Of a stretch of 64,000 nucleotides of DNA, positions 1 to 64,000 are shown piece by piece. This DNA is from Mytilus californianus (Eukaryota). How positions within the stretch are numbered: position 1 is the first letter of the stretch; each line of letters starts with the position of its first letter. The position numbers were made by a program, and so were the translations under genes. The notes beneath the pieces were generated by a model that did no database searches, was not told the origin of the DNA, and was given only the letters and a program-made list of their open reading frames with translations. The DNA is taken from positions 16,864,001 through 16,928,000 of the forward strand of contig NW_026262637.1 in assembly GCF_021869535.1 (NCBI RefSeq), read 5' to 3'.

Positions 1-126
1 AACATAGTTTTATCCAGATTGTAATGAATAAATCTAGTTAATATTTCGCCAGGTAATACAAAGTATACATTGCTAATGGCAGTTCATTTAATTATCAAAA
101 AACTAATGTTTTATAACCTTTTTCAG

Positions 127-1289
127 GGCGCAAACCCACCATTCAGAGACTTAAGTCTACTGCAATTCCCAGCCTATTTTCCTGGACCAAGCAAGAGACT
201 GAATCGTCCGCAAAAAGAAAAATCAGGGCAGTTTCCTGTGAAAACAAAAGAATCAAACTTGATGAATATTGTAGTAGAAATCTAGAGGAAAGTTTTGATT
301 GTAAAGTTGGTTTTCCTGAAGAAGTCATTCATACTGCAGAAAGGATTTATGACTGTCCACCACCAACTGCTGAGCAAATGTTGAGCTTCACAGATGGAAT
401 TATGCAAACACCATCAATGCCTATGTTTTCAGCAGAGAATTTTGAAATGAAGACATGTGACACAGCCATGCATTTTTATACCGGTTTAGAGTTGTATACT
501 AAATTTTTATTTGTTTTGACCACACTTGGTCCAGCAGCACATTGTTTGAGATACATATATTTTCAAATTGATAGGGTGTCAGTTGAAAATCAGTTTTTTT
601 ATGACTTTGATGAAATTGAGGCATTATACAACCAACTTTGAACTTTCTAGATTCTAGATTGAATCTAGTGTTAAGAATATTGTGTATACATGGATTGTTT
701 TTATGTCTAAACAGTGGTGTGAGGCTAACACTTGGCCATCTAGTGGTTTAGTCAGGTATTTTTCACCATCCAACTTCAAATTAAAGTTTCCTACGACTTG
801 GATTATTATTGACAGCACAGAATATCCCGTGATAAAACCTAAAGCTCCTAGAGCTCAGGCAACCTTTTCATCATATAAAAACAGAAACACTGAAAATACT
901 TGAATGTTCGACACCTGGTGGTTTAGTCAACGATGTCTCTAATGCATATGTTGGTTCTACCAGTGACTATGAAATAGTTGAAAGATGTAGAATAGTTCAA
1001 TTATGTGATCCAGGTGACAGTGTGATGGCAGACAAAGGTTTAAATGTGCAAGATTTGTTTGCTAACTTTTTTCAAAAAAAGAAACAGAATTAGTTCCAAA
1101 ACTCTTATACGGGATAGAAAAGTCTCCAATTAACATGTGCACATAGAGCGAATTATTGGACTTGGCAAAACATACAAAATTCTAATAAATCCTATGAATG
1201 GAACTGAAACAAAACTTTCATCTGAAATAACATTTAGTTGTACTATGTTGTGTAATTTTAGAACTTGTATTGTCCCAAAGGATACATAA
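127..1289 (+). pseudogene. PIF/Harbinger-type transposase pseudogene (THAP C-terminus + HTH + DDE_Tnp_4-like catalytic domain)
   Basis: After the acceptor ttcag (126), the frame reads RKPTIQRLKSTAIPSLFSW, the THAP-domain AVPTIF-like end, and stays open to 641. Through frameshifts and stops it continues TLMKLRHY..ELSRF*IESSVKNIVYTWI (HTH), WIIIDSTEYPVIKPKAPRAQATFSSYKNRNT, STPGGLVNDVSNAYVGSTSDYEIV..DPGDSVMADKGLNVQDLF and HIERIIGLGKTYKIL, ending CNFRTCIVPKDT* at 1289. These are typical Harbinger DDE motifs. Confidence 0.85.
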
Positions 1290-1583
1290 ATAAAAGTGAC
1301 GCAATGAATTTTGTTCTGATATATATATATTTATAATTACATGCACATGTAAATTGTAATGCATATAAAAATAAGGAGATGTGGTATGATATTCAGTGAG
1401 TTTATCGAACTAAAGTGCATAAGAAACGGGTTTAAGCAGTTACAGGTGTTACTGTCACCGTACAATCTCCAACAATGAGAAAAACTTGTACCATGTAAAA
1501 CATTTCAGAGATCTTACCACTAAGTTTTGTTGTCTCACCTTGACTTTGGTGAATTGTTTATATCTGTTGATGTAAATATAAAA

Positions 1584-2170
1584 AAGAAGATGTGGTATGA
1601 TTGCCAATGAGACAACTCTCCACAAGAGACCAAATGACACAGAAATTAACAGCTATAGGTCACAGTACGGCCTTCAACAATGAACAAAGCCCATACCGCA
1701 CAGTCAGCTATAAAAGGCCCCGAAATGACAATGTAAAACAATTTAAACAAGAAAACTAACGGCCTAATTTATGTACAAAAAATGAACGAATATAACAAAT
1801 ATGCAACACATGAACAAACAACAACCACTGAATTACAGGCTCCTGACTTGGGACAGGCACGCCACATACATGTACATACAGAATGTGTCGGGGTTAAACA
1901 TGTTGGTGGGATCCCAACCCTCCCCCTAACCTGGGACAGTGGTGTAACAGTACAATATAAGAACGAACTATAAAAATCAGTTGAAAGAGGCTTAACTCAT
2001 CAGATGGATAAATACAAATACAAGTGGACGTGGTCGGGTAGTTGTAAATCCAAACAACAAAAAGACATTAAGTACAGATCTGAGAGTACTCAAAGTTACT
2101 GACAGCTAGTTCAAAGCCACTAACAACTGATAAAAAAATCTTGCATCTAAGACTTAATTATCAATCCGTA
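1584..2170 (+). repeat. Dispersed repeat family 1 (aagatgtggtatgattgccaatgagacaactctccac...), full copy
   Basis: The same sequence recurs at about 23475-24130 (+), 27836-28010 (+), 31180-31390 (+, degenerate) and 63618-63812 (-). Boundaries are approximate. Confidence 0.8.
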
Positions 2171-2171
2171 A

Positions 2172-3744
2172 GCTCCCTTTAGAATTTTATAAATTTTAGA
2201 TTTTACATTTCTGAGTTATGGGGTTTTATTCAGGGGGGATTTTCCAGTTTTTGTCGAGCCTGCGACTTTTGTCGCAGAAAGCTCGACATTGGGATAGTGA
2301 TGTGGCGGCGGCGTTAGCTAACTTCTTAAAAGCTTTATAGTTTAGAAGGTGGAAGACCTAGATGCTTCATACTTTGTATATGGATGCCTCATGTTACGAA
2401 GTTTCCGTCAGCCACATGTCCAATGTCCTTGACCTCATTTTCATGGTTCAGTGACTACTTGAAAAAAAAGTTAACATTTTTTGTAATGTTAAATTCTCTC
2501 TTATTATAAGTAGTAGGATAACTATATTTGGTATGTGCGTACCTTGCAAGGTCCTCATGCCCGTCAGACAGTTTTCACTTGACCTCGACCTCATGTCATG
2601 GATCAGTGAACAAGGTTAAGTTTTGGTGGTCAAGTCCATATCTCAGATACTATAAGCAATAGGTCAAGTATATATTTGGTGTATGGAAGGACTGTAAGGC
2701 GTACATGTCCAACTGGCAGGTGTCATCTGACCTTGACCTCATTTTCATGGTTCAGTGGTTATAGTTAAGTTTTTGTGTTTTGGTCTGTTTTCTTATACTG
2801 TATGCAACAGGTCTACTATATTTGGTGTATGGAATGATTGTAAGGTGTACATTTTGTGTACATGTCTAGCTGGCAGGTCTCATTTGACCTTGACCTCATT
2901 TTCATGGTTCAGTGGTCAAAGTTAAGATTTTGAGTTTTGGTCTTTTTTTCTAATACTATATGCAATAGGTCAACTATATTTGGTGTATGGAAATATTTTA
3001 TGATCTATATGTCAGTCGCGCAGGTTTTATTTGACCTTGACCTCATTTTCACAGTTCATTGCTCAGTGTTAAGTTTTTGTGTTTTGGTCTGTTTTTCTTA
3101 AACTATAAGCAATAGGTCAACTATATTTGTTGTATGGAAGAATTGTTAGCTGTACATGTCTGCCTGGCATGGTTCATCTGACCTTGACCTCATTTTCATG
3201 GTTCATTGGTCAATGTTTAGTTTTCTTGGCTAATGTTAAGTTTATGTGACAGTTGTAATAAAGCTTTATATTAAGGACTATCAACATGATATCAGTGATT
3301 AGTAAAGAAGGCGAGACATTTCAGCGTGTGCACTCTTGTTGGACAACAACTCAAAAATGCTTTAAGCAGTTCGCATGAAACTTTGGTGAATTATTTATAG
3401 TTATTGATGTAATCTCCCTATAGATTTTCATAAATTTCAAATATGACATTGAGAAGAAATTGAACTTTATTTGTTTATAGTCTGGCAACAGATTCATTAA
3501 GTATTGCGCAACAGCACAGTGTATTGCACAACAGCAAGAAATCTTTAATTGAATATAAATTCAATTCATATAACCGATTTCAAGTTCTTTGACTACATTT
3601 ATTCAGAAACTATAATATGTCAAATATTTAATTACAATCCAAATTCAGACCTGTATCAAGCTTGAATATTGTGTCCATTTTTGCCCCAACTGTTCAGGGT
3701 TGGACCTCTGCGGGTGTATCCAGCTGCGCTCAGCGAATCAGTTT
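2172..3744 (+). mobile_element. HINE-like element (family 3, 3' part), split by a nested insertion at 2250-3340
   Basis: 2172-2249 and 3341-3744 match the element at 28376-29333: repeat unit ggggattttccagtttt(c)ggacaa(t/c)aactc and 3' end ccccaactgttcagggttggacctctgcggg..ccagctgcgctcagcga. Confidence 0.75.
2250..3340 (+). mobile_element. HINE/DINE-like non-autonomous element (family 2) with ~150-bp internal tandem repeats
   Basis: Starts with the hairpin tgtcgagcctgcgacttttgtcgcagaaagctcgaca, carries about 6 units with core tgaccttgacctcattttcatggttca, ends gaaggcgagacatttcagcgtgtgcactcttgtt, and is inserted in a T-run of the host repeat. Confidence 0.75.
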
Positions 3745-4159
3745 ATTTCTTAATTAAGAACTCCTTTTTTCATTCATAAATTACTTTAAACTTGGAAATA
3801 TAATTTTGCTTGGAGTTATAGTTTCTTAAAAAAGTATTGTCATTGAAAGAGTTGACATGTTGGAATGTACATTTATTCTACATAGTTCTATGGTACCAAA
3901 TCAAAAGTTTATATAAAAGAAAGAAGTCAAAGGTTTCCCATCATAGTTAAGTTACATACATTTTTTTTGTACCTGAGGTCGTTGAATATAGATCATTATA
4001 TAAATAAGGAGATGTGTTATGATTGCCAATGAAACAACTATCATCCATACTTAACAGTAACAAACCACATTTGCAGAGTTGAATAAAATACAGTTGATAA
4101 CATTTACTTATTACTAAAAAGAAAATGCCTAACTATTTTAAACAGTATTTGAATATCAA

Positions 4160-4413
4160 TTATATGGTCATTTTTATAAACTTCCTGTTACAAAACTTTG
4201 AATTTTTCGAAAAACTAAGGATTTTCTTATCCAAGAATAGATTACCTTAGCCGTATTTGGCACAACCTTTTGGAATTTTGGGTCCTCAATGCTCTTCAAC
4301 TTTGTACTTGTTTGGCTTTATAACCATTTTGATCTGAGCGTCACTGATGAGTCTTATGTAGACGAAACGCGCGTCTGGCGTATTAAATTATAATCCTGGT
4401 ACCTTTGATAACT
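4160..4413 (+). repeat. Short interspersed repeat ending tgatgagtcttatgtagacgaaacgcgcgtctggcg (Penelope-end-like)
   Basis: Recognised as an abundant mussel-type repeat. The tgatga..gaaacg end resembles Penelope termini. Single copy in this window, so the family call is tentative. Confidence 0.45.
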
Positions 4414-4679
4414 AATTTGACTATAAACATAGATAAAAAAAGGTACAAACTGGACATAATGCACTAGTTCATAAACAAGTGAGAACAATCACCTTCATAT
4501 AGTGCTCAGAATATGACATTCATAAAAACTTGTTCAATATCATTAGAGAACTCTAAATCTTAAATACTGAAAGCCACCTCTGATAAGTACACTGTACTAT
4601 GCAAGATAATGATATAACTGGACTAAAAATACACACAACCTGTAATTAACTGCCTTTACAGCGCTTTCGCGCTTTGATT

Positions 4680-5243
4680 CTACATTGTGAACAATATTTG
4701 GACAATATACAGCTATTTTACGTCTGATGATATCTTCGGGGACACAATGGAATGAGTTATCTATACCGTCAACCAGTGGATATTTGGTTCTAAAATTAAA
4801 TAAACATGTACACTTTGATATAATAATAAGCCAGGAAAGTTAACAAAATACACATTCTTTCTAAGAACTTAAATATACAACTTTTATTGTGGAATTTAAA
4901 ACATTACTTTTCTAAAATATTCAACAAATCATTTCACAGTATTCAATTTGGATATGTTAATAGTTGTTATATTTAATTTCACATTTTTTATCGTTTTGGC
5001 ATATTCATTTTTTCTTTAAATGCCTGTTATTCATATTTTGTTTAACTATATTGTTACATTTTTTTCAAGATTAACACATTGATTTGGCCTTCAAAAATTG
5101 TTTAATGCTGTATGTGTGAGAGGCATAGTACGTAATTCATTCTGAACTTACCCGCATTGCATATAATAAACAATTTGCTGCCATGGCCGGATAACATTAC
5201 ACATGGTTGTCCTTCCTGGTTCGTATTCATACCAAACAGTTGT
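4680..5243 (-). pseudogene. Truncated third copy of gene A (3' half of exon 4, intron 4, 5' half of exon 5)
   Basis: 5152-5243 matches A1 9783-9874 with the gtaagt donor intact. 4789->4680 matches A1 exon 5 from 9419 with the ttttag acceptor intact. It has a 1-nt deletion (gtgaacaat vs gtggtacaat) and ATG->ATA and CAA->CAT changes. Homology stops abruptly at both ends. Confidence 0.9.
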
Positions 5244-5436
5244 ATAGTCTATTCAATTATGAGAATTTCCAAGTATTTGGTCAATTTATCAAATTGTAAC
5301 TATTTAAATGGACACTTGTCTGAATCAGTCAATGAGAAAAGAAGCATGGATGACTTCCATAGGAATGCCAACAGTCTGTTAAACAGGTTTATTTTACAGA
5401 GTTTTATCTTTCTACCTATCTATCTATCTATCTAAG

Positions 5437-6955
5437 AACAAGAAATGATTGTAACAGGATGCTGTTACGAAGTCTCCCAAACGAAGCTCCCATAATTCGT
5501 AATTCCAAGGGTCGCCTGACATTGGGCAACATCCAGTGAAAATTGGTTTGGTCCAGTAAAGTTATATGCATTAGTGATGCCTGGGGACTAACCTTGTATA
5601 TCATTCAAATCATCTTGGCATGACAAACCATAATATATATGGTTTAGGGGTGGGGATCTCGACCATTTACAAAATACTAGAACATTGGGGGTGGGGAGGA
5701 ACCCCTGGGGACTGACCCTATACGTCATTCAAATGTTCATTACATGACGAACAGGAATATATATGGTTTAGGGGTGGGGATCTCAACCATTTACAAGATA
5801 TTAGAACATTGGGGGTGGGGGGAACCCCTGCGGACTGACCGTATACGTCATTCAAATGTTCGAGACACGACAAATAGGAATATATATGGTTAAGGGGTGG
5901 GGATCTCAACCATTTACAAGATATTAGAACTTTCTTAAATGGCAGGGGGTGGGGGTGACCCCTGGGGACTAACCCTGTATTTCATTTGATGTGCTTTATC
6001 ATGACAAACCAGAATATATATGGTTTAGGGGTGGGGATCTCGACCATCTACAAGATATTAGAACTTTCTCAAATGGCATGGGGGTCGGGATGACCCCTGG
6101 GGACTAACCCTGTATATCATTCAAACCATCTTAGCATGACAAACCAGAATATATATGGTTTAGGGGTGGGGATCTTGACCACTTACAAGGTATTAGAACT
6201 TTCTTAAATGGCAGGGGGTGGGAGTGACCCCTGGGGACTAACCCTGTATTTCATTTGATGTGCTTTATCATGACAAACCAGAATATATATGGTTTAGGGG
6301 TGGGGATCTCGACCATTTACAAGATATTAGAACTTTCTCAAATGGCAGGGGGTCGGGATGACCCCTGGGGACTAACCCTGTATATCATTCAAACCATCTT
6401 AGCATGACAAACCAGAATATATATGGTTTAGGGGTGGGGATCTTGACCACTTACAAGGTATTAGAACTTTCTTAAATGGCAGGGGGTGGGGGTGACCCCT
6501 GGGGACTAACCCTGTATTTCATTTAATGGACTTTATCATTTAGAACATTTTCAATTAAAAAGATTGTTTCTATCACAAACGGTTTTCAATTTATAATCAT
6601 TTGAAAATTAAAAAAAATAAAATCCCATAGGGTTCTATAGTAAAACCCTCTTTTCTTTTTGCCCCTCAAAGTACCCCTTTATAAACCCCATTGCACAAAC
6701 AAAACCCTGATTGCACCACTAGACATGTTAGTCTAACATATTGTGAAACCCTAAGTTAATCTGACAAGCGGTTTTGGAGAACGGGTGCGGACAAGTTCAA
6801 ATTTAAAAGCGGCGGAAGAAGAAGAAGAAGAAGAAGAAGAAGAAGAAGAAGAAGAAGAAGAAGAAGAAGAAGAAGAAGAAGAAGAATAATAATAATAATA
6901 ATAAGAACTGAGCAAAAACAATAAGTCTTCCAAAACTTCGTTTGGGAGACTTAAT
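5437..6955 (-). mobile_element. Complete HINE/DINE-1-like (Helentron-associated) element (family 1)
   Basis: Subterminal inverted repeat aagtctcccaaacgaag (5470-5486) pairs with cttcgtttgggagactt (6936-6952). There is a palindrome at the 6923-6952 end and a stem-loop gtaacag-gatg-ctgttac (5451-5468). It also holds a (GAA)24(TAA)n microsatellite (6815-6904) and 7 tandem units of 123-135 bp. This modular layout is typical of DINE-1/HINE/CvA-type elements. Confidence 0.8.
6815..6904 (+). repeat. Microsatellite (GAA)24 followed by (TAA)n
   Basis: Read directly from the sequence. It lies inside the HINE at 5437-6955. Confidence 0.95.
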
Positions 6956-9193
6956 AAAGAATAAATTGTAATCTGTAACTCTCAATCCAAGTGTTAATCG
7001 ATATTTGATAAGATAGATGCAAGAACTTTGAAACGTTTTCGTGGCGAACAAAGAATCTGACTTTTTTTGTTGGAATACCAGTGCAATCTATATACTGGTA
7101 TCTATTATAGTAAAGCAGATGTTAGGTAGAACACTCTAGGAAATCTGTCTCAAACTGGTCCCAATTCTGGCAGATTTCTTTTCTTTTTTTTTAATAGACA
7201 ACATGAAGTTTGGATATAATATTTTTCATGTGTCGAAATGTAACTAAAACATCAACTGCATTTCGCTGGTTTTCTTTCTGGATCCTTTCTCATGGTGTTT
7301 GTGCTGTTACATGTACCTTTTCTACTCCTTGATTATTGCATTATATTGGTTTTTTATCTCCTTGTCAATCAAAACATATTCACTAAGAATTGTTTTCAGA
7401 TGTCCAATTATCAATTCAGAAAGAAAGGGAAATGGAAATATATTGTTCCATTTGTATTTCCGTTATAGATCCTTTTGCTTGATAAAATGTGGATAAACTA
7501 TTTATGCAAGGGTATCAAGTGGTGAGGTTGAAGTCTTGTATTTGAAAGATTCACAAGTCAGTCGACCATTATTAAATATCTATGTCACAGATGATAACGG
7601 ATATGTTCCAATTGTTGCAAAATTGAGAATGGAAATGGGGAATATGTCAAAGAGACAACAACCCGACCAAAGAGCAGACAATGCCGAACCACAATCTCAA
7701 TTGTAACCAAAATCTCGTCTTCTTTTTTCTAAATTGTTACCTCACAACGTAAGACTTGTAACCAGATTTATACTTCCATGAGCAACACGACGTTTGTTTC
7801 GTGTGGAGCAGGAACTCTTTCGGATTACCTGAGTTGACACCAAATTTAAGTGTGATTAGTTTTCGTTATATTTTGCCATTTCGTATACGTTGTCAGTTTT
7901 TCTTCATTTTGTGAGTTGGAAGTGTCCCCTTGGTATCTGCAACCTCTTTTTATGAGGGGAAAATGTAAGGAAACAACGACCTGTACTTATAAAAATGATA
8001 CAAAAGATGCAGTAGACATCAACAATTATTGTAATGACGCATGGTCTTCCACAAGTATTCCTGACACAGACCTTTATATCTCCAAAATTTTAATTCTGAC
8101 GAAATTTAAATATCAACAAAGAACTATATAATGGTCTAGCGTTAAAAAAATAAGCCTGATTTCTTATCATATCAAAGATTTAAATAGTATGAGCTCATCA
8201 GAATGCAGTTACTGAGACTGTTAACATTTGTCTGTAGACTTTTCTCAAATATTTTTTTTCTGATGGCATTACCAAATTTTGAAATTATAATTCCACTATG
8301 ATTCATATTCACATGAAGTTATATTTCGATTGAAAATTTGTATACCGACAGTCAGGTTATCTCTTGTCTTTTATTACTACATATAAATATAACACATTGT
8401 AGACCTTGTAAAATTTATATAGGGAACAATTATGATAATTTGTTACATTATAAAAGCTATTTATGGAATAACGTTAAGCCCAAGGTATCAAAGTTGTTTA
8501 CGATTATGTGAATTATTCATGAATACAATAACAAATAAGAAATGTACATAAACATAGAAAATAGTGTTTCAGCAAAGAGTAAACAAGTTCAAGACCTGCA
8601 TGGAATGATGAATTAATTAGAGCGCTATTTCGATTCCATAAATATCCTGACTTGCAAAATGTCCCAAAATTTGTGAAAGTTGAGTATCACCTAACTTAAT
8701 AACAAGATATTAGCAACTCATAAAGACATGAATGGCGAGTTTCTTTTGCAGACATAATTGTTTTACATGTAAAATCATAGACCCCTCTTTTACAAATTAT
8801 ATAATTTTGAAAATGTATCCAACTTAATTTATACGTAGACTTCGAAAACAAGCCTCCGATGTGTATTTTCAAAGTGACAAATTAGAATTGGCATGTTAAA
8901 TAGATTAGTACATCTACGCTCGTTTGAAAATGTAAACTGTTTCAAACTTTTTTCAATATTGTGTTTTTAAATCTTTTCTCTGTAGGTTTTGCTCACTAAA
9001 CTAAAAAGTCGCAAGACAGTGTTAACGCACAAAATATTGATAATAAACAAGGATATATATTTTAAACAAACTTTATTTTGCAATATCAATATCAAAAATA
9101 GTTACAAAAAAACTAATAACAAGTATTAAAAAATCACAGATTACTTAATGTCACATTGGTGTGTCCAGTAAAGCGACTTACTCGCTGTACTGA

Positions 9194-11174
9194 TTACCAA
9201 CCAAAAGAAGCAAAAAGATTGTCTAATTTAGATTGTTGTGAAATCTTTTTCTGTCTACATTGGAATTTGCTAGCAGCACAGTGTTGTGGTAGGTCAATAT
9301 CCATTTTTCTACATTGTGGTACAATATTTGGACAATATACAGCTATTTTACGTCTGATAATATCTTCGGGGACACATTGGAATGAGTTATCCATACCGTC
9401 AACCAGTGGATATTTGGTTCTAAAATTAAATAAATATGTACACTTTGATATAATGATTATTCAGGAAAGTGACTAAAATACGCACTCTTTCTAAGAACTT
9501 AGATTTACAACTGTTATTGTGGAATTTAATACATTACTTTTTTAAAATATTCAACAAATTATTTCACAATATTCAATTTGGATTTGTTAATAGCTATCAT
9601 ATTTGATTTCACATTTTTTATCATTTTGGCATATTCATTTTGTCTTTACATGCCTGTTATCTATACTTTTTTAACTGTTAAGTTACTTCTTTGCAAGATT
9701 AACAGATTCATTTGGCCTTCATAAATTGTTTAATGTTGTATGTGTGAGAGGGATATTTATACGTAATTCTTTCTGAACTTACCCGCATTGCATATAATAA
9801 ACAATTTGCTGCCATGGCCGGATAACATTACACATGGTTGTCCTTCCTGGTTCGTATTCATACCAAACAGTTGTAAGGTTAGTATAAGAGCTTGGACATA
9901 TACTGCCACATTCTACAATCTGTGGTCCACTTGGATTTCCAATATCAAGTGGGCAAATACTATAAAAGACAAGTTGAAATACATTTGTCATTCAAATAGC
10001 AGGTTGCATTAATTTCTCTTTCTTCAATGACAATTTATATACGTTTTCTGAAGATTATTCTAATGTGGTATTACTACTCTTTCATTTTCTTTGGCATTTT
10101 AACAGTTATGTTTTATTATGACGGTAAGTAAAAATAATTATAAGAATACACTTACTGAGGGTCATCATAAGGAACAGCTGGTTGGTATATTTTACTGGCA
10201 TCTTCTAAATACATCTGGATTTCTTGGTCGTCTAATATAGCCTGTTCTATTGCCAAACTGCATTAAAAAGATAAAGCAGTTATTTACAGTGCTAATTAAC
10301 AAAAATAACAACAGAGCTACTGTCAAATGTTTTTTTTATGTTTCATTCAATTCTTGTGGAAATGTGCCTTATTAAATGTTTGATAATGAAATTGCAAAAC
10401 ATAATGTAACATCTCTTAATCAGGTGTGTCGTTGGCTGTGCGGGATGTATTTTTGTCTTCAATACGCATTAGATATTTGCAACTGGACCCAAATAATCTA
10501 ATAGAGAATATCACATGCGTATTTAAAGTTTTGAGAGATATCCTTCAATTGTTTTAGATTTCGTGCATAAATAGATGTACCACCATTTTCTACACGAGGA
10601 AATTCCTGTCAGGAATATGACATTTGTTTTCCATTCGTTTGATGTGTATGAGTTTTTGATTTTTCCATTTGATAAAGGATTTTCCGTTTTGAATTTTCTT
10701 TGGAGTTCGGTATTTTTGCTATTCTGCTTTTTATATAAGTAGATAGATAATTCAGTTTAGCAGTATCTTCAAATTTATTAGGTATACATTGTAAATGCCG
10801 GAAACAGGGAATGCAGCAGGATGTTTCAAATAATTATTGAAAGCTAAACGGGTGTAATTCGAATTAATTTAACTGCAATTCAAAAAGTAAGTTGAATGTG
10901 GATAAACGATGAGAATTTTGTAATTAAATGGCTACCATTCGTTCACACTGGCTTAACAAATAGCATGCTTCCAGTGCTTCTGGAGAGTTTGAAATTCGTG
11001 CATCAATATAAAATACTGTATAAAAATGTATACGTACTGATTGTATTCTAACGGATCATGGCATATCTTTCCCATGTCTGGCCATCTGTTTTCAATCGGA
11101 TCAACAATACATTTCTTTCCAAATAACCCAAACACACACGGCAATACAGCAAGGAAAAATATACTTTGTCTCAT
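9194..11174 (-). CDS. Gene A1: secreted Cys-rich protein, divergent Spaetzle/neurotrophin-like (incomplete cystine knot), 213 aa
   Basis: Coding exons are 11174-11038 (137 nt), 10257-10156 (102), 9959-9783 (177) and 9419-9194 (226). All introns are GT-AG and phase 2, and the joined frame is open. Protein: MRQSIFFLAVLPCVFG|LFGKKCIVDPIENRWPDMGKICHDPLEYNHLAIEQAILDDQEIQMYLEDASKIYQPAVPYDDPHICPLDIGNPSGPQIVECGSICPSSYTNLTTVWYEYEPGRTTMCNVIRPWQQIVYYMQCGTKYPLVDGMDNSFQCVPEDIIRRKIAVYCPNIVPQCRKMDIDLPQHCAASKFQCRQKKISQQSKLDNLFASFGW. It has a hydrophobic signal peptide, a non-coding exon 1 at about 11460-11432 (donor gtaaac) and AATAAA at 9077-9072. The structure is well supported; the family call is by Cys spacing and similarity to gene B. 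Confidence 0.88.
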
Positions 11175-11431
11175 CTACAAAAAATAATGAAAATATTATA
11201 TATAGAATTTTGGTTTAATGGCAGAAGCTTTCTAATCGAAATAAAAAAATGAAAGCGCTTATTTCGCTTCACAATATATGCAAAATTTGATCGGATTTGA
11301 TAACTTGCATTGTGTCACAAGTAAATGTGTGCTTATTATTTTTCAAAGTAAATAGTATACATCTTATATGTGAGCTTCTTTATATTTTTTCCCTTAATAT
11401 GCTAAAGATGGAGTACAAGAGAATAGTTTAC

Positions 11432-11723
11432 CTTTTTACTTATGTCTCTGTCTATGTTCTGTCATCCACCAGCAGCAGTTATCTTTATATACACAAATTT
11501 CAGTGACAAGGAAATATACATACTGACCAATCGCTGACCATAATGTTTTATTATGACCTCAAAAACAACGTCACGGACATTGTCCTTGATGTGCGTAAAC
11601 TAATTAATCATCATTGTCAAAATATAGACACTATTTGTCAACATTTATTCTATATAAAGGCCAAACTTGACTATTCATATCAATTAGTCCTAATTTTGCT
11701 TAAAGTGACCACGGTTAAAAATG
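11432..11723. promoter_or_regulatory. Bidirectional promoter of A1/B1 with two outward-facing TATA boxes
   Basis: Minus-strand TATATAAAGA at 11491-11482 lies ~30 bp before A exon 1. Plus-strand TATATAAA at 11651-11658 lies ~25-30 bp before an Inr-like tcaatt (11680-11685) and B exon 1, which ends ATG|gtaagt. The same layout is kept in copy 2. TSS positions are inferred. Confidence 0.75.
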
Positions 11724-14700
11724 GTAAGTGAATATATTTCGTTATTCAAAATACAGTTATTTTAAAGAAAAAAATTGAATCTTTCAAAATTGTTGAATAA
11801 ATAATATTTCAAATCCAAAGTGTATAAAGTATGATAATTCATTCAAACATTTTTTGGTTCAAATTGGTCAAAAGTGTCTTATCATTTGTTTTTACAAAAT
11901 ATCGTAGTAAGAACTAATTATATTTATTTCAAACGTTCGGAATTTTAACAAAGTTTAATGTTAAATGCCCCATGGAATTATTTAGCAAACACAACTTTAA
12001 TGTATTAAAAAATTCAGCATATTAGAAATATTCAAAATATGTTTTTCAGTTCAAACTACTACTGACTTGTGCCATCATTGCTTATGTTTCGTGTGTACCT
12101 ATGAATGTATGTAATAACTACAAGTATTTGTATGACCAGTGTCTGCCACACAGGAACTGGATATGTGATAAACCAGCCGGTTATTCCCCTCTCGATATGT
12201 AAGTAGTTCCCATGAATATTACTTTGTTTTCATGATTCACCTAAGATCTGTTTATAAAACACGAATCTTCAACTTCTGTTATTCAGTTTTAATATATTTG
12301 AAATTTTTTGTTTGATTCACCGGATGGTATGAAGGTAAATAAATGCAAGGTATGAATAATTAATGCAAATAATAGCATACAAGATATAATTAAGGAATGA
12401 CTGCAATATTTTTTCTTTCTATGAAGAAATACCATAAAAAATGTGGTTCACACTGAATAACCCGCGTAGCGAGTTATTTAAAAGGGTGCACCGCATGTTT
12501 GAGGTTATTTCGAATAGACAGAAATAATATTACAGTCATTCCTTAATTATATCTTGTATATTATTCTTTGCATTAATTATTTCTATGAGCTGAATCGAAA
12601 TACTTTTGTCTTTAATGTGCTGAAAATGAAGGCAATTGTTTACGAAAATATTGTCAAGATTGAACTTATTAATTTTATTTTTGCATGGTAGCACTTTCTT
12701 TTAAAGTATAAAAATGTAAACATTACAAATTTTAAAGAAGACTGACAGTATTTCAATTGAAATACAGAAACACCAATACTGATGTATACTGTTGTTAATC
12801 AATTGTTTTATAAAATTATATGTTTGTCTCTTTAATTTGTTCTCATTTTAAAGGCGTGGATTGAAACAAAAATTGTCAAAAAGTGATGGATCATTTATCC
12901 ACTATATCAAGTCATGCAGTGAGTGTTTAGGAGATCCAGCTCCATATGGGTAATTATCATTTAAACCTTATTGTATAACAAATAAACATATTCTAATATG
13001 TATGTATTAACATTAAAACCTTATTGCACAATATAGTTACACATAAGTCAACCGATGGGTAAAACTAATATTAATTAACAATAAATGTTATTTAGAGCAG
13101 ATTGGAATGATAATTAAACTGGGTGGATAGATTGATGTTAATGTTCAGTGGAGCATATTACATGCATATCAGAACGAAAACATGAAAGTTAAGAATTTTA
13201 ACAAAATGATTTTTCATCTTTCCATCCAGCTGTAGAGTTTTATTTTTGATGAAAAGGTTTAATATTTTTCTCTGATGACAGTTACATAGATTATTAAGCC
13301 CACCTTAGAAGTGTCTGCATTAGAATGTGGAAGTCTAGAAATTCGAGATTAGTTGTTTCGTTGTTGTGCCCATAACATGATACCCCTTTATCCCATTTCA
13401 ATTAAATTGAAAATTATGTTAAACGGTAGAACAAATTATTTTCTGTCATTCATCTTCAGTTAAGGGATCTATCGTCATCTTTGATCGTGAAATAGAAGAA
13501 AACATATTCCGTCTAGATGTATAATACAATGAGCACATTTCGAGGCAGGCATGCAACTCATTTTTAAGACTTCATTTAAATGAAAAACATTATTTGATTT
13601 TATCTTATTGTTTCAACTGTTTTTGCAAATACGGAATCTGTTTTGATTGATTAAAGAAAAAAAACTTAGCCTTACAAAGGAAGATATCTTAGATAATTTA
13701 ATTTTATGAAGGAATGTACAGTGACCGCATTTTTTCTTTTTCTTTTATTTTTGTAAGAACTGATAGAGATGTTAAAAATCAGTTAGCAATGGTTCTAAAT
13801 TATTTTTATTTCCATATATACTTATATTTCAGGGAAAAAATCGATTATGTAAAGAAACCAGTTTGTCGTGAAGTTAAGATACCAATTGAATATATAAACA
13901 AAACCGTGTATCATGAACTGACTGGAGTAGCAGAAGGCTATGAGGTGTGTCAGGTCATACTGAATGGACCCGACAGAAATGTACAGAAAATATACAGAAC
14001 CGATTGTTACAACGGGTAAGATGATCAACTGTATTTCATTTTTTTTGGTTTTAAAAGCTTCCTAATCATTTAACGTGAAACCCAAAAGCAATTAAGCAAT
14101 AGTGATCCTCTTTGATTGCAGATATAACACATCCTCACCTGAACTTCATCGCGCAATTTATTAATATCATAAAATTACAATCATCGATTGTTGCTTGCTT
14201 AACGCCAAGTGGTCAGTCAAATATCGTCAGCTAATCTTAGGACGGAGGTATTATGGTATATCGTTGTCCTATCGTCCGTCTGTCCGTCTGTCTGGCGTAA
14301 ACATGGCGCACGCCGACTTTAGAATGCATTGAGCGATCTATTTCAAACTTTCACAAAATAATGAGAATGGTTATTTTTGGTGATTTTCACTTTTGTCAAT
14401 AGACAGTTATGGGACTTAAATCTTCAAAATATAAGCAATTTTGCACACCCACTGAATTACACGCTCCATTTGACAAGTTACGGTTACAATGCCGTTTATA
14501 ACGATTGATAAAGACATTCATATCATATTCTCCGTGTGCCCTCCGAACGCTCTTGCTTATATTTAATTATGTTGATGTATATTATTTCTTTTTTAGCATT
14601 CATCTTTTATTTTTTCCGTTAAAGTATTCCTATAAACATTGGAGTTGTATAATGAAAATTGACCAACCAAATTCCTGATAATCCTGCGGAAGTAAATACA

Positions 14701-15184
14701 TATTTTTTCATAAAATCAATTTCTGTTAGTTTTAGGTTTTTTGTAAGGATATACATTGTAACACCAAATCTTAAAAGAGAACTTTGTAAAAGGTTTTGTA
14801 CATGCAATCCTGCTTTTGAAAAAAAAATATTTATTCATTCGTTCATGTTTGTTGTCATCGTTTTGTTAATTGAAAGTTAACCTTTGATTTTTCAGAGATG
14901 AGAGAAAACAGAACAATTACTGTAGATTTGACTATGGGGTGTTCAAGCAATATTTTTGTAGACCAACAAACTTTGTGTACAGAACCATGCTTATTGACTG
15001 TCCATTGACGGGATTACAGTATTACAAAGAAAAGGTATCAACAGCATGTAGCTGTGTTAAAGTCAAATGTTTAACAGGAGAAATTCCAGGACCCGTCAAC
15101 AATCATGGGATCAGACAGGGACCCGCACACATCCAACAAAGTAGACAAAAAACAATAGTTAAAACAAAACCAGGCTTGTTTTGA
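11721..15184 (+). CDS. Gene B1: secreted Spaetzle/neurotrophin-like cystine-knot protein, 239 aa
   Basis: Exons are 11721-11723 (ATG), 12050-12198 (149), 12854-12949 (96), 13833-14015 (183) and 14896-15184 (289). Introns are GT-AG, phases 0,2,2,2, and the joined frame is open. Protein: MFKLLLTCAIIAYVSC|VPMNVCNNYKYLYDQCLPHRNWICDKPAGYSPLDMRGLKQKLSKSDGSFIHYIKSCSECLGDPAPYGEKIDYVKKPVCREVKIPIEYINKTVYHELTGVAEGYEVCQVILNGPDRNVQKIYRTDCYNGDERKQNNYCRFDYGVFKQYFCRPTNFVYRTMLIDCPLTGLQYYKEKVSTACSCVKVKCLTGEIPGPVNNHGIRQGPAHIQQSRQKTIVKTKPGLF. C94/C141/C153/C165/C195-x-C197 and the segment ILN..VQKI..DC match the Spaetzle pattern (IVN..Q.I.IEEC..C..C..P.CC.C). AATAAA at 15286-15291. Confidence 0.88.
12355..12580. 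mobile_element. Small MITE-like inverted-repeat element in B1 intron 2
   Basis: aataattaatgcaaa..tacaagatataattaaggaatgactg at the left end is mirrored by cagtcattccttaattatatcttgta..tttgcattaattatt at the right end. Only the left arm survives in B2 (~42146). Confidence 0.65.
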
Positions 15185-16199
15185 AAATCCGAAGCTTGTA
15201 TACCTGACTGTGATATTTATGTTTTACAATGTTTTGCTATGTGTATATTAGTTTTGTTTTGTTATTGTTACCGTATAAGTACCTAAATAAATTCGTCAAT
15301 TAAGCTATAATATTCATTTCATTATTTGAAGTCTCAAACGTAGATATAATAAATTTTATCACAATAGAAAAGCCCGGTCTCTTAAATTGTTTTTTTTATT
15401 CAGATATAGTTCGTTTATTTGTAGTTTTGCATTATTTACATCTATCCAAGGAACCTGTCCATTATCGCCTTCATGGTTCATAAACCGTTTTGAAATGTCT
15501 GTCGTTCAGACTCAATGTATTAACACTTATAAACAGGACATGAACAGCTTTCAAAAATAAACTAAACACATACCGTATAGAAAGCTTTACATATCCATGG
15601 GAATAAAAATGTGCAACAATTCAAATGGTAAAACCAAAGTCATGACTTACGTTAAAAGCAATAAACGAAAAAGAAAAAAGCAGACAACAACCAATGACAA
15701 CCACTGAAGTTCCAGTTCACTTTAACTCTGAACTCATAAGTTTCAAATGCCATCATTATATTACTTTCATGTTTTAACAAATAGGCAATGCAAAAATGTT
15801 TGAAAGACGTGGATATACTTCAATAATGTAACAACAAAGCGATTGAAAAAGAGATCAAAACATGTATTGAACAAAAATCTCTCCGACTTTCATGGAAGTG
15901 AATAAATTCAACAGAGAACATCAAACATCTGCCATTAGATTTCCGATATGACAAACACTCAAGATGAAACTAACGATGAGCTGATAGGATTCCGGATTTG
16001 GACAAGGCATTTAAATAGTTCATGTGGAAAGGTTAAAGTATTTTTTTCCAATCTAGATCAGTGAAACAACAAAAAAAGGACGTACCAAAAAACAAAACTG
16101 TTGACAAATCAATATGTATTGCCTTTAGGTTATTTTGATAGTATAAAATGGGACTAATACATTAAATGTACCTATTAGTCCAAGGTATAATGCAAATGT

Positions 16200-17330
16200 T
16201 GAAATTTAAGTAGCGATACTTATAAACTAATCCAAACATTCAACATTGTTCAAAGTTAATACACCATGACTGAATGTGCAGGGTCCTAAAACCTCCGTGG
16301 AAATGAGAAATGTTAATGCTTATACAATTGTATAATGCATAGCATTGACTTATTATAAGTGGTTCGTTTTAAACCAACCTTATCACAAAATTTTGCATGT
16401 AAACTATGCAAAATGTTCAAAGTCAAAAGACTGTGGGTGTGGGACTAAATAATCTCCATGGAAATGAAAAAGAGAGGCGAAAGATACCAAAGGGACATTC
16501 AAACTTATAAGTCGAAACCAAACTGACAATGTCATAGCAAAAAAAAAAAGAAAAACGACGAAAAGACAGTACAGTACACAAAACTCAACATAGAAACTAA
16601 AGACTGAGCAACACGAACTCCACCAAAACCTCAGGTGCTCTGAAAGGGTAAGCATATCCTGCTGTACATATAGCACCTATCGTGCTGCTCATGTTGTACG
16701 TAAAAAACCGTTGATCAGTCTAATTCGCTCGGTAAGTCACATTTAAGGAAAAGAGGACGGAATTGTGGTAATGACAATTAGAACTATTTGCCAATTCTTA
16801 TATAAATGCATACCAAATATGATGAACTTACCATTAGTTGTTCATCTTAAACTGACCTAATAACACACATTTAAATTCAATAGACTATGATTAAGGAGAT
16901 TGGGCCTTTTAACCTCCATTGACTCCATACTGAACATCATTGACCTTTGGCTACCACTAGTCATTCCCCTTAAACTGACCAAAACACAAACTTTAAAAAT
17001 GAAAACTAAGCAAACGTTTCAGAGTCAATATGCCACGACTGAGGGGGCAATGTCTCGCAAGCTGCGTGAAAATGAGATTTGATAATGATACTCCAACCAA
17101 GTATCATTGACTTACCACAATTAGTTTCCCTCAAACTGACCTAATCACACAATTTAAAATGTTAACAAAAAATTCAATAGACCATGACTGAGAGGGCATT
17201 TCCACATAATTTCCATGGGAATGAGATGTGCCAATGCTAATATAAAGGCATACCACATATCATTGACCTACCACTAGCGGTGCCCTCAAACCGACCTTAT
17301 CTCAAACTTTAAAATGATAATTAGGAAAAA
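16200..17330 (+). repeat. Degenerate tandem-repeat element (units with ccatgactga..ggaaatgagatgtgccaatgctaa..cattgac)
   Basis: Several diverged units here, with related units at 45830-46500. Probably the internal array of an old HINE. Boundaries are approximate. Confidence 0.55.
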
Positions 17331-17687
17331 AGTGTTAACGTCGATATGGGAAATCTGAATGTGTTAACTTTGGTGCTTTAACTAATTATAAAAGTCCGTA
17401 GCGTCAGGTGTGAAATGCTCAGATTTAATATTCTTAAGATACGTAAAAAGAAAAAACGCTACTGGTAACATAGATATATCACGGCATTTCTGAAATCAAT
17501 AGTTGATAGTTTTTATAGTCAATACGTTTACTAGGGAACTTCCCATCTGTTACACCTAATGGTTGATATTCTGTGTTTGAGATAAAAAAAACGTTTGATA
17601 ACTAAATATGGAATGGTACATGTGATTTGTGCTCTACTTCTAAACTTTATTTTTCATTCCTTGCCATAGTCTTCCTTTGGACTCCAT

Positions 17688-18170
17688 CCAAGTCACAATG
17701 TGTAAAAAGTAAACAATTATAGGTCAAAGTACGGTCTTCAACACGGAGCCTTGGCTCACACCGAGCAGCAAGCTATAAAGGGCTCCAAAAAAACTAGTGT
17801 AAAACAATTCAAACAGGAAAACCAACAGTCTAATCTATATAAAAAACGACAAAACGAGAAACACTTATGAACCACACAAAACAGACGACAACCACTGAAC
17901 AACAGGCTCCTGACTTAGGACAGTACATAAAAATGCAGCGGGTTTAAACACTTTAACAGGCGCCAACCCTCACCCTAACCTGAAACAGCGGTATAACATT
18001 ACAACACAAAAAGGCACACAACAAAATATCAATTGAAATGGCTTAACTCGATCAAAAAGACAATACACAAAAACAAGTAAATACACACTGAACGAATAAG
18101 TTTGATCTATGACACAATATGAATAAAAAAAATGTTTCAATGTCAAAAAGACAACTTTCACCTAGGACAA
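17688..18170 (+). repeat. Dispersed repeat family 2 (ccatccaagtcacaat..ataggtcaaagtacggtcttcaacacggagccttggctcacaccg)
   Basis: An inverted copy lies at about 18870-19258. Further minus-strand copies are at about 53366-53580 and 58612-59013, with a partial copy at 22855-22945. Confidence 0.8.
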
Positions 18171-18492
18171 AATGGCGTTAAATAAAGTAACGTACACAGG
18201 TAAATTTAAATATAACAATTTTGTTGTTAGGAGTAAATAAACATGTTTACAAAATAAATTTGTTATTCATAGTACGAGTGCAGAAGTGAAATTTTTTTTT
18301 GTCTTACTAAATACTTATCAAAGGTGGTACATATTAATAAATAGTAAGACGAGATATAACACAAAATAAGTAAACATTGAATAACAGAAATGCATTGCAA
18401 ATTGTGTCAACAGGCCAAATAACTCGAAAGTACGATAAATTTGAGAGTACTCGTAGATACTGAAAGCTAGTGTCAAGCCAAAAACAACTAAT

Positions 18493-18782
18493 AACAAGAA
18501 TATATCCATAGTACACGGATACCCCACTCGCACTATCATTTTTTGTATATTCAGTGGTCCGTGAAATTGGGGTAAGAACTCTATTTTGACATTAAAATAA
18601 GAAAGATCATATCATAAGGAACATGTGTACTAGGTTTCAAGTTGATTGGACTTAACTTCATCAAAAACTAACTTGACCAAAAACTTTAACCTGAAGCTGG
18701 GCAGACGGACGGACGAACGGACGAACGGACGCACAGACCGAGAAACATAATGCCCCGCTACTATCATAGGTGGGGCATAATA
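18493..18782 (+). mobile_element. Short CvA/pearl-like HINE with (GGAC/GAAC)n microsatellite
   Basis: Starts aacaag, contains gcagacggacggacgaacggacgaacggacg, and ends with the hairpin ttatgcccc-type tgccccgctactatcataggtggggcataa. Confidence 0.65.
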
Positions 18783-21700
18783 AGAAATCATGCATCAGAG
18801 ACTAAAATCAATTAAAACACATCCCAGGGAGGGATTAAGTGTTTTAAGCCATGGACAGTTAAAGAAGACATGACTTGTGCAATTTAAAGTGTTTCTTTCT
18901 ATGTTGTGATGTTACACTATTGTTTCAGATAAGGGTAAAGGTTTGGTACCATTAAAACGCCTATACCCGCTGCAATTGTTTGCACCTATCAGGAATCTGA
19001 TGTTCAGTGGTTGTCGTTTGTTGATGTGGTTCATAAGTGTTTCTCGTTTCTCGTTTTTTATATAGATTAGACCGTTGGTTTTCCCGTTTGAATGGTTTTA
19101 CACTAGTAATTTTTGGGGCCCTTTATAGCTTGCTGTTCGGTGTGAGCAAAGGCTCCGTGTTGAAGACCGTACTTCGACCTATAATGGTTTACTTTTATGA
19201 ATTTTGACTTGGATGGAGAGTTGTCTCATTGGCACTCATACCACATCTTCTTATATCTCATGACTTGTGCAATGCCAAAATAAAAGTAACGACAGGCAGT
19301 AGGATAGTTAGGATTTCACCTTTTAATAAATATGTATGATGTTATGTATAGATAAAACAATTTCTATATGAAAATAAACGTGGATGTGTATATACAATGT
19401 ATACATCCCAAAAAAAAAACATTCGAAAAGAATACAAATTTAGTTATGTTTTAATTTGTTGATGACAAAATCGATGTTAGTGCCAATGAAAACGATATTT
19501 AAAGATCGTATTACAACATTAATAAGATAACCTTTATTAATAAGTTTGTTTAAAGGTTCAATAAGTTTACACTGATCACACAGTGATTTCCGCGCTTTAA
19601 GTACAATATTACCGTAAAATTTAGGATGTCAAATACCATTTTTTAATAAGTTTTCTACTAGGGCAAAAATGCCACGCATGTGTCACGCATGTACCTAAAA
19701 ACGCATGTGTCACAGGTGTGTCACATGCGTAATACACATGTTTCTTGCCACGCATGGGAATCATGCGTGGTACACATGCGTTCACATGCGTAACACACGC
19801 ATGTGAATCGCATGTGTCAGAAAAACACCTGTGTCACGCATGTGTTGGAAAACGCATGTGACAAATGCGATATTGGCATGTGTAACACATGTATAGTCAA
19901 ACGCATATGTAACACAGGCAAATTTTGTTGACCTGAATTCAAGTTAATTTTTTAACATGAATTTTACGTTAAATTTTTCATGTGAAATTCACATGAAAAA
20001 AAAATTAATTGTGTCCAAGTTGAAAAAAATTAACATCAAAAATAAAACTTGTTTATTAACATCTAATACCTTGTAAGACATGTATTCCATTGAAAATCTT
20101 ATTTTACTTTTAAAAAATTTATTTTCACATGAAACCCCCCTTTTTTTGGATGATCAATGCATTTAAATGGGGACATATAATTGGAACCCCCTTTTATCCT
20201 GGGTTGGGACCCTCCCCCTTTTAAAAATGGCTGGATCAGCCCCTGATTATCCTTAATTGTCACCATAATAAATGGTATTTTATCCAATCAGCTTAGGAAA
20301 ATAATCGCAGGAAAAAAAGGCAAAGTAAATAAAGTTGCAATAATTGTCAGATATGGGTCCATGATCCTGAAAAAAAGTGAGATTAGACTTGTAAAAAGTC
20401 TCTCTCTCTCTCTCTGTCATTCTAAATATATATATATATATAATTCCTAAAGGCAGTAGGCCAGGGGAATCATCCCCCTTCCCCCATAAAATCTTCTTCT
20501 TATTTGAACAATTAAAAGTTTAATCTTTAAAAACATTTATTTTAATTAAGATTTTCATTGGTATTTCTTTTAATACATATACACAGGTAAAAGAAGTATG
20601 CGTTATTGGGAGAATTTGGTGTTAATGGCAGATCTTTTGATCTTCATCACTTTGAAAAAAAATGATTTAGAACTTGGAATATCTAGATGTGTTGTGTTGT
20701 GTTGTGTTGTGTTTTTGTTATTATTGTTATTGAATAACTTTCTCAAAGGTGTGTTACAATAACCTTACATCTCTTTTTATTCCTGTGTATCTGCCAACTA
20801 TCTTGGACAAAAGACAGACAGATACAAGTAGATATATTTAAGTTTTATGTGCTTCATACAGTTATGGAACTAAATTATACATTTACATATTTTAAGTAGG
20901 ATTTTCTTATTTGTAACCCTTGTGTTACAAAAATGACTGATTGTATGTAACATTGACATTGGACTGTACAAGGCTAAATTAAAAATTACCTTTTGGTAGT
21001 TCAAACAAACGTGACCAATTAACATTGTCAATACTTGATTGTTGACCATTCTGATTATCTGACCAAGTACAAAACTATGCTAACAAGATAATACACATGA
21101 GCATATAGAAAGTACTTGAAAAGTTTCAGAGTGTTTGAGGTAGTCTGTCTTTTCAATACGGCTCATAAGATAAAGGGGAAAGCAACACTTTTATCGTGTT
21201 TAAATCACGACAAACAATAGTCACTACATACTTCGTCCCTTATACAATGTACAGAATAATATATCATTATAACTTTATCATACATTTCTTCATCTTTGGT
21301 GTGGAATAAAAGCAAAGGACATAATTACCTGTTTATATTTTACTTGTGTTTCAAGCAAGCATTTGGTGGTTTGAGAGGGGTTTACTGTTATAAACTTACC
21401 ACCTCCACTTATAGTGGAAGCTAACAGAGACATTTGTTGGACTGAAATTGGATGTTTTAATTCACATGAGGAATAGACTTTTTAATTGCGTAGTTCTGTG
21501 ATTGAACAAGAAAAACTTTTAAATCTAGAAGTGTGACCTTTAGGTGGTGGGTAATATGTGTAAATATTCTACTTATATGATGCTGTACAGACTAATTCTA
21601 CGGTGTAGTGCGAATATATAATCGTAGGCCCGCACATGCAGAAGAAGTTTTATACATATTTTTAAACCTGTTGCTCTGATTACACAGATAATCTGTGGTG

Positions 21701-24700
21701 CTCCAGATAGTGGAGGGATTTACTAGAAAGAAAGAACGAAAATGTGACCACCTCCTCAGTGTCCTGCAGGTGGTGTCAAAAGTTACCGTACGTGCTTGTG
21801 TTCTTTCAAAGTTCATAAAATGTGGAACAAATGTCCTCAATTTCTCTATTCTATTTCTAAGGGGAACATAAATATCAATGTTGGAGGCATTAATGTCATT
21901 AATACCATTGTGAGGGTACTGCAAAGAAGTCGTTTAAGAATATAGATCAACCGGCCAAGGATTGGATCAACGGTGATAACATTTTTAAACTGTGATACCC
22001 AAACAGCCTTGGTATGAAATGTTGGACAGAAATCGCCGGCCTGCAGGTGAAAATAAAACTATTTTTCGGCAAGATAAATTTTTTTACAGTACACTACATG
22101 GCCTTTAGCTGTGGGTCTGTTGTTAACCGTGAAATCGAAAGAGGATACCAATTAAAGACTAGTGGTAATTTATAACCATAAATCAAATAAAACGAGAAAA
22201 GTTTAAAGAATGACAGATAAAAACAACAGTAACCGTTGGGCTTACCATTACACAAAAACTAAAGATTGTGCCAGTGACGGATCCAGAAATGTTCATAAGG
22301 GGGCCCACTGACTACTCAAGAGGGGGTCTCTCTAGTCATGCTTCAGTAATTCCCGATATAATAAATCAATTTTTTTCCCACTAAAAGGGGAGGGACAGGG
22401 TGCTCTAAAACCGCCTCTATGTGCAACACGAACCTAGCTCCAAAGTACATGGATGAACTCTGGTACTGTGAATGATAAACAGTTAGGAACTTCCTGCTCA
22501 ACTTGTGGCAACCTAGGTTTTAGTATACATGTAATTGCCAAATTAAGTACTAGTAAGTAAAACTTTGATTTGATTCGCCATATTGACAAACATGTGAAGA
22601 TAAGATCTGGTGAGCTTTTCGTCGAATATCATGAGGAGGTAGTGTTAAAAATATTTGCACAGTTCATGAATTGAAAATTATAAAACAAAATATATTGTTT
22701 TACCTTGGACAAAAAGATCAAGTCCAAAACTGGCTATTATTTGTGTAGCTTAACCTTGAAGAGTATGAAATTCTAAACTCAAGGAGGCAGCCTAGGAAAT
22801 TTCCTAATAATATCACAAAAGAACTTGTCACAGATTTTTAACTAAATATTTATGTGGTTCATAAGTTTTCTCGTTTCTCGTTTTTTATATAGATTATACC
22901 GTTGGTTTTCCCGTTTGAATGGTTTTATACTAGTAATTTGTTGAGCCCTCTATACCAACTTGCCCACTTTAAAAAAAAATCGCCCCATTTACATAATTTA
23001 TGAAAAGGATTAAATCCTGTTGAATATACTCCTGCCAACAGTGGCAACTCGCCTAACTTGGGTAAAATCCAAATGAATATAATATAAATATATTATAAAG
23101 GTCTGCCAACTCGCCCTACTTTAAAAAAAGGAAAACTTACATGTACATGTATCTACCCAGAATAAAAAAGAAATGAAATTTAATATGATATTTATTGAAT
23201 TTAAATGATGTTTCACTTCTTAAAATATAATTGTAGACTCATTATTTACTATTATTTAATTTATGTATTTATTGGAGAATAACTTTATTCTTGCAAGCTT
23301 AGTTATTTGCAAAATAATTGCAAAGAAACCTGTTAATTGTATCATAATCTATCTGATTGTTTTTTTTTAGCCAACTGGAAATCATACTATTAGGGCCCCC
23401 TGTTGTACTTAGGAATTGGACCCCTCGAGAAGATGAAAGGTCTACTTTACATGTAGGTAATGTAAATATAAAAATAAGAAAATGTGGTATGATTGCCAAT
23501 GAGAAAAGAGAGGAATTTGTAAAAGTGAAAATTCACTTGTTTTCCAATCCTGACAAAACTGTCATATTGTCATGATTGAAATGTTTAAATTACCTTATTA
23601 TTTTCAAAATAAAATATTGTTTACACTAATGAGAAAAGACAACTCTCCATTAGAGATCAAATGACATCAAAGTTAACAACTATAGGTCACTGTACATCCT
23701 TCAACAATGAGCAAAGCCCATACCATATAGTCAGCTATAAAAGACCCCAAATGAAAATGACAAATTTGTAAAACAATTCAAACAAGAAAACTAACAGACT
23801 GATTTACAATGTATATACAAAACAAAGAACAAAAAAACAAGATATGATACACAGCAAAATATGACAAACTGAACCACTAAATTACAGGCTCCTGACATGG
23901 GACAGGCACATACAAATGTACAGGATGTTGTAGGGCTAGACTAGTAGTTTGTGGTGCCGAACCCACCTCCTAACCTGGTATATTGATGTGAAAAGGGCTT
24001 AACTCATCAGATCTATACAAAGCAGAAAGACATCTAACAAAAACACACACAAGACGCGGTGGGTATTTATACATCCCCACAACAAAAAAGACTCCAAGTA
24101 CAGATCTAAGAGTACTCCCAGTTACTAACACCAATAAAAAGGTACATGTACAATGTATTTACCACCAAACATTGCCTGGTTTAGTCCATTTCTCAGATAC
24201 TACCTTATATAAAATAGTCCAACTTTTGGTGTAATTTAAACAACTTTGAATAACTTAAATTTTCAAAGTATCATGATTATTAAAATAATTTAATGCCCAA
24301 AGATTGGCATTATAAGTCATGACAATAATGTATAACCACTTTTGTTCATCCCTTCATTCAAGGGTCATGTGGAATCTCTATGATGAATTAGAACATTAAA
24401 ATGATTAAATACTTTTTATAGTCATTTTTTTTAGGGGAAAGTTTGTTGGTCTAGTTTTAAAAGATCAAACCAAGCCAATTTTGCCAGATCAAAATATTAA
24501 AGGCAATTTTGGCAGATACATTGTATTAAGACTTCATTTTATTAAACATTATTTCTTTTAGCTTTTTCAATGAAAGAACAAGTACTTTGAGAAGTAGGAG
24601 AAGCTAAGCAACAGAACAGAATTCGTTTGAGGCATTGCTTTCTAAATTATATAGTGGATTCATAGATTGTCAAATTGATTTATGTGCATATGAGGAGCAG

Positions 24701-27700
24701 TAGCCAATGTATAATTTTGTGATGAGAGGTATGTAATGAAAATGATAACTTTGTTTGAATAATTTTTTCTTGTCAGACTCTGTACATGTAGTTTCGAAGA
24801 TTTTTTTTAAAGTTTGAGGTCATAGAGTTTAAAGTTTGATTCTTGCATGTTGTGGGCAAGTTCGAAATTATCCATGTTAGAAGTGACAAATTAATTTTTT
24901 TACAGGTCATTTTTATAGAAAATTGCATTTAAAGCAGTCTTAATCGCTAAATTGCTTGTTCTTTTTTCTCTAGCCACAACAGCTATGAAGCTGTGGCTTA
25001 GGCATGCTGTTTTCAACAGAGGCATAGTCGTAAAAAAATTGTTGATATTCGTGATGAGGTCAGTTTAAGGAAACCAAGAAATAACTTATGTTAATTATAT
25101 ATAAAGTCAATAATATCATGAATATTTGGTGTGCAGTTGTAGTAGGATATGCACTTTTCATTTCCATGGAGATTATTTGGTCCCAATCCCTCAATCATGG
25201 TTGATTGACTTTTAATACTTTTACTCAAACTTAAATGTTGAAAATTTCTGATTAGGTCAGTTTGAGCGAACCAATAATGATAAGTCATTGATATTTGGTA
25301 TGTAGTTGTATGTCAGAGCCATAGTTATTGTTTTGCCCAGCCCCTCAGTTATAGTCTAATGATTTTGAAACTTTTGCAAGTCATGCTTCATTGACTTTGG
25401 ATGTTTTACATAGCTAACATGTTTAAGCATTGTCATTTAAATATCAACATTTGAAATTAACTAACAAGTTTACATACAGGCAAGACATAATTCTACAATG
25501 TATGTCTTAAGTTTATTCCTGAAATGTATACCAAAGGTTTATATCAGTAATGTCTTGGATAAATTATTTATACAGGAATTTTGTCACTTTGAAATGTATG
25601 AGTTAGAAAGTAAGTGCTATTAAATTTATGTTTACAGAAGTTATTTCTTGGAAATATATATTGTAAGGAAAATTGCATTGCAAGCAATCCCAAACAGGTC
25701 TACATTTTTTGTAGATTATTTATGAAAATGTTTAAAAGAATAACCATATTTTATACTACAGCAAAAAAGTTTTGGGGTCGTATATTGCTTTCACCTCGTT
25801 CGAAGACATTTGGTTTCCGGACAATAACTTCAGTTTAAGTGTATGGATGTCTATGAAATTAAATTGAAAGGTTCAATACCACAAAAGAAAAGTTGGGATT
25901 ATTTTTGGGGGTGATTCCAAGCCTTAGGGCTTAGGGGCCAAAAAAGGGCCCAAATCAAGCATTTTTCTAGTTTCAGGACAATAACTTGTTTATAAGTATT
26001 TTAATTGCTATAAGATTGTACCACAAGTAGAAGGTTAAGTTTCATTTTGGGGGTATTTGCCCAAACCGTTCAGGAATTAGGGACCAAAAAGGGTCTAAAA
26101 CAAGCATTGTCAGACTGGCCTATATTAGGAATTGATAAGTTGTTCTTGTTTAGAATACATAAAATATTTGCCACTGGACATTAAAAATACAAAAAAAATC
26201 AACCAATTAATGTATTTGCATTATCAGAATGAATTTGCAAATATATAACAATTAAATTATGTACATGTATCCTTAGAGCTTTTTCAATGAACTAGCATAT
26301 ATACATATAAAAAGATGAGGTATGATCCTCAATGTGACGACTTTCAATTAAAAGACCAAAGGACAAAGTTGTAAACATTTACTGGCCAATGTACAGCCTT
26401 AACCAATGATCAAAATCAATACCATAAAGTTACCTATTAGGATGAAAAAATCAAAACTACATACAGTAATTGCAGACAGCAAACAACATAAGAACCAACT
26501 TTCAAAATAAGCCAAAAAGGACTGGATTCATCAATAGGTACTTATAATAAAAAAGGTGCAAAAATGATGTTTTCCCAAACTAAAATATCTATCAGTTCAC
26601 CTTCAACAGAATTAGTGTAACAATGTTTGTCATTTCATGCAGTCTTAAGAAAAGTATGACTGTGTAATGCCAAAATATTGAATACATGTATATCAAAAGG
26701 GTATAAAACCAATCTCGCAATGCAAGTATGCAAGGATGTACAGACAGATAAGTGCAAAACTTAATGCCCCCTCTGTTACAACAAGGGCATAAAAAGGAGA
26801 TGCAAAATGGGACTATGTTGAAAGTTTTAATAAATTATGAATTACATGTTTATGTGTGTTCTAGTGTGCAGATATAACTAATTCCATGTCAAAATTCCAT
26901 GTATGTTTGACAAAGTTATTGATATCCAAAAAACATTAAAAAAGGGGGATTTTCCAGTTTTTGGACAATAACTCAAAAACACTTTCACCAAATTGCAAGA
27001 AACTTTTATGACAGTAACATCTATGTTTTACGAAGGCCAAGCTCAAAATACAGTACAGATATCTCCTAAATGTATAAGCTAATTGTTTGCAAAACTCTTT
27101 GAATTATACTTAATACTTATTATAGTATTGCATCCACATGCTATTAATAAAGTACTGATTACCGTTTTCTCCCTTTCAGCAGTACATTGTATTACAACAA
27201 ATGGACAGAGGAGTTGGCTATTGATAGTGACTGATAATGGACTGGAGTAACCTAGGGCTAGGGTCCAATGACTCCATGCCTGACAGTCCATGTGTACATG
27301 TATGTCGACAGCCAATTCTAAGTAACCTTTAACATATATTATATACAAAAGACCTAAAATAATAGTATGTGCATCTATGGGAGACTGATATTTCACTGTT
27401 GTCACACAGTGTTCTGTGGCTTCATTACTGATTAGAGACTAATCAGATTATCCTTTACTTTAAGTTCAAATATAATGTACATGTACTCAATGATTATGAC
27501 TTGCCTTCATTTAACTTGTAATAATTATGATGCAGGATCCAACAAAAAGAATATCTTTTTTACCTACATTTTATGCGTCAGTCTCACTGATTTATTAAGT
27601 ACCTTGTAAATGTATATGGATATATATATGAATTCAGATTGTGATACTTAGTTTTGAGTCTTGCACATATATACATCATTGTACATTGTCATAGGAGTTA

Positions 27701-28375
27701 AAATTACTTTGATCGCTGACAATGACAAAGTGTTTTGAACATTGCATCATAATGTTGATCAGATTACCTTATTAAATTAATAAAATTTTATGGTCACAGA
27801 TTGAAATTTTTAGTATTTTAAAAATAAGGTCTTATGAAAGGAGATGTGGTAGGATTGTCAATGAGAAAACTTCCCATTAGTCGAAATGAAGAGGATGTTA
27901 AAAATTTTAGGTCACTGTATGACCTTCAACAATGAACAAAACCATACTATATAGTCAGCTGTAAAAGATCCTGACAAAATGAGCAACAATTCAATCCAGA
28001 AAACTAGTGATGTTCCAATTACGATGTGCAGTATTGGTTATAATATAAAAATATCACTTGTTTTCTCTCTTTACCAAGGGAGAAATGTATTGCCAATTTA
28101 TTTTTATTGGAAAGCAGTGCATCAGGTTCAGGTTTTATATGATAATCACAGTAATTTAAATTTTCAGAATTAGCTCCTCAGATGTAAGTGGAAGGGAAGC
28201 TATATACATAATATGTTTAAATGAAAGTAACGACAGGATTCAGATATAGAGGAGATCCTATAGCTACAGTATATGAAACTGGTATGTATTTGTTACAGTA
28301 TTTTATTTCCAAATGGTATAACAAAAATAATGAATTCCAAGGCAATTTCAAATAATACGTCCCTTTGGGATTTAA

Positions 28376-29333
28376 TTTTTATACGCCCGTTTACGGGGCG
28401 TATTATGGTATACCGTTGACCGTCCGTCTGTCTGTCCGTCGTCAACATGTCGGACATTAACTCAAAAACGCTTTTACCAATATGCATGAAACTTTGGTGA
28501 ATTGTTTATATCTATTGACGTGAGCTCCCTTTCGTTTTTTATAAATTTCGGATTTACCGTTTCCGAATTTTGGAGTTTTATTCATTAAAAAAGGGGGGAT
28601 TTTCCAGTTTTCGGACAATAACTCAAAAACAATTTCACCAGTTTGCAAGAAACTTTGGTGAATTGTTTAATGCTATCGACATGAGCTCCCTTTTGATTTT
28701 TATAAATTTTAGACTATACGTTTCTGATTTATGGGGTTTTATTCGTTACAAAAAGGGGGATTTTCCAGTTTTCGGACAATAACTCAAAAATGCTTTCAGC
28801 ATTTTTTATGAAACTTTGGTAAATTGTTTATATCTATTGTTGTAAGCTCCCTTTTGATTTTTAAAAATTTTAGATTTTATGTTTCCGAGTTACAAGATTT
28901 TATTCATAAAAAAGGGGTGATTTTCAAGTTTTTGGACAATATCCTTAAAGTGCTTAGAGCAGTTTTCATTAAACTTTGATTTATATCTATTAAGATAACC
29001 TCCCTTTAGTTTTTTTTTTATAAATTTCTAATATAACATTGATAAGTTATTGAACTTTATTTGTTTATAGTCTGACAACAGATTTACTAGTATTGCGCAA
29101 CAGCACAGTGTATTGCACAACAGAAAGAAATCTTTAATTGAATATAAATTCAATTCATATAACCAATTTCAAGTTCTTTTGACTACATTTATTCAGAAAC
29201 CTATAATATGTCAAATATTTAATTACAATCCAAATTCAGACCTGTATCAAGCTTGAATATTGTGTCCATTTTTGCCCCAACTGTTCAGGGTTGGACCTCT
29301 GCGGGCATATCCAGCTGCGCTCAGCGAGCAGTT
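28376..29333 (+). mobile_element. HINE-like element family 3, complete copy
   Basis: 5' hairpin tatacgcccgtttacggggcgtatta, (CCGT/CTGT) microsatellite, ~150-bp tandem units (aaaaagggggattttccagttttcggacaataactcaaaa) and a 3' end shared with 3341-3744. Confidence 0.75.
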
Positions 29334-29336
29334 TTT

Positions 29337-30383
29337 TTTTAAATTTTCAAATGATTATAAATTGAAAACCGTTTGTGATAGACACAATCTTTTTAATTGA
29401 AAATGTTCTAAATGATAAAAGCACATTAAATGAAACAAAAGGTTAGTCCTCAGGGGTTATCAACCACCCCCGGCCATTTGAGAAAGTTTTAATATCTTGT
29501 AAGTGGTCAAGATCCCCACCCCTCAACCATATATATTCTGGTTTGTCATGATAAAGCACATCAAATGAAATACAGGGTTAGTCCCCAGGGGTCACCCCAC
29601 CCCCTGCCATTTATATTAAGAAAGTTCTAATATCTTGTAAGTGGTCGAGATCCCCACCCCTTAACCATATATATTCTGGTTTGTCATGCTAAGATGGTTT
29701 GAATGATATACAGGGTTAGTCCCCCGGGGTCATCCCGACCCCCTGCCATTTCAGAAAGTTCTAATATCTTGTAAATGGTCGAGATCCCCACCCCTAAAGC
29801 ATATATATTCCTGTTTGCCATGTCTTGAACATTTGAATGACTTATAGGGTCCGTCCCCAGGGGTTTCCCCCACCCCAATGTTTTAATATCTTGTAAATGG
29901 TTAAGATCCCCACCCCTAAACCATATATATTCTGGTTTGTTATGCCAAGATGGTTTGAATGATATACAGGGTTAGTCCCCAGGGGTCATCCCAACCCCCT
30001 GCCATTTGAGAAAGTTCTAATATCTTGTAAATGGTTGGGATCCCCACCCCTAAACGATATATATTCCTGTTCGTCATGTCTCGAACATTTGAATGACGTA
30101 AATGGTCCATCCCCAGGGGTTGCCCCAACCCCCAATGTTCTAATATCTTGTAAATGGTCAAGATCCCCACCCCTAAACCATATATATTCTGGTTTGTCAT
30201 GCCAAGATGATTTGAATGATATACAGGGTCAGTCTCCAGGTTTCACTAATGCATATAACTTTACTGGACCAAACCTATTTTCACTGGACTTTTCCCAATG
30301 TCAGGCGACCCTGAGAATGACGAAGTATGGGAGTTTCGTTTGGGAGACTTCGTAACAGCATCCTGTTACAATCATTTATTGTT
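29337..30383 (+). mobile_element. 5'-truncated copy of HINE family 1, in opposite orientation to 5437-6955
   Basis: Reverse complement of about 5437-6615, including the same tandem units (gatccccacccctaaaccatatatattc) and the end cttcgtttgggagacttcgtaacagcatcctgttacaatcatttattgtt. Confidence 0.85.
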
Positions 30384-31575
30384 ATAATTAAGACTCCTTA
30401 ATATATGTATATATATACAAACAACTGCAACATTACCAAAAAGTTTCAGAGCATTTTGATTTTCATCTGAAATGTTTACAAATTCCCGCTTTCATAGCAA
30501 ATTTCAACCATAATGAACCTCCACAGCAGAGGTAATCAAAAAGTAGTGCAGATAAACAATTTGCAGAGCATTTGGAGTTTTGATTTATACCCCTATGGAA
30601 GATAAATCACAAATTTTGTAACTAGATGTTTACAGAATGCATAGAGCTATAGACATACCATTTTTGGTATTGTAATTTTAATGAGGTTAAGACATGTAAG
30701 AAAGGGGCTTGAAAAATGAGGAATTGTGTTTCTATAGGCAATTAGTAATCTAGATCTATAATACTAAAATAATAAGGTCCAATTTGTGAGCCGGCATGAC
30801 ATAAAAATGACAATATAAAGAATTCAACTTTATATATATAGGACAATGGTGTTGATTAAAAATTACACCATTCCAGGCCCATTTGTTTTCCACATAGTTA
30901 TTACTACCAATAATTAACAAGTTCTGGTTCGAAGGGTTCAAAAAGAAAGATTTTGAAAGCAGAGAAAACTGTGCACCTAATGATCAGCATGACATTATTA
31001 GATGACAAAACAAAACTTAAAATCCAGGCTAAAAATAAGGCTTAGGTACTTTGCTTCAGTCACGACCCCATGATGTCGCAGGAGTATTCTAGTATATATT
31101 ATATACACAGGTAATGTGTAGTACACATGCATGAATAGAGTTAGTTTTCATTATTAATTTATTTTAGTAAAAATTAGAAGATGTAGTATTATTGCCCATG
31201 AGACAAACTATCCACCAGAGTCCAAATGACTGAATGTTAGCAACTATAGATCACTGTATGTACAGCTTTCAACAATGAGCAAAACTGATACTGCATGTAG
31301 CAAGCTATAAAATGTCCTGAAATGACAGATGTATAACAATTCCAATTTACGTAAAAGACATTAAATGAAGAATAAATATGATAAACAACAACTATTATAT
31401 TCCACTCCAGTTGTTCACACGATATATTCATATATGTAAGTTTGGTAAATCATTGGAGATTAAATTGATGTTATTATTTTTGCCAGATTGGTGAGCCAAT
31501 ATTTTATGTATGTTTTACAAAAAATATATGCTGTTTTTTTATTACAGCAACTGTATTCCAAGAGTCTGATGGCTG

Positions 31576-33931
31576 CCCGTATGAAAATTTCAACAGGAGT
31601 TCAACTGGACTTCAGTTGGACTTGAGACGTATTCCAGTCTGACTTTGAAAAGTCCAGTCTGACATGAGCCGTACACGTACTTTTTCTTATACTTGAGTTA
31701 TTTGCCAGCCGGTATTTTCTTAAAAGTCCAACCGCACTTTTTGTAATGCTTACAAGTAAATAAACACGGCTGGACTTTTGAGGAAATGTATTCCTTTCTG
31801 TAGAATGATCAGCAGGATTTTTGTCTTAGAAAATTTTACATTCATTTATGAGCAGGAATTTAGACTTAGAAAATTTTCATCAGCCAAATCTACCCTTACA
31901 GAAATAAAAAGTTTGCCAAAATAGATTCTGTTCTTTGAAAGGAATAATTCTTTCAAAATGTAAAACAGTTAAAAATGAAAGTTTGCAAGTAATAATAATG
32001 ATAAAACATTTGTTTGCAATATACTTTTAGTTCAAACTATAAGATGTGATACTCTCCCTAGATTTTCAATTCCATTATGAAATATTTAACATAGACTGTT
32101 GATGGAAAGATAAAATTTAATTTTGGTGACTTTTGATTGAATTATACCCAAGTTAATAAAAAATTGTTTAATATACAACAATTATTTAACATTTCTACTT
32201 TTTTCATAAAAAAAAACCACTAGCAACATCTGTTACAGGTCAAATTTATACATTTTCTAGTATATTTATATTTAATTAGATGAATGCATAAAATTAATAA
32301 TTATCATTCATTCTTTAACATCAATTAGAAACTTGAGCCATATAACAGTGATTTAATAGCAGTTAGTCTTGTAGAAATGTGCCATCTGTTTTCAATTAAC
32401 CTCAATCTGAACAGGTCACAGGAAGTACTATCTCCACAGAGATTGAGGTCATATGTGGGAGAACACATTTCGAAATATATATTTCTGCAATTACTATCAC
32501 TTTTATTAAAAAATTCATAATTAAACAAATTAATAATTGATTTTCTTTTTTTAATATATCACATATTCAAAATTAAGGCACATGCAATTAGTCATAAGAG
32601 GAACATTTAAAACAACTCCTTAACATGTTAAACAACCTCATGTATTGCAATACAACAACATTTGAATTTAGAATAAACAGGAAGATGTGTCTTCTTTCTT
32701 GAACAAAATGAGAATTTTATATCATTGGATGTAAAGCAAATGTTTGGAAGTAGTTCTGTTCACATTAAATAGAGAAGATGGATCCTTCTGACTGGCATCA
32801 ATGATAATTTAGGAAGATTGCTGTTTGCATGTGTTTTGGATTGCATAATTCTGGTAAGTACAATAGATTGAATTCCACCATTTTGGTGATATTATCTGAT
32901 ATGCTCTTTTTATTTAACAAATTAATAAAATAATTACAATATTATAAATAGCTTAATTAGTTCTTATTTTTGAAGAGTGAAAAGAATAAAAAACCTACAT
33001 CAAATATTTATATTCATGCAAATAATTTTCATCTTGTCTGTTATGTCACTGTCACTTCCTGTTTTGAATTGTTGTGTAAAAAAATGTATTGTTATATTTT
33101 TTATTCCCTCTGTATTAAGGAATGGTTATTATTTGAGTTGTTTTGAAAGTTTTTTTATTTCTAATTTTCAAAGCCAACTTTATTTTATTTTTAGCCACTT
33201 TAAAATTATTTAGGCTATTTAATAACCACAAATTTTTAGAAGTTATCATTTAGCTTCTCAATTCCCCATTTCTTGGTTTTGCCAGTAAGACAGTACAATA
33301 AGAAAAAGAAATAACCGGTATATATGCATAATGTCATCTGTTTTTATTTTTGTATTTTCAGATTATAGCAAGGGATGCATGATGCAAATTAAATCAGAAG
33401 AATCAACCATCTGAAGAAAAACTGAGCAGTGGCGGATCCAGGGGGAGGGTTCCGGGGGTTGGAACCCCCCATTATTTTGACGATCAATGCATTTGAATTG
33501 GGACATATGGTTGGACCCCCCCCCCCCTTTTGAAAACAGCTGGATTCACCCATGCTGAGATCATCTTTAAAAGTCAAACCGGACTTTTTGAAGTCCAGCT
33601 GAACTTTATAGAGTTCAGCTGGACTTTTTAAAGTTCGGCCGGACTTTGTAAAGTCCAGCTGAACTTTATGGAGTCCATATTGCCAGAAATGCCGGCTGGA
33701 TTTTTTTTCAGACGTACTTTTATTAAAGTCCAGCTGGACTTTATGAACCGGACTCCTGCTAATTTAAATATTTCGAGCCGGTTTACGGCTAATTTCGCTG
33801 AAAGTCCAGCCGGGGTATCTATTATAAGCAATTCAAAGAAAAGTCCAAATGAATATTATAAGTACGGTTCTCAGTACGGCTACAGTACGGCTACTGTCCG
33901 ACTGGAGTACGTGTCATGTTTTTCATACGGG
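31576..33931. mobile_element. 2.36-kb non-autonomous TIR element (EnSpm/CMC-like), 2-bp TSD TG
   Basis: Perfect 12-bp TIR CCCGTATGAAAA / TTTTCATACGGG, TG on both sides (31574-31575 and 33932-33933), and many subterminal ctggactt/aagtccag repeats at both ends. Confidence 0.8.
33430..33560 (+). mobile_element. Small G/C-run MITE (cagtggcggatccagggggg...ggattcacccatg)
   Basis: A related copy lies at about 20130-20246 (shared gatcaatgcattt..gggacatat core) and a more distant one at about 22271-22420. Superfamily not assigned. Confidence 0.55.
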
Positions 33932-36559
33932 TGATAATGTGTTCAGGATTTTATCATTCAAGCAACATCTTAGAAGGATAAGTGCAAATGTATGAAGGAA
34001 GTCTTGGGTACAAATAGCAATTACAACAATTACATGCAGGAGAGAACTCTTAGACATTACTAACAGACATGTAGTCATGATATGGGAGTGGTGTATTCAA
34101 GAAATCTAAAACACATGGAATTAAATATTGTGTATATTTTTTCAACCACAAGTACTTTCAGAATATAATGCAATTCAAATTCAAATTATTGTGTCAACAT
34201 GACAATTATAGTCTAAAAATGGAAAATACAGGTTTTAAACTGAATTTTATATAAATATTTGAAATAACAAGAATTTTTAGCTTATTGTGCAGCCAAACTT
34301 TGAGATCTCCTAATGGTATATGCCTGTTGTTTGTCAACATGTGTTTTCTTTTTGCCTTAACCTTAAGATTGGTGTTAAAATGAAAAACTGAAATACATAT
34401 ATGAAATACGAAGGAAACGGTTGTAAATAACAGCAAGACTTTCAATATGGTATATCAAATATATTTCACAGAACCTTCTATTTCAGTTTATTAATACAAT
34501 GAGATATGAGGTATAAATCAATCAGACAGCTACACAACAACAAAAATACATGAAAGGCATTAAGGTGCTAGCATACAGTCCTCAACAATAACCAGGTGTC
34601 TAAACAATGTCATGATCTACTTAATTAACCAGAGTCTACACCAATCAAAGAGCTGCCATCGACACCAAATTCTTTAAATATTTTTTTTATTAGGATAAGA
34701 CTTTAGACAACCACTGAAAAAGGAGGCTTGAAACAGGCACATGAATATGTGGCAGGGTGAACTACTTTTTTTCATCAAAACTTTCAAAAGAAAAATTGGC
34801 ATCTTTTGCAAGTAAGACAATTTTCATAATGTGATTGGATTGTCTCATGACTGATAACCACAAAATGACTTCTACATACATATTAAAAATGAAATACATC
34901 AGTGCATACATATTCTATAAATGAATCACCAATCCTCACATCACTTTAAAAAAGTATTGAGACTTGAACATAACCGAAAAAATTCTAGGAGTGAACTAAG
35001 GTGACCTGGATATTTGCTTGCCTTCTTTGTTTTATTGCATCTTATATCTTGCATTGGAGATATTGTGAGTTGGGAGTTGATAGATAAATTTTTTTTTGTA
35101 TTGTTAAGGACCAAGAAAGTAAAATATATTGGAAGTATGAACACAGTCAAGACCAAGAAGAATATTTATATATATCAAAATAGAATGTGTACTAGATTAG
35201 CATTAACTTATCTAGAATATGCTCAAATACTGTGAATTTGTGTGATTGATGCTCAATTCACCTTAATTTCATTTTAGAAAAATTAACATGAAAGCTTGAT
35301 TCACATTAGTTTCACATGAAAAAATTAACATGAATTTCACGTTAAAGCTCTATTCACATTAATTGCACATGAGTTTTATGTATAAGATTGTTTGAGGTGG
35401 ATCTCACATGAAATTTACCTGAACAAAATGTGCCTGTGTATATATATACATAGAAAACACATGTATAATGCATGTAATTCACTTGAGAACTAAGATACAT
35501 GTCAACAATCATGGTAATTGGACAAATAGGACATTTTGAAAAATATTTAATACAGGCACCATGCCTTTTAAATGCAGTAATCACACATGTATCACAGGTG
35601 TATTTCCTTACGCATGTAATTCACATGTGAAACGCATGATCACATGTGTTGATCATGCGTATCACATGTGTTTTTCACACATGTGTCACATGCGTGGCAT
35701 GAAACGTCTCTTTCACATGCGTGTGACACACATGTAAAACGCATGTGTCACGCATGTACACATGTGTGGCATTTTTGCCAGTGTACAGGTACAGCCAAAA
35801 TTACTAATCAAATATTTGTATCTATGAAATAATTTAGTAAATGTTTTAAATCAATAATTGTGTAATGTTGATTTTCCTATGTTGCCTTCATATTAACATT
35901 ATGCTGAGACCTTTCATGTTAATAATTTGCATTTCATATTCGGACAAAATTTTATAATAATTAATCTTAAATTTAGTATAAAAGAGAACTGGTACAGCTG
36001 TTATAATCAAAAGCAATCGGCGAAGTAGGTATTAGATAACAAGCTTCAAACATGGAACCTTGATGATTTGGAACTTGTTTTTTATCCCTTATTAAACCCA
36101 CACACACTCTGAAATGATGTTGTTGTTTGTAGAATTGTTTGTTTCATTATTGTGTATGTCATGATCTTTTTAAATGGAGTTATGTATAGATAAAGTAGGG
36201 GGACCGTAGTTTACCGATGTTCAAATCTCATAAATCGATCAAGAATATTCAAATTAAGGTACCAAACAGAAGCTGATGGATTCGCATTAACTCCAAAAGG
36301 ATGCGTCGACAGGTTAAATGTCTACTGCTATGCATGCATCAACCGACATGCAGTTAAAGAGATAATACTGCTAATTAATGTTAAACGCCTATGTTTATAT
36401 TCTTAACGTCTTTGTTAATTTATGTTGTTCTTGATGTTTCGTTTTCTTCTTTTTTCAATGTATACTTAACAAAAAGTGTCACGAGGTCATGAGATAATGT
36501 TGTTAATGTAAAACACTATTGCAATTAGTTTATTTTCAAATTGAAAAATAGATGGTTCG

Positions 36560-36865
36560 TGAATAAACTACCACTTTCCGATGGCACGTGAACACAATAC
36601 CTTTAACCGATGACACGTGATCACATTGCCTATAACGAATAGCAAGTACATGACCAAACTACCATTTTACCAATGGTACGTGAATATACTATCAATTTCC
36701 GATGGCATGTGAACACGTACGCTGCCTATTACGAATGGCAAGTGAACATAATACTATAACTGATGGCACGTGAACAAACTGCTTTTTTACCGATGGTACG
36801 TGAGAACACTGTCTATGATGAGTGGCAAGTTAACATACTACGTATTATTAATGGCAAGTGAATAT
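36560..36865 (+). repeat. Degenerate ~28-30-bp minisatellite with core ccgatggcacgtgaaca
   Basis: About 10 units: gatggcacgtgaac, gatgacacgtgatc, aatggtacgtgaat, gatggcatgtgaac, aatggcaagtgaac and similar. Confidence 0.75.
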
Positions 36866-38523
36866 ATGTATCTAGTACAATATAGTAGTTCTTAGGCAGA
36901 AAGCTCTGTCTCTAACATGTCCCATTTCTTATAAATTTCTTTAGATCTTGCAATAAAGTCCGTGTGGTTTGGATATAATTGCTTTTCATATGTTGAAGTG
37001 TAATTAAACATGAACTGAATGTCGGTGGTTTTCTGTCTGGATTTTTTTTCATCGTGTATTTGCTGTTCCATGTACCTTTTCTATTGTTTGATTGCTGCAT
37101 AATGCAGATTTTTTTATTTTATTGTCAGTCAAAACATACTCACTAAGAAGTTAAATCAGCTATCTAATATTTAATCCAGACAGAAAAGAAAATGTAAATA
37201 AAGTGTTTCGTTTGTATTTTCTTTATAGATCCCCAACAAGTACTCACAATGACACAAAATACGCAGTAGACATCAACAATTGTTGAATATGACGCATGGT
37301 CTTTAGCAGGTACTACCGACGCAGACATTTAGATCTCCATACATTTCATTATGACTAAATTTAAATATCTACAAACAACTAGATGATCGTGCGTGTCTGG
37401 CGTTGCAAATAGTAAGCCTGGTGTCTTTGATGAGATTTTGTTTTATTATCAAGTCAAGGATTTCAATAGCGTAAGCTCGTCAAAATGCACTTAACTCAGA
37501 CAGTCAATGTTTGTCTGCAGACTTTTCTCGATTATTTGTTTCTTATGGCATTACCAAACTTTTACATTATATTTCTGCTATGATACATATTCACCTTGAT
37601 TTATATTTCGATTGAAAATTTGTAAACCGACAGCCAGATTATTTCTTGACACATGCTGTCTACATATAAATATGACATATTGAAGACCTTGTTAAGTTTA
37701 TATCGGGAACAATTGTGATAAAGTGTTGCATTTTAAAGCTCTTTATGGTATAACGTAAAGCCCAAGGTACAAAACCTGTTAACGATGATATGATTTATTC
37801 ATAATATATCATATTTACAATGTACATACACGGATATTTAACTTGGTGTTTCAGCATGGAGTACACACTACCAAAAAACCTGCATGGAACTATGATACAT
37901 TGCTCTATTTCGATTCTGTAGATATTCTTCACTGGCAAAATGCCCTAAAAATTTCAAAACGCTTGTATGAATTCCTTTTTGTAAAAGTTAAGTATCACCT
38001 AACCTTAATAAGACAATATCAATAGCTCAAAAAAACATGAATGACTATTTTCTTTTGCAGACATAATAGTTTGTCATGCAAAATCATATAGCCCTCTTAA
38101 ACCTCTTATATTCTGTAAATTTATCCAACTCAAAATACATACGTAGACATTCGAAAAACAAGCCTCCGATGTGTATTTTTATGTGAAAGATTAGAATTGA
38201 CGTGACTTATGAGTTTGAATGTCCCTTTGGTATCATTCGCCTCTCTTTTAAAAAGATCAGTACCTCTATGCTCGTTTCAAACTTTTTTCAATATTGTCTT
38301 TGTACAACTCTGCTTTGTAGGTTTTGATGACTAAAACGTCACAAGACAGTATGAACACAAAAACTACTGATATAAAAACAAGGATGTATACTTTCAATAA
38401 ACTTTATTTGGCAATTTGAGTATCAAAAATAGTTAGAAAAAAACTAATAACAAGGAATAAAACATCACAGATAATTAATGTCACATTGGCGTGTCTAGTA
38501 AGGCGACTCACTCGCCGCTATCA

Positions 38524-40919
38524 TTACCAACCAAGAGAAGCAAAAATATTGTCTAATTTAGATTGTTGTGAAATCTTTTTCTGTCTACATTGGAATTTGC
38601 TAGCAGCACAGTGTTGTGGTAGGTCAATATCCATTTTTCTACATTGTGGTACAATATTTGGACAATATACAGCTATTTTACGTCTGATGATATCTTCTGG
38701 GACACATTGGAATGAGCTATCCATACCGTCAACCAGTGGATATTTGGTTCTAAAAATAAATAAACATGTATACTTTAATATAATGATTAGTCTGGAAAGT
38801 GAACAATATACACACATTCTTTCTAAGAGCTTTAATATATAACTAATATCGCGGAATTCAAAACATTACTTTTTAAAAATACGTGTGTATTCAACAAATG
38901 ATATCACAATATTCAATTTGTAATTTTTATTGGCTATCATATTGAATTTGAATTGTTTGCTCATTTTGGCATTTTACTTTTGTCTTCCATTTGCTTTATA
39001 TGCCTGTTATTTATAATATCATTAACGGTACCAACTTTTCGGCACCAGATGTGCATTTCGACAATAAATGTCACTTCAGTGATTCTCTAGGCCAAAATAT
39101 TTGAAAATCCAAAGCTTATTAAAAAAAAGGAGCTTATAAAACAAAAAGGACAAAAAAGTCGGGCAAGGAATCAGAGCTTTGCATGAGGGGGATATATTCC
39201 TTTATTTAAAATAATTTCCAAAATTGTGTAACAGCAAATTTTAATAACAGAAAATCCGTATTTTCATACCAGTATCGAATTACTGGCTACTGGGCTGAAT
39301 TGATACTTCTTTGCTTACCGGTAATTAAGTTGGCCTCCAAAAACTTTATTATTGTATGTGTGAGAGGGGGTCTCAACTAAATTCTCTTCTCAGAGTCTAG
39401 TTATATGTTCATACCGGTCATACTGATTTCATTTTGAACTTACCCGCATTGCATATAATAAACAATTTGCTGCCATGGCCGGATAACGTTACACATGGTT
39501 GTCCTTCCTGGTTCATATTCATACCAAACTGTTGTAAGGTTAGTGTAAGAGCTTGGACATATACTGCCACATTCTACAATCTGAGGTCCACTTGGATTTC
39601 CAATATCAAGTGGGCATATACTATAAAAGACAATTTGAAATACATCTGTCATGCAAATAGAAGGTTGCACAAATTTCTTTTTCTTGAAACGCCTATCAAG
39701 TCATCTACTTTTTCACTATTTAAATTTTATTTTAATGTGGTTTTTTTTTTCTTTGATATTTTAAAATTTTAAGTTTTTTCTGATGTTATGTAAAAATGAA
39801 GAAGACTATACTTACTGAGGGTCATCATAAGGAACAGCTGGTTGGTATATTTTACTGGCATCTTCTAAATACATCTGAATTTCTTGGTCGTCTAATATAG
39901 CCTGTTCTATTGCCATACTGTAATAAAAAGATAAATCACTTATTAACAAAGGAAATTTAACAAAAATTACAATTTTTTAGCTTTTTTTCTCTCATTTAGC
40001 TCAATTCCTGTTCAATCGTGTCTTATTGAATTTTTGATAATGAAATTTCCAAACTAACTGTAACATCTCTGAATGAGGGGCGTCGTATGGCTGTGCGGGA
40101 TGTATAAACAGTTACGGCCGGTCGAATGCGTTATTATGCCTAGTTCAGTGAGAGTGTCATGCTAGCAAGAATCATTGAATCGATGAGTCCATAAGTTACC
40201 TGTTGCTAATCGAAATTTCCAAACGTATTTAACGTATCGAACCCTCTGTTTACTGAGACGGTAGACATTTACCGCTAATCATTATTTTCGTCTTGAGTAC
40301 ACATTTAATACTTGCCACTGGATATTACCCAAACAATCAAGTAGAGAATATTGCATGCGTACGTAAAGTTTTGAAAGGTTTGAATTTAACGTAATAAATC
40401 TTGATATAAGGAATTCTGATATATTAAGACAACAACTCTTTAGATAAGTTCTTGTGTAAAAGTAATCTCCAGCAGTTATGTTTAAGTTGGAAATGGTAAG
40501 ATTTACGTTGATGTTAAGCAATGCATTATTTTAGCGTTTTAAACTTCCGAAGACAGGAAATGAAGCTGGGCGTTTCAAATAACTACGGTAAATTAATCTA
40601 CATCGTATTGACAAAGACTGCAATTCAAAGGTTATTTGAATGTGGTTACCCGAACAGAATTGTGTAATAAAATGGTTACCATTCGTTCACGCTGGCACAA
40701 CCAGTAGCATGCTTCCAGTACTTCTTGGAGAATTTTAAACTCATGCATCAATATCAACAACTGTATAGAAATGTATACGTACTGATTGTATTCTAACGGA
40801 TCATGACATATCTTTCCCATGTCTGGCCATCTGTTTTCAATTGGATCAACAATACATTTCTTTCCAAATAACCCTAACACACATGGCAATACAGCAAGGA
40901 AAAATGTACTTTGCCTCAT
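38524..40919 (-). CDS. Gene A2: paralogue of A1, 213 aa
   Basis: Exons are 40919-40783 (137), 39917-39816 (102), 39620-39444 (177) and 38749-38524 (226). All splice sites are intact and the frame is open. There are 6 aa differences from A1 (I5T, F15L, L47M, N150S, L207I, F211L) and all Cys are kept. Non-coding exon 1 ends at 41199. Confidence 0.88.
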
Positions 40920-41198
40920 CTACAAACAGTAATGAAATATTATTTATAGAATGTTGTTTTATTGCTATCTGAACTGAAATAGCAGGTTTATTCTAGTAAT
41001 CGAAATTCGAAAATCTAAGTGCTTATCTTGCCTCACAATATTATGCAATATTTGATCTAATTTGATAGAAATAATTGTACATTACATCACAAATAAAAGT
41101 GTACTTATTTTTTTCCCCAAGTAAATGGTATAAATCTTATTTGTGAACTTCTTTATAATGTTTGCCTTAAAGTTGAAGTATAAGAGATTGTAGTTTAC

Positions 41199-41488
41199 CT
41201 TTTTACTTATGTCTCGTCTATGTTCTGTTTGCCATCAGCAGCAGATATCTTTATATACACAATTTCAGTGACAAGGAAATATACGTACTGACCAATTGCT
41301 GACCATAATGTTTTATTATGACCTAAAAACCAACGTCATGGACAATGTCCTTGATGTGCGTAAACTAATTGATCATCATTGTCAAAAAATAAACACTATT
41401 TGTCAACAATTATTCTATATAAAGAATAAACTTGACCATGTATATCAATTCGTCCTAATTTTGCTTAAAGTGACGACTGCTAAAAATG
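41199..41488. promoter_or_regulatory. Bidirectional promoter of A2/B2
   Basis: Minus-strand TATATAAAGA at 41257-41248 and plus-strand TATATAAA at 41416-41423. Colinear with 11432-11723. Confidence 0.75.
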
Positions 41489-44400
41489 GTAAGTGAATGA
41501 ATTTCGTTATTTTAAATCCATTTATTTTAAGGTTTATGTATTGCATTACAATATTAAATCTACAAAGTTGTTAAATAAATAATATTTCTAAACCCCAGTG
41601 TATGAAGCATGATAATTCATTCAACACTTTTTTGGTTGAAATTTGTCAAAAGAGTTGTATGATTTTATTTTTAGAAAGTTTAGTTAAAGCTAATTTTATT
41701 TATTTCACACGTTTGGGTTATTAACAAAGTTTAATGGTTCATGCCAAATGGGATTATTTAACAAAAAAAAACTTAAATGTCTTTTGAAAAATAGCATAGT
41801 TACATGAAATAATCATTATGATATTTGTTTTAGTTCAAACTACTACTGACTTGTGCCATCATTAACTTTGTTTCGTGTGTACCTATGAATGTATGTAACA
41901 ACTACAAGTATTTGTATGACCAGTGTCTGCCACACAGGAGTTGGATATGTGATAAACCAGCTGGTTATTCCCCCCTCGATATGTAAGTAGTTCCCATAAA
42001 TGTAACTTTGTTTTCATAATTCATCTTAAGATATGCCCTTAAGATATCCTTACAAAATGTGAATCTTCAATTTCCGTTATTCAGTTTTGATATATTTAAA
42101 ATTTGTTTGTTGGTTCATTTTATGACTGTAAATAAATGTAAGGCATGAATAATTAATGCAAAGAATAATACACAAGATATAAATATGATTAAAAAAAATA
42201 TAATGCAAGATAGAAAAATAACTTATGCGACTAGGAATAAATATAAGTTTACTAAGTTAAAAAGAAGTGATTCTGAGTATGGTCAACCATACGCGAGGGC
42301 CCTCTTGTTGAAATCAGATACAAATTACTGTTAATAAAACTATTGATGATCTATAGAATCGAAATACTTTTGCCTTGCATGTGCTGAAAAGGTAAGCAAT
42401 TGTTTAGAAATTATTGTCGCCATGGAGACTAATTTTTCCATGGTATCACTTTCTTTTAAAGTATTAAAATGTAAAAATTACAAATATTAAATAAGATTTT
42501 TCAATTGAAATATACATAAACAAATACTGATGTATACCGTTGTTTATCAATTGTCTTATAATTGAAATTGTTGTCTTTTAAATTTGTTCTCTGTTTTAAA
42601 GGCGTGGATTGAGACAAAAATTGTCACAAAGTGATGGATCATTTATCCACTATATCAAGTCATGCAGTGAGTGTTTAGGAGAGCCAGCTCCATATAGGTA
42701 ATTATCATTTAAACCTTATTGCACAATAGATAAACTTATTTAGATATGTATGTATCATTTCTTAGTATATGCATCGCACACTTCAGCTACTATTTCTACC
42801 AATAAATGTCTAAATTATCTCCATACAATTAAGCACCTAAAGTTGTCTCTACTACATTTGATAATAAATGGTAAGAGGTAACGTAATTCAACCGATGGAC
42901 AAATCAATATATGAAATTAATAAAAATATTATTTAGAGCAGAGACGGATTGACAATTAAAAGTTTGGATTGATTGATATTAAGGTCCAGTGGGAATTATT
43001 AGATGCATATCAGAACAGTTAAGATTTTTACCCAAATTAACATTTTTTCTTTAATCTCTCCAACCCTAGTATTATTATTGATGAAAATGGGCAATACTAT
43101 TTTTCTCTAATGACAGTTGCATTTATGATTATAAAACCTACCTCAGAAATTTCTGCACTAGAAAGTGGAAGTCTTGACGGAATGTAATTGTTTAGTTGTT
43201 GTGCCACTAACATGATACCCCTTCATCCCATTTTATTTCAATTAAAAATTATGTTAAACGGTAGAAAAAAATATTTTCTGTCGTTCCTTTTCAGTTTAGG
43301 CAGCAGAGGCGGCTTCTGTCATCTTGGATCATGCAATAGAAGAAATCATTTGGTCTAAATGCATTATGCATTTAGCAAAGTTTGAGATAGAATGCTATTC
43401 ATTTGTAAGACTTTATATAAATGAGAAACATTATTGTATTTCATCTTATTAATTCGACTGTTTTTACAAATACAGAATATTTTTGATTGATTAAAGAAAA
43501 TAAACTTTGCCTTACAATTAAGGGAAGATATCTTAGATATATCAATTTCATAAATACAGTATTTTTTTTCATTTTGTACTACAGCAAAAAAAAAAAGTTA
43601 CTGCATGTTATCTTTTTATTTTTCATTTTCTAAGAACTGATAAATTATTGTTGAAATAAGAATTAAAAAATTAAAAATTAAAAAATCACTTGGAAATGGT
43701 ACCAGATTATTTTTATTTGCATAGATATTTATATTTCAGGGGAAAAGTAGATTATGTAAAGAAACCAGTTTGTCGTGAAGTTAAGGTACCAATTGAATAT
43801 ATAAACAAAACAGTGTATCATGAACTGACTGGAGTAGCTGAAGGCTATGAAGTGTGTCAGGTCTTACTGAATGGCCCCGACAGAAATGTACAGAAAGTTT
43901 ACAGGACGGATTGTTATAACGGGTAAGATGATTAACTGCATTTCATTGACTGATTAAGAAGCTTCATAATCATTACTATACAACTTGTAAAGTGCGAAAA
44001 GCAACTCAGTAATACTGGTCTTGCTTGATTTCAGATATGAACATCTCCATCTGAACTTCATCAGGCAATTTAATTATGTTATATAGTTCAATATATCATT
44101 TGAATGTTGCTTCCGTTATTGTCAGTGGTCAGTAAAATATAAAGTCATCTATAAAGTTGCAATAATGTTAAATAAAGATGCTGATAATATCTTGGCTAAG
44201 TTTCCATAATCCCGTTAAGGACAGATGTATTGTAGTACATCGTTGTCCTACCATCCGTCTGTCCGTCGTAAACATGTCGCATACTGACTTATGAAGGTCT
44301 CCAGCTACTTTATTCCAATTACCCGAATAATCAGAATGGTTGTCTGATGGTCTATATACTTTTTGGTGATTATCACTTGTGTCGGTTGGACAGTTATGGG

Positions 44401-45142
44401 ACTTCGAAATTTAAGAATTTTTTTACACGCATTGAACAACAGGCTCCATTTATAACGCTGACAATGTCTTTTATAACAATTGATGGGGACATATCTATTA
44501 TGTGTTTAGTGTAATTTCTCTACCCCCCCTCCCCCCCCCCCCCCCCATCATTTAACTATTATTTTAACTTTTTATTGTGTTCTTATAAACATTGCAGTTG
44601 CATATATTATAACGAAAATTAATCAACAAAATTCTTGATAATCCTGCACAAGTTCGTATATATTTTATTCACAAAGTTTAAAATTAATTTTTGTTGGCTT
44701 AAGATTTTTTGTATAATATATAATCAAACGAAATCTTAAAAGAGCATTTTATTTGCAAAACTTTTTGTACAATCCCATTTGTTTTATTAATTCATTCATT
44801 CTTTCATTTTTGTATTCTTCATTTTGTTAATTGAAAGTTAACCTTTGATTTTTCAGAGATGAGAGAAAACAGAACAATTACTGTAGATTTGACTATGGGG
44901 TGTTCAAGCAATATTTTTGTAGACCAACAAACTTTGTGTACAGAACCATGCTTATTGACTGTCCATTGACGGGATTACAGTATTACAAAGAAAAGGTATC
45001 AACAGCATGTAGCTGTGTTAAAGTCAAATGTTTAACAGGAGAAGTTCCGGGACCCTTTAACAATCATGGGATCAGACAGGGACCCGTACACATCCAACAA
45101 AGGACAAAAACAATAGTTGGAACAAAACCAGGCTTGTCTTGA
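41486..45142 (+). CDS. Gene B2: paralogue of B1, Spaetzle/neurotrophin-like cystine-knot protein, 238 aa
   Basis: Exons are 41486-41488 (ATG), 41834-41982 (149), 42602-42697 (96), 43740-43922 (183) and 44857-45142 (286). Splice sites are intact and the frame is open. By hand count there are 18 substitutions and 1 codon deletion relative to B1, and all Cys are kept. Confidence 0.88.
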
Positions 45143-47896
45143 AAATCCGAAGAATGTGTAGCTGACTGTGATATTTATGTTTTACAATGTTTTGCTATTT
45201 GTATATTGATTTTGTTTTGTTATTGTTACGGTATAAGTACGCAAATAAATTCGTCAATTAAGCTGTAATCATTTCATTCTTTGAAGTCTCAAACATACAT
45301 ATGATTATTTTTATCACTATAAAAACACTTAGTTATTTTGATTCATAAATAGTACATTCATGTGTAGTCTCGTATTGTTAAATTATCTCCAAGAAACGTG
45401 TCCATTATCGCCCTCAGGGGATATAATCTGTTTTAACATGTCTTTTGTTCAGACACCTGTAACTGGACATTTCCATGTATTGACACTTCAATTAAATGAT
45501 TTGCAGGAACTGTTGATTTGTCGATTGTTTTTGTATGTATGGAGTTTCCATAAAAATAAGGACTGAGGTGTGGTATGATTGCTAGCGTCAACCATCCACC
45601 AGACCAGATAATGAGAATGTATACATGGCCATGTACAGCATTCAACAATATACTAAACCATTACCGTATAGAAACCTATACAAAGCCCTGGCAAGAAAAA
45701 TGTGAAACAATTCAAAAGAGAAAACGAACGTCCTAATTCATGCTAAAATCAATAAACGAAAAAAATATTTAAAACAGCAACCACTTAAGTTCCTGTTTAC
45801 TATTAGTGGTTCATGTTATCCTGACCCAACTACAAACTTTCACATTAAATATGCAATTTGTCAATAAACTATGACTGAGAGGGTAAGGTTAAATAATTTT
45901 CACGGAAATAAGATGAGCCAATGCTAATACAACTGCATACTGAAAATCATTGACTTACACTAGTTGTTTCCCTGAAACTGACCTAATCACAAAAACTTAA
46001 ATACATGTAAACTAAGCAAAAGTTTCGATGTCAATTGACCATGAATAAGGGGGCAGGGTCAAATAAGCTCTATGGAAATGAGACGTGCCAATGCTAATAC
46101 AACTGTAGACCAAATATCATTGAATTAATACCACTACTGGTTTCTGTTAAATTTACCTTATCACAAACTTTAATTTGGAAACTAAGCAAAAGTTTCAACG
46201 TCAATTGACCATGACTTAGGGGGCAGGGTCAAATAAGCTCTATGGAAATGAGACGTTCCAATGCTAAAACAACTGCAGACCAAATTAAAAAAAAATTTAT
46301 CATTGATTTACCTCTACTAATTTCCATTAAACTGACTATTTCACAAACTCTAATTTGTAAAAGTTTTCAAAGTCAACAGACCATGACTGAGAGAGGGTTT
46401 AGGGAGGGGGCAATAATACACAAAGTATCATATCCATTAATTGGGATGAAAACCAATTATTAGAACCTTCCAAACCTGTTATTGACGGACTGATAACAGA
46501 TGCAAAGAGATGGCAAAAGATCACACGACCTCTAGCTAAAAGATCTTAAAGAGTACAGTAAAAAAAATTTTTTTAATTGAAAACATTAAAATCAATACAT
46601 AAGTAAATTTCTGCATCTTACATACTATACCATGTAAACAGTATACAGTTGGAATTAGGAATTTATAACTAAATTATCATAAAATTCTACTTAATGCAAT
46701 TTTTAAATAACAGAGTTTATAAATGTTCTCAAGACTTCTTAATCATTCATTGTAATTTTTAATCGGAACAGAAAGAAGGCTTTCAAATGACTTGGAATAT
46801 CCAATCTGATTCAAATACAGATCTGATTCCACACTTTGCTTACAAGGATCTGACAACACTTCTTTCTACTTTCTTTTCTCGTAATTATTACATCGGCCAA
46901 TGAAATTCCTGCCTACAAACTTTTAAAAGTGTCTATCATTGCAACAAAACCAGAAGGTCTTAAAAATAGAAAGTTGACCAGAGCTTTGTCAGAACCTTGT
47001 TAGCAAAGCGTTGACACAAGATCTGTAATTTAATTAGATTGAGATTATCATTATTCATAAAATAAAACAACACTGACTAGAAGGTTTTGTAGAAATCATT
47101 GAATAAAATTAACATTAAATGTCATAATGATAATATTAGAAAACTCAAGTAAACAGCTTGTAGCCTAGGCTTTAAATGTAATGACCATGTCTATTTTAGT
47201 CACGCAGCGTTAAACTTGTTCACTTAAAGTTTATACTGTGGATTCATAATAATTCGTTGGATACTAATTTTTGTGTAATTATGTGTATAGGTAAACCATG
47301 AGTTAAAAATGTTCAACAGTGTACAAATTATCTATAGGCATATATACAGACTTTGGGAAAACCACAAAATCAAATATCCATCAAATTACAATTTTCCTTC
47401 ATTCCATAAAAATTGGTATCCACCAAAAAATCCACAGTAATAAAAAATGTCAAAAAAGACAAACAAGAGGCTGTCCAGTGACAGCAAACCAGATTTTCCT
47501 GCAGAGGTCGGACCTTGAACAGTTGAGCAAGTATGGACACAACATTTAAGCTTGAAACAGCTCTGAATTTGGATTGTGATTGAATATTTATAATAGATTA
47601 TTATCTAATTAATAATGAAAATATTATTTGCAAATCTGAACCCAAAACAGGCTCATGTAAAAATTGAACATTAACACACACAACAAAAATAAAATACCAC
47701 ATAACAACTGTGACATCTACCTTCATAACACACATGACTTAAAAAAAATAGTTATAAAGAAATGTTGATGTTATCATTACTGGTTCATGGAATAAGTTTG
47801 AGTTATTTCCCTTTGAACAGAAATATGGTTTAACATAGTATTCTAATATTAGATATGATTTCACTAAAAATAGTTCTCTAAAATTAGATATGATGT

Positions 47897-49048
47897 AACA
47901 CAATGTATATCTATTTTCAAATCATAATCAAATATGATTAATAGTTCCAAATATTTTTTCTTTCATTTGCCACAAACTAATATAGATCTGCAACTTATCT
48001 ATCAACTTTATCTACACAATGTAATGTAATGAAATATATCCTTTAATAAAAATAGATTATTATCTAATTAAAGGAGTTCACTTCATAAAAAAAAAATTAT
48101 ATATATAGCATTCAGAAAATTAGTTTATACAGAATAACAAACAAACCTTCCACAAAATTCTTCAAACAATTTACCAAAGAAAAGAAAATAAATCCAAAAT
48201 GTCATTTATCATTAATACAATGTCTTTTAAAAATCTTTTAAAAAATGAGTTATTTCCCTTTGTACAGAAATGGATTAATTCGTCAAAAATTGAATTCTTG
48301 GGAAAGGGCTGTAACTCAACAACGAGAAAAGCTAAAACCATTAAAATTAAACTTGACCTTCATTTAGTCCCAGGAAACAACATATCTAAATTTGAAAGCA
48401 TTTCTTCAAAGCGTTTTCATGTAAATGAACATACACTGTTTGGCAGCTGCCCGCCCGGCCGCTGTACATTCCCAAATCAATAACCGATTTTTACTTCGAA
48501 AATCCGGTTAAAAATGTAAATGTGTTTACATTCTTCGTTATAGCATGAATTTCATTATTTAAAACAAGAGAAACAGATTTCTATTATTCAATATTATTAA
48601 GTGACATAAAATCTTTGATTAACGTCCTACGTTCTGGCTCCATTAGAATGTCTTTTGGATTTGAATAATATATTATAGCTTTATCATTTTCGTCAAGATC
48701 TTCATAATCTTTAAGTTTCTGGTAATGTTTTCTTGTCATTTCCAGCAATGTAAAGAAAACCTGAAAAATAGAATTTTAGGAATCATTTTCAAAATAAAAG
48801 TATCAAATGATTAGATTAACTGATCGTTTCACCAGCCTCTGGTTTCAACAGCTTCTTTCAGTGAATAAATTTTTAGTTAAACACAATGTATATCTATTTT
48901 CAAATCATAATCAAATATGATTAATAGTTCCAAATATTTTTTCTTTCATTTGCCACAAACTAATATAGATCTGCAACTTATCTATCAACTTTATCTACAC
49001 AATGTAATGTAATGAAATATATCCTTTAATAAAAATAGATTATTATCT
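47897..49048 (+). repeat. 169-bp direct repeat (47897-48065 and 48880-49048)
   Basis: aacacaatgtatatctattttcaaatcataatc...aataaaaatagattattatct appears identical in both copies. Confidence 0.9.
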
Positions 49049-52000
49049 TTTTTTGTCAAATTTGATTATTACAACCCTTTTTATTTATAGTAACAACATT
49101 TACGAATTCAGCTCAGGACAACAAACTGAACATTTCCATTAAGTTTGTTTAAGTTTTCCCCAGTGGTTTCTGAAAACAAGCTATTGACATACAAAATTCC
49201 ATAAGGCATGAAAGATTCATCATGATCAATGTTGTAATGTATGAAACCCAAGCAGCCTGATAAAAATCTTTGTAGAATGTCTCCCAATAATGCTTCCTGC
49301 AAACATGGTAAAGTTTTATCTTGCAGTTGCATAGAAAATGAAATTAAAAATTGACCAATCAAGACCTAGAACTGCCTCTGGCTGACAAGTTATTTGTTGG
49401 ATAGGAATTCTGATAAAGCATTTTCCATTCATTATTCCTATTAAGTTTTGTTCAATTTGAGGGAATTTTCCAAGCAGAAGAAAATTTAAAAATGTTTTCA
49501 CCAAACAGACACAAAAGAGAACATTACAAGCCCTGATTGCAATGTTGAATTTCTGATCATAATGAAAAAATATACATTCTGGTGAGCTCCACCTAAGAAA
49601 TATTCCTGCTTAATCTATTTTCCTAGCTGGTTTCTCAGAGCATACTATTATTATTTGCATTATTCTATCAATAAGGTTCAATGGAAACCTACAATGTATG
49701 TGTCATTGCTGCTGTAAAAGCCATCCAATAAACATGTTTATAGAAGAATGTTTATAGACAGTCCCTTAATTATCATTCCAGTAAGGTACAAAAAAGATTT
49801 ACCTTTGCATTTTCAAGAGATGAATTTAAATTTGAAGGATCAATGAAATAATGAATAGTGTCCAGCAGCAAACATTCCATGTTTATCAGAATGAAAACAC
49901 ATTGAAGATATGACACATGTATGAATACATAAAATGTAAGTATCCTGTTAGTACTAACCCTACAAACTGAAATGCATACAATTTTTATACCTGCTAGAAG
50001 ACATGTGAAACTTCCTGGTTGCATTACTCTGACTCATTGCCAATTCATCATGCATTTGGTCTTACTCATATCAAATCTCATGTGCTTAATGGAGAACCCA
50101 TAATCTTCTGGCACTTGACACCAGCATACTACCAAGAGACAATTAAGGCAGAACTTTAGAAATTGACCAGTAAAATAAAGTATTGCCTCTAGCAGGCTGT
50201 TTTTTGTTTTTCATCAGACTTCAGTCACTGTGGAATTATTCAAAAATTATTCAAAATTATTCCTACCAATTTAAAAAAAACATATTTTTGAAAAAAGCAT
50301 TAAATATAAGTATTGATCAACTTATGTCATCCAGAAATAGGTCAAACAATGATTCTGACCAAGCAGGTTTGACAAATTTAATCGATTGATTGTTGGTTGC
50401 TTAATGCTCAGAAGTAAATAGTTCATGCATGTTCAGGACGATGTTGAATTTGAACATCTCTACAACTTACTCTAGTTCCATTAACAATCATCCCAGTCAT
50501 TGTTAGATTCTTTCTTACTTCATCTTCTGAATGTAGTTTTTCATCTCCTTTATGTTTGTTGTGCAGATCTAACAACAATTCTCCTGCATGCTGACCCAGA
50601 ACTCTATCATTTAAGTCTACTTCTATAGACAACTCTTCTGTATCACCAGATGCTAATGTTTCCATGCTTGAGGTAGAATATTTTGAAAGTACATTTTCAC
50701 TGATAAATCCTGATCTTCTTGATCTTTCTCTAAATGTCTTTCTTCGTTTCTTAGTTTTACCTGAAGGAATCACTGGGTTGTAAGTTAAATCTGGTATTAC
50801 CTGTATTAAAAAAGAGTAGCATATACATATATTTAGCTAAAATTTAAAATAATAGGCATATATAACTCATATAAAGCGTTCTTCTATAATGAAAATGTAA
50901 CTAGGCTATACATGTAAGTACTTAAAAATGTACTGGAACTGCAATGAGATGATTAAAGCTGTAAATTTTCTCCTTGACTTCATCTATGTACCTTTAGAAA
51001 ATAAATTTTATCAACTGTAAGCATCCCTATGAGTACCAACTTGTCCCATAAATAGCAGACTGTTCTGAACCACAGTTTATGGCAAAATCAGTAAAGATTT
51101 GTCTAAATTCAATTTAATCGAGAGAAGAAAATGTTGATTTCAAATCCTCAATCATAAATAAATTTCTAATTATAATGCAGAAATGTACCCAAGGGAATTA
51201 ATTTAAAATAGATCTTATATAAACAGCAATAATCAGGAAATTGTCCTCTTCTCCATTTTGATATATCAGGTTCAAACAGGAAGCTCTCTACAAGTATTTA
51301 GAACAAAAAAGCTTTTGTTAATTTTTCTTTCTTGGACTGTGACCTTCCTTTGACCTCTCTAGTGTATGTTTCCCAGCTTAATTGCTATGCCAGTGTCTGT
51401 AGTAACAAATGGCTGTGAAATAGCTTTTAGTAACTGTGAGTACTCTAAGATTGGTACTTTGTATCATTTATCTTTATATTAGTTATTTTGTGCATTGTGT
51501 GGATTTGATGAATCAAGCCCATTCTAAATGATTTGTTCAGTTTTAAGTTTGTTCTTATGTTTTACTGTTATACCACTATCTCAGGTTAGGTAGATGGTTG
51601 AGTGCACACAAACATGTTTAACTCGGCCACATTCTTAATGTGCCTTCCCAAGTAGGAGTTTGTACATCAATAGATTTCTTCTTTTATTGCTATCTGTCAT
51701 AGTTGTCTTTCCTTTTAGCACAGAACAGGCTGTTGTTTTTATGATTTGAATTTTGTCACATTTTCTCATGGTTGCTTATATCCACATTATTTACATTGGT
51801 CTGTTGTGGAAAGTATTCCAGTATTGTAATAGGTAACAAAAAAACATCTGCATGTAGATTAAGGATTAAAAGTATTATGATATACTAAGTACCAATAGAA
51901 TCAACAAAATGACATCTGCATGTAGCTATAGGTTAATGTCTTAAAGTATTATCATATACTGAGTACCAATAGAAATGCTACACATAATATTCAAGCACCT

Positions 52001-53587
52001 TTTGGTCCTCCTCAAATCAAATTTTTCAGTTAAAAAATGTGTGATTAGTCAAGGGCCCAGAAGGATCAAAATAAAAATCATGAAATTTCTACAACTTTGA
52101 TCACCTGGAACTAAAAGCATTTTGGAAAAATGTTGATCAGCGGTACTTTTTGACAAACTTTGCTGTAAGTGCATCATTAACAGAATGTTGAAATTTGTCA
52201 GCCAAAACTGTAAAAATATTTTCAAACAAAAAAAAAAACAATCTCAGAAATATTGCTTATTGTGTTCTGTTGGCATATCCTTAAAAGTCTTCAAAATCTT
52301 AAAATAATAGGTAAATTTTCAAAGAATATCTGTTGGTTTAAATTTTTGCAGATATCAAGTATATTGAAAACACATGTAGAATGTTGTATTTCTATTGGTA
52401 CTCAGTGCAGTATATCCTACTGCTGCAAAATATATCTTTACCTGTACCACAGAAACCATGACCTTTGAAAACTCATGATTAAGTCCACATTTAAACAGGC
52501 GAATATCTGGTTCTGAAGTAACTTGTTTTATATCTTTTAAATTTTCCATAACAACATGACGAACTCGTTTACAGTATCTGAAAGTAAAAATATTTATAGA
52601 CAAATGTATGATCCATATTACTTAAATGGTTCCTAAACTAAATGTCAAAAAGTGGTTTAAATTAGAGACAAGAGAAGAATCCTTGTAATAAAAGCGTTAT
52701 TCATTGATTTATCTGCACATAGCAGATTTTGTTAAGGCAAATACACCCCTCCTTCCCATGTTCCTCAAAATGATCAGCTAATTTGACAGCCTTGTGTTAG
52801 CCATGTTTATTGTTTTCATGTCGAAAAAGTTATATACAATATTATATGCCCTTATTTTTTTGTCAATGTCAATTTAGATGTTAAAAGTGGTTTTATATCT
52901 TTTCATGGAACCAATAATTTGATTGAGCATAATTAACACGTTAAACATTTATATCATATGTTGATTATTTTTGTCACTGAGTTGGACATATACCCCCATC
53001 TTTGTTTATTCATATGCATGTACATTAGAGGCTAAGGTACCAGTGGGTTACAGATACATGTAGTGTATTTGACTGAAAATAAATACTTCATGTATTTAAG
53101 ATGAAGTCACAGCAAATTACAAATGCAGTGTATATAATTTTTTTTGAGTATTCATTACATGAAAAAGTACTTAATTTTTCATGTACATGTACAGCAAAAA
53201 CAAAGGCAGGGTATATAGTACATACATGAGGATTTTTATCTATCTTCATTGTGGTAAACTCATTATTTTTTCAACAGCATGCAATTCTCTGACCACTTGG
53301 TAAGCCAGCAGAAGTATTTTTCTTCTCCTTTTTTCATATATATATACACACATGACACAAAATCAATACATGTTTCTGGTTTCTCGTTTTTTATACAGAT
53401 TAGGACGTTGGTTTTCATGTTTGAATGGTTTTACACTAGCAATTTTTGGGGCGATTTATAGCTTGCTGTTCGGTGTGAGCCAAGGCTCTGTATTGAAGTC
53501 TGTACTTTGACCTATAATGGTTTACTTTTATAAATTGTGACTTGGATGGAGAGTTGTCTCAATCGCACTCATACCACATCTTTTAAA

Positions 53588-54909
53588 CAAGGTTGGCAAA
53601 AAAGTGGTCAATACTAGTATTGACCAGGCCGGCGGTAAATACCGGTATTTACCGGGAAATACTGGCAAATACTGGCAAATACTGGTCAATTGAAATTTTG
53701 ATAAGATATTACTATTAAATACAGTCCCTACCTGGTCAACTACAGGGTAAATGGACAAATATATTCACAGGACAGAAAGTCACTTATTTACTACATTGTA
53801 AAGGACAAAAACTCACAATTAATTAGTTTACAAGTGTTTGAATATGTAAGGGAAAATCCTTGAAATGAATTCATTGTAATGTTTATGAGATTGATAATGA
53901 ACATGGTTAAATGAAGATTTATTAAATATTAATCCTACAAAGGATATTTCTTGGTACCATGAAGCCAGTCAAGAAAAAGACTATGACAGCTTGTTTTCTT
54001 AACAGTAATTTCAGCAAATGTAATAAAACAATGTCTTAAAAATTAGTCTTTTCTTAATCAAAGAAATAGTTCTTTCAAAATTGCATTGTGACTTTCTGTC
54101 CTGTGATATTTAGCCCTACATTCAATAACTGTTAGTCATGAAAATATGAAAGTTCTCAAGTCAAAATTATACTTTTTTAATGTTATCTTTTCTTATATAA
54201 ATTGAAATTATACATGAACACATCATGGACAGTGATTATTAGAATAAAATTAAAGAAAAAGAAAAACAGCAGCCAAAGTATAGATCCTTCAAAAATTTCC
54301 ATTTTCTGTATTTACATGATTTAGTTTTAGAAGATATTTATCATGCAGTTGAATAGTCAGGAATAAAATAATTGTTTTAAACAGTCTTCAAAAATAACTT
54401 TTATGACTTTTTTCCTGTTATGTCAACATTTATTAGGGGACAGTTGTAATATTGAATAAACTTTTGACACCTGCTTGCCATTTAATAGGTAATGCCCTGA
54501 TAATCTAGTCACCTGTAATTCTATTTACCTGTTAAAATCAAACCTTTTCAAGAAAAAAATATACATGTTGAAATAACTGATATAGCAATTTTATATTCAT
54601 ACCTAAACTATGTTATATCATTACCCATAAGAACTGAATAAGTCATTATTCATGCTAATAATTGATAAAACATACCAATATCAATCCTTTTTATAAACTG
54701 AATCATGCCATATGAATAAAGTTAAAATAATTTCCCCTATCAACTAAGATTTAACTAACATTGATAGTAAAATCTGTCAAAAGAACCATGAAAATTTCAA
54801 TTGTCCAGTATTTGCCAGTATTGACCACTTGAGGAGTATTGACCAGGGCGGTAAATACCGGTAAATACCACTGGTAAATACCGGGGGTGGTATTTACCGC
54901 CCAACCTTG
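53588..54909. mobile_element. 1.32-kb non-autonomous hAT element
   Basis: TIR CAAGGTTGG / CCAACCTTG, perfect 8-bp TSD CTTTTAAA (53580-53587 and 54910-54917), and subterminal aaatactgg/ggtaaatacc repeats. An 8-bp TSD with a CA(A/G)GG start is typical of hAT. Confidence 0.88.
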
Positions 54910-56101
54910 CTTTTAAATCTACATATATGAGGCTGCCTTTTACCTGATTTGATGACAGAGAATGAGAATTTTTTGCCAGATTTTAACATGTTTAAGGTAC
55001 ATTGTAGTAAGGGTATAACAAAAAATTATAATATTTATTTCATACTTAGCCAAAAAATAGTTTTTATCCTTGTAACTTACTGTACTCTCAAACAGCATAG
55101 GTCTGCAAAGACTCCAACAAAGCTGGTACAAAAATCCTCAAATGGTTGATTTTTTCTTCTGTAGTCTTTTACATCTTCAAAAAGAGCTCTAATTCCTGCA
55201 ACAAATACCTTTAACTTCAAAACCCACCAGGATCTGAAATAAAACAATAAGTACAAATTATCTTTTATGTCTACTTTCATACATATATGTAAGAACCTAA
55301 AAACCCTCTGCTGATATAATGTACATGTGTATGTTCTTACAGGCATTAATTGATAGAAGACCATACATTGTGAATTGATAACACTCCCATAAAATGTAGG
55401 TGTACATTTGTAAATACAAACATTTAAATTGAAACTTGAAACAACATTGTTTCACTGATCTGCCTTAAACAGCAGAGAAATGTGAACTGTCATGATGGAA
55501 AAATTATGTAATAGTCATTCTTTTGACAGTTTACATTTTATTTTAAAGTGGCCATGGACAGGCTACAAAAGGTAGATGAAAATGAAAATTTTAAGGCATT
55601 TAAAAAAAGAAAAGACTATTTACATTATTTCTTAGAGAACAGATATACATATGCATATAAACATGAAAATGAAAAATAAAAATCTTAGGATCAGTTATGA
55701 TACAATGTAATATGGGGATGAGGTCCCCAAATCAGTAAGAAAATCAATAAAACAATAAATAAATATAAGAATCAATATACTAATGAACTCAAAATTGTTA
55801 ATTTTTTTTTCTAACAGTTGAGCTTGCGCAGTACCCTGTTCCTATTCTGTTGAAGGACGCTGCCATGTTGTAAGTCATAGGATTTCCCGCAAATTTGTAT
55901 AACTGATTACCAAAGAAATAATGAGGATGAACAGTTTGAATTTATTTAGTTTGTGTACGTAATAAAATGAGTCTAGAGCTCATTCAACATCTGATTTTAT
56001 TGCAAATAAAATGAGTTCTCTGGGAAACTTCAACTCAGACCAATCGGGCAGATTTTTGTATCTGTAAAAAGATCAGTAATTATAAGCTGACTTTGTATAT
56101 A

Positions 56102-56390
56102 TATACACTACAGCTCAGGTGGATTTTGCTTTGTCCACCCGCCCACAGTGGATGTGGGCACCGGGTGGGCAAAATTTTTAGCTTGTCCACTCTGCCCACC
56201 CATAGGATTGGGCATTCAATTTCTTTTGTTGAATGAAAAGACTTGCAAGTACAATCAATTGAAAAAAGCAGATAAGCATTTGTAATCAATATTTTCCCAA
56301 AAATAAGAGAATGTACTTAGATAGAGTGGGCACAGGTGGGCTGTCCACTAAGGGCAGGTGGAAAAGCAAAATCCACAAGGGCTATTGTGT
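56102..56390. mobile_element. ~290-bp MITE with imperfect TIRs
   Basis: tacactacagctcaggtggattttgcttt at the left end vs the reverse complement tacacaatagcccttgtggattttgcttt at the right end. Confidence 0.6.
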
Positions 56391-57905
56391 ACAATCGTTG
56401 TTTTTAGGCATAAATTATTATGTGTTTAATTAAACTAAACTTTAAACAAGAAAAATACAATGCTTCCTGAAGGTAGCATTTCTTTGTTTACATTGAAAGT
56501 TACATCATATATAAAATTCCTAACAATAGGACCAACATCGGATATGTTTCCCTAATTCAGTTACTATTTAACCAGAAATTATGCTGGGAATTTTCTAATG
56601 CAATATATAATGTTAATATATATAAATCTGCTGTTAACAGGATATTGTAAAGTATTCAAAATGTTTGCTGACTTGATGCAGGATGTTTCGGCCACACTGC
56701 TGTATTGACCAAAGACGTTTCGGCCACACATGCCACAGTCTTTTCATCCATACTGCCAGTTAGGCCGTACTTTTTAAAGTCGTTTTGGCCATGGTTTTTA
56801 TTATTATGAAGGAAGGAAAATATAATTGTTTTAGAATCAGAAACAATAAAAATTACATTTTAATCGTTTATTTATATTCATTGATAAAAATGTGTTTTAA
56901 TTAAGAATGTTATAAAAATATTCGTAAAATTTAGATTTTTTGATAAAAAATAATATTTTATAACAAGAAAATGAAAAGTGATAGGCCTATATAAGATAAC
57001 AAGATATCATAATTATTGAAAAGTGAAGAAGATGGTTCTTTTCATAATAAGGCAAAAAAAAAATATATGACTGTTTAAGGTTACATCATAAAAAAAATAG
57101 GGTAGGTGTAGGTCGGTATCTCCTTTTTATTTTATTTTTCATTTAATTTTTTTCAACATGATTTAGAGTCATACGGTCTGTCTTGCTGTGGTCTGAGTTG
57201 TCAATGGGCAGGATTATCCATATTTTTAATGATTGGATTACTTCCCTTGGTGATTGGTTGGAAAATAATGGCAGCAAAGTGATTATTTCATCACACGAGT
57301 CGTGAGTTTCTTAAAACAGCTGTCAAATTCACGATTGTGAACATTTAGATGTATCAGGCAATGGATTTATTTTATTGGCAACTCTAACTTTCGCTTTTGA
57401 CACGAGTTCAGTTAATTTTTCACTTTACAACGGGAATGACTTAGGGTTGGTGCTCAAAAGAAGCAGGGGTTCAAATAAGTGTGGGTCCGAGGTCCTAGAC
57501 CTGTCTTTTCTAGGAGAGGACTTTTCATTTTTAAATAACAAAAGTCCAGGACCTACCATTCTTTACACTGATGTTTTACACACGACCATTGATTTCTTAT
57601 GGAGGACCTTTCATTCAAAATTTCAATTGGTCCTGGACCTTTCATTAATTAAGGCAAACTTGAAATTATGTCCGTCAGATGGGGACGTTAAATCTGAGGT
57701 CCGGTGTTCAGGGAGTACCACGCTCTTTGCACATTAAAGAGCCTTCTCAACAACCTCTTTTTGGAGGTCCATACATGTAAGTGACCGGTTGTTTGGCAAA
57801 ATTATTTCATACTGGTTTTGGCTTTGATATATTTTTCTGTGGTTTATAATTTAACCATTTGGTAATTTGGTTTTCATGGTCTAACTTTTGTCTAAAATCT
57901 GTTAG

Positions 57906-58597
57906 CAGTCAGGGGACTTATTGAAATGAGTGATTTTTAAATCACTTATTTAAGTAGCAAATTCAAAGTTTTGTCACAAATTGTGATTTCTTAGTTTTAC
58001 CAAAATTTTAAACACATAGGTTTAGATAATATTTTTTCATTAGTAAAATTGAAAAAATGAACCTTTTGCTCCTTTTAAATAGCAATGCCTTAGATGCAAT
58101 CATTAAGCTGTAAATTCTATTTTTCCTGTAAAATTCAAGGTTTCATCTTACAGATTATGTAATAAAATTCTACTGTTCGCCATCACAATTTTACTGTTCG
58201 GGGGTGTTGAAATTAGTGGGGGTTATTAAAATAATGATACTTAAAAGAAGTATTTTTTTGGAAGAAAATAGATGTATGATACTTAAACAAGTGATTTTTA
58301 TGTCATTATCCCAGATTCAGTACAAGGTCATCACCTGACATGACCCGGTCATCCTATCAACACAGATGTTGGTTCTGATAAATTTAGTAACATAATTTAG
58401 CCCCTGGATCATTATATTTTTAGTATTGTATATTTAAAGCTACAATAAAATTAAATCACTTAGTCTAGTGATTTATTTGTACTACTTAAATAGGTGATTA
58501 TTAAAGAAGGACTACTCTTACTTCCAACTCTTGTGGACATAATGTTACTTGAATCAGTGATTTAGAAAATCACTCATTTAAGTAAGTCCCCTGACTG
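57906..58597. mobile_element. 692-bp MITE with ~55-bp TIRs and 5-bp TSD GTTAG
   Basis: CAGTCAGGGGACTTA.T.AAATGAGTGATTT..TAAATCACT.ATT.AAGTA at both ends, and GTTAG at 57901-57905 and 58598-58602. Confidence 0.85.
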
Positions 58598-61074
58598 GTT
58601 AGTATTCATACTTTGATGAGTTGAGCCTTTTTTCAATTAATGTTTTATAGTGTGTCCTTTTATGTCGTATTGTTACACCACTGTCTCAGGTTAGGTTGAA
58701 GGTTGGCGCCAGATAAAACGTTCAAACCCGCTGCATTTGTTTGCACATGTCCTAAGTCAGGAACCTTATGTTCAGTGGTTGTTGTTTGTTGATGTGATTC
58801 ATAAGTGTTTCTCGTTTCTCGTTTTTTATATACATGTAGATTAGACTTGGTTTTCCTGTTTGAATGGTTTTTACACTAGTCATTTTTGGGGCCCTTTATA
58901 GCTTGCTGTTCGGTGTGAGCCAAGGCTTAGTGTTGAAGGCCGTACTTTGACCTATAATGGTTTACTTTTACAAATTTTGACTTGGATGGAGAGTTGTCTC
59001 ATTGGCACTCATACGGTAAAATTGTCAAAAGTTAACACAATTTTACTTAGTAATTTTTTTTGTAATGCTCACTTGTCTCTTTCTTCAAGTTCTTTTATTT
59101 CATTTTCACATGTGTCCAGTGCATCTTCAACTATTTTACTCTGATGATGGAAGGAAGTCAATGGCATACTGAACGATAAATACTTGTTGACAAAGTCGAT
59201 GTATTCATCTTGTTCTTTGCTAAGTGGAGATACATCTCTTGCTACCATTGCAAATAAATCTAGAGGTTCTTCTATGTATCTTGAGGCATATTGAATTTTT
59301 AGATGGTGTTGTACGTGTAATCGTTCCCATTTTGATACTGTTTTAGATAATTTTGTTTTTTGGGTATCCCGTGGACTGCTGATTCTTCGTCTTCTTCTGG
59401 AAGGTGATGAGGATGTTTCGCTTTCTTCAGATGAATACGCTGATGAACAAGATTTAGATGGCATATTCATTTTCATAGCGATCGCGGTTGAATGACGTCT
59501 CTTAAGTGCAAAATAACTTCCCATAAAACATCGTGCTATTAGGAGTTCCAAAGAGGAAGATCAAAATAAACCAAAACTGGAAACGGAGAAGTCCAGAGTC
59601 CGGAACAGAAAAATACATAAGAAAAGAGGAAGGGGTTTCCGAAATGAATATTTCAAAAGTGGCTTCGTAAAAACCGGTGTAAATAACACCCCAACCCAGT
59701 TGATCAGGGGTAACTGGTTCGCGTTATTTTAAACCAAGTTTTAATTATATAGTTTTATCTAAATGAAATTTTTCAAATGTACATACATTATTTTGATTTT
59801 TTTATTTTGTTTCTTTTTATTTTTCTTGCTACAATGTAAATTAAAATTTTTTATAGTCGACGCCAGGCGAATAATCTTCAATAATTGAAGGATCGCTAGA
59901 AACTTAAAGAAGAAAGAAGAAGAATTAGCGTGGGGCGTTTGTCTTCCCGCGGACAACGTTCCGGTGTACTAGCACTTTAAAGTCCTGTAATAACAGTAGG
60001 CTAGCACAAAGCAGTCAAAATTATACATACACCCTTTGGTTTTCTTTTCTTTTCTTTACTTACTCTTTTTTTTTTTTAATCTTTTTTATGTACATATAAA
60101 ACCTTATACTAAATATTTTTCTGAAATTCACATAGTTTTTACACATATTTAGGCCTATTTCGGTTTATAGCAAAATATTTGGCAACTAAAATCACATACA
60201 CAATTTGCTCTTTACTTGGCTGCTGGTGTACCATGACAATGTTGCTGCCGCTCACTGCCGTTTGCTTGGCCTAGCTTTCCTCCTGTTCCGGCTTTTCGTA
60301 TTTTTATTTTTTATTTTTATTTTCTTTTGTTCTTTATTAAAATTTCCATTTTTATTTTCTTTTATTTAATTTAAGTTCTATTTATTTTTATCTTTTATTT
60401 TTATTCATCAATTCATTTATTTAATTTATCTTTCAAATTATTGTTCATTTTACTTTTTACTCATGTTAGGTTTTTTCATTGTCACTCAAAACAAGCCAGG
60501 CCGATCGTGCAGGACCCTCATGGGTAGTCAAGGTCGTTAAAAACCACCATGAGCTCGTCGATCAAGGTATAAAATTTTGAAAGATTTTGAAGCAAACTAT
60601 TTCAATCCTAATATTATTGAAAATTAATAGTTTTGGGCTAAACGCTGGGGAAGTTTTTTTCATCATTTGTGGAAGGAATTACCTGGGATATAGATATGAT
60701 CGTGCCACTTATAATCCCACCTCCTTTTTGCCCTTCCATCCAGGAATTTCCCTTCACGTACTGTTGCACTCAAATTAAACACAGAATGAAAATAAATTAA
60801 TTTGACCTAACAAAAAAATCTTTGATTTCACCCCCAAAATATTGAGAATTAAAGTATAGGACGTACATTCATATTAAATTGCACATTGCTAGAACACAAT
60901 GAAATATCCGTACCAATGTTAAAATCGTTATATAAATAGAAAGGAAACACGAAAAAAGTTCAAAAAGCATTGCATAACAAATATCTTCTTCTTCTTTAGG
61001 TACAGAAAACCATCAACATTTTGAAGATTACTTTCCGGCGCATGCCTGAGTGAGGTTGCTTTAAAGTTAATTAC

Positions 61075-63615
61075 AATTTTTCTTTTATTTATAATCTTTA
61101 CAATTTTTATTTGACTTTTAATTTTTACATTTTTTTATATATTTTTTTTTTCATATTAAGATAGGCATATTTAGTTTAGGTGAGAGAATGTTTTAAGGAG
61201 GACTTCATGGGTAAGTGCATCCTTAAAGTTGTCTGTAGAGGTTTGATTTGAAATTTCAGGTGGTAATTTATTTCAATCTTTGATTGTTTGGCTGAAGAAT
61301 GAGAATTTAAAACTGTCTTTGTTACATTGGAGTTGTCTGTATGTTCGTTGATTAGGTAGGTCTTGTTTTGGACTGGCTTTTTTTATGAGAATGTCTTGCA
61401 ATGGTATTGCAATTTCATTGTTTATGACTTTATGGAACATTTGAAGTCTAGTTTTTAACCTGCGTTCTTGTAAGGTTTGCCAGTTTAGTTTATGTTGCAT
61501 TTCAGATACACTGCTGGTGTTGTGATATCTGTTGCAAGTAAATCGTGCAGCTCTCCTTTGCACTTGTTCCAGTATGTATATGTTTTCAGAAGTGTGTGGA
61601 TCTCAAACTGTGCAGCAATATTCTAATTTTGGTCTTACTATAGTTTGATAAGCTCTTATCTTTACTAATTTTGAGTTAATTTTTAGATTTCGTCTGATAA
61701 ATGATAAGGATTGATTTGCTTTTGCTGCTGATTGTTATATATGTAAATTTGTTCCATTTAAGATCTGAAGACATTGTAATGACTAGATATTTTGCTGATT
61801 GTACTTGTTCTAGGATATGGCCATGCATGTTGTAATAAAAATGTATTTGTTTTTTCTTTGTTGAGACTCTTAGGATGTTACATTTGTCAGGGTGGAATGA
61901 CATGAGCCAGTCTTTCTCCCATTTTATAGCTGCTTCTATGTGTTCTTGTAGCTTAAGACAATCGTTTTGGCAGGTAAAAGGCCGGTAGATAAAGCAGTCA
62001 TCTGCAAAGAATCTTATTTGGATGTGTTTATGGTAGTCAGGTAAGTCGTTTATATATATAAGAAAGAGTATTGGTCCTAGTACAGCGCCCTGAGGAACGC
62101 CTGATATCGATGTTACCTGAAATGCCATAGTGTTTTAATTTGTAAAGTAAGCGTTTGTGTAGCACTTTATCGAATGCTTTGGCAAAATCCATGATTACTA
62201 GATCAGTTTGTATATTTTTATCATTGTTTTGAGCAAGTTGCATGGTGTATAAGAGATATTACTTGTGATTTGCATGATCTTTTTGCTCTAAATCCTTGTT
62301 GTAGTCCATAAAGTATTTTATTAGTTTCGAGTTGTTTCATCATGTTGCTAGCCAGTATATGTTCAAGTAATTTACATGACATGCAGGTAAGTGAAATTGG
62401 TCTATATTTACCAGGATGATAAAATTGAGAATGGAAATGGGGAATATGTCAAAGAGACAACAACCCGATCAAAGAGCAGACAACAGCCGAAGGCCACCAA
62501 TGGGTCTTCAACGCAGCGAGAAAATCCCGCACCCGGAGGTGGTCCTCAGCTGGCCCCTAAATAAAATTGTGTACTAGTTCAGTGAAAATGGACGTCACAC
62601 TAAACTCCCAAACATATAAATGAACTAAAATTAAAAAACATACAAGACTAACAAATGCCAGAGGCTCCTGACTTGGAACAGGCGCAAAAATGCAGCGTGG
62701 TTAAACATGTTTTGTGAGATCTCAACCCTCCCCCTATACCTCTAGCCAATGTAGAATAAAGAAACACATAGTAATACGCACAGTAAAACTCAGTTTAAAA
62801 GAAATCCGAGTCCGATGTCAGAATAGGTAACAAAAGAAACTAAGCAAAATGACAAAAATGATGTTTGTCTCCTTTTTTGAATACTGGTGTAACGTTGGCA
62901 TGGTTCCAGTCCGATGGTACTTTGCATGTTTCTAGAGATTTGCTGAAAATGATAGTAAGTATATCTGAGGTTATTTCGGTGTTTTCCTTCAGTATTTTGC
63001 CAGCAATAGTATCTGGTCCTGTAGCTTTGTTGGTGTTTATGTTTTAATAAGTTTGTATACGCCTTCTCGACTGATGTTAATTTGTTCCATTTTAGGGTGT
63101 GAACTAGGTTCCATCGTTGGTACTTCTGTATTTGTTTCTGATGTGAAAGAAGATTGGAATTGGTTGCTTAATATGTTTGCTTTTTCATAGGGGTTTGTAT
63201 GAAGGGTACCTTCGCTTCGTAAAGATGCAATGCCGGTGTTTTCATTTCTTATATATGAGTATAGCTTTTTGGGTTGCTTGTTGAAGCATTGCTGGTCTGG
63301 TTCGTACATGGAGCGATTTATTTGTTGGCAGTTGATGTGATACCACTGTCCACAGCTGTCACAGCAGACAGCTTCATTTTGCCATGTGACTGCATATTTG
63401 CATGTTCCGCAAGGATATTTTGGTGTACGTGGCCCTGGATTTGGTTCAAGGGCATAGGAGTTGGTAAGTTGATTCGCGAAACGTATATATATTCATAAAG
63501 GTGCATATCACATATGTTTACATCATTGTTGTTTTCTGACCTGAAGAATCCTCATAAAACTTATCTGGTGCATCTATCTCCTCTACAAAGTTGTATTCGT
63601 ATATAGCAGTCTTTA
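61075..63615 (-). mobile_element. Degenerate CR1/L2-clade LINE (reverse transcriptase and 3' part of ORF2), interrupted at about 62419-62860
   Basis: RT motifs: KYRPISLTCMSCKLLEH, DLVIMDFAKAFDKV.H.RLL.KL.HYGI.G, SGVPQGAVLGPILFLIYINDLP, IRFFADDC, W...W.M.FHPDKC and VQRRAARF..L.W.TLQ.RR...RL..F.K. It has multiple frameshifts and an A-rich tail near 61075-61160. Confidence 0.9.
62419..62860 (+). mobile_element. Dispersed repeat inserted into the LINE (ataaaattgagaatggaaatggggaatatgtcaaagagac...)
   Basis: Removing it rejoins the LINE frame (GDKH|HPGKYRPISL). A 5' fragment of the same repeat lies at about 7620-7685. Confidence 0.75.
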
Positions 63616-64000
63616 TTGTACATAAATTAGGCCGTTAGTTTTCTCGTTTGAATTGTTTTACATTTGTCATTTCGGGGCCTTTTATAGCTGACTATGCGGT
63701 ATGGGCTTTGCTCATTGTTGAAGGCCGTACGGTGACCCACTGTTGTTAATTTCTGTGTCATTTGGTCTCTTGTGAAGAGGTGTCTCATTGGCAATCATAC
63801 CACATCTTTTTTTATATTTGCCACAAAAAAAAAAGAACAACCACTTATACAGTTACTATCTTACTTAACTTCGAGGTTGTATCAACTATGGAATATGTAA
63901 AGATGACCTGCTCGTTATTGCCTTATTGAAAAATATCACTGAAAAGTATGTTAGTGTGGTCGACATGTTGCTAAATGCTGTATATCGATCATATATGACA

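Follow-up and report, generated by a model that had tools for sequence, protein, structure and literature searches.

Proteins with the cystine-knot fold are built of two long beta-hairpin fingers, with disulfides joining Cys I to IV, II to V and III to VI, and homodimers are common among the factors of this class. The receptor of the known bursicon and GPA2/GPB5 heterodimers is an LGR, and IL-17, in which the knot cysteines III and VI are missing, is an "open knot". Toll-like and other orphan receptors form very large families in bivalves, and few endogenous protein ligands are known for them. In oysters, GPA2, GPB5 and bursicon are encoded by genes of their own (PMC8398477), and an early survey (PMC2772990) failed to recover Spaetzle genes in lophotrochozoans. 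CRNF of Lymnaea and apCRNF of Aplysia are secreted Cys-rich proteins with a proposed cystine knot, apCRNF having 123 aa and 11 conserved cysteines (PMC3966541).

We analysed a window of 64,000 nucleotides from the mussel Mytilus californianus (contig NW_026262637.1, positions 16,864,001 to 16,928,000), in which a sequence-only reading had recognised a head-to-head pair of secreted paralogues, A and B, and had called them Spaetzle/neurotrophin-like. Both genes are intact in their spliced models: A, on the minus strand, has four coding exons (213 aa), B, on the plus strand, has five (239 aa), and GT-AG borders are found at all introns of both. The list of open reading frames holds only exon-sized fragments of the two genes, as that reading had remarked. 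The features of the window are as follows, the number 1 or 2 denoting the first or second copy of each gene.

11432-11483 (minimum extent), minus strand: non-coding 5' exon of A1; RNA joint 11174->11432, with 52 nt beyond it in an X2 contig
11174-11038, minus strand: coding exon 1 of A1, with the start codon at 11174 and the signal peptide; N-terminus common to the 213-aa orthologues
10257-10156, minus strand: coding exon 2 of A1, conserved helical N-terminal region; RNA joints 9959->10159 and 10255->11038 (X1, X2)
9959-9783, minus strand: coding exon 3 of A1, with Cys I, Cys a and Cys II, ending ...MQCG at a phase-2 intron; RNA joints 9419->9783 and 9959->10156/10159
9419-9194, minus strand: last coding exon of A1, from Cys IV to the stop codon; RNA joint 9419->9783 in X7; family HMM E 1.9e-28
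11175-11720, no strand assigned: interval between the two start codons, containing the divergent promoter
11721-11723, plus strand: coding exon 1 of B1, the ATG alone; RNA joint 11720->12049
12050-12198, plus strand: coding exon 2 of B1, signal peptide and N-terminal Cys motif; RNA joints present
12854-12949, plus strand: coding exon 3 of B1, helical N-terminal region; RNA joints 12198->12854 and 12949->13834
13833-14015, plus strand: coding exon 4 of B1, with Cys I, Cys a and Cys II, ending ...DCYNG at a phase-2 intron; RNA joints present
14896-15184, plus strand: last coding exon of B1, with Cys III, IV, b, C-S-C, one more Cys and a low-confidence tail; RNA joint 14014->14895; family HMM E 4.8e-25
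38524-40919, minus strand: A2, second copy of A, intact, 213 aa, 207/213 identical to A1
41486-45142, plus strand: B2, second copy of B, 238 aa, identical to XP_052088565.1 (LOC127725547)
4600-5252, minus strand: third A-type remnant, limited to an exon-3-like and a partial exon-4-like segment (tblastn; family HMM E 3.8e-12 and 2.2e-9)

Spliced contigs from the RNA-type runs X1, X2 and X7 span every intron of A and B, and they place a 5'UTR intron of A at 11175-11431, abutting the ATG. Moreover, B is 100% identical to XP_052088564.1, a RefSeq protein of M. californianus named "uncharacterized protein"; the intron borders, the RNA joints and this identity together bear out the two intact spliced genes of the earlier reading. 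The public annotation of A, of 180 aa, begins at Met34 (window 11075) and is missing the signal peptide, so that secretome screens would miss A in this genome. As had been claimed, both proteins are of the secreted type: each starts with a hydrophobic signal-like segment and is rich in cysteine in its C-terminal domain (13 Cys for A, 16 for B). The claim of a Cys-containing pro-region stands in part, since cysteines do occur in the N-terminal half of A and B; the term "pro-region" is not sustained, as no conserved RxxR or dibasic site lies between signal peptide and knot in 12 family members (other proteases being possible) and the models give the N-terminal helices high confidence. Both window copies are under purifying selection (dN/dS 0.10 for A2 against A1, and 0.30 for B2 against B1), and the remnant at 4600-5252 is probably a pseudogene fragment. 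A weak B-like tblastn match at 62.8-63.1 kb falls outside the family (HMM E 9.5).

Structure prediction assigns A and B to the cystine-knot growth-factor fold. In the AF2 model of B, residues 95-199 mostly have pLDDT values of 70-86, falling to about 60 between 141 and 160; in the A-type model (made for the paralogue P0002, at 96.7% identity to window A1), residues 100-190 reach 73-91 and the N-terminal helices 88-93. When 48,161 PDB chains were searched by a method other than Foldseek, 39 matches were listed at Z of at least 2, almost every one a cystine-knot growth factor or antagonist; the list includes coagulogen (6.3), noggin (5.3), IL-17A (5.3), NGF (5.0) and sclerostin (4.9), with IL-17A and IL-17F among the best at Z 5.3-5.9. 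Foldseek against the PDB places NT-4/5, NGF and BDNF at the top for B (E 6.6e-3 to 1.2e-2 and TM about 0.5 for NT-4/5 and NGF), and sclerostin first for the A-type model (probability 1.00, TM 0.57-0.58), for which SOSTDC1 comes first among the Swiss-Prot models. Both kinds of search thus return cystine-knot proteins, in agreement with the knot first read from the cysteines, and the nearest structures are a mixture of NGF, IL-17, sclerostin, coagulogen and noggin.

The sequence profiles are equally mixed. Single exons of A and B have no Pfam match; Pfam Spaetzle (PF16077) does not match A, B or their close orthologues at E<=10, including those that UniProt names after this domain; NGF (PF00243) and IL17 (PF06083) match in no scan, and Cys_knot, Hormone_6 and DAN give nothing at cut-off. 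Across the wider family, the best scores are 13.1-18.3 bits for B-type orthologues on Spaetzle (cut-off 27), 18.6 bits (P0093) and 18.4 bits (P0012) on DAN (cut-off 22) and 14.5 bits (P0010) on Sclerostin (cut-off 27), so that the three families score about equally, just under cut-off. The "Spaetzle domain" names borne by some B orthologues in UniProt were not reproducible with current Pfam. When three family profiles were compared with PDB sequences, sclerostin was the sole cystine-knot match (E 0.033-0.5), and a strict CTCK signature is found in no family member.

The order of cysteines in the family is I, a, II, III, IV, b, V, VI and one more. Cys a, Cys b and the spacing Cys IV-x13-Cys b are invariant in 12 of 12 members, a putative bond between a and b would link the two fingers, as in DAN/CTCK proteins, and their segment aligns with that of C111/C125 of sclerostin in the family profiles. 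B has all six knot cysteines, C-S-C included, and an enlarged loop between Cys II and Cys III (C-x11-C in mussel B); this ring varies from x3 to x19 across the family and is lost in A. All B-types share the motif C-R/N-x-x-Y after Cys III, and both abalone paralogues have a C-G-G-x-C (CxGxC) ring motif (CGGHC and CGGEC), which in DAN, sclerostin and CTCK proteins pairs with C-x-C to make an eight-membered ring, the corresponding segment being CGTKTC in Solemya. A lacks Cys III and Cys VI, its last exon reading CAAS at the knot motif, and the A-types of mussel and oyster show the same replacement of Cys III by Pro and the same loss of Cys VI. The A-types of Solemya and Haliotis keep a full knot, which indicates that the loss of Cys III and VI is secondary within the family. 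This shows that, within a cystine-knot family, one partner alone can lose a disulfide that defines the knot and the two genes still stay together in the genome. An even number of cysteines is possible in both mature proteins, hence there is no odd cysteine that would suggest a bond between chains.

That A and B are paralogous, as first supposed, is clear from the alignment of the A-type and B-type profiles over their full length (hhalign 99.7%, E 1.1e-26, 183 columns) and from three introns at equivalent positions, all of phase 2; the two proteins themselves have 24% identity over 104 aa and differ in their knot states. Full-length relatives were retrieved with a mixed A/B exon profile, checked beforehand by simulation. 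For the loci of other species, dynamic programming gave many candidate gene models, which were ranked by the family HMM; the N-terminal exons of the reconstructed Haliotis and Solemya models being unreliable, the database proteins P0097 and P0096 were used in their place. No description of the family came out of a literature search on the LOC ids, the accession ids and Spaetzle-like proteins of molluscs, and RefSeq names it "uncharacterized protein"; this agrees with the earlier suggestion that it may be undescribed.

Divergent pairs of one A-type and one B-type gene were found at five loci in four lineages, comprising bivalves and a gastropod, and the head-to-head arrangement thus recurs beyond mussels in oysters, Solemya and abalone:

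Mytilus trossulus (L001): divergent pair
M. galloprovincialis (L006): divergent pair A'/B'
Saccostrea cucullata, oyster (L002): divergent pair
Solemya velum, protobranch clam (L003): divergent pair
Haliotis rufescens, abalone (L004): divergent pair, the module being repeated in tandem

Mytilus has two old modules, A/B and A'/B', in addition to the recent duplicate in the window, and each of the four lineages, like each of the two modules, has both types as neighbours; no record was found for the B-type locus of C. virginica. The best maximum-likelihood tree separates A-types from B-types by a single branch (moderate support, 73/84, or 28/24 only when partial sequences are included), and in it A and A' are sisters, as are B and B'. 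By AU tests, a separate origin of the pair within single lineages is not rejected (p 0.053 for Solemya, 0.14 for Haliotis, 0.31 for oysters and 0.31 for Mytilus). The first exon reduced to an ATG, seen in Mytilus B, also appears when Mytilus B' and the Saccostrea B-type are reconstructed, in the models that score best. Given its head-to-head occurrence in Mytilus, Saccostrea, Solemya and Haliotis, the pair is probably ancient, and it duplicates as a unit.

The start codons of A (11174) and B (11721) are 547 bp apart, as had been read from the sequence, and the outermost transcript ends in the RNA contigs, at 11483 for A and 11695 for B, are only about 212 bp apart, which upholds the idea of a short divergent promoter region common to both genes. 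The element TATATAAAG stands at 11651-11659 on the plus strand and is mirrored at 11491-11483 on the minus strand, and the interval is 81% identical between copy 1 and copy 2, compared with 65-77% for two introns. A divergent promoter alone can hold two genes together without their products binding. A and B contigs co-occur in X1, X2 and X7 (sequences 95-99% alike, possibly derived from paralogues or a sister species), and in the raw RNA-seq run X8 the reads fall on intronic repeats only and on neither A nor B; three contig sets and one empty run are weak evidence of co-expression. The conserved pairing and the duplication as a unit support co-regulation of A and B from one promoter and argue, more weakly, for a heterodimer.

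We propose the following reading. The A-type and B-type genes are a probably old, divergently transcribed pair of paralogues for secreted proteins of about 200-240 aa, in each of which a helical and conserved N-terminal part precedes a cystine-knot growth-factor domain at the C-terminus. One short common interval would drive both genes, so that A and B would be made together, and A:B would act outside the cell as a heterodimeric ligand or binding protein, in the manner of the bursicon or GPA2/GPB5 subunits. The recurrence of the pair in oysters, a protobranch clam and abalone makes it probable that A and B act jointly, perhaps as a signal of two subunits. To this explanation as a whole (an old, co-produced paralogous pair most likely acting together as an A:B heterodimer, and forming a distinct family within the cystine-knot superfamily, found so far in molluscs only) we give an even chance of being right. 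We suggest more tentatively, with a confidence below even, that the module is an unrecognised two-subunit ligand of molluscs, an orphan hormone or cytokine older than the split of bivalves and gastropods, with an open-knot and a full-knot subunit in mussels and oysters. Candidate receptors for A:B would be an LGR, a mollusc Toll-like receptor, Trk/p75 or a component of BMP or Wnt signalling.

It is rather unlikely, in our opinion, that A and B instead act independently, as homodimers or monomers, their head-to-head arrangement being kept by inseparable cis-regulatory DNA or by segmental co-duplication. The frequency of homodimers among cystine-knot factors is in line with this idea, as are the AU tests, which allow repeated local duplication, and the strong divergence of A and B in sequence and knot state. 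For the oyster, moreover, one paper reports that the regulation of GPA2 and GPB5 does not always go together and that the two may have separate actions (PMC8398477). However, one A-type gene faces one B-type gene at five loci of four distant lineages, the pairing has outlived the old duplication of the Mytilus module, and simple tandem expansion would more often lead to neighbours of the same type and orientation. As to the kind of protein, we think it improbable that these are pro-proteins of Spaetzle or neurotrophin type, cleaved to a C-terminal knot dimer that would activate a Toll-like or Trk/p75 receptor. Automatic UniProt naming of some B orthologues as "Spaetzle domain-containing protein" points that way; so do the sub-threshold matches of six of the eight newly found B-type relatives to Pfam Spaetzle (from position 24, 32 or 47 to 95 of 96, E 0.0038-0.15), the NGF, Spaetzle or IL-17 clusters that are language-model neighbours (0.90-0.92, 180-187 shared features), the best AFDB cluster match of B (a Spaetzle-domain protein, E 6.9e-7), the best Atlas shape match of A (a cluster that is 94% Spaetzle, 143 residues aligned) and the neurotrophins that lead the Foldseek matches of B. 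The predicted-model libraries, then, rank Spaetzle-tagged clusters first, unlike the search of solved structures, where the Spaetzle chains 3e07 (Z 3.3) and 7b1c (Z 2.5) come below coagulogen, noggin, IL-17, NGF, sclerostin, gremlin and VWF-CTCK. Since Pfam is silent on A, B and their close orthologues, the B-types stay under the Spaetzle cut-off while DAN does equally well, sclerostin is the only cystine-knot sequence match in the PDB and no basic cleavage site is conserved ahead of the knot, we do not retain the label "Spaetzle/neurotrophin-like"; neither the extra Cys pair nor a CxGxC ring such as that of abalone is known as a feature of NGF or Spaetzle.

To the possibility of secreted binders of the DAN, sclerostin or CTCK type, for example antagonists of BMP or Wnt rather than receptor agonists, we also attach only a small probability. 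The three family profiles match sclerostin from Cys IV through C-x-C, Pfam DAN is approached with E 0.0019-0.006, TSH beta matches the last exon of B (E 0.052), sclerostin and SOSTDC1 head the structure matches of the A-type model, and the cysteine order with its invariant Cys IV-x13-Cys b fits the DAN/CTCK pattern, together with the ring motif of both abalone paralogues. Every one of these scores is sub-threshold, however, the strict signature is absent, window A is without Cys III and VI, window B has C-x11-C in place of CxGxC, and NGF and IL-17 give structure matches that are equal or better. Very unlikely, finally, is the view that A and B are extracellular structural or clottable material (coagulogen-like, byssus or matrix) and not signals. 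Horseshoe-crab coagulogen is indeed the best match outside Foldseek, over 130 residues and nearly the whole mature A-type model (27-191), but its Z of 6.3 is within the range that models lacking a clear Foldseek match commonly reach. The second AFDB cluster match of B is "Byssal protein-1" (E 9.1e-5), a byssus protein of Mytilus coruscus (PMC5911496), with an identity of only 14%. There is no sign of high abundance or of matrix-type repeats, and the pair is kept in abalone, which are not known to make a byssus.

The heterodimeric reading makes of this locus a testable hypothesis of two subunits issued from one promoter, for a secreted, conserved pair under purifying selection in four lineages of bivalves and a gastropod. 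In comparison with known systems, apCRNF, compared by description only, is much shorter than A or B. Like mussel and oyster A-types, IL-17 is an open knot; unlike it, the A-types have no Pfam IL17 match, and those of Solemya and Haliotis keep a full knot. Spaetzle and the neurotrophins resemble A and B in their signal peptide, helical N-terminal part and C-terminal knot ending ...P-T-A-C-S-C, whereas A and B have two further conserved cysteines (a and b), a Cys after C-x-C and, in abalone, CxGxC. Sclerostin, SOSTDC1 and the DAN and CTCK proteins have eight core cysteines in the same order as the A/B family, with the same Cys IV-x13-Cys spacing, sclerostin being the best sequence-profile match of the family among solved structures, with a score that is not significant; A and B differ from them in a folded N-terminal helical region and a variable Cys II-III ring. 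Bursicon (burs/pburs) and thyrostimulin (GPA2/GPB5) consist, like A/B, of two paralogous secreted cystine-knot subunits, the A/B heterodimer being hypothetical. A and B are not these hormones, given the absence of Pfam matches at cut-off and the separate genes of oysters; they have about double the length and a conserved N-terminal part that is helical, and the mussel and oyster A-types are one knot disulfide short. They show a weak sequence affinity to DAN and to the third loop of glycoprotein-hormone beta, and their genes are adjacent and divergent, in an arrangement conserved across molluscs.

We read the region 9000-15400 and joined the exons by hand, which gave two complete genes with GT-AG at every intron and start codons 547 bp apart. 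The sequence-only reading had described two intact spliced genes, visible in the ORF list only as fragments, and both points hold: the mechanical ORF list contains exon-sized pieces of A and B. The features are as follows.

Gene A (A1), minus, 213 aa, hand splicing: coding exons 11174-11038, 10257-10156, 9959-9783, 9419-9194
Gene B (B1), plus, 239 aa, hand splicing: exons 11721-11723 (the ATG alone), 12050-12198, 12854-12949, 13833-14015, 14896-15184
4600-5252, minus: remnant of a third A-type gene, limited to sequence resembling exon 3 and a portion of exon 4

The B protein is identical to XP_052088564.1, Mytilus californianus "uncharacterized protein LOC127725546". The public annotation (contig JAKFGE010000015.1) gives A as a 180-aa product from Met34 (window 11075), without a signal peptide. 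No stop interrupts the full 213-aa frame, which the 213-aa orthologues in five Mytilus species have too; in the first coding exon of A1 (11038-11174) it begins at an upstream in-frame ATG (11174) that follows a spliced 5'UTR exon supported by RNA contigs. In the promoter/5'UTR of B1, an upstream ORF (11543-11731, +) is similar to an N-terminal extension of 49 aa in RefSeq model LOC127725815 (P0042, 288 aa), which represents a paralogous B gene; since this ORF and the B1 ATG are in different frames, the extension is likely to be an annotation artefact.

All introns of A and B are bridged by contigs from three RNA-type runs (X1, X2, X7), which are 95-99% alike and may derive from paralogues or sister species, and which confirm the gene structures. 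They also reveal a 5'UTR intron in A (11175-11431) with its acceptor immediately before the ATG. The outermost transcript ends lie at 11483 (A) and 11695 (B), so that the opposite-strand transcription units start within about 212 bp, and TATATAAAG at 11651-11659 (+) has its mirror image at 11491-11483 (-); a promoter functionally common to both genes would fit this layout. Contigs of A and B occur jointly in the three libraries, which is weak evidence of co-expression; the raw RNA-seq run X8 gave no reads on A or B, its coverage being of intronic repeats only. Two intronic stretches, 10590-10789 (A intron 1) and 12390-12589 (B intron 2), stand out in every run for very high contig depth. They alone carry X8 raw reads and show loose ends on either side, a pattern like that of a transcribed repeat present in dispersed copies.

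The synteny check suggested for other bivalves came out positively and adds most to the sequence-only reading, with the divergent A-type/B-type pair present in other Mytilus, in Saccostrea and Solemya, and also in abalone:

Mytilus trossulus: A on minus and B on plus in head-to-head order, with about 540 bp between them
Mytilus galloprovincialis (L006, 6260-12539): A' with B' in the same layout, a much older second module
Saccostrea cucullata: 280-aa B-type head-to-head with an A-type, gene ends 822 bp apart
Solemya velum: 197-aa B-type facing a 196-aa A-type, 4.8 kb between
Haliotis rufescens: 242-aa B-type facing a 244-aa A-type 588 bp away, the two-gene module tandemly repeated

In the second module A' (P0008 cluster, about 225 aa, 37% identical to A) and B' (P0007 type, 232-240 aa) stand head-to-head, and at the M. 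trossulus locus L001 B' genes lie on both sides of the A/B pair (1-2703 and 16478-19540). The window itself holds the whole module twice, with A2/B2 at 38524-45142 and both copies intact. The copies differ with dN/dS of 0.10 (A) and 0.30 (B) at a dS of about 0.12, showing purifying selection on both genes; their shared interval is 81% identical and the two introns compared 65-77%. The fastest-changing part of B is its C-terminal tail. The B2 last exon (44857-45142) has a one-codon deletion and several substitutions relative to B1 in this low-confidence tail. The match of the fragment at 4600-5252 to A ends after residue 172, and it is probably a truncated pseudogene.

Direct BLAST finds little similarity between A and B (24% identity over 104 aa, E 0.12), and the cysteines nonetheless align. 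With full-length relatives gathered by a mixed exon profile and a B-type profile, the A-type alignment matches the B-type alignment with 99.7% probability (E 1.1e-26, 183 columns), from signal peptide to knot end, and three introns, each of phase 2, occupy matching sites; on these comparisons A and B are paralogues. The family cysteine order is fixed (I, a, II, III, IV, b, V, VI, with one more after C-x-C; I-VI are the knot cysteines, a and b a further pair), with an invariant Cys IV-x13-Cys b spacing. B has the complete set, with C-x11-C from Cys II to III; A has Pro for Cys III and Ala for Cys VI, and the same loss is found in oyster A-types and Mytilus A' genes, C-S-C being retained in Solemya and Haliotis A-types. 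The classical CxGxC ring is present in the two abalone paralogues as C-G-G-x-C. In the Haliotis B-type (242 aa, L004 1-21529) an insertion extends the Cys b-Cys V loop to 63 residues, against 15-18 in other members.

When 26 full-length proteins are placed in a maximum-likelihood tree, one branch parts all A-types from all B-types (support 73/84), and A and A', like B and B', are sisters. An origin of the pair within each lineage separately is not rejected by AU tests (p 0.053-0.31), which keeps the tree by itself from being decisive. Rare features common to several members point in the direction of the tree: the ATG-only first coding exon of Mytilus B and of the best-scoring reconstructed Mytilus B' and oyster B-type models, the C-R/N-x-x-Y motif after Cys III in all B-types, and the replacement of Cys III by Pro and loss of Cys VI common to mussel and oyster A-types.

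The fold was modelled by AlphaFold2 with a 32-sequence family alignment. The models are moderate: mean pLDDT is 61.9 for B (knot core 95-199 mostly 70-86, about 60 at 141-160) and 69.4 for the A-type (knot core 73-91, N-terminal helices 88-93). In a Foldseek-independent search of 48,161 PDB representatives, the 39 matches listed at Z>=2 consist almost entirely of cystine-knot growth factors and antagonists of these, led by coagulogen (6.3), noggin (5.3), IL-17A (5.3), NGF (5.0) and sclerostin (4.9). In our reading A and B belong securely to the cystine-knot superfamily; placement in Spaetzle/NGF, DAN/sclerostin/CTCK or IL-17 is not secure. The Spaetzle/neurotrophin-like label of the sequence-only reading is therefore right as to the fold and goes too far as to the family, Pfam Spaetzle lying below its cut-off and the solved Spaetzle structures reaching only Z 3.3 and 2.5 in the same search. 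Its Cys-containing pro-region is not established, because there is no conserved dibasic or RxxR site before the knot and the fold seems to include the N-terminal helices.

Three more specific readings were weighed. For a Spaetzle/Toll or neurotrophin ligand speak the first Foldseek hits of B (NT-4/5 and NGF, with IL-17A between them), its best AFDB cluster, a "Spaetzle domain-containing" protein (E 6.9e-7), a Spaetzle-tagged arthropod cluster ranking first in the Atlas shape search with A, and language-model neighbours in part tagged NGF, Spaetzle or IL-17; Pfam has no model at its cut-off for any family member scanned, with zero matches on A, B and close orthologues, including those auto-named Spaetzle-domain proteins in UniProt, and Spaetzle scores of 13-18 bits (cut-off 27) on more distant B-types, and we consider this reading improbable. 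A DAN-like antagonist seems to us equally unlikely: sclerostin is first in Foldseek for A and the sole cystine-knot match of each of three family profiles among PDB sequences (E 0.033-0.5), its alignment extending from Cys IV through C-x-C, and SOSTDC1 shares the top of the Swiss-Prot models with Spaetzle-4; DAN scores at most 18.6 bits (cut-off 22), and the B last exon alone finds TSH beta (E 0.052). We give still less credit to a coagulogen- or byssus-like material, for which the leading Z score of coagulogen and the second AFDB cluster of B, "Byssal protein-1", can be cited. A byssus paper (PMC5911496) names Byssal protein-1 as a Mytilus coruscus protein; its entry A0A0G2YQ77 is the second-best predicted-structure match of B (E 9.1e-5, 14% identity), so that a byssus protein may share a cystine-knot-like fold.

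Every member is an "uncharacterized protein" in RefSeq. In TrEMBL a few entries are auto-named Spaetzle-domain, a match that current Pfam does not give. Our literature search found the locus ids, the accession ids or such a family in no paper. An early survey did not recover Spaetzle genes from lophotrochozoans (PMC2772990), and the molluscan CRNF proteins, at 123 aa, are much shorter than A and B (PMC3966541). While the cystine-knot fold and the concept of pairing two knot subunits are familiar, there appears to be no earlier description of this family, of its conserved divergent gene pair or of a knot disulfide lost on one side only.

That A and B are bursicon or GPA2/GPB5 can be ruled out, since oysters have separate genes for these (PMC8398477), so that A and B are other proteins. 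The pair is retained in four distant mollusc lineages and has been copied whole on three or more occasions. We propose that it evolves as a unit of one A-type and one B-type gene, both driven by one short divergent interval, and that, on the simplest functional reading, the two secreted proteins are required jointly, most plausibly as an A:B heterodimer with a signalling role. We consider it about as likely as not that A and B function as a pair, which makes this the leading reading; that they act independently we think less likely. Cystine-knot factors work as dimers, and bursicon and GPA2/GPB5 are invertebrate hormones made of paralogous knot subunits; A and B are likewise a paralogous pair, and would resemble these hormones further if they form the heterodimer.

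Follow-up and report, generated by a model that had tools for sequence, protein, structure and literature searches.

Can a growth-factor cystine knot give up one of its ring disulfides and persist as a secreted protein, and if so, does such a protein act alone or with a partner? In knots of this kind the six cysteines pair as I-IV, II-V and III-VI, and the I-IV bond threads the ring. The question is raised by 64,000 nucleotides of Mytilus californianus (NCBI RefSeq assembly GCF_021869535.1, contig NW_026262637.1, positions 16,864,001 to 16,928,000 of the forward strand), which we call the window and in which positions are counted from the first letter. The window is AT-rich animal DNA (GC ~32%) and holds two genes, A and B. 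A preliminary description made from the letters alone had claimed that A lacks both Cys III and Cys VI of a knot that is complete in B.

The rebuilt gene models (Table 1) reproduce exactly the cysteine numbering and the A/B equivalents of that description, and the span that it had singled out, 9194-9959, turns out to be exactly exons 3 and 4 of the first copy of A. On spliced translation this copy has four coding exons on the minus strand and encodes 213 aa, and the Gly codon right after Cys II is split by a phase-2 intron. Copy 1 of B starts on the opposite strand, 547 bp from the start codon of A, and its ATG is the three-base end of its first exon. The entire A/B module is duplicated ~29.7 kb away, and all four genes are intact. 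Between the two A copies there are 13 synonymous and 6 non-synonymous changes (dN/dS ~0.1); all of the listed A cysteine sites are the same in copy 2, and the 6 substitutions fall elsewhere. A third, truncated copy of A shares 91% identity with copy 1 along 571 bases, departs from it past C168-P-N-I-V and does not reach the C-A-A site at residues 186 to 188.

Table 1. Positions in the window of the A and B genes and of the codons discussed in the text.
Feature	Positions	Strand	Remarks
Gene A copy 1, exon 4 (last)	9194-9419	-	T140 to W213 and stop; includes C168 and C175
A copy 1, Pro143	9409-9407	-	Cys III position
A copy 1, C154	9376-9374	-	
A copy 1, C186	9280-9278	-	
A copy 1, Ala187-Ala188	9277-9272	-	Ala188 at the Cys VI position by alignment
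A copy 1, C193	9259-9257	-	
Gene A copy 1, exon 3	9783-9959	-	I81 to the second base of codon G139; C82, C97, C101 (Cys I), C123, C138 (Cys II)
Gene A copy 1, exon 2	10156-10257	-	helical N-terminal region (helices from the AlphaFold model)
Gene A copy 1, first coding exon	11038-11174	-	signal peptide, C22, C38
Gene A copy 1, 5' untranslated exon	start ~11432	-	RNA-contig joint 11174/11432
Divergent promoter region common to A and B	11432-11723	.	A 5' UTR exon and B first exon
Gene B copy 1	11721-15184	+	239 aa
B copy 1, exons	11721-11723, 12050-12198, 12854-12949, 13833-14015, 14896-15184	+	ATG at 11721-11723
B copy 1, C94	13864-13866	+	knot codon
B copy 1, C141	14005-14007	+	knot codon
B copy 1, C153	14921-14923	+	knot codon
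B copy 1, C195-S-C197	15047-15055	+	knot codons
Gene A copy 2	38524-40919	-	213 aa, intact
A copy 2, Pro143	38739-38737	-	
A copy 2, C186-A-A188	38610-38602	-	
Gene B copy 2	41486-45142	+	238 aa, intact, every cysteine retained
Truncated third copy of A	4678-5244	-	3' part of exon 3, intron, 5' half of exon 4

Transcription and the modelled splicing are confirmed for both genes by contigs from public sequencing runs, mapped onto 9190-15189, that cross their joints. Contigs of two runs from a related species (X1 and X2) span the coding joints of A, the joint that leads to its 5' untranslated exon, and every joint of B, including that at ~11720/12049, while a contig from the window's own species (run X9) crosses the last joint of B only. 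The A joints 9419/9783 and 9959/10156 are also visible as loose ends of RNA contigs. A and B are transcribed within the same libraries (X1 and X2, two libraries of one study). One raw RNA run from the window's own species, of which ~6% was read, gave no reads on the A and B exons, and this empty result says little in either direction.

Several repeats lie in and around the genes. The second intron of B carries a MITE-like element of ~190 bp with terminal inverted repeats (12370-12560, plus strand), whose read and contig depth of hundreds to thousands marks it as a high-copy repeat outside the gene proper. The first intron of A contains a dispersed repeat (10590-10790) that is very deep in all four runs, with loose ends on both sides and a summed contig depth of up to ~17,800. 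Elsewhere, reverse-transcriptase-like ORFs in several frames at 61270-63310 (minus strand) represent the remnant of a LINE-type retroelement, and a long T-rich simple repeat of the (TCT/TTC) type at 6750-7050 yields spurious low-complexity ORFs.

The cysteines of B are C94, C122, C141, C153, C165, C179, C195-S-C197 and C202, with all six knot positions occupied. Those of A are C82, C97, C101, C123, C138, C154, C168, C175, C186 (followed by A-A188) and C193, and MAFFT sets Pro143 of A opposite Cys153 of B and Ala188 opposite Cys197, at knot positions III and VI. The family alignments agree, and the reported absence of both cysteines from both copies of A is borne out. C82 and C97 are additional to the cysteines listed in the preliminary description; C97 is also seen in full-knot relatives, and C82 is limited to Mytilus A and to A-par, a Mytilus paralogue of A. 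Both proteins carry N-terminal cysteines as well, so that mature A has 12 cysteines (ten in the knot domain, two N-terminal) and mature B has 14. Because III and VI are both gone, the loss leaves no cysteine of A unpaired, and because the counts are even in both mature proteins, an interchain bond is not demanded.

Compared directly, A and B are only weakly similar (blastp E 0.023, 23% over 47 residues, shuffle z 2.4), and the alignment therefore relies on the family profile, the cysteine spacing and the intron phases. A profile of A-type sequences matches one of B-type sequences with an hhalign probability of 90% (E 1.6e-6). The introns of the two genes lie at identical positions and are all in phase 2, one of them in the Gly codon after Cys II, and the N-terminal regions have the motifs C...W..IC..P..Y and P-[AV]-P-Y in common. 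The agreement of intron positions and phases, N-terminal motifs and profile-profile match shows that A and B are distant paralogues.

A profile built from the last exons of A and B gave 21 matches among 1.84 billion representative proteins, and the family has members in Mytilus, Saccostrea, Pinctada, Mizuhopecten, Solemya, Mercenaria, Haliotis and Gigantopelta. In RefSeq and GenBank these are named 'uncharacterized', and a literature search by accession found no papers that mention them. In five Mytilus species the A orthologues share 93-97% identity with the window's A and have the same cysteines, the C-A-A included; in a relative, the knot domain is 87% identical, against 47-67% for the signal and N-terminal parts. 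Mytilus also has a second paralogue pair, A-par and B2, the latter distinct from copy 2 of B in the window.

An alignment of 51 family sequences has ten conserved cysteine columns in the knot domain, and Cys III and Cys VI are either both present or both absent in 51 of 51; no aligned member has only one of them. Both are present in Solemya (C-G-T-K-T-C ... C-S-C), in Mercenaria and the gastropods Haliotis and Gigantopelta (C-G-G-x-C or C-R-T-N-C ... C-[ST]-C), and in each B-type protein. Both are absent from Mytilus A and A-par (Pro ... C-A-A), from Saccostrea and Pinctada (Pro ... C-S-L) and from Mizuhopecten (Ala ... C-S-P), and the C-G-T-K-T-C of the Solemya relative corresponds to C-G-T-K-Y-P in A. 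The spacer between II and III ranges from 3 to 11 residues across the family, and ring size runs from eight in abalone and hard clam, with C-G-G-x-C, to sixteen in Mytilus B. A III-VI disulfide would predict the strict co-loss of the two cysteines, from which we infer the pairing. The proposal that both partners of a single bond had been lost is thus upheld across the family, and so is the statement that A cannot form a true knot, because with Pro143 and Ala188 in place of the III-VI pair the canonical ring of II-V and III-VI cannot close.

C123, C168, C175 and C193 occur family-wide and coexist with III and VI in full-knot members. The non-canonical cysteines that had been pointed out as common to A (C123, C168, C193) and B (C122, C179, C202) are accordingly genuine family positions. 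C175, which had been named as a cysteine that might occupy position III or VI after all, is conserved where III and VI remain, and it is therefore not a stand-in for a knot cysteine.

The lineages that have lost III and VI are pteriomorph bivalves only, and they comprise all four groups sampled (mussels, oysters, pearl oysters and scallops). Fixation in all four shows the double loss to be old and under purifying selection, not decay. A tree of the knot domain groups mussels and oysters at 92/90 and leaves the placement of the scallop unresolved; on the full-length tree two changes are needed, but the AU test does not reject one loss alone (p 0.055). Because the co-loss is found in both mussels and oysters and these group together in the knot-domain tree, the replacement of Cys III and Cys VI appears to be older than the mussel-oyster split.

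The head-to-head arrangement of A and B is repeated in other molluscs. In M. galloprovincialis an A-par gene lies head-to-head with a B2 gene, tandemly repeated (locus positions 6260-12539), and in M. galloprovincialis and M. edulis the accession numbers of A, B, A-par and B2 are adjacent on one contig, so the four genes form one cluster. In the oyster Saccostrea cucullata an A-type gene without III and VI stands head-to-head with a B-type gene (locus positions 7500-11553), the last exon of which has a long II-III spacer, C-R-L-G-Y, C-A-P-T-N-F-V and C-S-C. This B-type protein and Mytilus B both have no cysteine at the position of C175 of A, and both retain the cysteine past C-x-C. Solemya and Haliotis have full-knot A-type genes with divergently oriented partners from the family, and these partners are themselves full-knot, carry C-[RN]-L-G-Y and are B-like in motif only. 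Haliotis cracherodii has tandem head-to-head pairs of genes for 245 aa and 242 aa, with 312 bp between them (locus positions 7042-12587 and 18946-21625); in the partner, finger 2 carries a long insertion and the C175 position is without a cysteine. The scallop (Mizuhopecten) gene has no partner within 10 kb. The topology of the knot-domain tree would allow for a single A-type and a single B-type lineage (77/79), and it places the oyster partner with Mytilus B at 96/91. Diverged paralogues that stay linked for so long and share a promoter region are typical of two-subunit hormones.

Whether the fold outlives the ring was approached by modelling. AlphaFold2 with the family alignment was run on residues 20-213 of M. 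trossulus A, a 97% identical stand-in with the same cysteines, and B was modelled on a RefSeq protein that is 91% identical to it, again with the same cysteines. The model of A (mean pLDDT 74.9, pTM 0.67) has two N-terminal helices and two long hairpins, and in the models of both A and B (pLDDT 72.9 for the latter) two beta-hairpin fingers meet at the cysteine cluster. Loss of the knot-like hairpin fold, which would have undone the idea of an open knot, is thus not predicted, and A likely retains a knot-type fold; the alignment behind its model is dominated by full-knot relatives, and the prediction is not independent of these.

Structure searches with the model of A point the same way, all of their matches being modest (Z < 8, TM ~0.5). 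Foldseek against the PDB ranks sclerostin first (E 1.2e-3), then many IL-17A/F chains, NT-3, BDNF/NT-3 and NGF. VIA-align gives coagulogen (Z 6.4 over 130 aa), noggin (5.6), IL-17A (5.1), sclerostin (5.0), NGF (5.0) and Spaetzle (3.7), and cystine-knot proteins make up 38 of the 42 matches listed for A and nearly all of those for B, for which the fold matches rank in the same order. In an ESM Atlas shape search the arthropod Spaetzle cluster is best (TM 0.55 over 154 aa), and language-model features place Spaetzle, NGF, IL-17 and noggin clusters at 0.89-0.91. At the level of sequence, the family profile has a single near-significant match among PDB proteins, sclerostin (E 0.026). Sclerostin has a finger-to-finger bond, C71-C125, and the analogy suggests that C123-C168 of A is such a bond.

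Taken together, we consider it probable that A and B are divergent paralogues in a secreted, mollusc-wide knot family, and that A is an open knot and one subunit of a two-chain ligand with B. In each protein, a helical N-terminal part would precede a cystine-knot domain of the growth-factor type, in which ten cysteines are conserved. The fold of A would survive through the remaining I-IV and II-V bonds and through extra bonds, probably C123-C168 after sclerostin together with bonds that involve C175, C193, C82 and C97. The earlier suggestions that B stabilises A, or that A is a modulator or decoy, stay conjectural, since A would retain about five other disulfides and the open knots of IL-17 fold unaided. 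That A would act as a subunit alongside its full-knot partner is favoured because of the long-term head-to-head linkage and the transcription of both genes in the same libraries. A bolder version, which is possible and which we put forward with some doubt, makes A and B the two subunits of a mollusc-wide heterodimeric cytokine or hormone, linked since before the gastropod-bivalve split. Pteriomorph A would have dropped the ring disulfide and B another conserved cysteine, at the C175 position of A, and these losses could reflect co-evolution of an obligate pair.

Could A instead be self-sufficient, as a homodimer or monomer in which extra disulfides offset the loss of III-VI and B plays no part? 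Its even cysteine count, ten in the knot domain plus two N-terminal, and the scallop gene with no neighbouring partner would suit such a protein, and IL-17 types without 3/6, 2/5 or 1/4 provide functional precedents (PMC11087794). However, the divergent pair and its shared promoter region have been kept from mussel to oyster, and Solemya and abalone have the arrangement with both partners full-knot; this conservation is hard to account for without functional coupling, and we think self-sufficiency rather unlikely. We give little credence to A as a decoy or antagonist that binds B or the receptor of B without signalling, its open knot altering the receptor-binding face. In sequence the family comes nearest to sclerostin and DAN, which are antagonists, and noggin is the second-best structural match, but these matches are below significance, a common fold is uninformative on function, and the full-knot A-type proteins of other molluscs stand in the same paired arrangement. 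An improbable reading, too, is that A and B are divergent mollusc IL-17 proteins and A is the known 'T1C' type without cysteines 3/6. IL-17A, IL-17F and IL-25 are high in all fold searches, and the C-V-P after Cys IV and the later C-P resemble the S-V-P and H-C-P of IL-17A; against this, not one of 28 family proteins matches the Pfam IL17 profile (PF06083) even at E 10, I and II are ~37 residues apart with an extra Cys between them, versus ~22 in IL-17, where II and III are four residues apart, and the matches that span the whole chain, N-terminal helices included, are coagulogen, Spaetzle and noggin. Loss of 3/6 in IL-17 has itself been described (PMC11087794). An artefact of gene model or alignment, or a pseudogene in decay, has next to no probability: it could draw on the weak pairwise similarity of A and B, but spliced transcripts agree with the model, the RefSeq proteins of the five Mytilus species keep the same cysteines, dN/dS is low, and the intact Solemya motif aligns with its altered counterpart in A. 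As far as sequence evidence reaches, this last reading is refuted.

The analysis defines a previously unannotated secreted cystine-knot family that extends from abalone to mussels, with genes in conserved divergent pairs. It also provides a natural experiment in which one knot disulfide has been removed as a pair and kept so across the four sampled pteriomorph groups, which makes A a test case for how much of a knot the fold needs. Few ligands have been identified for the many Toll-like, IL-17 and Trk-like receptors of molluscs, and the A/B family offers direct candidates for receptor de-orphaning.

Among known systems, the models place the family within the growth-factor cystine-knot superfamily at the level of fold. 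The preliminary label 'NGF/Spaetzle-type' holds for this architecture, on the strength of weak fold searches, and does not hold for membership, as none of the 28 family proteins reaches any Pfam cut-off; Pfam searches with single exons of the genes gave nothing. By sequence, the family appears not to qualify as Spaetzle, NGF, IL-17, DAN or noggin. The A-type and B-type profiles, taken singly, had no meaningful match among PDB sequences, and a match of the B-type profile to the chromatin protein EBS is spurious.

Fold searches weakly favour Spaetzle (PF16077) and coagulogen. Horseshoe-crab coagulogen (1aoc) is the top whole-chain match, at Z 6.4 for A and 4.8 for B, the arthropod Spaetzle clusters reach TM 0.55 (A) and 0.47 (B), the Mytilus B2 paralogues score 15-20 bits on PF16077 against a cut-off of 27 bits, and several B proteins are auto-named 'Spaetzle domain-containing' by UniProt. 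However, the window's A and B score nothing on PF16077, no member attains at least 27 bits, the family alignment has no conserved Arg/Lys cleavage site ahead of Cys I, such as the basic site at which the Spaetzle prodomain is released, and there are ten conserved cysteines in place of seven, with III and VI lacking in A. Sclerostin and DAN provide the best sequence hint for the family as a whole, below cut-off. The C-terminal spacing is identical (Cys IV - x13 - Cys - x16 - C-x-C, including C-[IV]-P-D and C-P), sclerostin is the best Foldseek match and has the extra finger-to-finger cysteine pair at corresponding positions, and the C-G-G-x-C ring motif, to be set beside the eight-membered C-x-G-x-C ... 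C-x-C ring of DAN proteins, is found in Haliotis and Mercenaria members and is absent from A and B. On the other side, the E-values are 0.03-0.07, the scores of a few members on PF03045/PF05463 are 13-15 bits against cut-offs of 22-27, the N-terminal helical region has no counterpart, and the II-III spacer of the family varies.

NGF (PF00243) resembles B in the spacing of its cysteines, which is 43, 10, 12, 28, 2 in NGF and 47, 12, 12, 30, 2 in B, and it matches the model of A at Z 5.0. It differs in that no PF00243 match is seen among the 28 family proteins at E up to 10, the family has neither a furin site nor a neurotrophin signature, and the ring is much smaller in full-knot relatives that are not pteriomorphs. 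An apparent F-K-Q-Y-F motif in both B and NGF precedes different knot cysteines and is treated as a coincidence. Noggin, the second whole-chain match (Z 5.6 over 121 residues), is likewise helical in its N-terminal half with a C-terminal knot, but there is no match to the Pfam Noggin profile and its cysteine pattern is another. The cysteine-rich neurotrophic factor (CRNF) of Lymnaea and Aplysia, compared by description only, has ~123 aa and 11 Cys (PMC3966541), against 200-250 aa in the family.

The closest parallel to the loss itself is IL-17, a cystine-knot cytokine that has lost one disulfide as a pair with fold and function kept: incomplete knots there include a vertebrate type without 1/4 and the invertebrate types T1B without 2/5 and T1C without 3/6 (PMC11087794), and some mussel IL-17 isoforms have four conserved cysteines only (PMC8353272). 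The family differs from IL-17 in its cysteine spacing, its extra cysteines and its paired-gene organisation. Because IL-17 already shows this kind of loss, an open knot is no novelty as such and is less surprising than the preliminary description held; what is new is the family itself, the conserved organisation of its gene pairs, and a clean, lineage-wide co-loss of Cys III and Cys VI from one of the two paired proteins.
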